Source of the DNA: Octopus vulgaris
Taxonomy: Eukaryota
Direction of reading: 5' to 3'
DNA: 64,000 nucleotides
Assembly: GCA_951406725.2 (NCBI GenBank)
Contig: OX597828.1
Location: forward strand, 36,580,001-36,644,000
Part shown: positions 1 through 64,000 of the stretch, in pieces
Position numbering within the stretch: position 1 is the stretch's first letter
How the letters are laid out: each line of letters begins with the position of its first letter
The notes under the pieces: generated by a model
Told to the model about the DNA's origin: nothing
The model's input: the letters and a program-made list of their open reading frames with translations, nothing else
The model's database searches: none
Program-made: the position numbers and the translations under genes

Positions 1-257
1 AAGAATTTTTAGTCAAATGAATCAACCCCAGTACTTAGATTATTCTTTTAAACCTGGTACTTATTCTATCACTCACTTTTGCTGAACTGCTAGGTTACAG
101 GGATGTAAACACACAAACACCACTTGTCAAGTTGTGTTGGGGCACAAACACATATATAAAAACAAATGCACATATATGTGTGTGTAGAAGCGCTGTGTGG
201 CTCACCCACACTTAACAAGAAAACTTCTCACACATCCTACCACAACAGACCAAACTA

Positions 258-507
258 TTCGGTTGGTGCAAAATTATTGCAACTTTTTTTCAGCAAATTT
301 TATTCAACAAAAACAATAACAATATTTAACAAAAACATCTTTAAATGAAAGTCTGGCTGCCTGCCAAGCAAATGGGAAGCAGTAATTGAAGTAGATGGTG
401 AATATGCTCTGGAATAATCATTTAAAGATGCTTTGTTACACGTTGTTATTGCTTTCGTTGAATAAAATTTCTTGACAAAAAGCTGCAATAATTATGCACC
501 AACCCAA
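258..507 (+). mobile_element. Internally deleted mariner (MITE-like)
   Basis: TA-flanked TIRs ttcggttggtgcaaaattattgca / tgcaataattatgcaccaacccaa; internal transposase C-terminus LPSKWEAVIEVDGEY. Confidence 0.85.
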
Positions 508-2219
508 TATATCTCTTCTCTTCCTCACATTTCCACTTCATGCACTATGCTTACCTCCCAGTCCCAATCCTGTCCTCTTGGCCCCGTGCCACTGTATCAT
601 TGCTTTCTGCTGGCCCCCGACCTGTGTGTCCCACTCACATGTAACAAGGAAACTTTTCATTCACCCTACCCCAACAAACAAACCAACCTACATCTCCACA
701 TCTCTTCCTCACATTTCTTCCTCCATACATTATACCTAGCTCTCACTCCCCAATCCTGTCCTCACGGCCCTGTTCCTCTGTATCGTTGCTATCCAGTAGC
801 CCCCCACCCAACTCTATATATACCCAAGATTTCATCCCCCCCATCCTTTGCATTCTTTAATCACACTTCCTTCGCAATATCCTTCCACTTATATTGTGGT
901 GCTTGATCCTTAGGGTATGCCCTGGAACTTGCCACCATCGATATCTCGCTCTTCCTTTACTCAACCATCCCATTTATATGTCGTTTTTGAGTATGTCTGG
1001 CATTTTGCCACCATCTCTATCCAGATGTCTCCCACTTTCTCTCTCCTTCTCCTGCACTTCCCTCAGGTTGGGTAACCATGTATTTCCTTTGTGGTAGCGC
1101 ACCTGTTTCTGTCTTCATTTCTCTCTCTCTCGCCGGGTAACCCTGTTCTTCCTCTACAACAAGACACCTGTTTCTGTCTCTCTCTGTCTCACTATAACCT
1201 TTCATCATTTGACACAAGATCACCTCCTCCAATGCCCCTTCCCCTCTTGAAAGATTTCCTTTTTTTTGTTTTGCAAGTACTTGGTGACGCTGTCAGTGCA
1301 GGTACCACTTAAAAGCACCCAGTCCACACTGTAAAGTGATTGGTGTTTGGAAGGGCATCCAGATTTAAAAACTTCACCAAAACTGACCTTGTCTGTGCTT
1401 TGTGACATGTAAAAACTCTAAGTCCACTCTGCTGGGTCGTTGGTGTTAAGAAGGGCATCCAGCTGTAAAATTCCTGCCAAAACAGTTACAGTAGTCTGGT
1501 GCATGCTTCTACCTGGCCAGCTCTAGACAAACCATCCCACCCCTGCTAGCACTCAGAATGTAAAGATAGATGAAATGCCTCTAAGTATTTTGTCTAGTAT
1601 GCTAACAATTTTGCCAGTTAGCCACTTTAATAAAAAGAAGAGTAGGAATTATAATGGAAAATAAATAAGGAATCACAGAATTGGATGGGAGAGGTTAGAA
1701 TAACATGGCAGAGAGTAGAATAAAACAGAGATGATAGAATTAAGTGCTGAATAAAATGGAATCTGACAGAAGAGAACATGGCAGGATTACACAGAATAAA
1801 ATCAACAATTAATTAATACTGCATTCAATAGGATTTGAACTCACAACTTACAATCTAGCAATCTGAGTGTTCAGGATAACTTAATATGCATATATGTTTG
1901 TGTGTTTCTGTTTTGACCAAGGTCAGCCCTGGTTGAGCAGAGCTGTGCTTAAGGGCATTCTAGCCATAGCACTCCAATCTTTGTAGATACTGATTACATG
2001 GCTAAACTACATTATCCAAGATGTTCTTCATTTAAAAAACTTTTCTGTATGATAATAGAGTGTAATTTGGCTGCTATTGGCTGCTATTTCTAGCAGGTTG
2101 TGAAACAACATAAAGATTTCCCTCATTGGCTCACATGTGTGTGTGTGTGAGAGAGAGAGTTTTCCTCTTCACAGAAATGAAATTAGAAAGGCTACATGGT
2201 GAAACTTGGACATACGAAC

Positions 2220-2324
2220 CTGTTAACCTTCCCACTGCTTCCAAGACCAATAATCTCTATGACCTTCAGGTCGTCTTCTGCAATGTTTCCACATGCTAGA
2301 ATGTCTTTGATATTTTGGGCAGAG
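2220..2324 (-). CDS. MAP2K5: MAP2K5 coding exon 7 (start of kinase domain, Gly-rich loop); gene continues beyond the window start
   Basis: tattcccAG / GTTCGT, 105 nt: (R)SAQNIKDILACGNIAEDDLKVIEIIGLGSSGKVN(R) with GxGxxGxV; resembles MEK5 SSAELKKILANGQMNEQDIRYRDTLGHGNGGTVYK. Confidence 0.93.
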
Positions 2325-2963
2325 CTGGGAATAGAAACACAGAGACAAAGAATTTAAACAACAACAACAACAAAAACCCTTGTCTCATGGAACCAATCTC
2401 CAAACCATTCACCCACAACATACTCCAGACCATTCACCCACAACAGTTTCCTCACTGTGTCTTTTGTACCACAACTCAAAGGGCCATTGTTCTTTCGAAC
2501 TGGTTGCTTTTCTTTCTTTTTTGAAGGCTCACCTAATTCATCCTTCTCTTCTCTTTTCCCTTTATTGTGTCACCCCAACCACTAGACCTTACAACGCCGC
2601 CGCCGACAACGACAACAACAACATTTAATATCCATGTTCCATACTGGAATGAGTTGGAAATTTTGTCAGAATCTGATGGTTTCAAGGACCACAGTGTGCT
2701 CCATGGTCTACTTTGGTATGGTCTCGATGGCTGGATGCCCCTTCCTAATGCCAGCTGTTCTACAGTGCGTACTGGGTGCTCTTGTGATGCCATCGACACT
2801 AGTGAGGTCACTGTGTAGGTCGCAAGACTACGAAATATAGGTGGGGGTGGGAGGGAGGCGAGGGAAGCTTTATGTGAGGAGATGAAAGGTTAAAGTATGA
2901 AAGAAAGGGAAGAGGGAGGAAGCAAGCAGGTTTTCATAAGGGAGCTACATGGTTACTCACTTT

Positions 2964-3002
<39 letters not shown>

Positions 3003-3028
3003 TCAGTAGGAGCTGTATTGATCTAAAT

Positions 3029-3614
3029 TGGTGGTTCTCAACCACTTTTTGCCTAGAGGCCCCTTTGATTTCGATTTTACTCAGGTGGACCCCAATAACC
3101 ATTCTGTGTCTAAAAATAAAATCCTGTTACATTTTAAAAATCAAACATTATTAGGAATTGTATAAAAAAATTTGTTAGAATATTTTGTGTATTATAAGAA
3201 ATAGAACCAGTTTATTATACATACACAGGCACAGGAGTGGTTGTGTGGTAAGAAGCTTGCTTCCCAACCACATGGTTCCAGGTTCAATCTCACTGAGTGA
3301 CACCTTGGGCAAGTATCTTTTACTATAGCCTTGGACTGGCCTAAGTCTTGTGAGTGGATATTGTAGACAGAAACTATGTGTGTGGGCCTGTGTTTGTTCT
3401 CCCATCACTGCTTAACCACCAGTGTTGCTGTGTTTATGTCCCTGTAACTTAAAAAAATAAGTCGCAGGGTTCGGTTTGTTCGACTAAAACCTTTCAAGGC
3501 AGTGTTCCAGCATGGCCGAAGTCAACCGAGCAAAATGAGAAAAAGAATACAGTTTAACAACAAAATCTCGTATGGACCTCTCAGGGTTATAAGGACCCTG
3601 GTTGAGAACCACTG
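3029..3614. mobile_element. hAT (Charlie-type) MITE interrupted by a SINE
   Basis: Ends gtggttctcaacc / ggttgagaaccactg; flanks atctaaat / agcaaaat (6/8 match); SINE inserted at about 3228-3545. Confidence 0.6.
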
Positions 3615-3746
3615 AGCAAAATGATCCTGAAGGGCTTCTGTAGTATTGAAAAAAGGGCAAGGACACGATTCCTACAACTAAACCTGATCCTCAGAATCCA
3701 CCATCCCCACCCCAACAAAAGAAAAAAAACCCCAACAATAACAAAT

Positions 3747-3870
3747 GCAGAATTGGCTGTGTGGTAAGTGGCTTGCTTACCAATCACATGGTTCCGGGTT
3801 CAGTACCACTGCATGGCACCTTAGGCACCTTGAGGGTGGATTTGGTAGACGGAAACTAAAAGAAGACCAT

Positions 3871-3915
<45 letters not shown>

Positions 3916-4085
3916 GTTTGTGTGTCTGTATTTGTCCCCCACCATTGCTTCACAACTGATGGTGGTGCTTTTACGTCCCTATAACTTAGCGGTTCGGCAA
4001 AAGAGACCGATAGAATAAGTGCTAGGCTTACAAAGAATAAGTCCTGGGGTCGATTTTCTAGACTAAAAAGGTGGTGCTCCAGCAT
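3747..4085 (+). mobile_element. tRNA-derived SINE family A copy
   Basis: tRNA-like head (tggctgtgtggtaag...ggttcagt), internal (TA)n, conserved 3' body; same family at 3228, 5943, 12262, 13458, 22324 (+) and 35300, 41180, 61350 (-). Confidence 0.8.
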
Positions 4086-4131
4086 GAAATAAATAAAAGA
4101 ACAAAAGAATAAAACACAAACATTGGCTTAC

Positions 4132-4193
4132 CGTTTTTTTTTTGGTACATTCATAAGTCTGATAAAAGATACAGGAAGCTGACGCGTGTTTAT
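4132..4193 (-). CDS. MAP2K5: MAP2K5 coding exon 6 (linker)
   Basis: ttgttgtAG / GTAAGC, 62 nt: INTRQLPVSFIRLMNVPKKK + CG (phase 2); resembles MEK5 VNTR...SLKK. Confidence 0.85.
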
Positions 4194-4310
4194 CTACAAC
4201 AACAGCAAAAACAGAATCAACATTGACCACAAACACCAAAACAGAATCAAGTTTAATTATTAGTCATGAAATAGCGATTGCAAGCAGTTCAACAAGTGTA
4301 CAAACACTGG

Positions 4311-4938
4311 GGTTTTCCGAAAAATCCGTCCAGGGCTGTTAAACAGAAAAATCTATTTTACAAAACTGTTTTCCGTGCCGGTGGCACGTAAAATGCACCA
4401 ATCCAACCGTGGCCGATGCCAGCCTCACCTGGCACCAGTGCAGGTGGCACGTAAAAAGCACCCACTACACTCACGGAGTGGTTGGCGTTAGGAAGGGCAT
4501 CCAGCTGTAGAAACATTGCCAGATAAGACCGGAGCCTGGTGCAGCCTTCTGGCTTCCCAGATCCCCGGTCGAACCGTCCAACCCATGCTAGCATGGAGAA
4601 CGGACGTTAAACGATGATGATGATGATGATGATGTTTTGTGGCTTAAATAATTGCCCACCTATAATAAGTGCCCATGGGCGGTAATATGGAAGTTTAATA
4701 GCACTAAATTTTTCACAAATGGTATATGATCGTTGAACACGTTTTGATATATTTTCTTTTGGCTCCATTATTGGGAATAAAAACCCTTTGAATTTATCTA
4801 CAGACATAGAGCAAATGAATGTCTAAACAGAATGCAAGCAAGAATATGAATTCTGTTTCAACTTTTAACCACAAATAACCACCCATCCAAATAAACGCCC
4901 ATGGGCGATCTTTCGGATGGACGGATTTTCAGAAAACC
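4311..4938. mobile_element. Unclassified MITE with about 20-bp TIRs, SINE inserted at about 4370-4632
   Basis: ggttttccgaaaaatccgtcc ... ggacggattttcagaaaacc; no clean TSD. Confidence 0.5.
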
Positions 4939-5755
4939 TTGGCACTAATTGCTTACATTGACACAGGGGTGCAGATTTGTAGGGGGCATTACTGCTACTT
5001 ATTCTATTCACAACTCTTCATCCTCTTCTTCCACTACAAGACAGGTAAGGCGGTCAATCCAAATGCAAGATTTGAACTCAGAACTTGAAAAGATGTAGGA
5101 CAATGGAGTAGGACATGTTGTCCAGTGCATTAAAGATTCCGTCACTGACCATTTCCTGCCAACACCTGTCTTCGGTTGATAAATTTGATCACCTGATGCA
5201 CTGACCTATCCTCTTCCTCCTCCTCCTCATCGTCATCATCATCAACATCAACAGCATTGTCTTAATGTTCACTTTTCTATGCTTACATAGATAGGATGAA
5301 ATTTGTTGAGATAGATTTCCTACAGCTTGATGCCCTCACCTGTTTCTGACCAACGTAATGCTTCTCTCATGACCAGACTTGTTTCCACAGAAGTTTGGAA
5401 ATGAAAAACACTGCTTGTATGAAAGAGACACTCATTTATAACAATTACACAATGTCAAAGCAAGGAGAAAGTAACATACACACACACACACACACACAAT
5501 GTATACATCATCACCATCATCATTGTGTTTGTTAGCATCATGCAAAATTTGTAGAAGCAGATTTTTTACAGATTTCTACTGGCAAGCCTCACCTGTTTCC
5601 AAGCAAGGTAATATTGCTTGGCCAAACCGGTCTTTCTTCTAAATTATGTCATTGTAAGGAAAAAAAATTTTTTTAATATTCTTCAGACATATTGACACAA
5701 ATATATATATTTTTTAACCTTTAAGCCTTCTGTAGTTTTTTCACTTTTTACTATT

Positions 5756-5796
<41 letters not shown>

Positions 5797-5887
5797 CATA
5801 CACATACATATATATATCCAACCCATGCTAGCCTGGAAAACGGACATTAAATGATGATGATGATGATGATGATATAAATATGTGTGC

Positions 5888-5931
<44 letters not shown>

Positions 5932-6094
5932 ATATATGTGCTGGCGTGGCTGTATGGTAGGAAGCTTGTTTCCCAACCACATGGTTCTGGTTTCAGTCCC
6001 GCTGTGTGACACCTTGGGTGGATGTCTTCTACTGTAGCCTCAGGCTGACCAGGGCCTTGTGAGTGGGTTTGGTAGATAGAAACTGAAAGAAGCT

Positions 6095-7025
6095 TGCTGG
6101 TGGCACGTAAAAAGCACCCACTACACTCTCAGAGTGTTAGGAAGGGCATCCAGTTGTAGAAACATTGCCAGATCAAATTGAAGGCTGGTGCAGCCTCCTG
6201 GCTTGCCAGTCCCCAGTCAAACTGTCCAACCAATGCCAGTATGGAAAACAGACATTAAACAGACATCGTTTAGCGTCCGCTTTCCATGCTAGCATGGGTT
6301 GGACAATTTGACTGAGGGCTGGTGAACCAGATGGCTGCACCAGGTTCCAATCTTGTTCTTGCAGAGTTTCTACAGCTGGATGCCCTTCCTAACGGCAACC
6401 ACTTCGAGAGTGTAGTGGGTGCTTTCACGTGCCACCGGCATGGGAGCCAGTCAGGCGGTACTGGCAATGACATCGCTTGAATCTTTTTTACACATGCTAC
6501 CAGCACAGGTGCCAGTAAGGTGATGCTGGTAACAATCACGCTCGAATGGTACCTTTTACGTGCCACCGGCACGGAAGCCAGATAGCCGCTCTGGCAATGA
6601 TCACGCTCGGATGGTGCTCTTAACACCCTACTAGCACGGGCTCAAGTGCCAGTAAGGCGACGCTGATAACGATCACACTCGAATGGTGCCTTTTATGTGC
6701 AACTGGCTCATGGATATATATATGTATATATATATCTATAATATAAATTGGACATGGTCGATCGTTGTATTCTTTCTTGTCTTGAGGTTCACAGCCAAAT
6801 CTTTTCTGGTGTCACACAACTGGCACCAGTGCCGGTGGCATGTAAAAGCACCTATTACACTTTCAGAGTTGTTGGCGTTAGGAAGAGCATCCAGCCTTAG
6901 AAATCATGCTGAATCAGACTGGAGTCTGGTGCAGCCTTCCAGCTTGCCAGCCCTGGTCAAACTGTCCAACCCATGCCGGCATGGAGAATGGAAGTTAAAT
7001 GATGATGATGATGATGATGATGATA
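6095..7025. mobile_element. Cluster of three family D repeats ((GAT)n-tailed SINE/RTE-tail type) in alternating orientation
   Basis: aaaagcacccactacactc...ggaagggcatccagctgtag...ggacgttaaacgatgatg motif at 6095-6260 (+), 6266-6700 (-), 6825-7025 (+); also near 1290, 4370, 7563, 9170, 11250, 14465, 51590 and 62055. Confidence 0.8.
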
Positions 7026-7207
7026 CACACACACACACACACACACAAGCTGTGCAGGGCTGCATGGAGCTTAAATATCAGCTTTGTCATGGTTTCATAC
7101 ACACCCATTCTGTTCTCCTGCCTGATTGTAACATGCATTCTCTCCCACCCCGCCCTCTCTTTCTCACACACAGTCACCTTAGTATAGCATATTTCAAAAG
7201 TACTTAC

Positions 7208-7248
7208 TGTTAAACCATGGATATTTCGGTGCTGTGGAGACTTACAAA
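7208..7248 (-). CDS. MAP2K5: MAP2K5 coding exon 5
   Basis: gttttctAG / GTAAGT, 41 nt: (V)CKSPQHRNIHGLT; resembles MEK5 ACKPPGERNIHGLK; phases fit both neighbours. Confidence 0.93.
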
Positions 7249-8162
7249 CTAGAAAACATGAAATTAGAGAAAGAAATATGTCAAGTGGTTTTAAATGTAG
7301 AGAATTTTATACACTATATTATATTAAAAGATGCTGCCGAAAAATTTAATTTGACCATAACTGCATGAGAGATGAATAGAGCCATAGCTTGTTTTTCTCC
7401 AAAGACTTTTGTCTCCTTGAATTCACACACAGGGTAACAGGGACGCAACTGATAAGTGCCAGGGTATATCCCCCATGGCAGGTATGCAGAGTGTATCTCC
7501 AGAACCCACTCATGCTTTGAGATACTCTGGCAAGTTGGACTGTAGACCGTAAATATGTGAAGCATCATCATCATCATCATCGTTTAGCGTCCGCTTTCCA
7601 TGCTGGCATGGTTTGGACGGTGCAACTGGGGTCTGGGAAGCCAGAAGGCTGCACCAGGCCCAGTCTGATCTAGCAATGTTTCTACGGCTGGATGCCCTAG
7701 TGCTACAGTGAAGAACTGCTTAACATTTTCTTTCCTGTATCCCAAGTTAAGGGGTTAGACTTCCTTTTTAAAGTTTACAGGTTTTAGGCATGAGATCACG
7801 GCCATACTGGGACACTCACTTCCAAAGTTTTAGTAGATAGCATCAATACTGGTACTTAGTGCAGTTTGGTACTACAACTTACTTAAAACAATCCATCCAA
7901 AAAGCTTCTCCACAGTTTCCACTTACCCAATTTCACTCACCTGAATTGGTTCTGAGACAGGGATATATAAAAAAAAAAACCCCACCAATCCAAGGTACCA
8001 CACAATAGCATTGAACATGTGACCTCATGATTGCAAAATGAGTTAACTACAGATAAAGACATAACAATAAAAAAGGCTGTATCACAACAATCAGAAGGCA
8101 TTGTTAAAATCAGCAGTGACAGGATTAACTTCAGAAGCAAGTAACATAAGTGACAATCATAC

Positions 8163-8232
8163 CTTTTGGATAAACAATAAGAGGAGGTAGAAGGCCACGG
8201 ACCAAATCTTCTTCTTTGAGGCTGTTGAAATA
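8163..8232 (-). CDS. MAP2K5: MAP2K5 coding exon 4
   Basis: tctttacAG / GTATGA, 70 nt: YFNSLKEEDLVRGLLPPLIVYPK + G; resembles MEK5 YYSTVMEQQVNGQLIEPLQIFPR. Confidence 0.9.
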
Positions 8233-10397
8233 CTGTAAAGAAACAATAAGGTTAATAAGATATTGTAGATCTGGTCTTGTTGGAAATAACACATAAAAAT
8301 AAAACAAAAAGAGAAAAAGCTAAGGGCTTATCAGAAAGTGTACTGTTGGAACAAGTGCAGTTTTTCTTGGAGGCAGAGTTAGCAATTATGAGCTCCAGGT
8401 GAATGAAGTTGGGCACTATTGAGTATACTCCATTTGATACTGGGTGACAAGTTACTGTGGTAACTGAGTCTCTATATGAGGTGGGACAAAAGAATTGGAG
8501 CTTTTCCTGTTCTTACATCTGAAGGGGTGCATATGCTGAGAGTATCTCCCCTTGAAGTCATTGGTCATTGTGGTTGTATAGTGTTTTGTAATATCATTGG
8601 GTGATGTGAGGGTGTCTCTATTGGCCATGACCTTTGAGAGGCAGTAATACTCCTAGTGGACAGTTGGCAGGATTTCAACAATTGCAAAGGTGAGTACTGA
8701 TTACAAATTGCATGTTTGTTTCTATAAAAACATGCAATATTGGAAGCAATGTTATCTATACTTGATGGTACTGCCTTTTTTGGAATGCCAAATATGCACT
8801 GATAACTAAGTGGCATTAATGACCAGCTTTAACACTTGAAGTGTTTCCACTCATTATCTGCTGCTGCTGAATTATTAGTACTCCAACATGACCAGAAGTA
8901 ACCAATAGGGGTTGAATTCTCTCCGCAATAAAGAAGCTATTTTGTTTTTTTTTCCCTACTTTGTTGTTGAATCTCTGTTGTTGAATCACATCCACAAAAC
9001 TTTATGTAAGATGAGGATCTAAGTGAATCTTTTACTCACAATGAATATAAGCTTAACTATATGAGTTGTATGCTACTTCCATTTAGTTGAGATGTCTGAT
9101 GCCTTGCTGTACTCAAGAAGACCTCTACTCCACAGCAGAAATGTTAAGACCAGTCTCTCTGGTGGTGTAAAGCACCCATGTGGCTTCCACACAGAAGTGC
9201 CTGTCCAGTGCCATGTAAAAGTGTCCCTGCAGTGCCACATAAAAGCATCCATGTGGTGCACTTAAAAACTCCTATGTAGCACCATGTATAAGAGCCCAGA
9301 ACACTCTTTAAAGTGGTTGGTGTTAGGAAGGGCATCCAGTCATAGAAACCATGCCAAATCAGACTGGAGTCTGGTGCAGCTCCTCAGCTTTGGTCAAACC
9401 GTTCAGCCACCATGGATAATGGATGTTAAATGATGATGAGGATATATATATATGTATGTATGCATATGAATACAAAAGGGATTAAAGTATCCAGGCAGAT
9501 AGTGATAAAGCACTCAGTTTTAAATGAATTTGGTTAACAATATCAAACAATCAGATACCAGTAAATGCAAGTAGATAGAGAAAAATTACATCTTTAATAG
9601 TAGAATTCACCATACGAAGCTGACGATTATTTCTATTGCATCAACATATTTAGATACAGAAAATGTCATTCAAATTAATATACCTGAAAATATATGTTAA
9701 CACAATGTTTTCAAGGCAATCCAAACTTAGGTAAATTCAAAGTGAACTAAGGAAATATTTCCAGTACACGAACACATACAAAAAGAACGCTAAGAAGGAA
9801 TACAATCTGGGAAAAGTTATTTTTGTATGCAACTGTTTGTGATGTCAGTGGATAATGAAATCATAATTGAAAAATATATGTACAGATCCTGAAAAAGTTA
9901 ATTTACTCCCACCTCCTCCATGTAGGCAAAATTGATACCATTTTGTGAACCTTGTTCTAGACAGATGTTTTGACAAGGACTAGGGACCCATCACTTCCCG
10001 TGTTCTTACTGCTTGCCTGAGCACCATTTCAAGTATTTCTGTCCCTTTATTGATCATCAATTTTTAAATATTTTTGTGTCTCTGTATACGATAGTTTCAT
10101 GCTAGTATCCACGAGTTTCAACACAGCTGGACTATGTTTTTCAATGAGATGTTCCTTGTAAGACAGTAGGATATGATTTGAGGAAAATTTAGCTTTTATT
10201 TCTAATGGCTCCCCTACTGACCTGTGCAGTCTTGGGATTCAGAGCCTGTTCTTCCTTATTGAGACAACAAAAACCAACATAAAAGCAACAACAGCATCAA
10301 GTGCTTCACCTCACCAAGAATAAGGAGGGACAGTCATGGCTGGTAGGCTTTTGATCAAACAACAACAACAACAATAAGAAAAATAAATTCAACTCAC

Positions 10398-10465
10398 ACT
10401 AGTCAACATAGTCTGCAGCTCATCATCACTGCGAACGGTGATTCTTTCACCATCTTCATCATCAT
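10398..10465 (-). CDS. MAP2K5: MAP2K5 coding exon 3 (PB1 acidic OPCA motif)
   Basis: ccattccAG / GTGAGT, 68 nt: (Y)DDEDGERITVRSDDELQTMLTS; resembles MEK5 YEDEDGDRITVRSDEEMKAMLS. Confidence 0.95.
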
Positions 10466-10839
10466 CTGGAATGGAAATGAAAGTATAGAAAAAAGTGGAG
10501 GAGAAATGTAGCTAAGGATATGTGTATGTGTATGCATATGTTTATGTATTTCTTTGTGTGTGTGTGTGTGTGTATGCATGCGAGCGTCTTCATACATGTT
10601 TTAAGAAAAGAATTTTTGTGTCTTCTGAGGTGGCGGAAATGTGAAATCTTTTAGAAATGGACCTGTGGGAAGTTGTTGCATGATAAAATGATTTGAACTT
10701 GGAACCAGGAAGGCAAATCAGTTCGTCTGATGCTGTTTCCTTGGCTATTTCACTGCCCTAGTAAATAATAAACATTACACATTCGTAATAAAATTGCTTG
10801 TTTCTATTAAATGCAACACCAAAATTAAAATTATCAGTC

Positions 10840-11160
10840 ACCTGTGCTGTTGCCATGTAAAAAGCACCCTTGCAGGTACCACATAAAAAGCACCTATGCT
10901 GGGCCATGTAAAAAGCACCTGTGCAGGTACCACATAAAAAGCACCCCTGCTGGTGCTACATAAAAGGCACCCATGCAGGTACCACATAAAAAAGCACCTA
11001 TGCTGGGTCATGTAAAAAGCACCTGTGCAGGTACCACATAAAAAGCACCCCTGCTGGTGCTACATAAAAAGCACCTGTGCAGGTACCACACAAAAATCAC
11101 CTCTGCTGGTGCTATATAAAAAGCACCTAAGCTTGGCCATTTAAACAGCACCTGTGCTGA
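10840..11160. repeat. Minisatellite, about 25-26-bp unit (aaaagcacc-nntgc-wggt-rccacata), about 11-12 copies
   Basis: Tandem units with a 4-unit higher-order pattern; unit resembles the 5' part of family D. Confidence 0.85.
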
Positions 11161-12261
11161 TGTCAGATGGAGGTGGGTGCAAGTAGTTGAGAAGGAGAGT
11201 ATCAAGATTAAGGACAAGATGGATAAAGTTCAAGAAACATATCCATCGTCATCATCATCATAATTTAATGTCTGTTTTCCATGCTGGCATGCGTTGGATG
11301 ATTTGGTTACTGCTGGCAAGGTTCCAGTTGTGTGTCTTGGCTTGGCTTCTACAGCCCTTCCTAATGCTGACCACTTTAAAGAGTGTACCAGGTGCTTTTT
11401 ATGTGGCACTGGCACTGGTACTGTGCCAGCACAGGTGCCTTTCTTTATAATCAAACTGATCATCTCACCTGTTACTTCATTTATTAAACCCTTTTCACAA
11501 GGCTGACCCTGGGAGATGAAAGGTAAAACCAAGTCCAAAGTTTGAAGAGAACTCACAACAACGAGATACTGAAGCATGAGGCACAACACTATTTTGTCAA
11601 AGCAATCCCAATCGTTATGAGGCATCCTCTTTACTGCTGCTTGATCTGTTTGTCATAGCAGTCAAGTCTCCCTCAAATCGCACCTCTAATGTTTTTAGAA
11701 AGGAACGCTACATTGTGTAATGTAATTCCCGTTCACCTCCGCGTCATTTTAATATCCACATTCCCATCCTTGCATGGGCTAAATGGAATTCATTGAGGCA
11801 AATTTCCTATGGCCAGATGATGCCCTTCTTGTCATCAAACCTCATCTGTTTCCAAGCAAAGGTAACGGTTCCACAAGGCTGGACATATTTTCAGGGAAGT
11901 TTCAAAATGAACGACAAAGTTTATTTTACCATGTCTATTCAAGAGATGTAGCAGTGTGGGGGGTGGAGGTGACAAACAAATATCAGTCAATAAATATATT
12001 GGTTTCAAGTTTTGGCACAAGGCCAGGAATTTTGGGGGTGGGGTTTAGTTGATTAAATTGACCCCAGTGTTCAATTAGTCCTTAGTTTATCAAGCCCCAA
12101 AAGGATGAAAGGCAAAGTTGACCTTGGTGGATTTGAGCCCAGAACGTGCAGATGAAATACCACTTCGCATTTTGTCTGGTAGGCTAATGATTCTGCCAGC
12201 TTGCCACCTTAAAATCAATAAAGATATTCAAACACCTGCTTTGATAATTATTTGGTATCTT

Positions 12262-12418
12262 AGGCACAGGAGTGGTTGTGTGGTAAGTAGCTTGCTTACC
12301 AATCACATGGTTCTGGGTTCAGTCCCACTGTGTGGCACCTAGTGTTTTCTACTATAGCCTAGGGCTGACCAGAGCCTTGTGAGTGGATTTGGTAGATAGA
12401 AACTGAAAGAAGCCCAGC

Positions 12419-12476
<58 letters not shown>

Positions 12477-12640
12477 TTGTGTTTGTAACCCCACCGTCAC
12501 ATGACAACAGATGTTGGTATGTTTAACCGATAGAATAAGTACTAGGCTTACAAAGAATAAGTCCTGGGGTCGATTTGCTCGACTAAAGGTGGTGCTCCAG
12601 CATGGCCGCAGTCAAATGACTGAAAGATGTAAAAGAATAA
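12262..12640 (+). mobile_element. tRNA-derived SINE family A copy
   Basis: ggcacaggagtggttgtgtggtaagtagcttg head; (TA)n(TG)n middle; gcatggccgcagtcaaatgactgaaa tail. Confidence 0.85.
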
Positions 12641-12875
12641 AAGAAAAGAAAGAAACGATGTACTGCTAACTACAGCGGTAACCCACGAGCTGTTTTGTCC
12701 CCCCCCGCTACCCTCTTTCTCATAGCCACTAAACTGAGAACGTCCGACAGAGATCATGATTACTGCCTTTTCACCACTCGTTAAGCAAAAGGCAAAAAAA
12801 AAAAAAAGAAAGTTTGATTAATGATTAATCGTTTTAAGAAAAGGAGAAGGTTGTTCAAGAAGGGAGACAACTCAC

Positions 12876-12924
12876 AATCAAATGCTGTCAGTGATTTATT
12901 CTGTAACACGTTACCGATCACTTC
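12876..12924 (-). CDS. MAP2K5: MAP2K5 coding exon 2 (PB1)
   Basis: cttccacAG acceptor, GTGAGT donor, 49 nt: EVIGNVLQNKSLTAFD + T (phase 1); resembles MEK5 DVIGQVLPEATTTAFE. Confidence 0.92.
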
Positions 12925-13281
12925 CTGTGGAAGATAAGACAAGAGAGTTAAGAGAAGGAATGTACACGCAGCGTATATTAGAGTATTCGAAGTGATTAGT
13001 AGTATAATTAATATAATGGCGATCATTCGGTACTAGTAACATAACTGTCACTTATAAACCCACGCGGGTTTATTTACATTTCTAAAGAAAAGAGATACCC
13101 TTCACCCCACCCCTAATCCTAACCCCACATATATAAAAAAATAAAAAATTTACGGAAAGTGACGATCTTCTTCAAATGTAAACAAATACACGTAATGTAA
13201 ATGGGACTCATATCGAAAGAATGCCAATTTCTATTTGTTCTTCATTCGTTTATTACTGTTCTTATTCTAACTCATGTCCAT

Positions 13282-13326
13282 TGTCCGGAAATCTTTCGTC
13301 ACACATCTGTGACCTCTTCAGCGACA
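13282..13326 (-). ncRNA. Hammerhead-like motif with intact core boxes in MAP2K5 intron 1
   Basis: tgtcg-CTGAAGA-g-gtcaca gatg tgtgac-GAAA-gatt-TC-cggaca; stems I and III weak. Confidence 0.45.
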
Positions 13327-13457
13327 CTTCCGTTCTAGTGTGTGCTGTTGTTTCGCTTGACTAGTATAATTTAACCCCTTTCATACCAACCTGCCAGGGA
13401 CTGCCTTTAGTCTTATAAATTAAAACAGTCCATAAAAATTTTAAGTTAATTTACATA

Positions 13458-13850
13458 GGCGTAGGAGTGGCTGTGTGGTAAGTAGCTTGCTTACCAACCA
13501 CATGGTTACGGGTTCAGTCCCACTGCGTGGCACCTTGGGCAAGTGTCTTCTACTATAGCCACGGGCCGACCAAATCCTTGTGAGTAGATTTTATAGACGG
13601 AAACTGAAAAAAGCCCGTCGTATATATATGTGTGTGTGTGTATATGTTTGTATGTCTGTGTTTGTCCCCGCACCATCGCTTGACAACCAATGCTGGTGTG
13701 TTTATGTCCCCGAAACTTAGCGGTTTGGTAAAAGAGACCAACAATCAGTACTAGGCTTACAAAGAATAAGTACTGGGATTGATTTGCTTGACTAAAGGCA
13801 GTGCTCCAGCATGGCTGCAGTCAAATGACTGAAAGAAGTAAAATAATAAA
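13458..13850 (+). mobile_element. tRNA-derived SINE family A, near full length
   Basis: A/B-box-like head, ccttgggcaagtg core, microsatellite, A-rich tail. Confidence 0.88.
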
Positions 13851-14004
13851 ACAATCCCAAACACCAACTTAATTACTAAATCCTTCATAATTGTCAAGAT
13901 TTATTGAAACAAAATCAGTGCATTTCAACAGAAATTTGGTGACAAAAGCATTAAAATTAATTAGTAGAATAATTGTTAGTAAGTTTTTAAACCTTTGGTT
14001 GTGG

Positions 14005-14048
<44 letters not shown>

Positions 14049-14617
14049 GGAGAGTTTACAAAAAAAACAAGATGAAGACAGGTGGTGTATAAAACAAACA
14101 GATGTATTAGTATAACGCTCAGGAATAGAAAAAGTCTTTAACGTTTCAAGCCTACGCTCTTCTACAGAAAGGGACACAGAAAAAAAAAGGAGAGAAAAAA
14201 AATGTGTGTAGTGGTTAACAATCTATGATGGTGACTAATATATAAGATTAATCAGCCGAAATTGCGAGGATGATCCGGTTCTTGACTGATGATTAGAGGC
14301 TTTGAATGACCTGTCCGTTTTCGTATTGTCTATTTGAATGTTTTGCGTTCTTGTCCCATTTTGTATTTTTATGTATATTTTTATACACACACATATATAT
14401 ATATATATATATACACACATACATACATCATCACCACCACCACCACCATCATCATTATTATTATTTAATGTCTGTTTTCCATACTGGGTTAGGCCATTTG
14501 ACAGGAGCTGGTCAGCTGCCCGGACTCCATTATCTGTTTTGGGATGGTTTCTCAGGTTGGATACCCTTCCTAATGCCAACCACATTACAGAGTGTACTGG
14601 GTGCTTTTATGCAGCAC

Positions 14618-14931
14618 TGGAAGCGCCATCCAACCAAAATGCAAATATATGGGAAATTACCACCTGTGTCATCTCTTGTGAAAGGTAGGAGAGTCCAGTT
14701 TGCTGGACATTGTTGTAGAGCTGAAAAAGAAGTAATTTCTACTCTTCTCCTCTGGAAGCCATCTGCTCGCAATACCAGAGGGCGCACACTCTCCTACCCT
14801 GATGTAATCTCCAGGGATACAGGCATCCAGCAACAGGACCTCCGTAATGCTATGATGGACCGTGAAGTCTGGCGTAACATGGTAAATTCCATTGTCTCGA
14901 CCACGGTCGAACAATGATGAATGATGATGAT
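14618..14931 (+). mobile_element. RTE-clade LINE 3' fragment
   Basis: WKRHPTKMQIYGKLPPVSSLVKGRRVQFAGHC...AMMDREVWR, then a (TGA)n tail. Confidence 0.8.
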
Positions 14932-15129
14932 GGCACAGGTGCATTTACATGGCACCAGTATGGGAGCTTTTTATGAGGCACCAGTACCCATGTGCCCCAG
15001 CTGGGGAGGGATGCAATGGACAAGCTTGTATGCAAAGACAACCATACTTTTACTTAGCTTGGCCTGTTTTCTCAAGCAAACCAGCCACCAATGAAATGAA
15101 CAGGGCTTGCATAACCTGATCCACAGTTC

Positions 15130-15430
15130 CTTGTACTCAGCACTGGGTTTGAAAGAAATTAAATGAGTCTAGAGTGTATAGGCAGTGGTGGACACTGGTT
15201 GTTGTCTGTCATGCCTCATGGTATGGTTATGTGGAGTGTACGGATAAGGACAGATTCATAAAGAAGTACCATTCTCTAATGCTGGAGGGACCCTGTGGAA
15301 GTAGTAGACCCAGGAGACATGGGATGAAGTGGTAAGGAATGATCTTCAGATGTTGAGCCTCACAGAGGACAAGGGACTAAGATCTCTGGCGATTTGCTGC
15401 GCTTGAGAAGACATGTTGAGCTAAGTAAAA
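15130..15430 (+). mobile_element. Decayed RTE-like LINE 3' fragment
   Basis: WYGYVE and GTCG.RPRRTWDEVVR-like remnants across frames. Confidence 0.5.
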
Positions 15431-17026
15431 TTGTGGTCATCCATACATGCAGGCATGCTCTTTATGATCATAACACTCCACCACTCACACACAATCTGTC
15501 ATCTTCCCAACATCCTCCCATTCCACTACCCATGATCACCACCCATTGCAGGCCCCTCTGCTCTCCCTCACATGCATATCTACACACTCTCCATATCCCA
15601 CCTCAGCCAATCCATTTTCTCGTACCATCACTTGTCTTCTTCATCTCTAAACATCTCCCCCACCACATTTATGGAACATAACCCTCTGGATCTGACCATT
15701 TTAAATGCTAAAGGGTTAACTTGCCACTCTGTTTACCATAAAGATCTGACTTTGGGTGGCTTTAGGAATTTTCACTCTGTTGCAACCATTTGGGCAAAAT
15801 ATCTGATCTGAAGTTATCTTCTTCCATTTCTCTTATCCATCTCTGAAACACTGCAAACTGCTTCTCCTCTTTTAACTAAGCCATCAAAAATCTTGTATAT
15901 TTCACAGTAATGGAATCACTTCCCTCTACAGATACAACAATAGTAAATGATAATTTATGTACAATAATGGTGCAGCTCTGAATTTTTTTGCAATAAAGCT
16001 GCATAAAACACATGCATTTGTTGTATTGTTCTAACTGCAGTTGAAGACTGCTTCAACACTGCAGTAATTTACTTGACATCGATGATGATGATGATGATGA
16101 TGTTTTAATGTTGAATTTCCATGCTGACATGTGGGTCAGATGGTTCACTGGATGTGCCAGGCTGGAGGATGGTGTTGTGCCCCATAAATCTATTGCGCGT
16201 ATGATTTCTACGGCTGGATAGAAACCTTACTAATACCAACCACTCTACAGTGCTTCTTTAGTACTAGCACTAGTGAGGCTGACGACATGTAGCTTACAAG
16301 ACTAAGATTGCCTTTGATTGTGCGGGACTACAAGAGAGATGGAGGCAGCTTTGTGCTTGGTAATTCTGCAAGTTTAATGAAGTATAAAAAGTGTTCAGGA
16401 ATCCCTGTTTAGGGAAAGCAAATTATAGGATTATAGGATTGTAGTCATTAACTATAAGTCAACCGTGATCAAGCAAACCAGTTACCAAAAACTTTTTTGG
16501 CATAACTATTCTGTATTCTTATGGGTTTCTAAAACCGTGAAATCTAATATGTCTTCAGTTGCTTTTAAGATGATAGGATTAGATTGTCTGTTGTATCTAG
16601 CAAGATCAAACACCATGTAGAGTTGCATGCCATCGTTGAAAAACCAGTCAACACATTTTGACTGTATTTTGAACAGGTGTCAAGCATGCTATATTCTAAA
16701 GGTTTAATTACTGATTGGTATAATTATTCTAGGAATTGTTTATGTGAATTATTCTGACATAATCTAATTTATCACTTTTACTTATTATCCAACAATCAAT
16801 GTGTTAATATGTGTATACCCGTGAACAACAGAGTTGCATGTGCTTACGTATTTGTATGAGTGATGTCACACACACAAATACAAGAACTTGTTGTCAAAGT
16901 TTATGGGCAATAAATTGGTTACACTTCTAAACTATGCTATAAGGTATTAAACATTCGATTTAATATAGGGACTTTCTCCATTCACTGTTATTTTGTCTAT
17001 GTTTATAAACGAGTATTTGAAAAAGA

Positions 17027-17362
17027 GGAGGCGCAATGGCCCAGTGGTTAGGGCAGCGGACTCGCGGTTTCGATTCCCAGACCGGGCGTTGTGAGTGTTT
17101 ATTGAGCGAAAACACCTAAAGCTCCACGAGGCTCCGGCAGGGGGTGGTGGTGATCCCTGCTGTACCCTTTCACCACAACTTTCTCTCACTCTTACTTCCT
17201 GTTTCTGTTGTACCTGTATTTCAAAGGGCCAGCCTTGTCACACTCTGTGTCACGCTGAATATCCCCGAGAACTACGTTAATTACACGTTAATTTCACGAG
17301 CAGGCTGTTCCGTTGATTCGGATCAACCGGAACCCTCACCGTCGTAACCGACGGAGTGCTTC
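17027..17362 (+). mobile_element. tRNA-derived SINE family C
   Basis: ggaggcgcaatggcccagtggttagggcagcggactcgcgg...ttcgattccc head; same family at 34063-34365 and 50436-50770. Confidence 0.85.
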
Positions 17363-17626
17363 CATCCATTTGAAAAAGAAAAAAAAAAATCGATAATTTA
17401 AACACACATTATAAAGAGAAGAAAGTTATCAAAATATCATTGGAAGTGTGTGTTGGCGAGTTCATGTGAAAATATATTGACATGTAATAATGTTTATGGT
17501 CTAAACTTGTAAACATACCAGAACATAAGCCTATATGTTTAGATGTCATACGAATGTTTATTTTGATATTTGTACATGTAAATGATGCGATCACACAATT
17601 CTATGTATGTGTGCGTGTGTGTTAGC

Positions 17627-17661
<35 letters not shown>

Positions 17662-17731
17662 AGCACACACCCACAATTCTTCCTCCCCTTCATGTCGATC
17701 GAATAAAATGTAACATTGAAAAGACACTCAC

Positions 17732-17830
17732 TAAAGATTGTCTAAACGTCATCAGATCAGGTCGAACCATCCAATCCATGTCTTGTTCCGTCTCAGTTCG
17801 AATCCGTATTGTCAATAATGGTAGACTCAT
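17732..17830 (-). CDS. MAP2K5: MAP2K5/MEK5 first coding exon (PB1 N-terminus)
   Basis: ATG at 17830; translates MSLPLLTIRIRTETEQDMDWMVRPDLMTFRQSL (99 nt, phase 0) then a GTGAGT donor; resembles vertebrate MEK5 VLVIRIKIPNSGAVDWTV...LLFRDVL. Confidence 0.88.
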
Positions 17831-18346
17831 TTCTCATGTGGTTGTTTTTATTTTCATCGATGAACAGATTACAAACACCAACACAAGAAATAAAACTTAC
17901 CCGGAAACGGTGATTCAGCAAAAACCATCCCAATAGGCAAACATTACCGGTTATATCATCTGATGAAATTTTGTGCTATAAAGTAGAATTAAAGAATATA
18001 TGAAAATACAACAAGCATTAGAGCTAACGTGGAAGCAGATACAATACGTTAGGCATGGTCGCTCAACCTACAAGAAAATAGCAGCCAAATTTTCAAACTA
18101 TACGAATGTATGATAAGTAATATAAGTAAAGTTTAAGACGGAATTTTGGAGTTGCTATTATTACCATATAGGGATAAAAGAAAGAAAGAAAGAAAGAAAA
18201 AACACATAGAAGTGGAGGTCAGAAACGAATGACATTTGAAAAAAAAACCAGGGCGATGCTTCGGTATATGTACACACGTGACTTTGTTTACATTTCTGAA
18301 GATAGCAGAAACTCTTTTCTCCCACCCCTAACCCTAACCCTAACCC

Positions 18347-18757
18347 GGATCTTTTCGGTTTGAACGGCAGTTTTTTCTAGCGGTGTCATATGAAATTGTC
18401 ACCCATAATTATGACCCTAGTATCGATCTATTGTATTTCAATCTCTTTTAGGGTTAGTTAGGGTTAGGGTTAGGGGTGGAGGGAAGGGTATCTTCACAAA
18501 TGTAAATAAACCCAATCTGTTTCTTAAATGAGGGACATATTCATACGGCACAGAATGTTGTTTACCTCAATGGACGTCAGTGATTGGTTGAAATTGCAGA
18601 AAAAAAAAACAACCAATCTCTTACAAACTATAGAATTTTCTCAATAAAGCCAAGAGAAAAAGATGTTTTATAAACACATTCTACCAGTATACGAAGTTTA
18701 AAATTTTTTAGTTACCTAGAAATTATGTTAAAAACTGCCGTTCAAACAGAAAGATCC
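18347..18757. mobile_element. MITE with GG termini and 8-bp TSD (Merlin-like), inserted in a CCCTAA array
   Basis: TIR ggatcttttcggtttgaacggcagttttt / aaaaactgccgttcaaacagaaagatcc; cctaaccc on both flanks; related end at about 20320-20580. Confidence 0.7.
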
Positions 18758-18810
18758 CCTAACCCTAACCCCCCATATATAAAAAAAAACCCCACTTTTT
18801 TTAAATGTAT

Positions 18811-19200
18811 CCGGTACTTCCGGTACTTACACCGGTATATATACCGAAGGTTCGCCAAAATCAGAATTGGAATTCCTATTCTATGAAGCAAAAAATGAAA
18901 ATAAGAAAATCCATTAAAGAGGGCACAGGTAACTAAAGTACACACACTCACAAACATATTCATATAGGAGACGAGCCAAGAATTGAATATTCTTTTTTTT
19001 TTTTTTTTCTGTTGGTGATCTTTGGTAAAAGTCACATAAATGCCGCAATCAACGCCTGATTGTTTGGCATTTTCTGTAAAGAATTTGTTTACTTATTGAC
19101 CTTTATTTTCATGTCCTGTTGAAACCGTCATTAACTTTCGAGTCTGCGAGGGAGCTGACAAGCGAAACACAGGTTCGCACACACACGGATTTTCAGATAT
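18811..19200 (-). promoter_or_regulatory. Candidate MAP2K5 promoter / non-coding first exon
   Basis: Non-repetitive, relatively CpG-containing stretch about 1 kb upstream of the ATG; GTAAGT donor at 18830-18825; ETS-type CCGGAAGT at 18823-18816; candidate acceptor tttatAG at 17977-17976. Confidence 0.35.
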
Positions 19201-19329
19201 TACACATTCATATCTATGTGTATGCGTAGGTATACGTATATATGAATGCATCCCCACTATTAGTACTATTTTGTTACGCGCATCTTGTAAACAGTATGAA
19301 CTGTGTCTAAAGCGGATACGCATGGTGTA

Positions 19330-19792
19330 TCCGAAAGAGTGTGTCTGTAGAACAAGAATGGAAGGTTCTGTGACAGGGTCCTTCGTCTCCGGCCCCGGTT
19401 TGCTATCTTACTTCAAATACCATCTGAAGAGCAAGATGGGGTTGGAGAGGAGAACCCTGCCGCCGAGTGAATATGAGCAACGATGGAAGGATGTGATGGA
19501 AATGGTGGGTGTTAGTAACCCAGCTTAATCACCGAGGAAAGGAAAAGCGAGCTGCTGGGCCTTATAGGCTGCCGGGTTCATTCTTTTTCCTTCTTTGTAT
19601 TCTTTGCTTCTTCTGTTTCTGGTTTTATTTAAAAAAAAATTCTAGTGAAAAGCTTTTAAATTAATTATTTTATTAAATTATATATAAGTAATTTTTTATT
19701 ATAATCATTCGAACTCATCCAACATTTTGTATTTGTCTGTCTTGTAATGCCCCATTCTCTGTTCCAATCCTATGTGATCCTAATAAAGATTT
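19330..19792 (+). mobile_element. 5'-truncated Tx1/L1-clade LINE (ORF2 C-terminus + 3' UTR)
   Basis: RTRMEG...FVSGPGLLSYFKYHLKSKMGLERR...RWKDV matches the ORF2 end of the 43-48 kb element; ends aataaag. Confidence 0.85.
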
Positions 19793-19941
19793 CATCACTC
19801 CGCTATACACATACAGTTTGTAAACATGACAAGTAAATAAACACGTAGATGGGCGATCTTTCGTTACAAGAATGAATGCCCAAACGTGAAATTTAACAAA
19901 GTGAATATCGCCTCGTCTTTGGACACACGCGGGGATCCGAA

Positions 19942-20318
19942 ATGGCGGCCCCCGTCGCCGTACAGATGAATCTACATCCGACCATGAAGTGGGATGCCGA
20001 AGATATAATGGAAGCGTTCAAGAAATTCAACAAATTCAAACAGAAAACTCAACTGGCTTTCAAAAGCTTCCTGGGAGGTACAACTGCCGATGAAAAGGTA
20101 AGCTACATCCTTTTATGGACGTGAGAGAAAGGCCTACACCTATTCAATAGTTCAAACATGTCAGAATCGGATTGCAATAATCCAGACACACCTTTAGAGA
20201 AATTTGAAAGGCACCTAGAGCCCAGATCAAACCATGGAATTCATAGGTACGAATTCCAGGGCCTGAAACAAAACCGACAAAAAACGATTGACAGCTTCCT
20301 GTCCAGACTAAAGAACGT
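19942..20318 (+). pseudogene. Gypsy-type gag fragment
   Basis: MAAP...FKQKTQLAF...EKVSYILLWT*EKGL...FERHLEPRSNH...FQGLKQ...IDSFLSRLK with one in-frame stop; truncated by a MITE end. Confidence 0.65.
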
Positions 20319-20585
20319 TGGGATCTTTTCACTTTGACCGGCAGATTTTTAAAATAATTTCTTTGTAACTAAACACTTTTAAACTTTGTATACTGGTAGA
20401 ATGTGTCACATAAAACATCTTTTTCTCTTGGCGTTCTTCAGAAAATTCTGTAGTTTGTAAGCTATTTCTTGTTTAATTTCTCGTATTTAGGCAATTTCAA
20501 TTCAACCAATCAATGACGTCTATTGAGGTGAATACAATTACTGCTGTTGTTTGTCAACAAGTTCAACAAAAACTTCCGGCGGAAG

Positions 20586-21500
20586 GACATAAAAAAAAAC
20601 GTTGAACACAATGAGAAACGAAAACATAAAAACAAAAACATGGGAACGAACTTTTTTTCAAACAACGAAAAAAAAAAACAGAGTACAAGACATTCAACAC
20701 AAGGAAAATTACCCTTCTTCAGTTGTCCCTGTTTCGTCTACTCCGCATTCCGAAGGTAAGGACAAGACGCGACTTCGTTGAAACAGCCCTTTCCGTAAAG
20801 CAAATTAAATAAAATTTGGGATGATTTGCGGAGGGGTAAAAGTAGTAACAAGAACAGAACAGTAAGAACAAAACAATACAAGTAAAAACAGTAAAAGACA
20901 GGGACGAAGAGTATAACACAGTAAAAACAAAGGATGAGGGTTGTTAAGCCAAGACGATGGAAAAATTATTTTGAACGCATTAAGGAGACAGCTTATGAGA
21001 GAGACAGGATAAGCCGTCTGGTCTCGGTGAAGAGAGCAGTTGGAAAGATGGCTTCCCTCTGGTCACGTGTCAGTGTCGAGGAGGAGTAAGAGATAGGGAA
21101 CGGTGAAGGGGAGAGGAGAAGAATAGGGAAGGGTGGGAGAGAAAACCAGAAAGGATGAAGAACAAGAGAGGGAGAGAGATAGACAGAGGAGAATTAGTAA
21201 AAATTGAAGAGTGCGCATCATAATAATTAAGATAAAACTTACTTGGAAAAGGATGCGTGACGTTCGGTCACACAATATATAAATAATATATAAATATATG
21301 CATATATACATACATATATGTACACACCTACATCTACATGTATATATACATGCATATATGGGCACAGGACATCAAAAAAACCTTGAACACAATGAGAAAC
21401 GAAAACATAAAAACTAAAACATGGAAACGAACTTTTTTCAAACAACAACAAAAAAACCCAGAGTACCCACACACCATATACACCATACACACACACATAT
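20586..21500 (-). repeat. Non-coding interspersed element with terminal direct redundancy (about 780-bp unit, about 1.1 copies)
   Basis: 20586-20665 recurs at 21366-21450; inverted homolog at 62465-63460. Confidence 0.75.
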
Positions 21501-21516
21501 ATATGTATGAATATCA

Positions 21517-21581
<65 letters not shown>

Positions 21582-21603
21582 TATGAAAAGGAACACACGA
21601 GTT

Positions 21604-21904
21604 GATATATATGAAAAAATAAGTCAAAATAGAAAATGCTAAACTAATTTTATAAAGAACATTTCAATACCGGTTTCAGTACAGGTTCACAAGTGTGAAC
21701 AAGAGAGACAGAGCAAGACAGAAACAAAGAAAATGCCACTTATATTTGAACACTATACAAATATTCCTTTAAAAAAACATTTCTTTTAATTTTTCTAAAT
21801 TTAATTATTTAATCGTTACAGTTGAAAAGGTCTCAAAATGACTGAAGCCGGTACTGAAATGTTCTTCAGAAAATTATTTTAGCATTCTCTATTCTGACTT
21901 ATTT

Positions 21905-21916
<12 letters not shown>
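21604..21916. repeat. Inverted-repeat module (Penelope pLTR-like) between (TA)n tracts
   Basis: Arms 21604-21679 and 21841-21916; degenerate hammerhead at 21819-21856. Confidence 0.65.
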
Positions 21917-21978
<62 letters not shown>

Positions 21979-22022
21979 CCTCGTGAGCACCGCCAGCAAT
22001 TTTTTTCCTCTGTCTTCCCTTC

Positions 22023-22070
<48 letters not shown>

Positions 22071-22323
22071 CGTGTGTGTGTATATAAATATATATATATA
22101 TTTATATATAAGTATATATATATATATATATACATATATTATGTGTGTATATAAGTAGATATATATATATATATATATATACATATATATATGAATATGC
22201 GTGTATAAGTATATATATATACACATATATATACATATATATATATAAGTATATATATATACACACACACACACTTACACACATACACACACACATATAC
22301 ATACATATTATTTACTAATCATA

Positions 22324-22627
22324 GGCGCAAGAGTGGCTGTGTGGTAAGTAGCTTACTTACCAACCACATGGTTCCGAGTTCAGTCCCACTCCATGGCACC
22401 TTGGGGAAGTGTCTTCTACTATATATAGCCTCGGGTCGACCAAAGCCTTGTGAGTTGATTTGGTAGACGGAAACTGAAAGAAGCTCGTTGTATATATGTA
22501 TAATTATATATATCTGTGTGTTTGTGTGTACCCCTCCCACCAACATCGCTTGACAACCAATGCTGGTGTGTTTACGTCTCCCGTAACTTAGCGGTTCGGC
22601 AAAAAAGAGACCGATAGAATAAGTACT
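22324..22627 (+). mobile_element. tRNA-derived SINE family A copy
   Basis: Aligns by eye to the 13458 copy; 3' truncated into (TA)n. Confidence 0.85.
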
Positions 22628-22723
22628 ATATATATACTGTGTGTATTAAATAATATTTATTTCTTAGCAAATGGAGTAGTTTTTTGTTAATCTTACCAGC
22701 ACGGCACAGTACACACACACACA

Positions 22724-22783
<60 letters not shown>

Positions 22784-23429
22784 ATAATAATAATATAAAA
22801 ATAACAGGAACCAAGAGGTGGAACGAAACGACGAATCGGAACGAACCTGACGCGGGGCGCTGTCAGACAATAATGTGATAAATAAAAATATATGCATACA
22901 TACAAACATATATGTACGTACCTACATCTACATGTATATATACATGCATATATAAATAATTATACGTGAGTACAGGACACCACAATAAGACGTAGAAACG
23001 GAAAAAACAAAAAAACAAGAAAACGAAAAAACAAAAAACAAGAAAACGAAAAAAACAGTTACAGGACGTATATATATATATCAACAACAACAACAGACAG
23101 CCGCTCTTCAATACTAATACGACTGAAGTCCTTATTAGACTCTACAAACAAGAGTTCTTCATAATCCAGATATTGACACTCTTCATTTCTTCTAAGTACC
23201 ACAACTGACCCACTTTCATCAATGCCATCATGTTCTGCTGCTATTATCATTATCACAACTAAACAACAACAATATAACAGCCACAGTCACTTCTCAAAAC
23301 TAGCGCAGTTGATGACCTATTAGACAACACTGTCAAGAGTTTCTCTACAGTCAAGCTACACAAATTCCTCTCGGAATTACACAAGAGACCCATCTCACCA
23401 TTGTTGTCCTATTATGCTGTTGTTATCTG

Positions 23430-23664
23430 TTTTTTTTTTTACTAACCATAAGGGGCTAAACACAGAGGAGACAAACAAGGAGAGACAAACGGATTAATGC
23501 GATTATATCGACCCCAGTGCATAACTGGTACTTAATTTATCGACCCCGAAAGGATGAAAGGCAAAGTCGACCTCGGCGGAATTTGAAATAAGGAACTTAA
23601 CGGCAGACGAAATACGGCTACGCATTTCGCCCGGCGTGCTAACGATTCTGCCAGCTCGTCGCCT
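23430..23664 (-). mobile_element. SINE family B (Nin/Deu-like central domain) with Tx1-type tail
   Basis: ggcgacgagctggcagaatcgttagc head; gccgaggtcgactttgcctttcatcc domain; tail ...tttagccccttatgg + poly(A). Confidence 0.85.
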
Positions 23665-24089
23665 TCTTCATTTCTTCTAAGTACCACAACTGACCCACTT
23701 TCATCAATGCCATCATGTTCTGCTGCTATTATCATTATCACAACTAAACAATTCTGCTGTTAATATCATTACCACTCCTACAATGTCATTTAGAGAAGTG
23801 TTATCTCCTCCTCGTCCTCTTCCCCTTCCCCACCATCACACTCTAGAATTAGCCAAACCTCATTTATCAAAATTTCAGATTCTGCAATACAGAGGGTATA
23901 CATACAAATCACATTATTTGACACCAGATTATTTCACACGGTAAATCAGCATGCTAATGGCATTTGACATGTAATCATATCAAATGAGACATCTTTCATG
24001 AGGCACATCACCAAATTGACCTCTAAAATGCAAACATTTCATAGAATAGATCCTACAAGCCTTTGTGACAAAAGAACCGATAGTTAAGT

Positions 24090-24520
24090 TATCTCTATGG
24101 AAAACCCTAGTACTGAGCAAATTAGATTACTGCTCGCAGCTTTGGTCTCCTATCTCATCAGGTCTCACAGAAGAAACTGAGGGGTTACAAAGAACGTTAA
24201 AAGCCTTAATTACTGGTAACGTTTGAAAGCGTTGTGTCTCTACTCTACTGAATGCCGAAGAGAGAAATATACTATCACATACGTGTGGAACATCTTGGAG
24301 GCGCATGTTCCAAACTTCGGCGTTTGAGAGAATTTTAATGCATATACTGTTAGATTTTGTCAGCTTCCAAATATACTACCATGGTAACCACAAGTAAAAG
24401 CACTCTGTTGTATCAGTTTGATATTTAGAGACCTTCAGCTGTTCAACTGCCAATCTAAAGTAATCATAAATATATAAGAAATCTCTGTTGAAATATTGAA
24501 AGGAAGACATTGGATTAACT
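24090..24520 (+). mobile_element. Decayed CR1/L2-group LINE 3' fragment
   Basis: LKALNYW*RLKALCLYSTECRREKYTITYVWNILEAHVPNFGV. Confidence 0.55.
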
Positions 24521-24787
24521 CCTAATGATAATGCTCTACCGGTCAGCCATTCAGGAATGCACTCAGGAGAAATCAGCTGCCACAAACACAATCACAGACC
24601 AACTTTCAGCCATAAAGACGTGACACAACTGGTGTGTTTACGTTCCCGTAACATAGCAGTTCGTCAAAAGAGAATAAGTACTAAGTTTAAAAATAAGCTC
24701 TGGAGTCAATTTGTTCGACTAAAACCCTTCAAGGCTCCGGCATAGCCGCAGTCAAATGACTGAAATATGTAAAATAATAAAAGAACA

Positions 24788-24825
<38 letters not shown>

Positions 24826-24829
24826 GTAG

Positions 24830-27800
24830 CAATAGAAAAGAGGAATTTCGAATTATCCCCACATGATGAGTTGTAATGTATATAAGAAAATAAAAAAGGA
24901 AAATACGCACACTTACATAGTTTTAATATAATTTTTAATATATCGACCGGTTTCGCTATCGCTATTCATGATATTATGCTTTACTTATTTTAATATGTAT
25001 TTTTGATTAAGAAGAAATTTTGTCCATGTTGTGTGTGATGAAATTCACGAGTGAATGACTTCACAAGTAGATAAATAAAAGGGAGGTAATTGGTTATCGT
25101 TATTATTGTTATTGTTGTGGGTAAGGGAGATAACTGTTCAGCTTTCGGTAATGGGAGGGGAATATATATTTACAAAGACAAGTTTCGAAAGCCTTGTTTA
25201 GTGAGGGGATTTATGTACAGTGATGTAATCGTGAATTGAAATATGTAAAGATAAAAGTTGGTTATGCGTGCATATTAAGACGTGTTCTGTATTTTTAAAT
25301 GAAAAACGTTTCTTTATTTAAACGTTCTAGTTGAGAGATTGTGTCTTTGCACTGGTAGAAGGGGAACACTGTGAAATTCGGTTTGGTGTTATCTGCACAT
25401 TTTTCTATATGTTCACTGAGAGGAATTTTCCTGTATTGCGGGAAACGGATTTTCTCTTTATGTAGAGTGGTTCCCTTTCTCACGTCATACTCGTTTGTCC
25501 AATATAGTTGTGTCCGCAACTCGAGCAGGTTATTACATAAATTAGGTTCTCAGAGGCACAAGTGAAACTAGTTTTAATTGTGAACCTCTGTCCTTGTTTG
25601 AAAAGGAAATCAGAGCCTTCAAGCAGGTTGGGGCAGGTTCCACAGTTTGGGCGTCCACATTTTTAAACCGTTGGTTTCGTGGTTGTTTTGTAAAGCTTCG
25701 CATTTGTTAGTAGTCTCTTTAGCGATTTGTCTTGTTTTTTGCATTTGATGAGTTTGTGTGTTTTCAGGATCTCGTTCAATTTTGGATGTCTAGTTAGTAA
25801 TGGAAGAGTTTGCACAATAGTGTTGAATGCCTCACTGTTTCTGGGGTTGTGTGTTGATATAAATAGTAATGTTTTGAGTGGAGGTGTGGTGTTATGTTTT
25901 GTTGTTCTTAGTGTTTTTGTGTCTAATTGTTTGGCACGTTTAATTCCCTCGTCGATAAGTGAGGGTGGATATTGTCTTTCAATAGGCGTTGTTTTGAGGT
26001 CTTGAAAACGAATGTCCCGAGTTGTTCTATCAGACACTATTGTGCAAATCCTTTTTGCCAAATTGAAAGGGATGTTTATTTTGATGTGTTTCGGGTGGCA
26101 TGAGTTAAAGAGAAGATATTGTTTTGAATCAGTTGGTTTATAATAAATGTCAGTTTTATTGCTAACTTTTTTTTTATCATGATGTCTAAAAATGGGACTT
26201 GTTCTTTGTTATATTCTATTGTGAATTGAATGTTACTATTTATATCATTTAGTGTTGATTTGAAGTCCAAAAGTTTGTCGATGTTCTCCTTCCAAATGAT
26301 AAAGCAGTCATCTAGGTATCTCTTCCAATTTCTCTTATGTAGAAGTAAAATGGGTAACCATATTTCTGAAATGATACTTCATATAAGGTGAATTCGAAAT
26401 AACCCATTATTAGGTTCGCAAGAACAGGTGCTGCTTTCGTTCCCATCGCAATTCCGCATTCCTGACGATAGTATGTGTCATCAAATAGGAAATAATTGTT
26501 CTGAAGTACAAATTTTAAGGATTCAATAATAAAGATCTGGTTTATGCGTTCCGGGAGAACTTCGGGGTACTTTTCCAACCAGAATTTAATTGCTTTTATT
26601 TCATAGTCATGGGGGATGTTGGTGTAAAGATTGATAACAGCGAAGGTAACCAATATTGCTTCTTCATTAATTGTTTTTGGTAGTGTTCTAGCATGTCTAA
26701 ATCATCTCTAATGAAACTTTTGATGTATTTCAGCAAGGGTTTCAGTAGGATGTCTAGAAAATTGTTTAGGCGGTAGGTTTCACAGGCTGGCCCAGCTACA
26801 ACGGGTCTTAAAGTTAAGTCTTTTGGCATTTGGATATTTATATATTTGCCTGGTGATTGTTTGCAGGCTTCATTGATTATCTTGCTCTTGTGTATTTTAG
26901 GAAGGCCGTAAAAAAGACAGGGTTTACATTTGAAGTTCGTGATGTAGTCTGTTTCTTTTTCTGTCAGGCCTTTTCCATGTAGAAGAATTAAGGATGCAAG
27001 ATTTTTCATTGTTTTTTGTTGTTTATAGTTTATAACTTTTTCGTAGAAGGCCTCGTTTTCTAGTATGGATAGTACTATTTTTTTTATAGTGTTCTGTGTC
27101 CATCAGAACTAGATCACTTCATTTGTCTGCTTCTTTAATTGTCAGGTCTTTGTCGTTTTGTAGTGCAGTCAGATTTTTCCATTCTAGATTGTTGAGGTTC
27201 GGATTAATTTTTCGTTTATTAGATGTGTAGGGGAAATTTTGGATATGGTTGCAGAAGTCATCCAGTGTTTTATTCCTACCCTTATGTGGGAGGTAATTAC
27301 TTGTTTTTGACTCGTGATTCATCTTCGTTGTTGTAGTCAGTTAGTGCTTCTGCGAGTCGTAGTTTTCTGCAGAATTCCGAAATATTGTCTTTAATTTCAT
27401 TATGGTTAGCTCTTCGTGGGGTTGGAGTGAACTTTAAACCTTTGGCTAGTATATTGATTTTTGTTATAGAGAGAGTTTTCTTTGATAAGTTAATCACTTT
27501 GGGTTTCTCCTGTACGTGTGTCCCTGTTTCTCTCCGCTTGGAATAGAAAATGTTTATTGTAATTTGGTCGGGAGGGGTAAAGGGTGTTATTATTGTTATT
27601 AATTAAATCCGTATTATTAGCACTTATTATATTCGGATTGCTAGGGGGTTGGTGTTGCTGCCTGGGTAAACTGGTTGGGAGCACGTGGTTAGGGTTTCTT
27701 CGTTGGAATGAATTGTTGGGGTGCTTAATAATGTTGTTCTTCGTTGAGAGGTAAAGGGAGTCTCTTGGATATTTCTAGATGCTGGGTAGATAAAATTATT

Positions 27801-28462
27801 ACTCCTTACTCTAGGTTGGTTTCTTCTAGTGTTTCTAATTGATTAGTAGTTCCTTTTATTAGATAGAGAATGGTTTACTTCTAGGCGTTGGGTCAGTTTT
27901 CTGTGTTTGTGTTCTTTTGGATTTTGATTGTTTGATCTAGGTGGATGTGTATTTATTTTTGTAGATGCATTTGTTCTGGATTTTTTTAGGAAGGGGTTAT
28001 CTGAAGTGTAGTCTCTTTGAAATTGAGCTTCATAATTAAGGAAGAAGTTAACATTGTTTTCCCATCGTTGCAGGGAATTTATTTCTTCCGTCTCACAGCT
28101 GTCTTTCCATAGTTTTATAACGTTTTCCAAAAGTTGTCCATCAGTATGTTTAGTGAGATCGATGTGCATTTCCTCATCGATCTTTTTGTATTTTTGTTTG
28201 TTATTCGATGCTCTGAGTTTGAATAACTCAATCTCTACTTTCATTTTTTTTTTCTAATGCTAATTTCTCCCTAAGTTTCTTTTGCTATTCGGGTTTTTCT
28301 GGGATTGGTTTAATCTGCAGTTTGCGTGGTAGGATTAAATGTGTTGAGTTAATCCATTTTTCATAAATTTCTGCTTTATTGCTATTTTTTATCATGTTCC
28401 AAAATGAGAATTTCCCAGTGTTGAGATTTTGGGACCAAATATGGCTAATCCGACTTTTAATC
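24830..28462 (-). mobile_element. Penelope-like element (RT + GIY-YIG), decayed, Neptune-like Cys linker
   Basis: Frameshifted segments INLS...LAKGLKFTPTP, FYGLPKIHK, LYTNIP, GIAMGT, DDCFIIW, IPFNLAKRICTIVSD, CGRPNCGTCP, FTCASENLIYVITCSSCGHNYIGQT; (TA)n at both ends. Confidence 0.92.
24940..24974 (-). ncRNA. Degenerate minimal type I hammerhead motif in the Penelope 3' terminal repeat
   Basis: atatc-ATGAATA-gc gata gc-GAAA-ccgg-TC-gatat; two core substitutions versus CUGANGA. Confidence 0.5.
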
Positions 28463-28469
28463 ATATATA

Positions 28470-28538
<69 letters not shown>

Positions 28539-28611
28539 AATATTAGGGAATAAATCCAAACTTACTGGGAAAAATCAGATTTAGGATTGAATCCAATTTT
28601 ATAGTAAAATA

Positions 28612-28800
28612 TTATATTATATTAAATTAGAGACAAAACCACTATTAGGCAAATCAAACAATGAAAAACTTAAGCCAATACATATGATTAATTTATATAT
28701 TTAAATAATATAAATTAATCATATGTATCATATGTATTGGCTTAAGTTTTTCATTGTTTGATTTGCCTAATAGTGGTTTTGTCTCTAATTTAATATTATA
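28612..28800. repeat. Long near-perfect hairpin next to the Penelope 5' end
   Basis: aaattagagacaaaaccactattaggcaaatc...gccaatacatatgat is inverted at about 28727-28795. Confidence 0.85.
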
Positions 28801-29109
28801 TATATATATATATATATATTTGATTTTTATCAAGGAGGTTGCAATAGAGTTTTTTGGACAAGTATTTTTGACATCTCCCTACCGCATCAGGGTAGAGGGA
28901 TTTTAGCGTGTGATGCAGGAATGGTGTGATGTGTAATATTTAAATGTGTTCTGGTGCTGTTGTGTATGAGTGGTTGCTTGTTTTTATGTCTTCCTCTGTT
29001 AAGTTTGTTTTCGTGTTGATGTATTCCATCAACTCTGTATTTTTCGTGTTGAAGGCATTGAGCATCGCTGGTGCATCTGTTATTGTGGTGTTGGTGTTGT
29101 TTGTGCTAG

Positions 29110-29340
29110 TGTCAAAACCTCATGGAAGTGCATTTAAACCAACACCTGGGAAATGCAAGCACAGGACCGCTTTGACTGAGGAAGCTGCAATAACAGAAGT
29201 GCCACCCCCGAACAACAGAATAGGATAGCAGGAGCAGAAAGAAACCATGAGCTGCGCATGTCCAGAGCCAACTTCTTACCTTCATTCTCAGCAGACCACC
29301 AGTGTCCGACCTGTGGCAAAACCTCCCGAGCTCACAGCTG
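29110..29340 (+). mobile_element. RTE/BovB-like LINE C-terminal remnant
   Basis: HGSAFKPTPGKCKHRT...CPTCGKT remnants. Confidence 0.4.
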
Positions 29341-30821
29341 GATGAACCTTAACCAATCTTCTTCTCTCAATTGACCCGTCTTCTTCCTTGGTCATCGTCG
29401 ATTCACTCTCTCGGCTGTACCCAAGATGAGACGTTCAACTTGCATTATGTTCTATTTATTCAAAAAATCCTGTGGGTCAAATTTTATTCTCAACTCAACT
29501 GAAGAAAACGGTTTTTTACATGATGTAAAATGTTCTTCATCAATAAAGAACACATCTGAAACAGCTGCAGTGACCTTCAACACAATTGTGTTGTTTTTTT
29601 TCACCACTTGGAACCAACCTTGCGTTAGATCTTGAGCCTAAAGTCGACTGTGGAATGCATGTACACTTGTCTAGCTTAGCGTACATATTGTGTATTCGGT
29701 CGGTACTTGTGAGTGTGTGCATACCTGGGGAGACATATCTGCATTCACCTTAGTAAGTACGTGTATGTCCGTGCACATTGTTACGTGTTGTCCGTACACA
29801 GATGCGCTACCCCCGACTCTACCTTGGCACCTATGCTATTTAAATACCTTAATTCTATCGAATTAGTGTCTGAATGCGTGCGCATAAGTATTTGTGTCTG
29901 TGTGTTCGTGTGTGCGACAGAAGGTGTATGCATATAAAACAGAACACAGAGCATAAGATCAGCATATTGAGTTAAGATGGAATTAGTTCACCAGATCGTA
30001 AGTGAGGTACAGATTAGTAACAGTTCTGTAACAGGATGTTGGGGTCACAAGGCAGAATGCCATTTAAACACATGTCGTGTAGCGGTTGTGGTTTCAATGC
30101 CGTGCCGAGTCTCTTGATACAGGAACTTCTTTCAGGTAGACTGGAGCTGTTTCCCCCGGTGAAATATTTACAACAGCGTGGGGTTTAGGCCTGAGCGAGT
30201 GCTGTGTACGTATTGCTGAAGTCGACGGAGATGGAGACGACGTAGTTGAAGGACGACGTTGTTGACGGCCGTGGCAGAGGGTGACGACGTCGAGATGAAG
30301 GCGACAGAGATAGAGAGCGTCCTGTCTGTCGCTGGTGTAAGTTAGCGTCGTCATGGCTGGTGCAGGAGCATGGTTGGCTGGCTGGTCGTCTGTCGCTAGA
30401 ACTGGAACATGGCTGAGTAGCTCTGTGGTCAGTGATTAGACCTTTGAAGGTCTAGAGGCAAAGACGATGTTTCTTTATTATCCATAAAGGACTATACATA
30501 GATGGGGACGGTACAATCGGGGAACTTAAAATAACAAAAGAGGATGAATAAAGACGAAGAAATTAAAAAAAGAATGAATTATGATAAGATATTATAATGA
30601 GGCGCAATTCCCACTCGAGTGGTTACATTTCGTCAGTCTTTTCCCATAATTGGTTTTCTCAAAGATTACAACTGAATTTTACAAAATTACATATCAATTT
30701 CACAAAATTACAACTGAAGTTCACAAAATTTACAAAAAAAAAAAAAAATAAATTTCACAGAAATTAAAAAAAAAAAAAAAATTTTCGCCAACATAGAGCT
30801 TTTCGGCACTTTTTCATAATT

Positions 30822-32917
30822 TCAGAGATATTCTATTTTTCTTTTCAGCTCCTCATAATCCATTACGGGAGGTGGATGATCCATCAACCGACACCTCTTA
30901 TCTCCTTGTATTTTCTTTCTGGCGACCTCGATGAAATTGGCGTAACTGTCCGCAGGGACTAAAACACCAATCTCGTCTTCGTTATACTTGGTTCCCATCC
31001 TTACTCTTGTTACTCCCTTCATTCTCGATCCTTTTTTCTCTTTTTCATAGGATCTTTTGTATATTACAAATGCTCCATAAAATTTAAACGTATCATTACC
31101 TTTGTTTTCCGCTGAGTCTTCCCTCGTCTTCGATCTTTTTCTACTTTTGGGACTGGTAGCTCCTTTGCTCTCTTCCTTTGGTTTTTATATTTCTCTCTTC
31201 TTGTTGTCCTTCTTGTTTTTTTTCTCTGAACTTTGTCTTGTCGCTATTGTTTCTTTTGCTCTTTTTGTTCCTTTTCTGTTGTCTCTTTACTTTGTGTAAA
31301 TTCATATAATAGACACTCAGTCCTTATATGTCCTCTTGTTCCGCACAGATAACAATTGGGTCTTCTTCCCTCGACAATAATGTTTATCGTCGGTTCATTT
31401 TCAACTTTGATCTGGAAGAGGATTCTCTCTACGTCTTCTGTTGTGGCTGTAAGCCACATTTCGACTCTGAATCCCTGCAAGTTTAACGTAATTGTTTCAG
31501 TAACTGGACCTAGTTCTGGTTCGTCTTTTGTAAACCCTAGAATCGCTTCCACCAGCTCTTCTGTTTTTATTTCCGGTGGTATACTCGGAATCTTAACCTT
31601 GATACTTCTTCTTCCTCCATAAGTGGGTAACATTGTAAACCTTTCTGTTCTTAAGATAGGAGTGGATAGCGAGGCCACCTCTTCACTTGTGGCAAACCTT
31701 ACCTCCACCGTACCGAGCTTCTTCCCTCTGTTGACGTATGTTGCTCTTATCATTATGTCTCCGAGACACTTTTCTATTTCTTCTTCTGATATTCATACTA
31801 TTTTCTTTGTGTTCATATCTTGAGTTTTATATACAGGGTGTCCATAAAGTCTCTTTACAATTTTAAAATTTTATTAAAAAGGCAGTTGACAAGATATCTT
31901 AACCAAATTTGTTTTATTGTAATAATTGTTTATTAAAGTTTTTTTTTAACTGTTATTTAATAGACCTCAATATGGGCACCATTAGTTGCATGAAGCACAT
32001 CAAGATAGTACTCGATTTCTTGCCATGTTCACTGTAGGATAGCCTCATCAACGGTGGCAATGGCATTACGAATCCTTTGCTTCAAGTCAGCGATAACCCG
32101 TATCTTTGTTTGATACACGATATCTTTTACATAACCCCTTAAAAAGAAGTCCAAGGAAGTGATATCTGGCGAATGCGGTGGCCATGGAATTGGCCTAGCC
32201 CTTCCAATCCATTGGTTGGAAATGTTTGATTTAGGAACTGACGAACATGCCGTCCCCAATGTGGTGGTGCACCATCTTGCTGGAAAATGATGGTTGGTTG
32301 TAAATCAATCAGTTGTGGTGCCACATATTCAGTCAGAAGGTCGAGGTAAACATCTGCAGTAATTGTTGCCTCGTTGAAGAAAAGTAGACCAATTATTCGA
32401 TTGCACATGATTCCACACCACACATACACAAATTGAAGGATGAAATGGTGGATCTCTTCCATACTTAGTTCTGTAGTTTCGTTGAGTCTGAACATCCGAT
32501 TTTGTCTGAATAAACCAGGACACACATTGTGCCTTTTCATGAGGAGTAGCCATTTTATAGGGGTTCAGTGAATCAGTTTCCTTCCATCAACAGAGTATCT
32601 GAAACACAAAAATTTAATATCAATAAAAACTTTAATAAACAATTATTAAAATAAAACAAATCTGGTTAAAATATCTCATCAACTGCCTTTGTAATAATTT
32701 TTTTAAATTGTAAAGAAACTTTATGGACACCCTGTATAATCGTTTTAAGGTTCTTATCCTCTGTTGTTTCTGCTGGAGGTATCAGCTTGATGCATTCTCC
32801 TTTCCTTCTCATATACTGCTCACATCTCTGTATTTCTTCTTTATCAACTATAACATTGTTTTTAAAACCCATTGATACGATACTTCTTGTTGCAGCAACC
32901 CTCGCATAGGTATCCAT
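30822..32917 (-). pseudogene. Tx1-type ORF1 (CCHC zinc knuckle), disrupted
   Basis: MDTYARV...KTII|YKTQ...TYVNRGKKLGTVEVRF...CYLCGTRGHIRTEC; removing the transposon and one TA restores the frame; a few stops remain. Confidence 0.85.
31834..32734 (-). mobile_element. Tc1/mariner DD41D-type transposon, internally deleted
   Basis: TIR cagggtgtccataaagt..., TA TSD; HTH N-terminus MATPHEKAQCVSWF; FQQDGAPPH...WPPHSPDITSLDFFL with 41 residues between the Asps after correcting a 1-nt frameshift. Confidence 0.88.
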
Positions 32918-33354
32918 AGGAGGGACGACATCTTTTCTTTCCCCTAAAATGAGAAAAAAGAACGGCAAGCAGCAGCAAGCGCCTCGCGCGATTCGTTCTC
33001 GTTACGACTTTTTTTACAACTTTTTCCCACTTTTTCCCATTTTTTCACACAAAAGACGTAACGTCTTGACATTTCGAGTTCACGTCTAGAGCCGAAGACG
33101 AATAATAGTCTGTCGATTCCGCCTTTTTATAGAGTTAAGGTGGCTCAAATGAAGCATACTTTATCCGAAGGCCGTGATTGGTTGGCTTACAGTCTGGCGC
33201 GAAATAAGTCGAAAGACAAACTACGCCAAATGCCAACCAATCAGAACAGTGGACACAACAGTGTCAAACTAGCCAAAGATGGTTGTCATCTAGCAGGAGA
33301 TCATTTCTAGTATGTCTCTCAAACAGTGAGGATATCAGTTACGCTACAGTCAGA

Positions 33355-33556
33355 ACACCGAGCGAAATGCTTAGTGGTATTTTGACTGTCTTTATGTTCT
33401 GAGTTCAAATTCCATCGAATTCGCCTTTCATCATTTTGGGGTCGATTAAATAAGTACCAGTTACACACTGGAGTTGATGTAATCGATTTAATCCGTTTTT
33501 CTGTCCTTGATTGTCCCCTCTATGTTTAGCTCCCTGTGAGCAATAAAGAAATAAAT
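33355..33556 (+). mobile_element. SINE family B with Tx1-type tail
   Basis: Same central domain; tail attgtcccctctatgtttagctccctgtgagcaataaag. Confidence 0.8.
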
Positions 33557-33958
33557 ATCTTTACATACATATGCATGTAGGTATATATATACATATACAT
33601 ATGTATATATATATATATATATGGTGACCCCCTTCGGTCAGACACAGACCATGGGTTTGCACTCAGAGAGCCACCCTCTGAGGCACAAGTCTGGGCAAGG
33701 TTGGTGTATGGAAGACCAGCAGTCGCCCATGCATACCAGCCTCCCCTCTCCACGCCACCAGTGTTATCCAAGGGAAAGGCAAAGGGGCCGATACAGCTTG
33801 GCACCTGTGACGTCGCAACTCATTTCTACAGCTGAGTGAACTGGATCAACGTGAAATAAAGTGTCTTGCTCAAGAATACAACACGCAGCCCGGTCCGGGA
33901 TTCGAGCTCACAACCTTACGATTGTAAGCTCGACGCTCTAACCACTGAGCCACGCGCC

Positions 33959-34024
<66 letters not shown>

Positions 34025-34028
34025 TATT

Positions 34029-34062
<34 letters not shown>

Positions 34063-34065
<3 letters not shown>

Positions 34066-34365
34066 AGGTGCAATGGCCCAGTGGTTAGGGCAGCGGACTC
34101 GCGGTTGTAGATCGCGGTTTCGATTCTCAGACCGGGCGTTGTGAGTATTTATTGACCGAAAACACCTAAAGCTCCACGAGGCTCCGGCAGGGGATGGTGG
34201 CGATCCCTGCTGTACTCTTTCGCCACAACTTTCTCTCGCTCTTTCTTCTGTTGCCCTGCTCGCTTAGCCAACGGGATGGCGTCATTTGAAGGCTAAAACA
34301 ATGCGAAGCGCATTGTGACCAGCGATGTGTAGCAACATCTGATAGCCTGGTCGGTCACGGTGACG
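34063..34365 (+). mobile_element. tRNA-derived SINE family C
   Basis: Head and 5' body nearly identical to the 17027 copy, with a different 3' half. Confidence 0.82.
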
Positions 34366-34429
34366 GTGATACACACACACACACACACACACGTACACAC
34401 ACACACACACACGTACACACACACATAAG

Positions 34430-35200
<771 letters not shown>

Positions 35201-37019
35201 TGGAGTGGGAAGAGGTATGAAAAGCTGCATTAAGCTACAAATAATTCCTATCATATGTAACTATTAGCAACTTATCAAAATATATATTGTGATTACTCTT
35301 TTGACTGCGGCCATGCTGGAGCACCACGTTTAGTCGAGGAAATTACCCCAGGACTTATTCTTTGTAAGCCTAGTACTTATTCTATCGGTCTCTTTTTGCC
35401 GACCCACCAAGTTACGGGGGACGTACACACACACCCCAGCATTTGTTGTCAAGCGATGCTGGGGGGGGGCGGGGACAAACACAGGCACACAAACACACAC
35501 ATATATATACATACATACACATATATAAAACAGGCTTCTTTCAGTTTCCGTCTACCAAATCCTCTCACAAGGCTTTGGTCGACCCGAGGCTATAGTAGAA
35601 AACTGTACCCATATATGCGTGTATATATACATATAGATGTAAGCATGTACATATATGTATGTATATATCACCGTGATCACTGTGACCGACCAGGTTATCA
35701 GATGTTACTACACATCGCCGGTCACAATGCCCTTCGCATTGTTTTAGCCTTTAAATGACGCCACCCCGCTGGCTAAGCGAGCAGGCCATCAGAGGAAAGA
35801 GTGCACCCACGCCGTGTGCACGCACACACACGGGCACATACTCAGTGCCAGCACACGCAGGGCACAGGTACACCCAACATACATGGACACGCATGCGAAC
35901 AGACACATGCACACTGGCGCACGCGCAGCACATTAATGGACATTAACCACACACATACGCGCACACACGGGCGGGCACACATATACACACACCATCCTAC
36001 CCCCAAAAATTCTTTAAACAACACACATCTATTTACACCACCCTGGAACCAATCAAAAACAGCCCCCCACACACAGAGACACATGTATACATGTATATGC
36101 ACACACACAGAGACGCACACACTCACACCAATCTCACCTCCATACAGACACACATATACACACGCAGCACCATGTCAAATGCCATCCACACACATACATG
36201 CATACGCACGCACACACACACAACACCATGAGAACCACACACGCGGTTGACAAACAGACACCTTCCTACCAAATATTACAGACACACAGACACATCTATT
36301 CACACCACATATGTATGTATGCACACACACATACACACAAAGACACACATACTCACCTCATTCTGACCCCAAAATCATTGATGCTTGAAGGAGAGCCAAA
36401 AAAAGAAAAAAAGAAAAAAAAGGGTACATTCTTTTCAATTCCACATTTCTCCTAAAACGGACAGGTTAGTTCTAACTTCACCACTATAATAATGTAAATC
36501 TTTTTGAACTCATAATATTCTGTATGTGTATACTGAACTTTTTTTAATAATTCCTCCTGGAAATTACCCTGAGATGTATAATATATTTGTTTTAATCTTT
36601 TCTGCCCATTATTTCAATGTTAAACTTTTTTATATTCTCAACATACTGTTGTCACCAAAGACTGTATATTTATATGGATTATAGTACTCTGTGTCAACCA
36701 ATATTCTGTGCATGTTTGAATATACAGATACAGTACCAATATCAATTCCTTCTGGAAACTATCTTAAGTATGTCCTTGAGAACGATTATTTATGTAATCT
36801 TTTGTGCCCAATATTTTAAGGAACTTGTTGAACTTTTTTATGTCCTTAACACGTCCCTGTTACCAAAGACTGTATATCTATATGTAATGTAGCAATTTGC
36901 AACAACCAATAATTAACGCAACCAAACTTCCACATGTTACTTTTGACAATCTTTTTCCAAAGAGTGAAACCGGTAAAGTAAATAAACATCTTTTAAATTG
37001 CATTTTCAAACCTTCTTTC

Positions 37020-37078
<59 letters not shown>

Positions 37079-37081
<3 letters not shown>

Positions 37082-37758
37082 CTAATGTAGGATAACATTT
37101 TTTTCGGGAAAATTTTTATCAATGGCCAGCATATCAAAAAATACCTTTAAAGGTTCAATTTATAAATAATTTACAAGATAAAGGCAGAAGAAAAATTCTA
37201 ATGCCAAATATGCCGGTTTGTTTCGAGACGCATAAATTATAATGGTTATCGACAATTTTTTGTTTCGGCATATTTGGCATTAGAATTTTTCTTCTGCCCT
37301 TATCTTGTAAATTATTTATAAATTTAACCTTTAAAGGTATTTTTTGATATGCTGGCCATTGATAAAATTTTTATCCTACATTAGTTATAAATTTAAATAG
37401 TGTTCACTTCCGGATTCTATCACTCTGTGAAAGTTTCTAGTTCGAATCACACGTGTCTTGAGATGTGCCGAAGATTTTTCTATTTTGGATATATTTGGGG
37501 TACTTAAGTCTGCTCAGGACTTAGAGCTTGCGTTTTCCATGGGTATGAGTAAGTATTTCACTTATATCTCGCGTATTTGCCGCTGAAGAGGAGAAAATTT
37601 TCTTATGAATTAACCCCGAAATTGGACCAATACAGTATTAACGAATTTTTAAGAGATTTCTATCGGTTTGTTTCGAGACGCATAAATTATAATGGTTATC
37701 GACAATTTTTTGTTTCGGCATATTTGGCATTAGAATTTTTCTTCTGCCCTTATCTTGT

Positions 37759-37765
<7 letters not shown>
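37079..37765. repeat. Inverted + direct repeat module (Penelope-type pLTR junction) between (TA)n tracts
   Basis: 37079-37215 is inverted at 37266-37389; 37214-37315 is directly repeated at 37663-37764. Confidence 0.75.
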
Positions 37766-37819
<54 letters not shown>

Positions 37820-38570
37820 AGTGTATCTTGCATGCATGAAGTGGATTCGATCCACCGTGGCCAAATTTTAATTAACACATCAACAGAACTTTTCCCACAG
37901 TGGAACAATGATTTTTCTCTGACAGCAGTTTTACAATTTCCAGATTGCCCTTAGCTAGGCTGAAATAATGTCTTTACCACTTACCCTATCTAACATCTTC
38001 TACTTCACCAAAAGCTAGGGGTAGAGATAACAAGACCATCAACTAAATCTTTTGTTCTCAATGATATATCTATACTTCTGGATACTTGTAAAAGCAAGAA
38101 CACTCCAAGCAAAAATCAGTAGGTGACGACTCAACGAGTGCAGTGACATAGTGACGATTCAGTCAGTTAGTCACCTTAGTGAAAAAGAAGTCTGGCTGAC
38201 CAGCTAGAACATTGGTCAGAGGCAGTAAAATGAAGTTTTCTGTCAGCCACTGTGAGACAACGTCCCACACCCTACAGCTCTCACTAGCTCTAATTCTGTT
38301 CTCTTACATCATTCTATCAATATCTGTGGATTACTACCAATAATTTGTGTACGCCAAACCATGGAAAACATTCAACCATATCTAACTTTATTTTGCATGC
38401 TCTCGGATGTTATAACCTGCTCGTCGAGGTATGGATTTTTTCAAAGTAACAGTGAATAAACAGTTTCTTAAAACTTCATGCATTGTTCATCTTTCACATC
38501 CTACAGTATGCAATTGTAACAACAAATCTCTCCCGCTACAAATTGGTGACCCTCGACTTACTTTATCGTG

Positions 38571-38644
<74 letters not shown>

Positions 38645-38785
38645 TTATATACTTTCTCACTTCCCGAGCGTTAAACTAATACATCTGTTTGTTGTTTAAA
38701 CACCCGTCTTCGTCTTTTGTTTTTTATACATCTATATACATGTATACATGTATATAAATGTATACATGTATACTTATACATGTAA

Positions 38786-38818
<33 letters not shown>

Positions 38819-40025
38819 TGTATGTATGTATGTATGTATGTATGTATGTATGTATGTATGTATGTATTTATGTATGTATGCATGCATGTATGTATGTATG
38901 TATATATATATATATATATACATACATATATATATACATACATACATACATACATACATACATACATACATACATACATACATTCATACATACATACATA
39001 CATACGTACAAACAGAGATACCTTGTTGTTGATGTTGAAATTCTAATGAATGGGCCTCGGAGCCTAGATTAGAAACCGGTTCTTTCTCTAATGGCAAGAA
39101 ATCTTCAAATAAAACCGAACAATGACATACATATATATGTGAGGGTGTGTTTGTGTGTCTTTGTATGTTTGTGCTAGTATTGACATGGGTGCTTTCACGA
39201 CCACATTCAGCGGAACACATGCACGTACACACATAAGCATATAGATGCACAGACGTACACGAACACAAATACACAAACGCGGACATGTATTTGTAAACTC
39301 TCACGTACACAGATTTACACACATACAAACACATACACATGACGTCAGAACTGTCAAAAAATATGTAAGAAAAACAAAACAAAAAAAGACAACAAAAAAA
39401 TGAAACATAAAAAAAACCCATAAACAAAACAAAACAAAGTAGAGGAAGGTTTATAGAAATTCAGCGCGAATTATCCACTTCTGCGGGAACCAATCAAATA
39501 GTGTCTCCCGTTATTTAATATTTCAACATCTAAAATTCACTATTGACATTCTATACCTTCGTTCCTTCAGTTCTCTTTATTTTTTGCAGCAATTAATTCA
39601 AAGAGGTAATATATAATCATAAACACTCTCCATTCTTGCATAGTTTTTTTTGTTTTGTTTCTGTTTGTATTTTTTTCATTTATTGTCATTCTCTTTTATA
39701 TTTTCTTAAATCGCAATAATTAACTTTCAAACAAAGTCTTTATTTTGTCGCAAGACTTTCGGTGGGAAATCCTATGTTTTAACAGACGTTGTGTATATTT
39801 GGTGACAATAAACACATGAACTGGTTCTATTCCAGTGTCTTTTATTGTCATTAACCAATCCAGTTAACTAATTAACCAATTAAAAGGATCGATTGCTTGA
39901 TTAATCGTACCATGTGGTTGGGAAGCAAACCATACAACGACTCCTTTCATTTTATCATTGTTTCTACGTCATAACTTCCACATAACATCAGTTTGTGCGT
40001 TTTTATATTTGTCATTGTGTATATA

Positions 40026-40648
40026 CTCAGGGGTGCATGTGTGCAAAAGTAGGTGAACAGTATCATATCAATGTTACAATACTTAATTCATTAAAGGCGG
40101 CGAGCTGGCAGAATCGTTAGCACGCTGGACGGAATGCCTAGAGGTAATTTGTCTGCCGCTACGTTTTGAGTTCAAAATCCGCCGAGGTCGACTTTGCCTT
40201 TCATCCTTTCCGGGTCGATTAAATAAGTACCAGTTACGCACTGGGGTCGATGTTATCGACTTAATCCGTTTGTCTGTCCTTGTTTGTCCTCTGTGTTTAA
40301 CCCCTTGTGTGTAGTAAAGACACAGGTATTTCATCTGTCTTTAATTTCTGAGTTCAAATTCCGCCGAGGTCGACTTTGTCTTTCGGGGTCGGTAAATGAA
40401 GTACCAGTTGCGTACTGTGGTTTGTCTAATTGACTGGTTCCTCCCCCAAAATTTCGGGCCTTGTACCTAGAGTAGAAAAGAATACTTGATTCAATAAATA
40501 AGTTAGTCTAATTTTTGATATTCTCAGTGTCATTAATCATAACTATAATAATATGTTAATCGTAACTTTTAATATTTTTGATTTAAAAAAATCAATATTG
40601 TACGTGTTTTTTTCATAACTTTACACCTATATTTGTACCACCCCTGTG
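40026..40648. mobile_element. Tc1-like MITE interrupted by a SINE
   Basis: TA-flanked ctcaggggtg...gcaaaagtaggtg / cacctatatttgtaccacccctgtg. Confidence 0.5.
40096..40482 (+). mobile_element. SINE family B, partially tandem-duplicated
   Basis: Full head-domain-tail followed by a second partial unit from about 40325; other copies near 12010, 49840, 50010 and 55665. Confidence 0.82.
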
Positions 40649-41179
40649 TATTTTTTTAATCATTAATTTTTATCATAACTACTTATAACTCTTTTGAAAC
40701 GATCATTCCTGTTTTATCATTACTCTTACCATTCTTTCTTTATTACAGCCTTAAAAAAATCCTATCTTAATTTCATAATTATCCTTTTAATTTTATAAGT
40801 CATTATTACAATTGTTTCTTTTACCTTATCTCATTTTCCTAATTCTTCATCATAACTTCGGTTTGTCATTGCCACTTCATCATAACACACAAACACACAC
40901 TTCATCATAACACACACACACACGCTCGCACACACTTTTCCCGTTTAGTGGAGAATGATGTGAAGAAGGTTTGTCTGCTATTTCTAGTGTGTCAAGTGAC
41001 TGCACAGGGGATCCCAGGCTGGCTCATAGCAAAGTGGTTTAGCTGTAGATGTTGTTTAACCCTACTCACGGACCTATAAGCACGGGCATTCCAATATGAC
41101 CCACCTCGCATATTCCCCACCCACAATATACCCACTGCCTTATTATTAGTCCAAGTAAATTTTCTTTTCTTTTCTTTCT

Positions 41180-41388
41180 TTTACTTCTTTCAGTCATTTG
41201 ACTGCGGCCATGCTGGAGCACCACCTTTAGTAGAGCAAATCGACCCCAGGACATATTCTTTGTAAGCCTAGCACATATTCTATCGGGGCCATTTTGCCGA
41301 ACCGCTAAGTTTCGGGGACGTAAGCACACCAACATCGGTTGTCAAGCGATGTTGGGGGTACAAACAGACACACAAACATATACACACT

Positions 41389-41451
<63 letters not shown>

Positions 41452-41610
41452 GATGGGCTTTTTCAGTTTCCGTCTACCGAATTCACTCACAAGGCTTTGG
41501 CCGGCCCGAGGCTATAGTAGAAAACATTTGCCCAAAATGCCACGCAGTGGGACTGAACCTAGAACCATGTGGTTGGTAATCAAGCTACTTACCACACAGT
41601 CACTCCTGTG
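41180..41610 (-). mobile_element. tRNA-derived SINE family A, near full length
   Basis: Reverse complement of the 13458-type copy with internal (CA)n. Confidence 0.88.
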
Positions 41611-42605
41611 TTAGGTTTTTCCACAATATTTTCATGGTTGTCAGAAACTTGAGAAAATTAATACTTTAAAACGAATTGTATGTTAAAGTAGCAATTAACG
41701 AGCGGGTTACACATCCCAGCGAACATATTTGACGCCACCACCACCAGCGATTCCTTATTATTTCTAACATAGGAGGCAATGCTAGGAATTTTAAGGATAG
41801 GAGTAATTCGGTTACTAGGTTCTCAGTGAAAAATTTTCGTTTTAATAGCAAGAAGACAAAAATAAGGTCTCGCATTCATATGATTTTTATTTCTTCGTAG
41901 ACAAGCTTTAAAACAAGTTAGAAACCATTTTGGTCCTATTAAAAAATGCAGTTTATTGATGGTCGTGTCAGACGATACAGTAACAAGGCCGCTGACATTT
42001 GTTATGTAAGAAAAACACATAACTAAAATGGTTCTTTATTATTTCAGGCTCTAGTTTTTCTCCGTTCTCCTTCCAGCCTGTAACACAAAACTGTGTACTG
42101 ATTATAAGTCACACACATGCACGTTCACCTACACGATCACTCAGACAGGCGCGCGCACCCGCACGCCTGTGCACATTCGCGCCCTAGTGTACACAATCAT
42201 ACTCATACGCATAGACAGTTATATTCACACATACACATTCACTCACATAATTTATTCCCATTCATGTGAAACCACTAATATAAGTAAAAAAAATAAAAAA
42301 TTGTCAACTATTATTATAGTCATTATATATATTGTTACCGGTATAAATTAATATTACTAAGAAGCGTTTCCGGTTCGTGGCACATTGGGTGGGAAAAATG
42401 CCGGTACGTCACATCAGAGAGTTTGAAAGAACTGATCGAAGATACTTACTGATTGGTCGAAATACAGTTAGCACTTAGTTGGCGTGACATTGAAGTCACA
42501 TACCGATTAGTCAAAATACAGTTCGTAAGAGTGAGCCTGGTGAAAGGCCCATTGGAGTGGGTATTTAAGGGATAAATTTAATTATTTCACCAGTTATTAA
42601 TTGTG

Positions 42606-42857
42606 CACCACCACCACCACCACCACCACCACCACCACCACCACCACCACCACCACCACCACCACCACCACCACCACCACCACCACTACCACCACCACCA
42701 CCACTACCACCACCACCACCACTACCACCACCACCACCACCACCACCACCACCACCACCACCCACCACCACCACCACCACCACCACCACCACCACCACCA
42801 CCACCACCACCACCACCACCACCACCACCACCACCACCAGCACCACCGCCACCACCA
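42606..42857. repeat. (CCA)n trinucleotide microsatellite, about 250 bp
   Basis: Direct reading; three CTA interruptions and one phase slip near 42761. Confidence 0.97.
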
Positions 42858-43320
42858 TATGCGTGTATGTATGTGTTTGCGTGTGTGCTTGTGAATATGT
42901 GTGCACATTTATAAACATACTAGCATTAAACACCCGTCGTTGCCGGGTCATAGTGCCAGTGCATGTATATATGTGTATATATATATGTGTACATATTACA
43001 TGTACATTTATATATATATACATCTACACATAAAATGCAAAACACAAAGTTATATCTTGATATCGCTCGTGATAACAATACTCAAAATATATTACAGACT
43101 GGAATTGTTTTATTATTACCCACAAGGGGCGAACATAGAGGGGACAATACAATCTGATGTGGGGTCAGATATACGAATGGGTTTACAAAAATTACAAAAA
43201 TAGAAAAAATCGAATGGGGAACAGACCGGAAGACATTACGGATGGAGTGGGAGCGGGTTTAGCTCGGACCCCACGAGCCCCGCCTCCCCACTGATACTTT
43301 GGTTTCGTCTAGTTTTACAT

Positions 43321-46300
43321 TTATGTGGTATCATCCACTCGCAACTTTCGTGCTACATCTTTCCATCATTCTTTATACACTCTCTTAGTCAGGCATTTTC
43401 TCTCCAGCCCTATCTTCCTTTTCAGGTGAAAGATGAAGTAATTCATCAAACCAGGGCCGGATATGAACTTGCCTGACCGTAAACCTTTCATTCTCGTCTT
43501 CCATATCACCTCTTTCGCAATTGCTACTACAACGAGAAAACAATTCTTACCTTCTTTCGCGAGGAAATCTGGTGGGTCAATTTTTGTAATAGACTCAGTC
43601 GACAGCTGTACTCTTCGTGTGCTTGACAACAGCTGTTCGGCATAAACCCACACCTCAGACACGACCGAACAATGAACAATAGCGTGCGGGACGGTTTCCC
43701 TATCCCGCTCGCATCTTGGACATATCGGACTGTCTTGGCCACCGTGCCTTGCGAGTTTATCCCGAACAGGTAGAGCTCCTCTGTAGCATTGCCATGCCAG
43801 AGACTTCTGGAAGTTGTCCAGTGTCTTCGGCTCGAACGTACGTCGGAACAGACTGGCCAGCTGATTATCGTCGAGACCTAGGGTCTCCCCCAAGGTATCT
43901 TCACATTCCGCCTCTACCAACCCTCTATAGAAGAATGTGGTGGAACCCCCACCGCAGGCGTTGCCCGAGCGACGGAATAGCAGGAGAGCCTTGCGACACT
44001 CTGTGTACCATGTGCCCAGTTTCGATTTACGATTCAGCCAGGTTTCCCATCCACCGAAACAAGTGAACTTGGGAAACATCAGTTTTGCTAGCGGAGACCA
44101 CACCCGTTCACCATCCAGGTAGAGCCACAGATGTCTTAACCTCAGCGCATGTCTGCGCATCATCAGCCAAGGCATCCCTAGCCCACCCTTTAACGGTTGT
44201 TGACAGCAAGTAGAGCGTTTCACAAGTGGTTTCCCGCCCTTCCACAAGAAGTAGAAGAGCTGTCTTTCCAACTTGATCAACCACGAATCAGGGCAAGGAA
44301 CGACGGAAAGGCGGTAGGTGTTAACCGATGCGATAAACACATTGGCTACCTCCGTCCTCCCTTTCAGAGATAGCCACCGCCAAGACCAGGTCTTGGTTAC
44401 TGCAGCCACCCTGCTCGATACCTCGCCCCAATTCTTCTCTATTTGGAGGTCTGGACCGAACCAAACCCCTAGCAACTTAATCGGACCCTCCGTCCAACGT
44501 CCCACGACGCTGTCAGGAGGCATCGACTTGCCTCTCCAGGTGCCGAGTTGCAAGCCGACTGACTTTTCGTGATTAACCTTTGCTCCTGTCACCGTCTCGT
44601 AAACCTCTATGGCCTTGCCTACTTTACGTAGGTGATCCATTTCGGTTACGATGATGGTGATGTCATCCGCGTACGCTGACACCGATTTTCCACAACCTGG
44701 CTGTCTCGGGATGCCGCTCAGTTTTCGCAGTAATGGCTCAAGAGCCATCACGTACAAAAGCGGGGAGAGCGGACACCCTTGGCGAACCGAGCGCTTGATG
44801 TTGAACGGCTTCGACAAGAAGCCGTTCACCCGAACTACCGAGTCGATGTTGTCGTAAATTTGGATAATCTACCTGAGGAAGCCAAGGCCCAGCCCGAACT
44901 GTGCCAGGGCAGATACCAGGTAGCGATGGTCGACCCTATCGAATGCTTTAGATTGGTCTAAATGGACCAGTGCCCCACCCTTGCCAGAATCACTATTAAA
45001 CCCCTCTATAGTGTACCGCATAAGATGGAGATTATCCTGAATGGTTCTGCCGGGAACGGCACATGTCTGTGCCTCCCCGATCAGACCATCCGCGACACGC
45101 GCCAATCTTTTTGATAACACTTTGGCCAAAATCTTCAACTCTGTGTTTAGCAGAGTGATGGGCCTGAAATTATCAATGCACTCCCCCTTGATCGGGTCCT
45201 TTCTGATGAGTGTCACTACTCCCCGGCGCACAGATCTGGGTATGAACCCGTTCTGCTGCCAGTTCGCATAGACCTCCGCCAGTAGGTGCCCGAACAAGTC
45301 TGGCATACTCTTATATAACTCATAGGGTAGACCATCTAAACCCGGCGCCTTGCCCGCGCCGCAGTCCGCCATCGCCTCAACCACCTCCCCAGGCGTGATT
45401 GGCCCTTCACAGCCCTCCGCATCTCGCCCCGATAAGCGCGGCAGCCCGTCGAGGAGGTCCGTAAAGGCTCTCCTCCTATCCAGTCCGCCGCACTCACCGA
45501 AAAGCTGAGCGAAGTGCTCCTGAAAGGCCTCACACATCTCCTCGGGCTCGTTTATCAACTCATCTAGTTGGTTCGTCTTAGATCGAATCGTGGCGTCGTT
45601 ACCATGCTGAGCTTCCACCACTCGGGCCCATCTCACGGCGTTGATTCCTTCACAACCCATTGCGCGGATCCTAGCCCTGACAATGCAGCCCATGTGTTTG
45701 GCCTCGAGGTGCTGGTTTAACGCCAGTCTCTTGGCCGTCACCTGAGCCGCAGAGCCAGTTTTCAAGGCTTTCTCTAATTCCTTAACTAGAGTAGATTCCC
45801 TCCTAGCCTCTCTAGCCACTAATCCTTTGCTATATCTAATAGACTCGAATTTGATGGCTCGCTTGAGGGCATACCACCATTTGTTATTAATGATGGCACC
45901 AGATAGCGCCCTCTGAATTATAGTCCTAATCCGGTCTCTGTACTCCTTATTCGCCAAAAGGGACGTATTAAGTTTCCAGTAACCGGAGCCTCTATTTTTA
46001 ACCTTATCTATGTCAAGCTTACAGGTGACCATTTTATGATCACTGTAGCTGACCATGTAAAACTGTGGACACTTAGCTATTTTTCTGTCTACTTTTCTAA
46101 TTAGTATCCTATCTATGTATGACCTGGAAGATCCGTCGCTGTTTGACCATGTCCACAATGGAGCGTTCGGAAATTCCAGCCTATAAGGATCTGCTAGCTC
46201 AAAGCGGCTTAGCAGTTCCAGGAAGCCAATGTTACCTTTTCTATCTGGACGCAAGCTAACACAATCTACATCCGCTTTGCAAATTGTGTTAAAGTCTCCT

Positions 46301-46716
46301 AGCACAACTAATGAATGCGAAGTACCAAGAAAGTTTTCCAGTTCTCGAAAATAATCACTTTGCCCTTTTTGGTTGGGTGCGTAAATTGCAACCAGTCTGA
46401 TAACTTTACCGTTACTGAACGTCAAATCCATGACGACCAGCCTGCCTTCTGGGTCTGAAAAAATTAACTTTTTCTCAAAAACCCGGTTTCTTTTTAATAG
46501 GACCAACACCCCACCCCCGCCTGTAGGACTGGCCGGAGAGAAAAAACTCTCGTAGCCGTCAAACAGCGGGAGTAGACCTCTTGGCCCCTCTAACCGGGTT
46601 TCTGTAGCAACAATAACATCCAAATTACGCGACCTGATATCATTAAGGAAGCGACCTTGCTTCCAGCTTGATCCCAGGCCGCGCACATTTAAACAACCAA
46701 CATAAATGCAATCCAT
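43321..46716 (-). pseudogene. LINE ORF2: APE endonuclease + reverse transcriptase + CCHC, two nonsense mutations
   Basis: LNVRGL, ETRL, IYAP, GDFN, SDH; QGCPLSPLL, YADD; CPRC..H...C. One frame throughout, broken only by TAG at 44871-44869 (likely TGG) and TGA at 43368-43366 (likely CGA). Confidence 0.93.
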
Positions 46717-47094
46717 GACTTACCTTATATCAGTGGTTCGACTTGTTCGACTTGTTTTTCTTCTTCTTCTTCACTTTTATTTTTTTCCTGGGCTCGTGGG
46801 GGAGTTCGACGCAGGCCCTCGTATAAATATGGAGATATGTCCAATCTCAGAGGGCCCACGTCGTGAAAGAATTCGGATTTTATCCGTCCGTAATCCTTCC
46901 GGCCTATTCTTTAAACAATGCAGTCTTTTGTTTTTTTAATTTTCTCCACCTTGGCCATGGCTGCCAAAACGTTAATTAGCCTGTTGTTGGCAGCCTTAAT
47001 GGCCATAAATGTATTCGTCGCTCCTTTCCTCTTTTTTTGGCTCTCTTTCTGAGGGGTGGTTTCTGTTTTCTGTTTTTTTTTTGGTAATTTATGA

Positions 47095-47985
47095 CTACCC
47101 TTCCTCTTTTTCCTTTTCTTCGCCGCTTGTTGTTTCTGTTGCTTCTTTGGTTTCTGTAGTTTCTGGTGTTTTCTCTTCTGTTTTTTCTTTTTCTGGCGGT
47201 GCTGCTTCCTGCGGTCTAGGTTGGCACTCCGCTCTCACGTGCCCCTTTTTACCGCAGCCGAAGCACCTCGGCTTTCTGTCCTCCACAAACACTAACACTC
47301 TCTCCTCCTCGCTGATCCTCAATATCTCTGGAATTTCTTCCAACGTCTGGACCTCCGCCTGTATCGCCATTGAGATGCATTGGCCTTGCCAATACTCCTC
47401 CTCCTCTACTGTAGCCTGGAGGATAGTGATCTTGTCCTCCAGGCCTAACATCACTGCCGCCACTAGGTATGTGGCGTCCGCTTCTGGCGGAATATTTTTT
47501 ATTAATATTCTTGAGGTCCTTCTGCCTCTGTACAGGGGGAGGAGGACTATATTTTCCGCTTTTAGAGGTTCGGTTGATAGCTTCTTCGCTATCTCCTCAG
47601 TCCTGAACCTCATCTCAACCGTTCCAAATTTTCTGCCACGGTTTATGTATGTGATGTCCTTCCATATTGTCTTTAGACAATTCTCGATTTTTTCCTCTTC
47701 CACTCTTTGAATGGTTTTCATCGTCGTATTATATGTTTTGTAAATAATCCTTCTTTTATCTACTTCCTCTGTCTTTCTGACGTCTGATTCCACTGTTACT
47801 TTATTACCTTCCTTTTTCAAACATGCTGCATATTTTTCTAGGTTGCTTTTTTCCGTGTTGATTTTTTTCTGTTTTTTTCCCGCAACTTCTGCGAACTTCT
47901 TCGCTGGGGCTTCTTCTGTTTTCGGCGTCACCGCCGGTGAACTTTCTTCACCTGATACAGGTGAATAGGAAATAGGAGTGTCCAT
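47095..47985 (-). CDS. LINE ORF1 (CCHC zinc knuckle), C-terminus prematurely stopped
   Basis: 296-aa ORF with CFGCGKKGHVRAEC, upstream of ORF2. Confidence 0.88.
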   Translation of the reverse strand: MDTPISYSPVSGEESSPAVTPKTEEAPAKKFAEVAGKKQKKINTEKSNLEKYAACLKKEGNKVTVESDVRKTEEVDKRRIIYKTYNTTMKTIQRVEEEKIENCLKTIWKDITYINRGRKFGTVEMRFRTEEIAKKLSTEPLKAENIVLLPLYRGRRTSRILIKNIPPEADATYLVAAVMLGLEDKITILQATVEEEEYWQGQCISMAIQAEVQTLEEIPEILRISEEERVLVFVEDRKPRCFGCGKKGHVRAECQPRPQEAAPPEKEKTEEKTPETTETKEATETTSGEEKEKEEG

Positions 47986-49306
47986 CTCTGGATGTGGCTT
48001 TACAAGCCTTTTCGATTGGCTTTAACAAGCCTTCAAAAACTTCTGGCTTCGCATGCCTTTTGTGTGTATTTTAAACTGTTCCACAATAATTGTCTCACAA
48101 CAATTCCCCCGCGGGGGGGGGGGGGATTTTGATACGTAGCCTTCGCGCGAAGGCTAATAACAGTTTTACACAAAATACACAATATATAAAACAAAGTAAC
48201 AATAATTAAATTAACAAACCGGTAATAAACAACAATCGACAAAACAGACTAGCAATCAATTAAATGGAATTGTTAGCTCTCCTTTTTTCTCTACATTGTA
48301 TACTTTATAGACAATAGTCTTTTCTTTAATTTAATTTTTTATTATCCATCTGGACTATTCCATTCCTGCACGCTAATTTTATTTTTAATTTATTCCCATT
48401 CATGTGAAACCACTTATTCAGTTCAAATCATTGATGCAATTTTATACCAATTGCTATTTTAACTTTTGTTATGTTACGATTATATGATACTTTAGTTTGA
48501 ATTTTATTATTACTAACTACATATAATTCAATTGTTATTATTATTTTTATTGTTAAAGTGAAAGCATCTGACATAAAACAGAAAAATATTTTTGTTTCAC
48601 TTTTAACACGTAATACTGAAATAGTGGAGAAGATATGATATTGCTATGGGCTCGCTCTAGGCAAGAAGTTGAACACTTTTTTTTGCCCATGAAACTACAT
48701 GGACCCTAAGTAAGGCATGTATAACATTTGAATGAAATTGGTTATGTAGTTCTCAAGTTTTAGGGAAACAGATAGACAGATACACATTCTCAGTTTTATA
48801 TATATAAAGATATATTTACAGTAAGACTTCAATCATTTATAGACCATTTTCATTTTTGTGTCTTCTTTCAGGCGATGGCATTCAACCCCAAAGAATATCT
48901 TTCCAAAAACTGGATCCACTTGCTGGTCTGAGTTGAAATGTTTTTTTCATTTTCTTTCTCCTTTGACTTTTTCTCCTCTTCCTATCTTTCATTTTATCCT
49001 CTCTCTTTCTTTCTGTTCACAGTTGGCTCGCTGGATGGCTTGTTATATTTCCCGTATTCAAGACAAACCGGGAAGAGCCACTGCAATGTCACTCAGGCAA
49101 ACGGATCTCATATCATAGCCACAAAAAGGAGTGAAGAACACATTGCACTCTATAGTCTGTAGTCAAGAAAATGTAGTTTCAGGTTCAGTCCCATTGTGTA
49201 ACAAAAATGTTACGAATGGCTGTGAATGGAATCAGGACAGTGTATCCCCATGAATCAAATTAAGCGTTAGGTTCGAAATTCCCATACAAGTAAGTTCAAC
49301 ACAAGA

Positions 49307-49348
49307 CACCTGAAGAAGGCTGGAACATACAACAGCCAAAACGTAGTG
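49307..49348 (+). ncRNA. Degenerate minimal hammerhead motif
   Basis: cac-CTGAAGA-a-ggctg...cagcc-AAAA-cg-TA-gtg; GAAA mutated to AAAA. Confidence 0.5.
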
Positions 49349-50435
49349 AAAGCAACAACCAAGATGATGACACCTGATCGACTCATATAAAAACTATACT
49401 TATTCGTAAAATAATGTTTTTTCGCCTAATTAAAATTAAACTGTAACTCATTAACAGCCACTGACCCATTTTTGGGGATAGATTTAACATTTAATGTTAA
49501 TGATATTATGAAGAATTTTGCAATTCTGCTGTTATATACTTGATATTTATAATATACTTCAGGTATACCATTAAAATATAATCAGAAATATAATCAGGGT
49601 CTTTAGGAGTTAAGAAAATGTAAAGAATTATAATATTTATAGTTGATGGTTTAACTTTAATGGGTTTAGAAGTAAGAGCGTGTAATCAGCTGACGATTAT
49701 TATGATGGATAAACCTAGCGTTTCGTCGGTTATGACGACGAGAGTTGAAGTCGATTCGATCGGCAGAACAACATGTTCGTGAAATTAACGTGCAACTGGC
49801 TGAGTGCTCCGCAAACACGTGTATCCTTAACATAGTTCGTCTTCACATTCTGAGTTGAAATTCCACCGAGGTCGATTTTGTTTCTCATCCTTTCGGGGTC
49901 GGAAAATAAGTACCAGACGAGTACTGAGGTCGATGTAATCGACTTGTCCGCTCTTGTTAAATTGCTAGCCTTGGGCCTAAATTTGAAATCATCATTTGTG
50001 GACATTGAGGGTGGCAAGCAGGTAGAATCGTTATTGCATCGAGGGAAATGCTAAGCGATATGTCTTTCGGCTATTTACGTTCTGAGTTCGAATATTACTG
50101 AAGCCAACTTTGCCTTTCATCCCTTTTGAGGCCGTTAAAATAAAGCAATCAAGCCGTTAATTAATGGAGTTAATTTCATCGACTCACTCTCTCCCCATGT
50201 GCCAAAATTGTTAGCAATTATATGTCAATGCTGACCATCACAAGTGAAAATTATTGATAAGTTGAAAATAGGTAAGTATAATGAAAATCTCGTTTCTTTT
50301 TAAAAATCCCTAAAAGAAATTGATTTTTGTTTTCAACAGGTATTGGCATTTGTGGTCGTAATTTTTGGTATGGGAATTGCGCAGCTGAGAGAGTCACGGT
50401 AAGCCTTTTATTCAATGGTTTTACTACTTTAACGT

Positions 50436-50770
50436 GGAGGCGCAATGGCCCAGTGGTTTGGGCAGCGGACTCGCGGTCGTAGGATCGCGGTTTCGATTCC
50501 CAGACCGGCCGTTGTGTGTGTTTATTGAGCAAAAGCACGAACCCTGCTGTACTCTTTCACCACTACTTTCTCTTCCTCTTTTTTCCTGTTTCTGGTGTAC
50601 CTGTAATTCAAAGATCAAAGAGCCAACCTTGTCTTACTCAATGTCATACTGAATCTCTCCGAGAACTACGTTAAGGGTACACGTGTTTGTGGAGTACTCG
50701 GCCACTTGCATCGGCAGTTCCGTTGATCGGATCAATTGGAACCCTCGTCGTCGTAACCAACGGAATGCCA
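50436..50770 (+). mobile_element. tRNA-derived SINE family C
   Basis: Matches the 17027 copy at head and tail. Confidence 0.82.
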
Positions 50771-52143
50771 GGTACACACACACACACACCATAACAAAGC
50801 ACCATTCCTAGGTGGTGAATTGGTGAAACTATAAAAACTTCGGATTAAATATTTTATAGTATTTGTTCCAGTTCTTTGAATTGTGAGACTAAAATCTTTT
50901 CACTGTATGTTTGGATGGTAAACTGTATCTGTTACCCGGTTCGACACGACGACTACCACCGCCTGTCTTTTGGGTGCCTTGAGTGGCGTTTACTCAGTTG
51001 AAAGCATTTAGATTAGGTTTTCGGTTTGAGGAAAGGTTCGTGATTCGTTCACACCAGTCTTACGGGCTCTGTATCGAGTAATTGGTAGTACCTGGTTTCT
51101 GACTAAAGTATAAAATAAACAGTTATGGCAGTGAAATCCCTTGTGACTTTCTTCAAACAGACGGATGGGTACGGTGTAGAAAATCTCAATTTGTCAATCA
51201 TATCGACCTTATTGCTTGTTTCAGTGTAGTCCATCATTTGTTCTATCGATCTTTAATTACGAAATAGTTAAGTTGTTACTCTTTCAGGCAAAAGAATGCG
51301 AGTCCATTCACTATTTATTGACACCTGCATACACAAATACAAAGATATATACACGTCTTTACACAACTGTGACATGCTTCCATCTAAATTCCATTCTCAA
51401 TATATTGATCGAAGTTACAGTAGAATATACATGCTTAAGGCACCGAGTAGTGGAATTAGAGTCGGAACCCCATGGAAATGAGACGAACTTCTAAAACATA
51501 CGGCTATGCCTTCGGTTACAATACACTTTTTGTTATATTTTTTGTAAATAATACGAAGTCGTCGTCGTGGCTGATGACAGTACAGCCTGATTGGCACCCA
51601 TGCCAGTGGCTCGTAGAAAGCACAAGTCGAGCGTGGTCGATGCCAGTGCCGGCTGACTGGTCCCGTGCCGGTGGCATGTAAAAAGCACCCACTACACTCT
51701 CGGAGTGGTTGGCGTTAGGAAGAGCATCCAGCTGTAGAAACCTTGCCAGATCGGATTGGAGCCTGGTGCAGCCTTCTGGCTTGCCATCCCTCAGTCAAAC
51801 CGTCCAACTCATGCCAGTATGGAAAGCGGACATTAAATGAAAACGACGACGACGATGATGACGATGTTGATGACGACGACGATGTTAGATGTTTCAAAGG
51901 GCGGGTTGTATATGGTTATTATAAATCACAGTGGTTGACTGATGGCTTATTTTATCGACATAATATGAGTAAAAGATGAAATGTGGAAGTCTGCAAGTAA
52001 CAATATACTGCAGGGTAATTTTAAAGCTCTAAAGGAACATAACTGAATACTGCAAGGCAAGTTTATCCATAATGGGACATAATTTTCAGAAGTGCCAACG
52101 AACGAAACTCATAGCTCTAGAGTCACCCTGTAACGTCTGCCGG

Positions 52144-53199
52144 TATAGCGATTTTAAATTACCTCCCATTCAGATTACACTCCTGGGTAACTTGAAATCG
52201 CTTTTAGATTACCCCCGGGGGTAATTCAAAATCGATTTCAATTTAATCCCTACGATTTCAGATTATCCCCACCACAAATACTTCCCGAAATGTTCGTCAC
52301 CGTGACAGCAAACAGGAGAATCATTAGTATATCCCCCCCCCTTTCTTGCTGCTGCTTTTCCTCCTACTCTGCCTCCTGCTTCTCCTGCTACAGCTCCTCT
52401 TCCTCTTGCTCTTTTTCCTCCTCCTCCTGATCCTGTTCTTGCCCCTCCCGCTCCCGTGCTGCAGCTGCTCTTCCTCCTCCCTCTCCTCCTGCCGAAAACA
52501 GAAGCTGATTATAGTTGCATTGTTGTAGCAAAGGGTTACGTTTCCAAATTGTCTGAGGTTCGACCTTTGAAAGATCACACAGCAGCAAGTGTAATAAAGT
52601 TTCTCTTTGAGATACAGCATGAGTGTATAAAAATTCAGATAAATGACCAAGGAAGAGAATTTGTAAACAGAGTGTCTGCCGAACTACATAAACTGACAGG
52701 AACACAGCAACACATAACAAATGCTTATCACTCTCGGCAAATGGCCTCGTTGACCGACAGAATTGCACTATAAAAGATGCCTTTATCAAATCCCTTGAGG
52801 ACCGTGGCAACGGGGTTGAATGCTTGCCAGAAGTTCTGTTCGCGTATCGAACAGCCAAACATTCTTCAACACATTTTACCCCGTTTCAAATTTTATACAA
52901 CAGACAAGCTACACTTCAGTTGAACTGCAGCGCAACCCAACTGCCAAAGATCGGGACAGTTTTGGAAATGATCGATCTCTATCCACAAAAATTGATGTTA
53001 TGACAGCTATTCGAGGCGGTATCATTTCTCGAGATGCCTCCAATATTAGAAAAGCTCAGTCCGTTCAAAAAGAACAATACGATAGAAAACACGATCAACA
53101 ACAGTTCAGTAATGGAAATAAAGTTCTGCTCAGCATTTCAGATTATCATGAGGCTCCTTGAAATGGGGCTGGAGTGGTCGGTAAATCGAAATCTTTACA
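52144..53199 (+). mobile_element. Ginger1-like (Gypsy-integrase-related) DNA transposon remnant
   Basis: Integrase core IQINDQGREFVNRVSAELHKLTGTQQHITNAYHS; CCGG on both flanks (52140-52143, 53200-53203); imperfect TIR (14/20) ending ACA. Confidence 0.65.
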
Positions 53200-53599
53200 C
53201 CGGTTATTAATAATAAAACGCTTGCATACTTGTTTTAAGTTCTATTTTCGTGTTCGCAGCACTAAATCTAAAGGGACATAACTATATATTACAAACCAAA
53301 TCTATTTCATCGTTCCTTCGTATCTGACAATCCGTAACTTTATAAATTTTACAAACAATGGCTTTAGACAAGCTACAAGGTGAAACTTATTGGGGGCACA
53401 GGGGTAGTCAATCAAGTCGATTCCAAAATATTTTCAATGTCCCGTGAACAATGAAAAACAAGAGGACGTTGATACGAGTTAAACTTAGACTGTAAAGGGA
53501 CATAACCAAATAGTGTAAGTTATTTCGTCCGATACTGCACTTCTGACTGCTTGCTTTTTGCTCTTGCGTCAAATGAAAGTAAAACCCTGGTACTATGAC

Positions 53600-54190
53600 C
53601 CAGTGGGAGGCGGAGGACATGTCCGTACCAGCGCATGCGGTGGATAGCTATTAAGTGGAAGGCTGCTGGCTGATGCGTTCGCGCAAGCAGTTCTTTGTTA
53701 GGAACGGTATCATAGGAATTGTATCATCTGAAGTTCTCTATGATTCTCAGAGCTCTGCTATCGAAAACATCGATCCTTTTTTTCAGTGTCTTCAAGACGG
53801 TCCACGTTTCTGCTGCATAAAGGAGAATGTAGAAAGCCAATGCATTGTAGATGCGGAGATTCATCTTCCTGGATGTAGAGAGGTAGCTCCAAAGGGTCTG
53901 CCATAAGGAGTACACGACTTCGGCGGCCAGACTACATCTGCTGTTGACCTCCAGAGTCAGCTCTCCATTGTTGGGGAAAGTGAAGCCAAGGTGGATGAAG
54001 GAACTGACAAACGCCACGATATCGAGGCCAGTATGGAGAAGGGAGGGTCCTATCCATCTCCGACATGCATCAGCTTGGCTTTCGTCAAACGCACCTGCAG
54101 GCTAAGCGTTTCTGATTCTTCTCTGTATATTGTCAGTGCATCCCTGATCTGGTCGATCAAGGTGATATTGTCCGCATCATCGAAAGCTAT
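53600..54190 (-). mobile_element. RTE-clade LINE RT fragment
   Basis: FDDADNI..., FIHLG, NLRIYNAL..ILLYAAETW, RIDVFDSRALR. Confidence 0.75.
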
Positions 54191-54498
54191 ATTTTTTAAA
54201 AATGTAACTGTACAGAATCGATAGTAATTTTTTAGTAGAGTTAATAACCAGATAAGTGATTTAAGGCCCGGAGAGGCCAAGCAAATTATTGTCTACATCG
54301 CATTTTTAACTTTTTTTTATAGAACGTTTACGGATACTTCTACACCGGAATATATAGGAAGGATAAAGTTTCCAGGATATTTCCGAACTGAAGAAGAACA
54401 AAAGGAATGGGTGAATATATCCAAGAAACATGATGTAGGAAGCGTATGTTGCAAATCGTAAGTGTGTACTATATTTGTACGTGCTTGATCACGCAGAT

Positions 54499-54599
<101 letters not shown>

Positions 54600-55866
54600 C
54601 GCATGCATACATACAGGTACACAAACATCTACGCATGCACGTGCACAAATAGATGAACATAAACAGATACTGATGTAATTTAAAAACAGGAAATAACAGA
54701 CATGCATAGATCAATGCAAACTGTGTGAAACTGAAACTGAAAATAGGACAACGTAAGCACTTGAGCTTATGTTATGCAGCCATCAATACACGAGGCGTGT
54801 TGTAGTGGTCAGAACATTATACAATGTAATTCGTAGAAAGAATATTCCTGCAAATGCTTTTAAACACTTACATATAAATATACATAAATACATTGGTGTG
54901 GATGAATGTCAGCGTAAATGATGGGATACAACCGAGAAGCGATGTCGCGTTGAGAATTCAGCAAACAACGACCAAGGATTAAATGTCTGGATCTAGAATG
55001 ATCCATATAATTCAGAAATATAAATAATATGTGTTATTTAGATATTATAAATATTAGGATTATTAAAAGATTATAAATTTGCATCGCTGGATTTAAGGAG
55101 ACGTTCATCTTTACATAATCTAGCATCAACAGTCCGGTGTTTCTAGAAATATAGTTATTGTTTGTTGTTTGTTAGTGTGTTAGATCGAGGAAAAGCTTAA
55201 TCGAGTAGGCCCCTGCCGAAAGGTTTCCCAGCTGGAACAAATTTAGCCTTTTCTCCTTTCGATCTGGTATATTTCGGATAATTTATTCAAGATGTACTTC
55301 CGATCTTTTAAAATGCTAGGCTAATGAATGAGAAGCTACTTCCAAAACATGAAACAGATACGGGGATACGTAAAAGGTGTAAGAACCTGTTGGGAATCGT
55401 CAGTGTTGAAAAGCGTAGTGAATATTTTCTTTTAGGAATTCATAGATTTGCAAATTATAATGCTTCAGACTTACGGCTTATACATTTTATTTTTCATAGA
55501 GCTTCTAGAGAACTTCGAAGAGGTGGATTGAAATTAAAGTGTGGCTAAAATTTCGCCAGTAGGTGAGGGATACTTTGCTCTTGCCGTTGAATATCCCTCA
55601 TCATCTCGAAGGAATATATTTAAAGAAATGACATTGTAAAATAATCCTTGACCTGTAATTCGTGGGGAGAGGGCTAGTTAATTACATCGACTCCAGTGTT
55701 TCACTGGTACTTAATTTATCGACCCCGAAGAGATCAAAGTTAGATTCGACCTCAGCAGAATTTGAACTCAGAACACAGCGACGGACTAAGCATTTAGCTA
55801 AGCATTTCGTGCAGCGTGCGAACGATTCTGCTTGCTCTCTAATCTTAAATAAAGAGATGCCATATA

Positions 55867-57158
55867 TTAGGTTGGCAACTAAGCTCCCGCCGTTTTTTAA
55901 AATTTAAATTAAAAAAAAATTTGAATAAAAAAATAACAACTAATTAATCAATAATGTATTCACTCTTGTTGTTTAGAACTTCTTCCCAACGTTCAATATG
56001 GTTTTTCAATACCTCGTTGGTAGAAATGACCCAATTGATCGAACCAAGCTTTCAATTCTGCATTAGTATTGAACAAAACTCCGCGCATAGCATTTAAAAG
56101 AGATGAAAAGAGGTGCAAATCCGTTGGTGCCAAATAAGGAGAGTACGGCAGGTGTGGTAGCACATCCCAGCCACGTGTTTGAACGGCTTCCTTGGTCATA
56201 TTGGCGATATGAGGGCGGGCGCTGTCGTGCAGCAGAAGAACTCTATGCTGCCGATTAGGTCTTTTCTCTTGAATAGCCGTGTTGAGTCATTCCATCTGTT
56301 GAACATAGAGTTCCGCGTTGACCGTTTGGTTCCGTTCAAGCAATTCGTAATGGATAATCCCTTCCCAGTCCCACCATTCGCACAATATCGTTTTACGCGG
56401 ATGAAGATCTTGTTTCCCGCACGGTGTCGCTTTTTTACCGGGGCTAAGCCATTTCTTACGTTGCTTCATATTGATGTAGAGGCAGCATTTTCCGTCGACA
56501 ACAACGATTCGGTAAAGAAATCGTTGCCTGTGTTCATGATTTGAGGGTGACGAGCAAGAAAACCAGCGGAGATTGTGGCTCGTTGACTTTTGTTGTTGCA
56601 ACTTAACGCATGCGGAACCCACGCTCCATACTTCTGAATCTTCCTCATCGAGTGAAGATGCTTCTCTATAGCAGTGTGGGAACATTCCATTTTCTCTGCC
56701 AGTTCTCTTGTCGTTCGACGAGAATTTTCGAGCAAAATGTGGTTTAATTGCTCTTCATCGAACTCAACTGGACGGTCAGATCGAGGTGCGTCTTTGGGGT
56801 GAAAATTTTCCATTTTTGAACTTGGCATACCAATGACAAATGGTTCTTTCAGCTATGGCACCCTCTCTATACACAGCACAAATGTCGCGAGAAGCTTTTG
56901 TGGCCTTAGAACCTTGATTAAAAGCAAAAAGAAGGAGGTTTCGAAAATGCTCGTTTTTTATAACTTGACATTCCATTTTAATGATATGAAAATAAGCAAA
57001 AATTAATTGAAATTAACTAGAAAAACAAAACCAAAAAAGAAAATAGATTCCAAAATGATTCAAAAATAGAATTCTCGAAAAAAAAATATTATAAAATTTA
57101 AAAACCCAATAAATTCCAAAATAAAAAAAAATCGGTGGCAACTTAGTTGCCAGTCCAA
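55867..57158 (-). mobile_element. Mariner (DD34D) transposon, full length, frameshifted
   Basis: TA-flanked TIRs ttaggttggcaactaag / cttagttgccagtccaa; APRS(G)RP, WVPHAL, GIIHYELL, HLPYSPYLAPTDLHLF. Confidence 0.93.
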
Positions 57159-58670
57159 TAATTAGGAGTATGGTTTTGGCTACACGTTATTCCAGTATTC
57201 AAAACATAAACATGATTTTGATGCTAAACATTTCAGTGCCGTACTAAACCACTCAAATGCTTAGCTTTCTTCTCTACTTTACGATCTGTAATGTGAACAT
57301 CATGTCTCTTTGTTCATTGGTAATTTGATTGGAGGAAAGCTTGAGCTACTGTGAGAATTGGTAAGGCTCCAAATTGCAATACAGCATGTTTGGAGAGGAA
57401 TTATTAAATTTTGAACAAATTTTTATGTAAGAGCGTCTTATTGTATTTTGAAGAAATGTTTCTTGGACAACTCCGATTCAAATGGAAGACATCACAGGAA
57501 GTATGCGAGACATTGCACAATACCAAAATCTGAAACAATTTTACTATACAAATCAGTGCAAGTGAGTATTTTTCTTGAATTCTGTTACTATTTTTATTTT
57601 TAGGGGGAATCATGAATATTTCACGGAATTAATGGTAAACCCATTGGGCTATTTTTGAAAACTTTATTCCTCTGTTGTCTCTGTATGGAAAGAAAGTTGC
57701 TCATCTGCTACTCATTGAAAAGTGAAAGAAATTGGGATGCAATGAGTACTTGATGCATTTTATGCAGAATACGCGCTCTCTCAAAGGTGTCGACTCCCTC
57801 CTTAACACTACATACACGACCTCTTATTTATATTTACACATACGCATGCACCCACTGCTACTACATGTATATGAACGTGAATTGTATTTTTTACAGACAA
57901 ACAACTGACTGTAATATATGCACGTGCGAGAATCAGAACGTTTTAGTTTCCTTGGTCTACCAATACAGCAGCGATGGAGGTGAAGTTCAGCAAGCTGTCG
58001 GAAGGTTCCCTGCAATCCAGTGCTGCATATGTGTACGAATATAACTTCAAATATTTTGTATTAGCAGTTCACATTTAAAACAGAAATCAACTTTTCAATA
58101 AAGACACGCATAACCTGCTACTTCCGTCTCACTCTGTGTCGGTCTGTCCGCTTGCCTGCCTGTCTGACTATCTGTCTACACGTCTGCTCGTCTGTCACTG
58201 TCTGAGCAAGTGACTTCTTTTACAGCCAGGCGTCGACGAAAGTCTTGTGGTTAGGTGTGCTTGATAGAAACAGAAAAAAGCTCATTCTATATATAAGTAA
58301 TACATAATGTTTTACCTCGTCATTTCATACCTCTTCCCACTCCATCCTCTTTAAACTAAATTACTGTCTTTTTCCCTCATCCTTCACACTTTCACCTTCT
58401 GTCACACAGTAACTTTGCTTTTCTCTTTCTTACTTTTCCTTCCTTTCCTTTAAATTTTCTTTTTATCGGGATATATTTTTATCATTTTTCCCCCCTCATT
58501 CTAATCTCAATTGCATGTTTTAATCTTTAATTTAAATTTTGGTTTCTTTTATATTTTAATTTTATTACTTGTTATTTCTCATGCTTGACATAGTCTGTAT
58601 CATCCTGTTAATTTTTCAGTCGTATCTACAACATAACTTTTACATAATGTTTTTCGAATCAAATATTACT

Positions 58671-58726
<56 letters not shown>

Positions 58727-58728
<2 letters not shown>

Positions 58729-61015
58729 AATTGAGATAGGGGTTGTAAATGCAACCCTCCATGTGATAACATATATCCAATATACTGCTAGTGAAGTACC
58801 CAACAAAGTTAATACATAAATGTTAATGATTGCGATGCAGTCAATTCATTTACTGTATTATATGGGCAAAGGTAAAATGATTTACCACAAATTACTAATA
58901 CAAGATAAGAAAATGGAGAAATACATCTAAATCAGATATCAATTACCAGATAATACTCAATCACATACTTTATTAAACCACCACATAAGAGACTGTAGGG
59001 TTAAATATAAAAAGCAGAACAAGTCAGTGTACATAAAGGAATGTACATAAAAAAGTGTACATAAAAGGGTAATGTTGTATAATAAGTAGAATATATAGAA
59101 AAGAGAATATAAATATAAGTAAATATAAATATAAGTATAGATTACATCTTACAGCTGTTTCGGCCATGTAGATAAGTATGTCTCATTTTACCAATATTAG
59201 CCCTTTATGGTTGGTCAATATATAGATATAAATGAGACATTTACAAAAATATCGTAAGGCCTCGGATCCTAATGTAAGCGTTATTAATAATATTATGAAT
59301 GATAATAATGGTAACATTAATAGTATTGACAACGATAATGATGCTAACTTTAATGACACTTTAGAAATTATTATGAAGTAATATAATGTACTATTGACTA
59401 TGTATATTTGCATCTAGGTACTAATTTGTGTATGTTTATTATCACAATATTAAGTCGAAAAACTGAGACATTGGATGTGGAGCACATATATATGTTTATT
59501 AATTTATATTATTTATTTATATCATTATGTATATGTATATTTTTATATGTATAAGAGTGTGAGTATATGCACTCATATGTATATGTATATGTTGTATTAT
59601 GGGTATGCACCCACACCCATGCGGGTATATATGTAGACTGATTTATATTATATAATCTCCGAAGAGGCCTTATGATATTTTTGTAAATGTCTCATTAATA
59701 TTTTTACGAACCACCTGCCGTCGCTCAAACTCTTCGGGAAAACCCCGGGACCCTACCAAGTCGTGCGTCGACGATTTACCGGCCCGATCGATAGGAGAAT
59801 TCGCCATGGACTCAGGGAGAGAGAGAATTCGGTGGGGGAAGAGGTGGCAGCGAACTCGGCAGGACCGGCGACCGGAGAGAACAACAACAACAAACAACAG
59901 GAAGAGATACAAAGAGAGACGGCGGAAGGCAATTGGCTACATTTAACAACAGTAGTTTATAACAATTATTACAATATCAAATAAAATACATGCAAGAAAA
60001 CAACGAATCAAATTAAAGCATGCAGATACAATATACGGTTCAGATCAATTAAAACAAATAACGTTCACATTAACGATACAGTTCAAAGTTCTTTAAAGTC
60101 TACATTAGAGTCTTTCTCCTTCTCTCTTTCTTTAACAACAACTCTTTTACTTAATTCACAATGTCTTTACACAGTTCTTTCTTTGCTTTCCACAATTCTG
60201 TAACAGTTCTTTTCACATATCAAACAAATAAACATACCGTTACGAGCTACTACAATAGCCAAATGCCCTCATACCGTAGTCCCTCTCTCTCGCTCCCTAA
60301 TCCTATGTGTATGTCCCTCTCCACGTTGTCGCCGCCTCTCGCCGTGATCTTATCTGCCTGTCCTCCTCTTTCACATTCACTGTCATTCTCTCGCTTGTCA
60401 ACTCCTCAGATTCCCTGTCTGTCTTCCTCTACGCTGTCCTCGTATCAGTCCCGTCTCTGCTAGAGCTGCCGGCCGACTGTGTTCCAAATTCACAGCTCGT
60501 TCGCTTTTTAAAGGGTAGTTTCCTCGAACTTTCCCTGACCAGCACAAGGCCAAAGGTCGCCTCAAAACTAATTAATCCTTCCAGTATCTGACGGAACAAA
60601 GGACAATAACTTTGTATTCCAGACTTTCAGACTACAACGAGCAGAGTTGGTCATAGCATTTGTTTCCCGAATTGACCTACTCATATCAATATCTATATAT
60701 TGACCAACCATAAAGGGCTAATATTGGTAAAATGAGACATACTTATCTACATGGCCGAAACAGCTGTTAGATGTAATCTATACTTATATTTATATTTACT
60801 TATATTTATATTCTCTTTTATATATATTCTACTTATTATACAACATTACCCTTTTATGTACACTTTTTTATATACATTCCTTTATGTACACTGACTTGTT
60901 TTGCTTTTTATATTTAACCCTACAGTCTCTTATGTGGTGGTTTAATAAAGTATGTGATTGAGTATTATCTGGTAATTGATTTCTGATTTAGATGTATTTC
61001 TCCATTTTCTTATCT

Positions 61016-61020
<5 letters not shown>
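58727..61020. repeat. Penelope-type inverted pLTR module inserted in (TA)n
   Basis: About 58900-59260 is inverted at 59665-59700 + 60689-61018; hammerhead halves ccgaagaggcc and ggccgaaacagctgt. Confidence 0.75.
59702..60688. mobile_element. Probable solo LTR (987 bp)
   Basis: Clean insertion relative to the inverted arm; ATAT 4-bp TSD; ends in CA, left end ttttac (TG not preserved); no coding capacity. Confidence 0.65.
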
Positions 61021-61060
<40 letters not shown>

Positions 61061-61349
61061 CTTTCCGCCATGGTCAATCGGACATGTCTCTCACTGTAAA
61101 CCACTGCTGTATCAAAAGTTGCCCAATCTGCGTTAAATGCTTATTCGTTGAAACTGCTATCCATAGACACTTATAGATATTCACAATTAATTGAAATTTT
61201 CTTCATTCGCCTGTCTTGTCAGAACTGCATGATGAACAGTCATGTGTAACTGCGAGTAACAGTATGTGAAGTTTTGTTTGGCCTTAATAAAATTGTATTT
61301 CACTCTACCTTTGGTCTTCGAGTACTATTTTTTCCACCTTGTTTTGCAT

Positions 61350-61697
61350 TTCGAGGAAATCACCCCAGGACTTATTCTTTGTAAGCCTAGTACTTATTCT
61401 ATCTTTTTGCCGACCCGCTAAGTTACGGGGGACGTACACACACAACAGCATTGGTTGCCAAGCGATGCTGGCTGTGGGGGGTGGGTGGCGTTAAACACCG
61501 ACACAAATCACACACACATATATACATACATACACATATATACAACGGGCTTCTTTCAGTTTCCGTCTCCCAGATCCTCTCACAAGGCTTTGGTCGACCC
61601 GAGGCTATAGTAGAAGATACCTCCACAAGATGCCACGGAGTGGGACTGAACCTGGAACCATGTGGTTGGTAAGTAAGCTACACCAACTCTTGCGCCT
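61350..61697 (-). mobile_element. tRNA-derived SINE family A copy
   Basis: Reverse complement of the family A head and body. Confidence 0.82.
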
Positions 61698-61813
61698 ATG
61701 ATTAGTAAATAATATGTATGTATGTATATATATACATATATGGGTGTGTGTGTATATATGTATGTGTATATATATATATATATCTATACTAATATATATA
61801 TGTATATATATGA

Positions 61814-61859
<46 letters not shown>

Positions 61860-62359
61860 GAATATATATATATATATATGTATGTATGTATATATATACT
61901 TATATAGAAACACACAAAAACACTTATATTTATATATATATATACTTATATACATACATAATATATGTGTGTATATATATAAATATATACTTATATACAT
62001 ATATACTTATATACACACACACACGCACATATATATATATGCACACACTTATATACATCATCATCATCATTTAACGCCCGCTTTCCCAGCTAGAATGGGT
62101 TGGACGATTTGACTGAGGACTGACGAACCAGATGGCTGCACCAGGCTGCCATCTGCCCTGGCAGAGTTTCGAGTTTCTACAGCTGGATGCCCTTCCTAAC
62201 GCCAACCACTCTGGGAGTGTAGTGGGTGCTTTTTCGTGCCACCAGCATGAGGGCCAGTCTGGTGGTACAGGCAACAACCACGCTCAAATGGCGTTTTTTA
62301 CGTGCCACCTGCACAGATATATATATATATATACTGATATTCATCATACACACACACAC

Positions 62360-62420
<61 letters not shown>

Positions 62421-62437
62421 GATAGATATAAATATAC

Positions 62438-62464
<27 letters not shown>

Positions 62465-62469
<5 letters not shown>

Positions 62470-63460
62470 ATGGTGTATTTGATGTGTGGGTACTCTATTT
62501 TTTCGTTGTTTGGAAAAATACTTCGTATCCATATTTTTGTTTATATGTTTTCGTTTCTCATTTATGCATGTATATATACATATAGATGTAGGTATGTACA
62601 TATATGAATGTATATATATACATATATTTATATATTATATGATCGAACGTCACGCATCCTTTTCCAAGTAAGTTTTATCTTAATTATTATGATGCGCACT
62701 CTTCAACTTTTACTAATTCTCCTTTGTGTATCTCTCTCAGTGTCTTGTTCTTCATCCTTTCTGGCTTTCTCTCCCACGCTTCCCTATTCTTCTCCTCTCC
62801 CCCTTACCGTTCCCTCTTTCATACTCCTCGTCCTCCTCTACTCTCTCGTCAGTGACACGTGACCAGGGGGATGCCATTTTTCCTACTAGTATCTTCACCG
62901 AGACAAGACGGCTGATCCTATCCCTCTCATAAGCTGTCTCCTTAATGCGTTCAAAATAATTTTTCCTTCGTCTTGGCTTAACAACCCCCATCCTTTGTTT
63001 TTACTCTGTTATTCTCTTTGTCCCTGTCTTTTACTGTTTTTAATTGTATTGTTTTTACTGTCTTGTTTTGTTCTTACTGTTCTGTTCTTGTTACCACTTT
63101 TACCCCTCCGCAAAAAATCCCAAATTTGATTTAATTTGCTTTGCGGAAAGGACTATTTCAACGAAGTCGCGTCTTGTCCTTACCTTCGAAATGCGGAGTA
63201 GACGAAACTGGGGAAAACTTACGAAGGGTCATATTCCTCGTGTTGAATGTCTTGTACTATGTTATTTCGTTGTTTGAAAAAAAGTTCGTTCCCATGTCTT
63301 TGTTTTTATACTTTCGTTTCTCATTGTGTTCAAAGTTTTTTTGATGTCCTGTACCCACGTATGCATGTATATATACATATATATGCAGGTATGTAGATAT
63401 ACGTATGTATATATGCATATATTTACATATTATGTACATTATTACATGATCGAACGTCAA
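62465..63460 (+). repeat. Second copy of the terminally redundant about 800-bp element
   Basis: Reverse-complement match to 20586-21500; 62500-62650 recurs at about 63265-63460; (TA)n flanks. Confidence 0.75.
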
Positions 63461-63493
63461 GTAAGTTTTATCTTATATATATATATCTTATAT

Positions 63494-63536
<43 letters not shown>

Positions 63537-63543
63537 TATATCT

Positions 63544-63619
<76 letters not shown>

Positions 63620-64000
63620 AATTGAGGGAGATAAATTAATATTAATTTTAATATCATTTTAAAACCGGTAGTCCAGCATTCAAAAAATCTGAGGAGTCAG
63701 AGAAAATTCAAATATATGTGTATATTGGCAGGGCTGGCCTGCTAGGTAGCCGGCCAGAATGCTAGAAATAGATCATCAACGATCAAACTACAAGGGAAAT
63801 TCTCTAGAGGAAGAATTCAGCGAACACCAGAACCAAATTTGGCGGGCAGGACATATGAAAAATTAAATAAAAAACAGACTTAAATGCATTCTCCCTCAAT
63901 TTTTAAATATTTAAATAAATACGTTCCCTAGTAGTAAGCTTTACCCGCAGTGAATTATTCACTGCAGCCCTTCGCTTCAGGAGTCTCTTAGCGCGCCGGA

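Follow-up and report, generated by a model that had tools for sequence, protein, structure and literature searches.

A Tx1-type LINE, an ORF1-only element and a SINE of Octopus vulgaris share a 3' tail with a potential hairpin

A 64,000-nucleotide stretch of the Octopus vulgaris genome (contig OX597828.1, positions 36,580,001 to 36,644,000; hereafter the window, in whose coordinates all positions are given) carries an L1/Tx1-type LINE, an ORF1-only retroposon and three copies of a SINE, here termed SINE B, which have a common 3' tail of ~40-45 nt. The tails lie where the initial annotation had placed them, at 43154-43110 (minus strand) in the LINE, 30518-30468 (minus) in the ORF1-only element and 33509-33548 (plus) in one SINE B copy, and while its observation of a shared end is confirmed, its interpretation, a Tx1 lineage that recognizes a structured tail and drives both partners, is partly supported. 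We consider it probable that Tx1 recognition is 'stringent' here, with SINE B and ORF1-only passengers copied in trans; the sequences suggest an enzyme that chooses its RNA templates by their tail rather than by poly(A).

Comparison of the LINE tail (43110..43154) with those of the ORF1-only element (30468..30518) and of the SINE B copies at 33355..33553 (plus, 5'-truncated), 23430..23663 (minus, full length) and 40.3k (first unit of a dimer at 40096..40480, plus) gave scores of 52, 52, 52 and 40, none of which was reached in 2000 dinucleotide shuffles each, and these four are the top non-self matches of the LINE tail in the window. Similarity is limited to the final ~40-45 nt, a length inside the 35-61 bp shared by mollusc SINE-LINE pairs (PMC11481361). 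The annotated 17-nt identity between LINE and SINE is exact (33510-33526 equals 43148-43132), its first base being found in one of the three SINE B copies; likewise, the AATAA reported after the hairpin is present in the LINE, the ORF1-only element and one SINE copy, and reads AGTAA in the other two. Target-site duplications (TSDs) enclose the tails of the LINE and of the ORF1-only element, abutting them directly, and neither tail carries poly(A), in keeping with the claim that this lineage does not rely on one. Many Tx1 families prefer particular target sequences; no obvious motif is common to the three TSDs, a small sample. More distant tails are less alike. A second Tx1-like family, present as a 3' fragment at 19334..19790 (plus) with an ORF2 C-terminus 51% identical, has a diverged tail whose score against the LINE is reached by 27 of 2000 shuffles. 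Same-core SINEs with another tail, termed C-type, lie at 12000..12208 (minus), in the second, 5'-truncated unit of the dimer and at 49840..49990 (plus, limits approximate); C-type tails resemble the LINE tail weakly (60, 429 and 16 of 2000 shuffles), show no significant similarity to the ORF1-only tail in shuffles, and were not recovered (none of three among 27 matches at E <= 10) by a model trained without them.

The LINE (43110..48264, minus) is a full-length but broken copy of 5.15 kb, as delimited by ORFs, homology and TSD. Homology and profile searches place its ORF1 at 46760..47985 (minus, end approximate), with a stop at 47095-47097, frameshifts beyond and 72% identity to a 450-aa Octopus sinensis protein (P0001), and its ORF2 at 43321..46716 (minus), with in-frame stops at 44869-44871 and 43366-43368. 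ORF2 comprises an APE endonuclease, a reverse transcriptase and a zf-RVT domain (Pfam PF03372, PF00078 and PF13966, all above cut-off), and its best PDB match is human L1 ORF2p (E 1.6e-41, versus 6.8e-10 for R2). TSD comparison identified a 10-bp duplication, AACAATTCCA, at 48265..48274 (5' copy, minus) and 43100..43109 (3' copy, minus), the latter immediately 3' of AATAATAA without poly(A); its score was reached by 3 of 400 random flanks. APE, reverse transcriptase, a C-terminal CCHC zinc-binding domain, an upstream ORF1 and this TSD are all traits of the L1/Tx1 group, in which TSDs measure about 7-20 bp, and they bear out the annotated class, an Atlas search returning no clade name. Assignment to Tx1 rather than L1 is supported by the putative ORF1 CCHC knuckle, a gag-like feature typical of Tx1 and missing in mammalian L1 ORF1: CX2CX4HX4C is visible by eye in the ORF1 of both the LINE and the ORF1-only element, and the zf-CCHC profile matches them at E 0.048 and 0.0054, respectively, both below the Pfam cut-off.

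The ORF1-only (HAL1-like) element (30468..33083, minus) measures 1,707 bp without an inserted transposon and has a 3' UTR of about 350 nt, an ORF1 (about 32917-30810, minus) with stops and a frameshift, and an 18-bp TSD (5' copy 33084..33101, with two mismatches to the 3' copy at 30450..30467, both minus) whose score none of 400 random flanks reached. The insertion in ORF1 (31830..32738) is a later DNA transposon that we take, from its 117-bp inverted ends and TA site, to be Tc1/mariner-like, and that has no Pfam match; contigs of copies free of it, with the joint 31831-32735, occur in all four runs. Several divergent contigs of the element's body in each of the four runs mark a multi-copy family, to which the O. 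vulgaris protein P0016 also belongs (72% identity over the C-terminal 114 aa, identical end point). As annotated, the window copy holds no ORF2 remnant in a tblastn search of 30468-33083 with ORF2; read depth is alike on either side of a T-rich UTR stretch (719 vs 870 in run X2), and in one contig (X6 record 24) the match to the element stops at 30470. Because no listed contig reaches from the stop of ORF1 into the 3' UTR, the ORF2-less structure is established for one copy only.

The element is not an internal deletion of the paired LINE, as the two ORF1s are 38% identical in amino acids, fall apart in a quick tree, where starred 8-row and 26-row clades contain the ORF1-only ORF1 without that of the LINE, and lie in elements whose 5' parts have no DNA similarity; the core and C-terminal domain of the ORF1-only protein are of another lineage or type. 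That this very LINE drives it, as annotated, is an overstatement, given the separate ORF1 lineage and a hairpin loop that differs at two of five positions (UUUAU vs CUUGU); in L2 LINEs it is the loop that determines specificity (PMC4176376). There is an appreciable chance that the element is instead an internally deleted offshoot of another autonomous Tx1 family with its own ORF2 and a tail related by descent, giving two parallel systems, a reading compatible with stringent recognition. Besides the ORF1 and loop differences, such an origin would accommodate two contigs (records 9 and 17), ~85% alike, that lose their match at 30909 and continue with 360-490 unseen letters; it sits less well with the similar read depths on ORF1 and 3' UTR, the ORF2-free window copy, the count of zero ORF2 sequences in 168 proteins (nearly all ORF1 relatives; a weak point, the ORFs being separate), and the tail itself, which scores 52 against this LINE and 26 against the second Tx1. 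The parent of the ORF1-only element may exist elsewhere, and its driver may be a sister LINE.

The three 13-mers can, as claimed, fold into 4-bp/5-nt hairpins with compensatory pairs: GCCC/GGGU in the LINE (GCCC-CTTGT-GGGT, 43130-43118), GUCC/GGAU in the ORF1-only element (GTCC-TTTAT-GGAT, 30492-30480) and GCUC/GAGC in one SINE B copy (GCTC-CCTGT-GAGC, 33529-33541), each found in the MFE structure of its own 24-26-nt fragment. The folds are weak, with z-scores of -1.1 to -2.2 for four short fragments and of -0.1 to -1.5, no better than shuffles, for five ~71-nt LINE, ORF1-only and SINE B tails, and the hairpin is absent from the MFE structure of the 73-nt ORF1-only tail. The GCTC/GAGC stem occurs in one of the three SINE B copies; the other two, with TTGTTTGTC, form GCCC-CTTAT-GGTT (23456-23444) and ACCC-CTTGT-GTGT (at 40300) with one broken pair each. 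The majority SINE hairpin is that of the LINE: the loose-end consensus (159 and 319 contigs in two of four runs, tails inside dimers) reads GCCCCTTGTGGGT, exactly the hairpin of the LINE, and the SINE tail consensus in all four runs, again for tails inside dimers, reads GTGGGTAGTAAAGAAATA. The word 'covarying' was an overstatement, resting on that one SINE copy and the ORF1-only element: among six tails, 20 of 24 cells are paired (38 of 500) and covariation is not significant (score reached in 37 of 500, and in 70 of 500). A simple neutral model, applied post hoc, assigns p 0.01-0.03 to the SINE copy's double change with intact pairing, and p ~0.04 to that of the ORF1-only element. Adding the C-type tails (TGGC-CTTGT-GCCA at 12025-12013, GGGC-CTTGT-ACCT at 40456 and, degenerate with two of four pairs, TAGC-CTTGG-GCCT in the 49840 copy; one of four C-type copies, at 55.7k, lacks the hairpin) gives 27 of 32 paired cells, eight double-change cells and a covariation of 0.66 vs 0.20 +- 0.10 (0 of 500), in a test that counts inherited changes repeatedly and includes tails whose homology failed the held-out search. 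It is conceivable, if unlikely, that the homologous tails serve recognition or 3'-end formation as primary sequence, the hairpin being incidental to a GC-rich 13-mer. The non-significant folding and six-tail covariation would agree with this, as would the invariant columns, mostly the upstream UCU-UG and the A-rich end, and the second Tx1 tail, which retains TCT-TGTT and AATAAAGA without the hairpin; it is at odds with two independent pair-keeping double changes, an inner C-G pair retained in seven of eight tails, and C-type tails with both middle pairs flipped around the same CUUGU loop.

Very improbable is a reverse or secondary capture in which LINE and ORF1-only masters each took the end of SINE B, leaving the tail uninformative on recognition: the extreme abundance of the SINE (its summed depth exceeds that of the ORF1-only body by a factor of about 10^4, a rough figure and not a copy number) and the likeness of the ORF1-only end AATAAAGAAACA to the SINE end AATAAAGAAATA would suit it, but no SINE body precedes either tail, the same truncation point would be needed twice, the upstream GATTGTA common to LINE and ORF1-only element is lacking in two of the three SINE copies, a weak relationship extends to the tail of the more distant Tx1 family, and the tails sit within TSDs. 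With tails inside TSDs and no SINE body ahead of them, these copies also do not fit the annotation's counter-scenario of SINE insertions at LINE ends.

In the stringent recognition that we favor, the ORF2 protein of an octopus L1/Tx1-type lineage, with its endonuclease and reverse transcriptase, would bind a ~45-nt 3' element made of a pyrimidine-rich UGUCCCC-UCU(A/G)UGUU, a hairpin whose 4-bp stem has an inner C-G pair and whose loop reads (C/U)UU(G/A)U, and a short A-rich terminus that lacks poly(A), nick the target and prime reverse transcription there, generating 10-18-bp TSDs. The tRNA-headed SINE B would have gained this tail from the LINE and been copied in trans, as would the ORF1-only family with its homologous tail, served by this family of LINEs or by a Tx1 sister that matches the UUUAU loop. 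Tentatively, and as speculation, a guild of octopus Tx1 elements might share one RNA element (UCCCC, 9-11 nt, a 4-bp stem with a C-CUUGU-G loop, an A-rich end) as its docking site, which would serve several families of LINE, an ORF1-only lineage that is long-lived and found in more than one species of Octopus, and the same-core SINEs with either B or C tails (stems flipped, loop kept). A stringent Tx1 enzyme would in that case be a main engine behind the SINE expansion specific to octopus, and this would be the first L1/Tx1 system of an animal shown to recognize a structured tail.

Tail sharing between SINEs and LINEs has a known exception in the L1 clade; of 58 SINE/LINE pairs in Ohshima's survey, 3 have L1 tails, all from plants or algae and none from animals (PMC3472496, PMC3747384). 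The monocot LINE1-1_ZM with ZmSINE2/ZmSINE3 and the Chlamydomonas L1-1_CR with SINEX-3_CR (Ohshima 2012, PMC3472496; 2013, PMC3747384) likewise combine an L1-clade LINE and SINEs, there tRNA-derived, with a conserved 3' end of ~45-50 nt; its hairpin, which the octopus tails may parallel, has conserved bases in the loop and compensatory changes, and stringency is deduced from sequence there too. The octopus system differs in having an animal as host, a zinc knuckle in its Tx1-type ORF1, a far smaller hairpin, neither a poly(A) nor a poly(T) end, and an ORF1-only passenger besides. The stringent L2 LINEs UnaL2 and ZfL2-1/-2, with their SINEs (PMC4176376), also have a short 3' stem-loop as proposed ORF2-binding site, its stem exchangeable and its loop specific, but belong to the L2 clade, have a longer stem and are backed by experiment, whereas octopus recognition is read from sequence. 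HAL1, HeT-A and Ag-Sponge (PMC5786205; PMC5753468) are comparable multi-copy elements with ORF1 only, their own 5' and 3' UTRs and a TSD, and derive from a poly(A)-type mammalian L1, Jockey and CR1, respectively, unlike the octopus element with its Tx1-type ORF1 and a potentially structured tail shared with a LINE whose ORF1 is 38% identical. In the passages considered of the study on crocodilian SINEU and Tx1-Mar (PMC4494074), a Tx1 LINE is inferred to mobilize an animal SINE from common target preference, ages and 5' snRNA-derived heads, not from a shared 3' tail. Mollusc HCD SINEs (Meta/CORE/V/Deu; PMC4824008, PMC11481361) have a tRNA head, a conserved core and exchangeable LINE-derived tails of 35-61 bp, an anatomy like that proposed for SINE B; their listed partners are CR1, CR1-Zenon, L2 and Nimb, none L1/Tx1, and neither 'Tx1' nor 'octopus' occurs in the main text of the bivalve SINE paper (PMC11481361). 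Every ingredient has precedent, which makes the octopus system an extension of known ones and not a new kind of system. It is likely a 'stringent' L1/Tx1 system in an animal, reports in the literature searched having been found for plants and algae only; Repbase or Dfam may already note it. Ohshima proposed that stringent recognition is the original state, later loosened to poly(A) in mammals and in the majority of plants (PMC3472496, PMC3747384). For that idea, an L1/Tx1 lineage of an animal whose shared tail has a 13-nt hairpin and no poly(A) supplies a data point that was missing. Such a tail also offers a small, easily mutated substrate to compare with human L1 ORF2p structures, while the LINE lineage becomes a candidate driver of octopus SINEs and the passenger adds a Tx1-type ORF1-only family.

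SINE B itself is ~230 bp long, within the ~200-250 bp of tRNA-derived SINEs, and present at very high depth. The 33355 copy combines a conserved core with the B-box-like GAGTTCAAATTCC at 33401-33413, as a putative tRNA-derived SINE would; ARAGORN and Rfam gave no match. The core may resemble that of MetaSINEs, whose 66-bp Meta domain lies immediately 3' of the tRNA head, and the supplementary data searched contain no matching sequence. In the O. vulgaris genome, SINEs make up 11.6% of the sequence (PMC13282606); octopus SINEs have been classed mainly as tRNA-Core and tRNA-Deu (PMC8967140). Both units of the dimer at 40096..40480, with their B and C-type tails, lie within a single 18-bp TSD (40078-40095 / 40481-40498).

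A tail of common 3' sequence joins three kinds of retroelement in the window: a LINE, an ORF1-only element and a SINE family (SINE B). The initial annotation had reported this sharing, and it is confirmed as a whole: its three tail positions are correct, with the SINE B tail on the plus strand, and the 17-nt identity between LINE and SINE B is exact. Compared over its last 55 nt, the LINE tail has a score of 52 with the ORF1-only tail and of 52, 52 and 40 with the SINE B copies at 33355-33553 (+), 23430-23663 (-) and in the dimer at 40096-40480 (+), with 0 of 2000 shuffles doing as well in every LINE comparison; for the ORF1-only tail and these SINE copies the scores are 37, 41 and 30 (0/2000 each). 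Across both strands of the whole window, these four tails are the best non-self matches of the LINE tail, the next scoring 28; the tail sharing is thus real. The tail pattern had no match in viral contigs and six in metagenome contigs, none of them in a SINE or LINE context or with a blastn match to the window, and the tail motifs had none in the paper supplements searched.

The LINE (48264-43110, -) is flanked by a 10-bp target-site duplication (TSD), matched in score by 3 of 400 random flanks, and terminates in AATAATAA, which is followed immediately by the TSD and lacks poly(A). Its ORF1 carries a CCHC knuckle, its ORF2 exceeds the Pfam cut-offs for endonuclease, RT and zf-RVT, and the closest solved structure to ORF2 is human L1 ORF2p (E 1.6e-41); both frames are broken in this copy, the EN-RT linker region of ORF2 being unbroken. 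Tested on these predicted domains, the element groups with L1/Tx1 LINEs, a tentative assignment to Tx1 in the strict sense resting on the CCHC knuckle, a trait of that clade. Seven ORF1 homologues were found at E<=0.001, all from Octopus sinensis or O. vulgaris (59-89% identity), which marks the window as probable octopus DNA; no ORF2 relatives were found in the genome or viral contigs searched. The AGTCTGT flank past the 3' TSD (43094-43100, -) reappears 14 nt into the LINE 5' end (48250-48264, -), possibly as microhomology or extra bases at the junction.

In the three SINE B copies, 81-87% identical in pairwise comparison, the head is B-box-like and is followed by a conserved core and then by the shared tail; neither ARAGORN nor Rfam gave a match on them, and a resemblance to MetaSINEs is presumed. 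The core had no match in the viral or genome contigs searched. To look beyond the window, contigs from four public runs of four studies, one of which may be the window's own source, were aligned to 30380-33580. Loose-end consensi at 33376 carry GTGGGTAGTAAAGAAATA in all four runs and the full GCCCCTTGTGGGT in two (159 and 319 contigs), so that the majority SINE B hairpin is identical to that of the LINE, at least in dimer-internal tails. This identity strengthens the SINE-LINE link and weakens the gctc/gagc stem as a family trait. The copy at 33355-33553, on which the initial annotation relied, is atypical: the other two window copies read TTGTTTGTC, TCTGTG and AGTAA, with one broken pair each. 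No SINE-tail variant stood among the 40 of 651 variant rows listed from the read alignment, and a protein search with the ORF across the SINE tail, for hairpin variants in gene models, gave no candidate. A SINE dimer at 40078-40498 (+) joins a B unit and a truncated unit with a second, C-type tail, moved in one piece inside an 18-bp TSD. At the loose ends at 33376, 159-583 contigs per run have a SINE head after the B tail at the same junction, the B tail in these being internal, which is why the dimer probably represents a dimeric family, the alternative being that SINE heads contain a favored insertion site.

Consensus folding with RNAalifold of six tails (LINE, ORF1-only, three SINE B and a second Tx1) returns exactly the four pairs of the 13-mer hairpin for which covariation had been claimed. 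In these six, 20 of 24 cells are paired with double changes at two pairs, which is not significant against controls (38, 70 and 37 of 500), and whole-tail folding is no better than in shuffles; under a neutral model, a double change that leaves the stem paired has a post hoc p of 0.01-0.03 per SINE copy and of about 0.04 for the ORF1-only element. The C-type tails are new here: SINEs with the same core end in TCCCC-N9-TGGC/GGGC-CTTGT-GCCA/ACCT, and the 5' arm with most or all of the loop recurs in loose-end consensi of all four runs (204-765 contigs per run). Their hairpins at 12013-12025 (-), 40456-40468 (+) and 49966-49978 (+) have a CTTGT loop and, compared with the LINE hairpin, reversed middle pairs, and fall in register with the other tails in a MAFFT alignment; one C-type copy at 55660-55705 (-) is without the hairpin. 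Sequence similarity of the C-type tails to the LINE is weak. Counting inherited changes repeatedly, eight tails give 27 of 32 paired cells, double changes in eight cells and a covariation of 0.66 versus 0.20 (0/500), and, with the same repeated counting, all ten tails including the two misses give 29 of 36 paired cells (0/500). A composite pattern, written after the tails had been seen, finds seven sites, all of them retroelement ends, versus 0.5 in shuffles. A model trained without the C-type tails did not recover them, and covariance model R2 found only its own training tails. The claim of a covarying hairpin was too strong: the four pairs stand in the consensus fold and reach 0/500 once C-type tails are included, but the six tails do not reach significance (37/500) and two SINE B copies break one pair. 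We consider the shared-tail hairpin probable, not proven. The minimum free energy folds of two tails contain a possible extended lower stem (UCU-N-UGUU with AAUA-A-AGA), of which the LINE fold has the UGUU/AAUA part; the consensus fold lacks this stem.

The second Tx1-like family is represented by a 3' fragment at 19334-19790 (+), whose weakly related tail (27/2000) retains CCCCAT-TCT-TGTT and AATAAAGA with an upper stem of 3 bp and a 6-nt loop; the 4-bp/5-nt hairpin is missing, and the motif is thus not lineage-wide in its exact form. Further Tx1-like relics at 28883-29570 (-) comprise a C-terminal ORF1 piece, 67% identical to protein P0050, and a weak C-terminal ORF2 match (E 0.07).

By analogy with zebrafish L2 (PMC4176376), ORF2p would bind the tail stem-loop through its EN-RT linker, reading the stem generally and the loop specifically, before priming at the A-rich end. 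The TSD lengths (10, 18 and 18 bp) and the absence of poly(A), one SINE copy ending in A11 excepted, agree with target-primed reverse transcription that does not depend on poly(A). The LINE is the most likely source of the SINE B tail. The ORF1-only element would provide its own ORF1p and take ORF2p from elsewhere, much as proposed for HAL1 and HeT-A (PMC5786205). Its driver could have been a sister Tx1 family about as readily as the window LINE lineage, since its loop differs at two of five positions. On balance we favor a stringent, poly(A)-independent octopus L1/Tx1 lineage whose passengers, members of the same guild, are a SINE and an ORF1-only element; that a single hairpin docking site underlies much of the octopus SINE expansion seems to us rather doubtful.

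The ORF1-only element (33083-30468, -) has an 18-bp TSD with two mismatches, equaled in score by 0 of 400 random flanks, measures 1,707 bp without its Tc1-like insertion (31830-32738), and contains no ORF2 remnant. Several divergent contigs cover its body in each of the four runs, and the joint skipping the Tc1-like insertion is seen in all of them; summed depth on the body in run X2 is 370-1,220 versus 41-82 for single listed contigs, a rough measure that gives no copy number. Depth differs little between one side of the T-rich UTR stretch and the other (719 versus 870), and the match of one contig runs through the UTR as far as 30470, but none of the contigs listed spans the stretch, so that ORF2 is likely, rather than proven, to be absent from other copies. 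A search for a longer version found nothing. High depth on the tail bin (15,228 in X2) was rejected as a sign of truncated copies because SINE tails aligning there could produce it. P0016, an O. vulgaris member of this protein family, is 72% identical over the C-terminal 114 aa and ends at the same place, and O. bimaculoides has relatives of this ORF1. In a quick maximum-likelihood tree of 87 rows (the two window ORF1s and 85 of 161 stored proteins, chosen for aligning over at least 95 aa, plus named short ones), it falls within two starred clades, one of 8 rows and one of 26, with the LINE ORF1 outside both. Derivation by deletion from the window LINE is ruled out by these separate clades, by 38% ORF1 identity over 160 aa and by a C-terminal domain type without match in the LINE family; on sequence comparison, the element is an old separate lineage. 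The proposed three-member system is supported in part: the tails are shared and this ORF1-only copy is free of ORF2 remnants, but the ORF1 of that member is of separate descent and a sister Tx1 is about as plausible a driver. An origin of the tails as SINE insertions at the LINE and ORF1-only loci was rejected.

A sister ORF1 family of the ORF1-only element (P0026 and P0156-P0161) has seven near-identical members annotated as O. vulgaris genes, which suggests recent activity. The C-terminal domain type common to P0016, P0026, P0053, P0056 and P0024, found in the ORF1-only family and in some ORF1s elsewhere in the tree, may mark further ORF1-only lineages. The repeat hosting the element (33084-33350 and about 29780-30467, -) shows high depth on both flanks, starts with TGTA and may end in CA, as an LTR would, and no TSD was found for it; a TATA-like box precedes the ORF1-only element by some 30-45 bp, and CCAAT-like boxes lie further upstream.

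In the accessible sections of the literature, a survey of 58 SINE/LINE pairs includes three with L1 tails, no animal among them, and no Tx1 row (PMC3472496, PMC3747384); SINEU is tied to Tx1-Mar via target preference (PMC4494074), non-autonomous LINEs with ORF1 are known (PMC5786205, PMC5753468), and mollusc SINE partners are CR1, CR1-Zenon, L2 and Nimb (PMC4824008, PMC11481361). For O. vulgaris, the corresponding sections of the genome paper give SINEs as 11.6% of the genome and 13 recently active L1-Tx1 families, and contain no SINE-partner analysis that we found (PMC13282606). In the literature searched, mostly outside subscription journals, we found no account of an octopus Tx1 LINE and a SINE paired by their tails; Repbase, Dfam, SINEBase or the Zenodo library may hold one.

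Elsewhere in the window, a degraded RT element at 25280-28253 (-) matches RVT_1 (E 0.013) and is, by its motifs, presumably Penelope-like, and ORFs at 56161-56852 are taken to be a second mariner-like transposase relic. Two interspersed repeats of about 0.4-1.1 kb are each present in two copies, at 20584-21680 and 62375-63475 and at 34438-35222 and 58323-59263.
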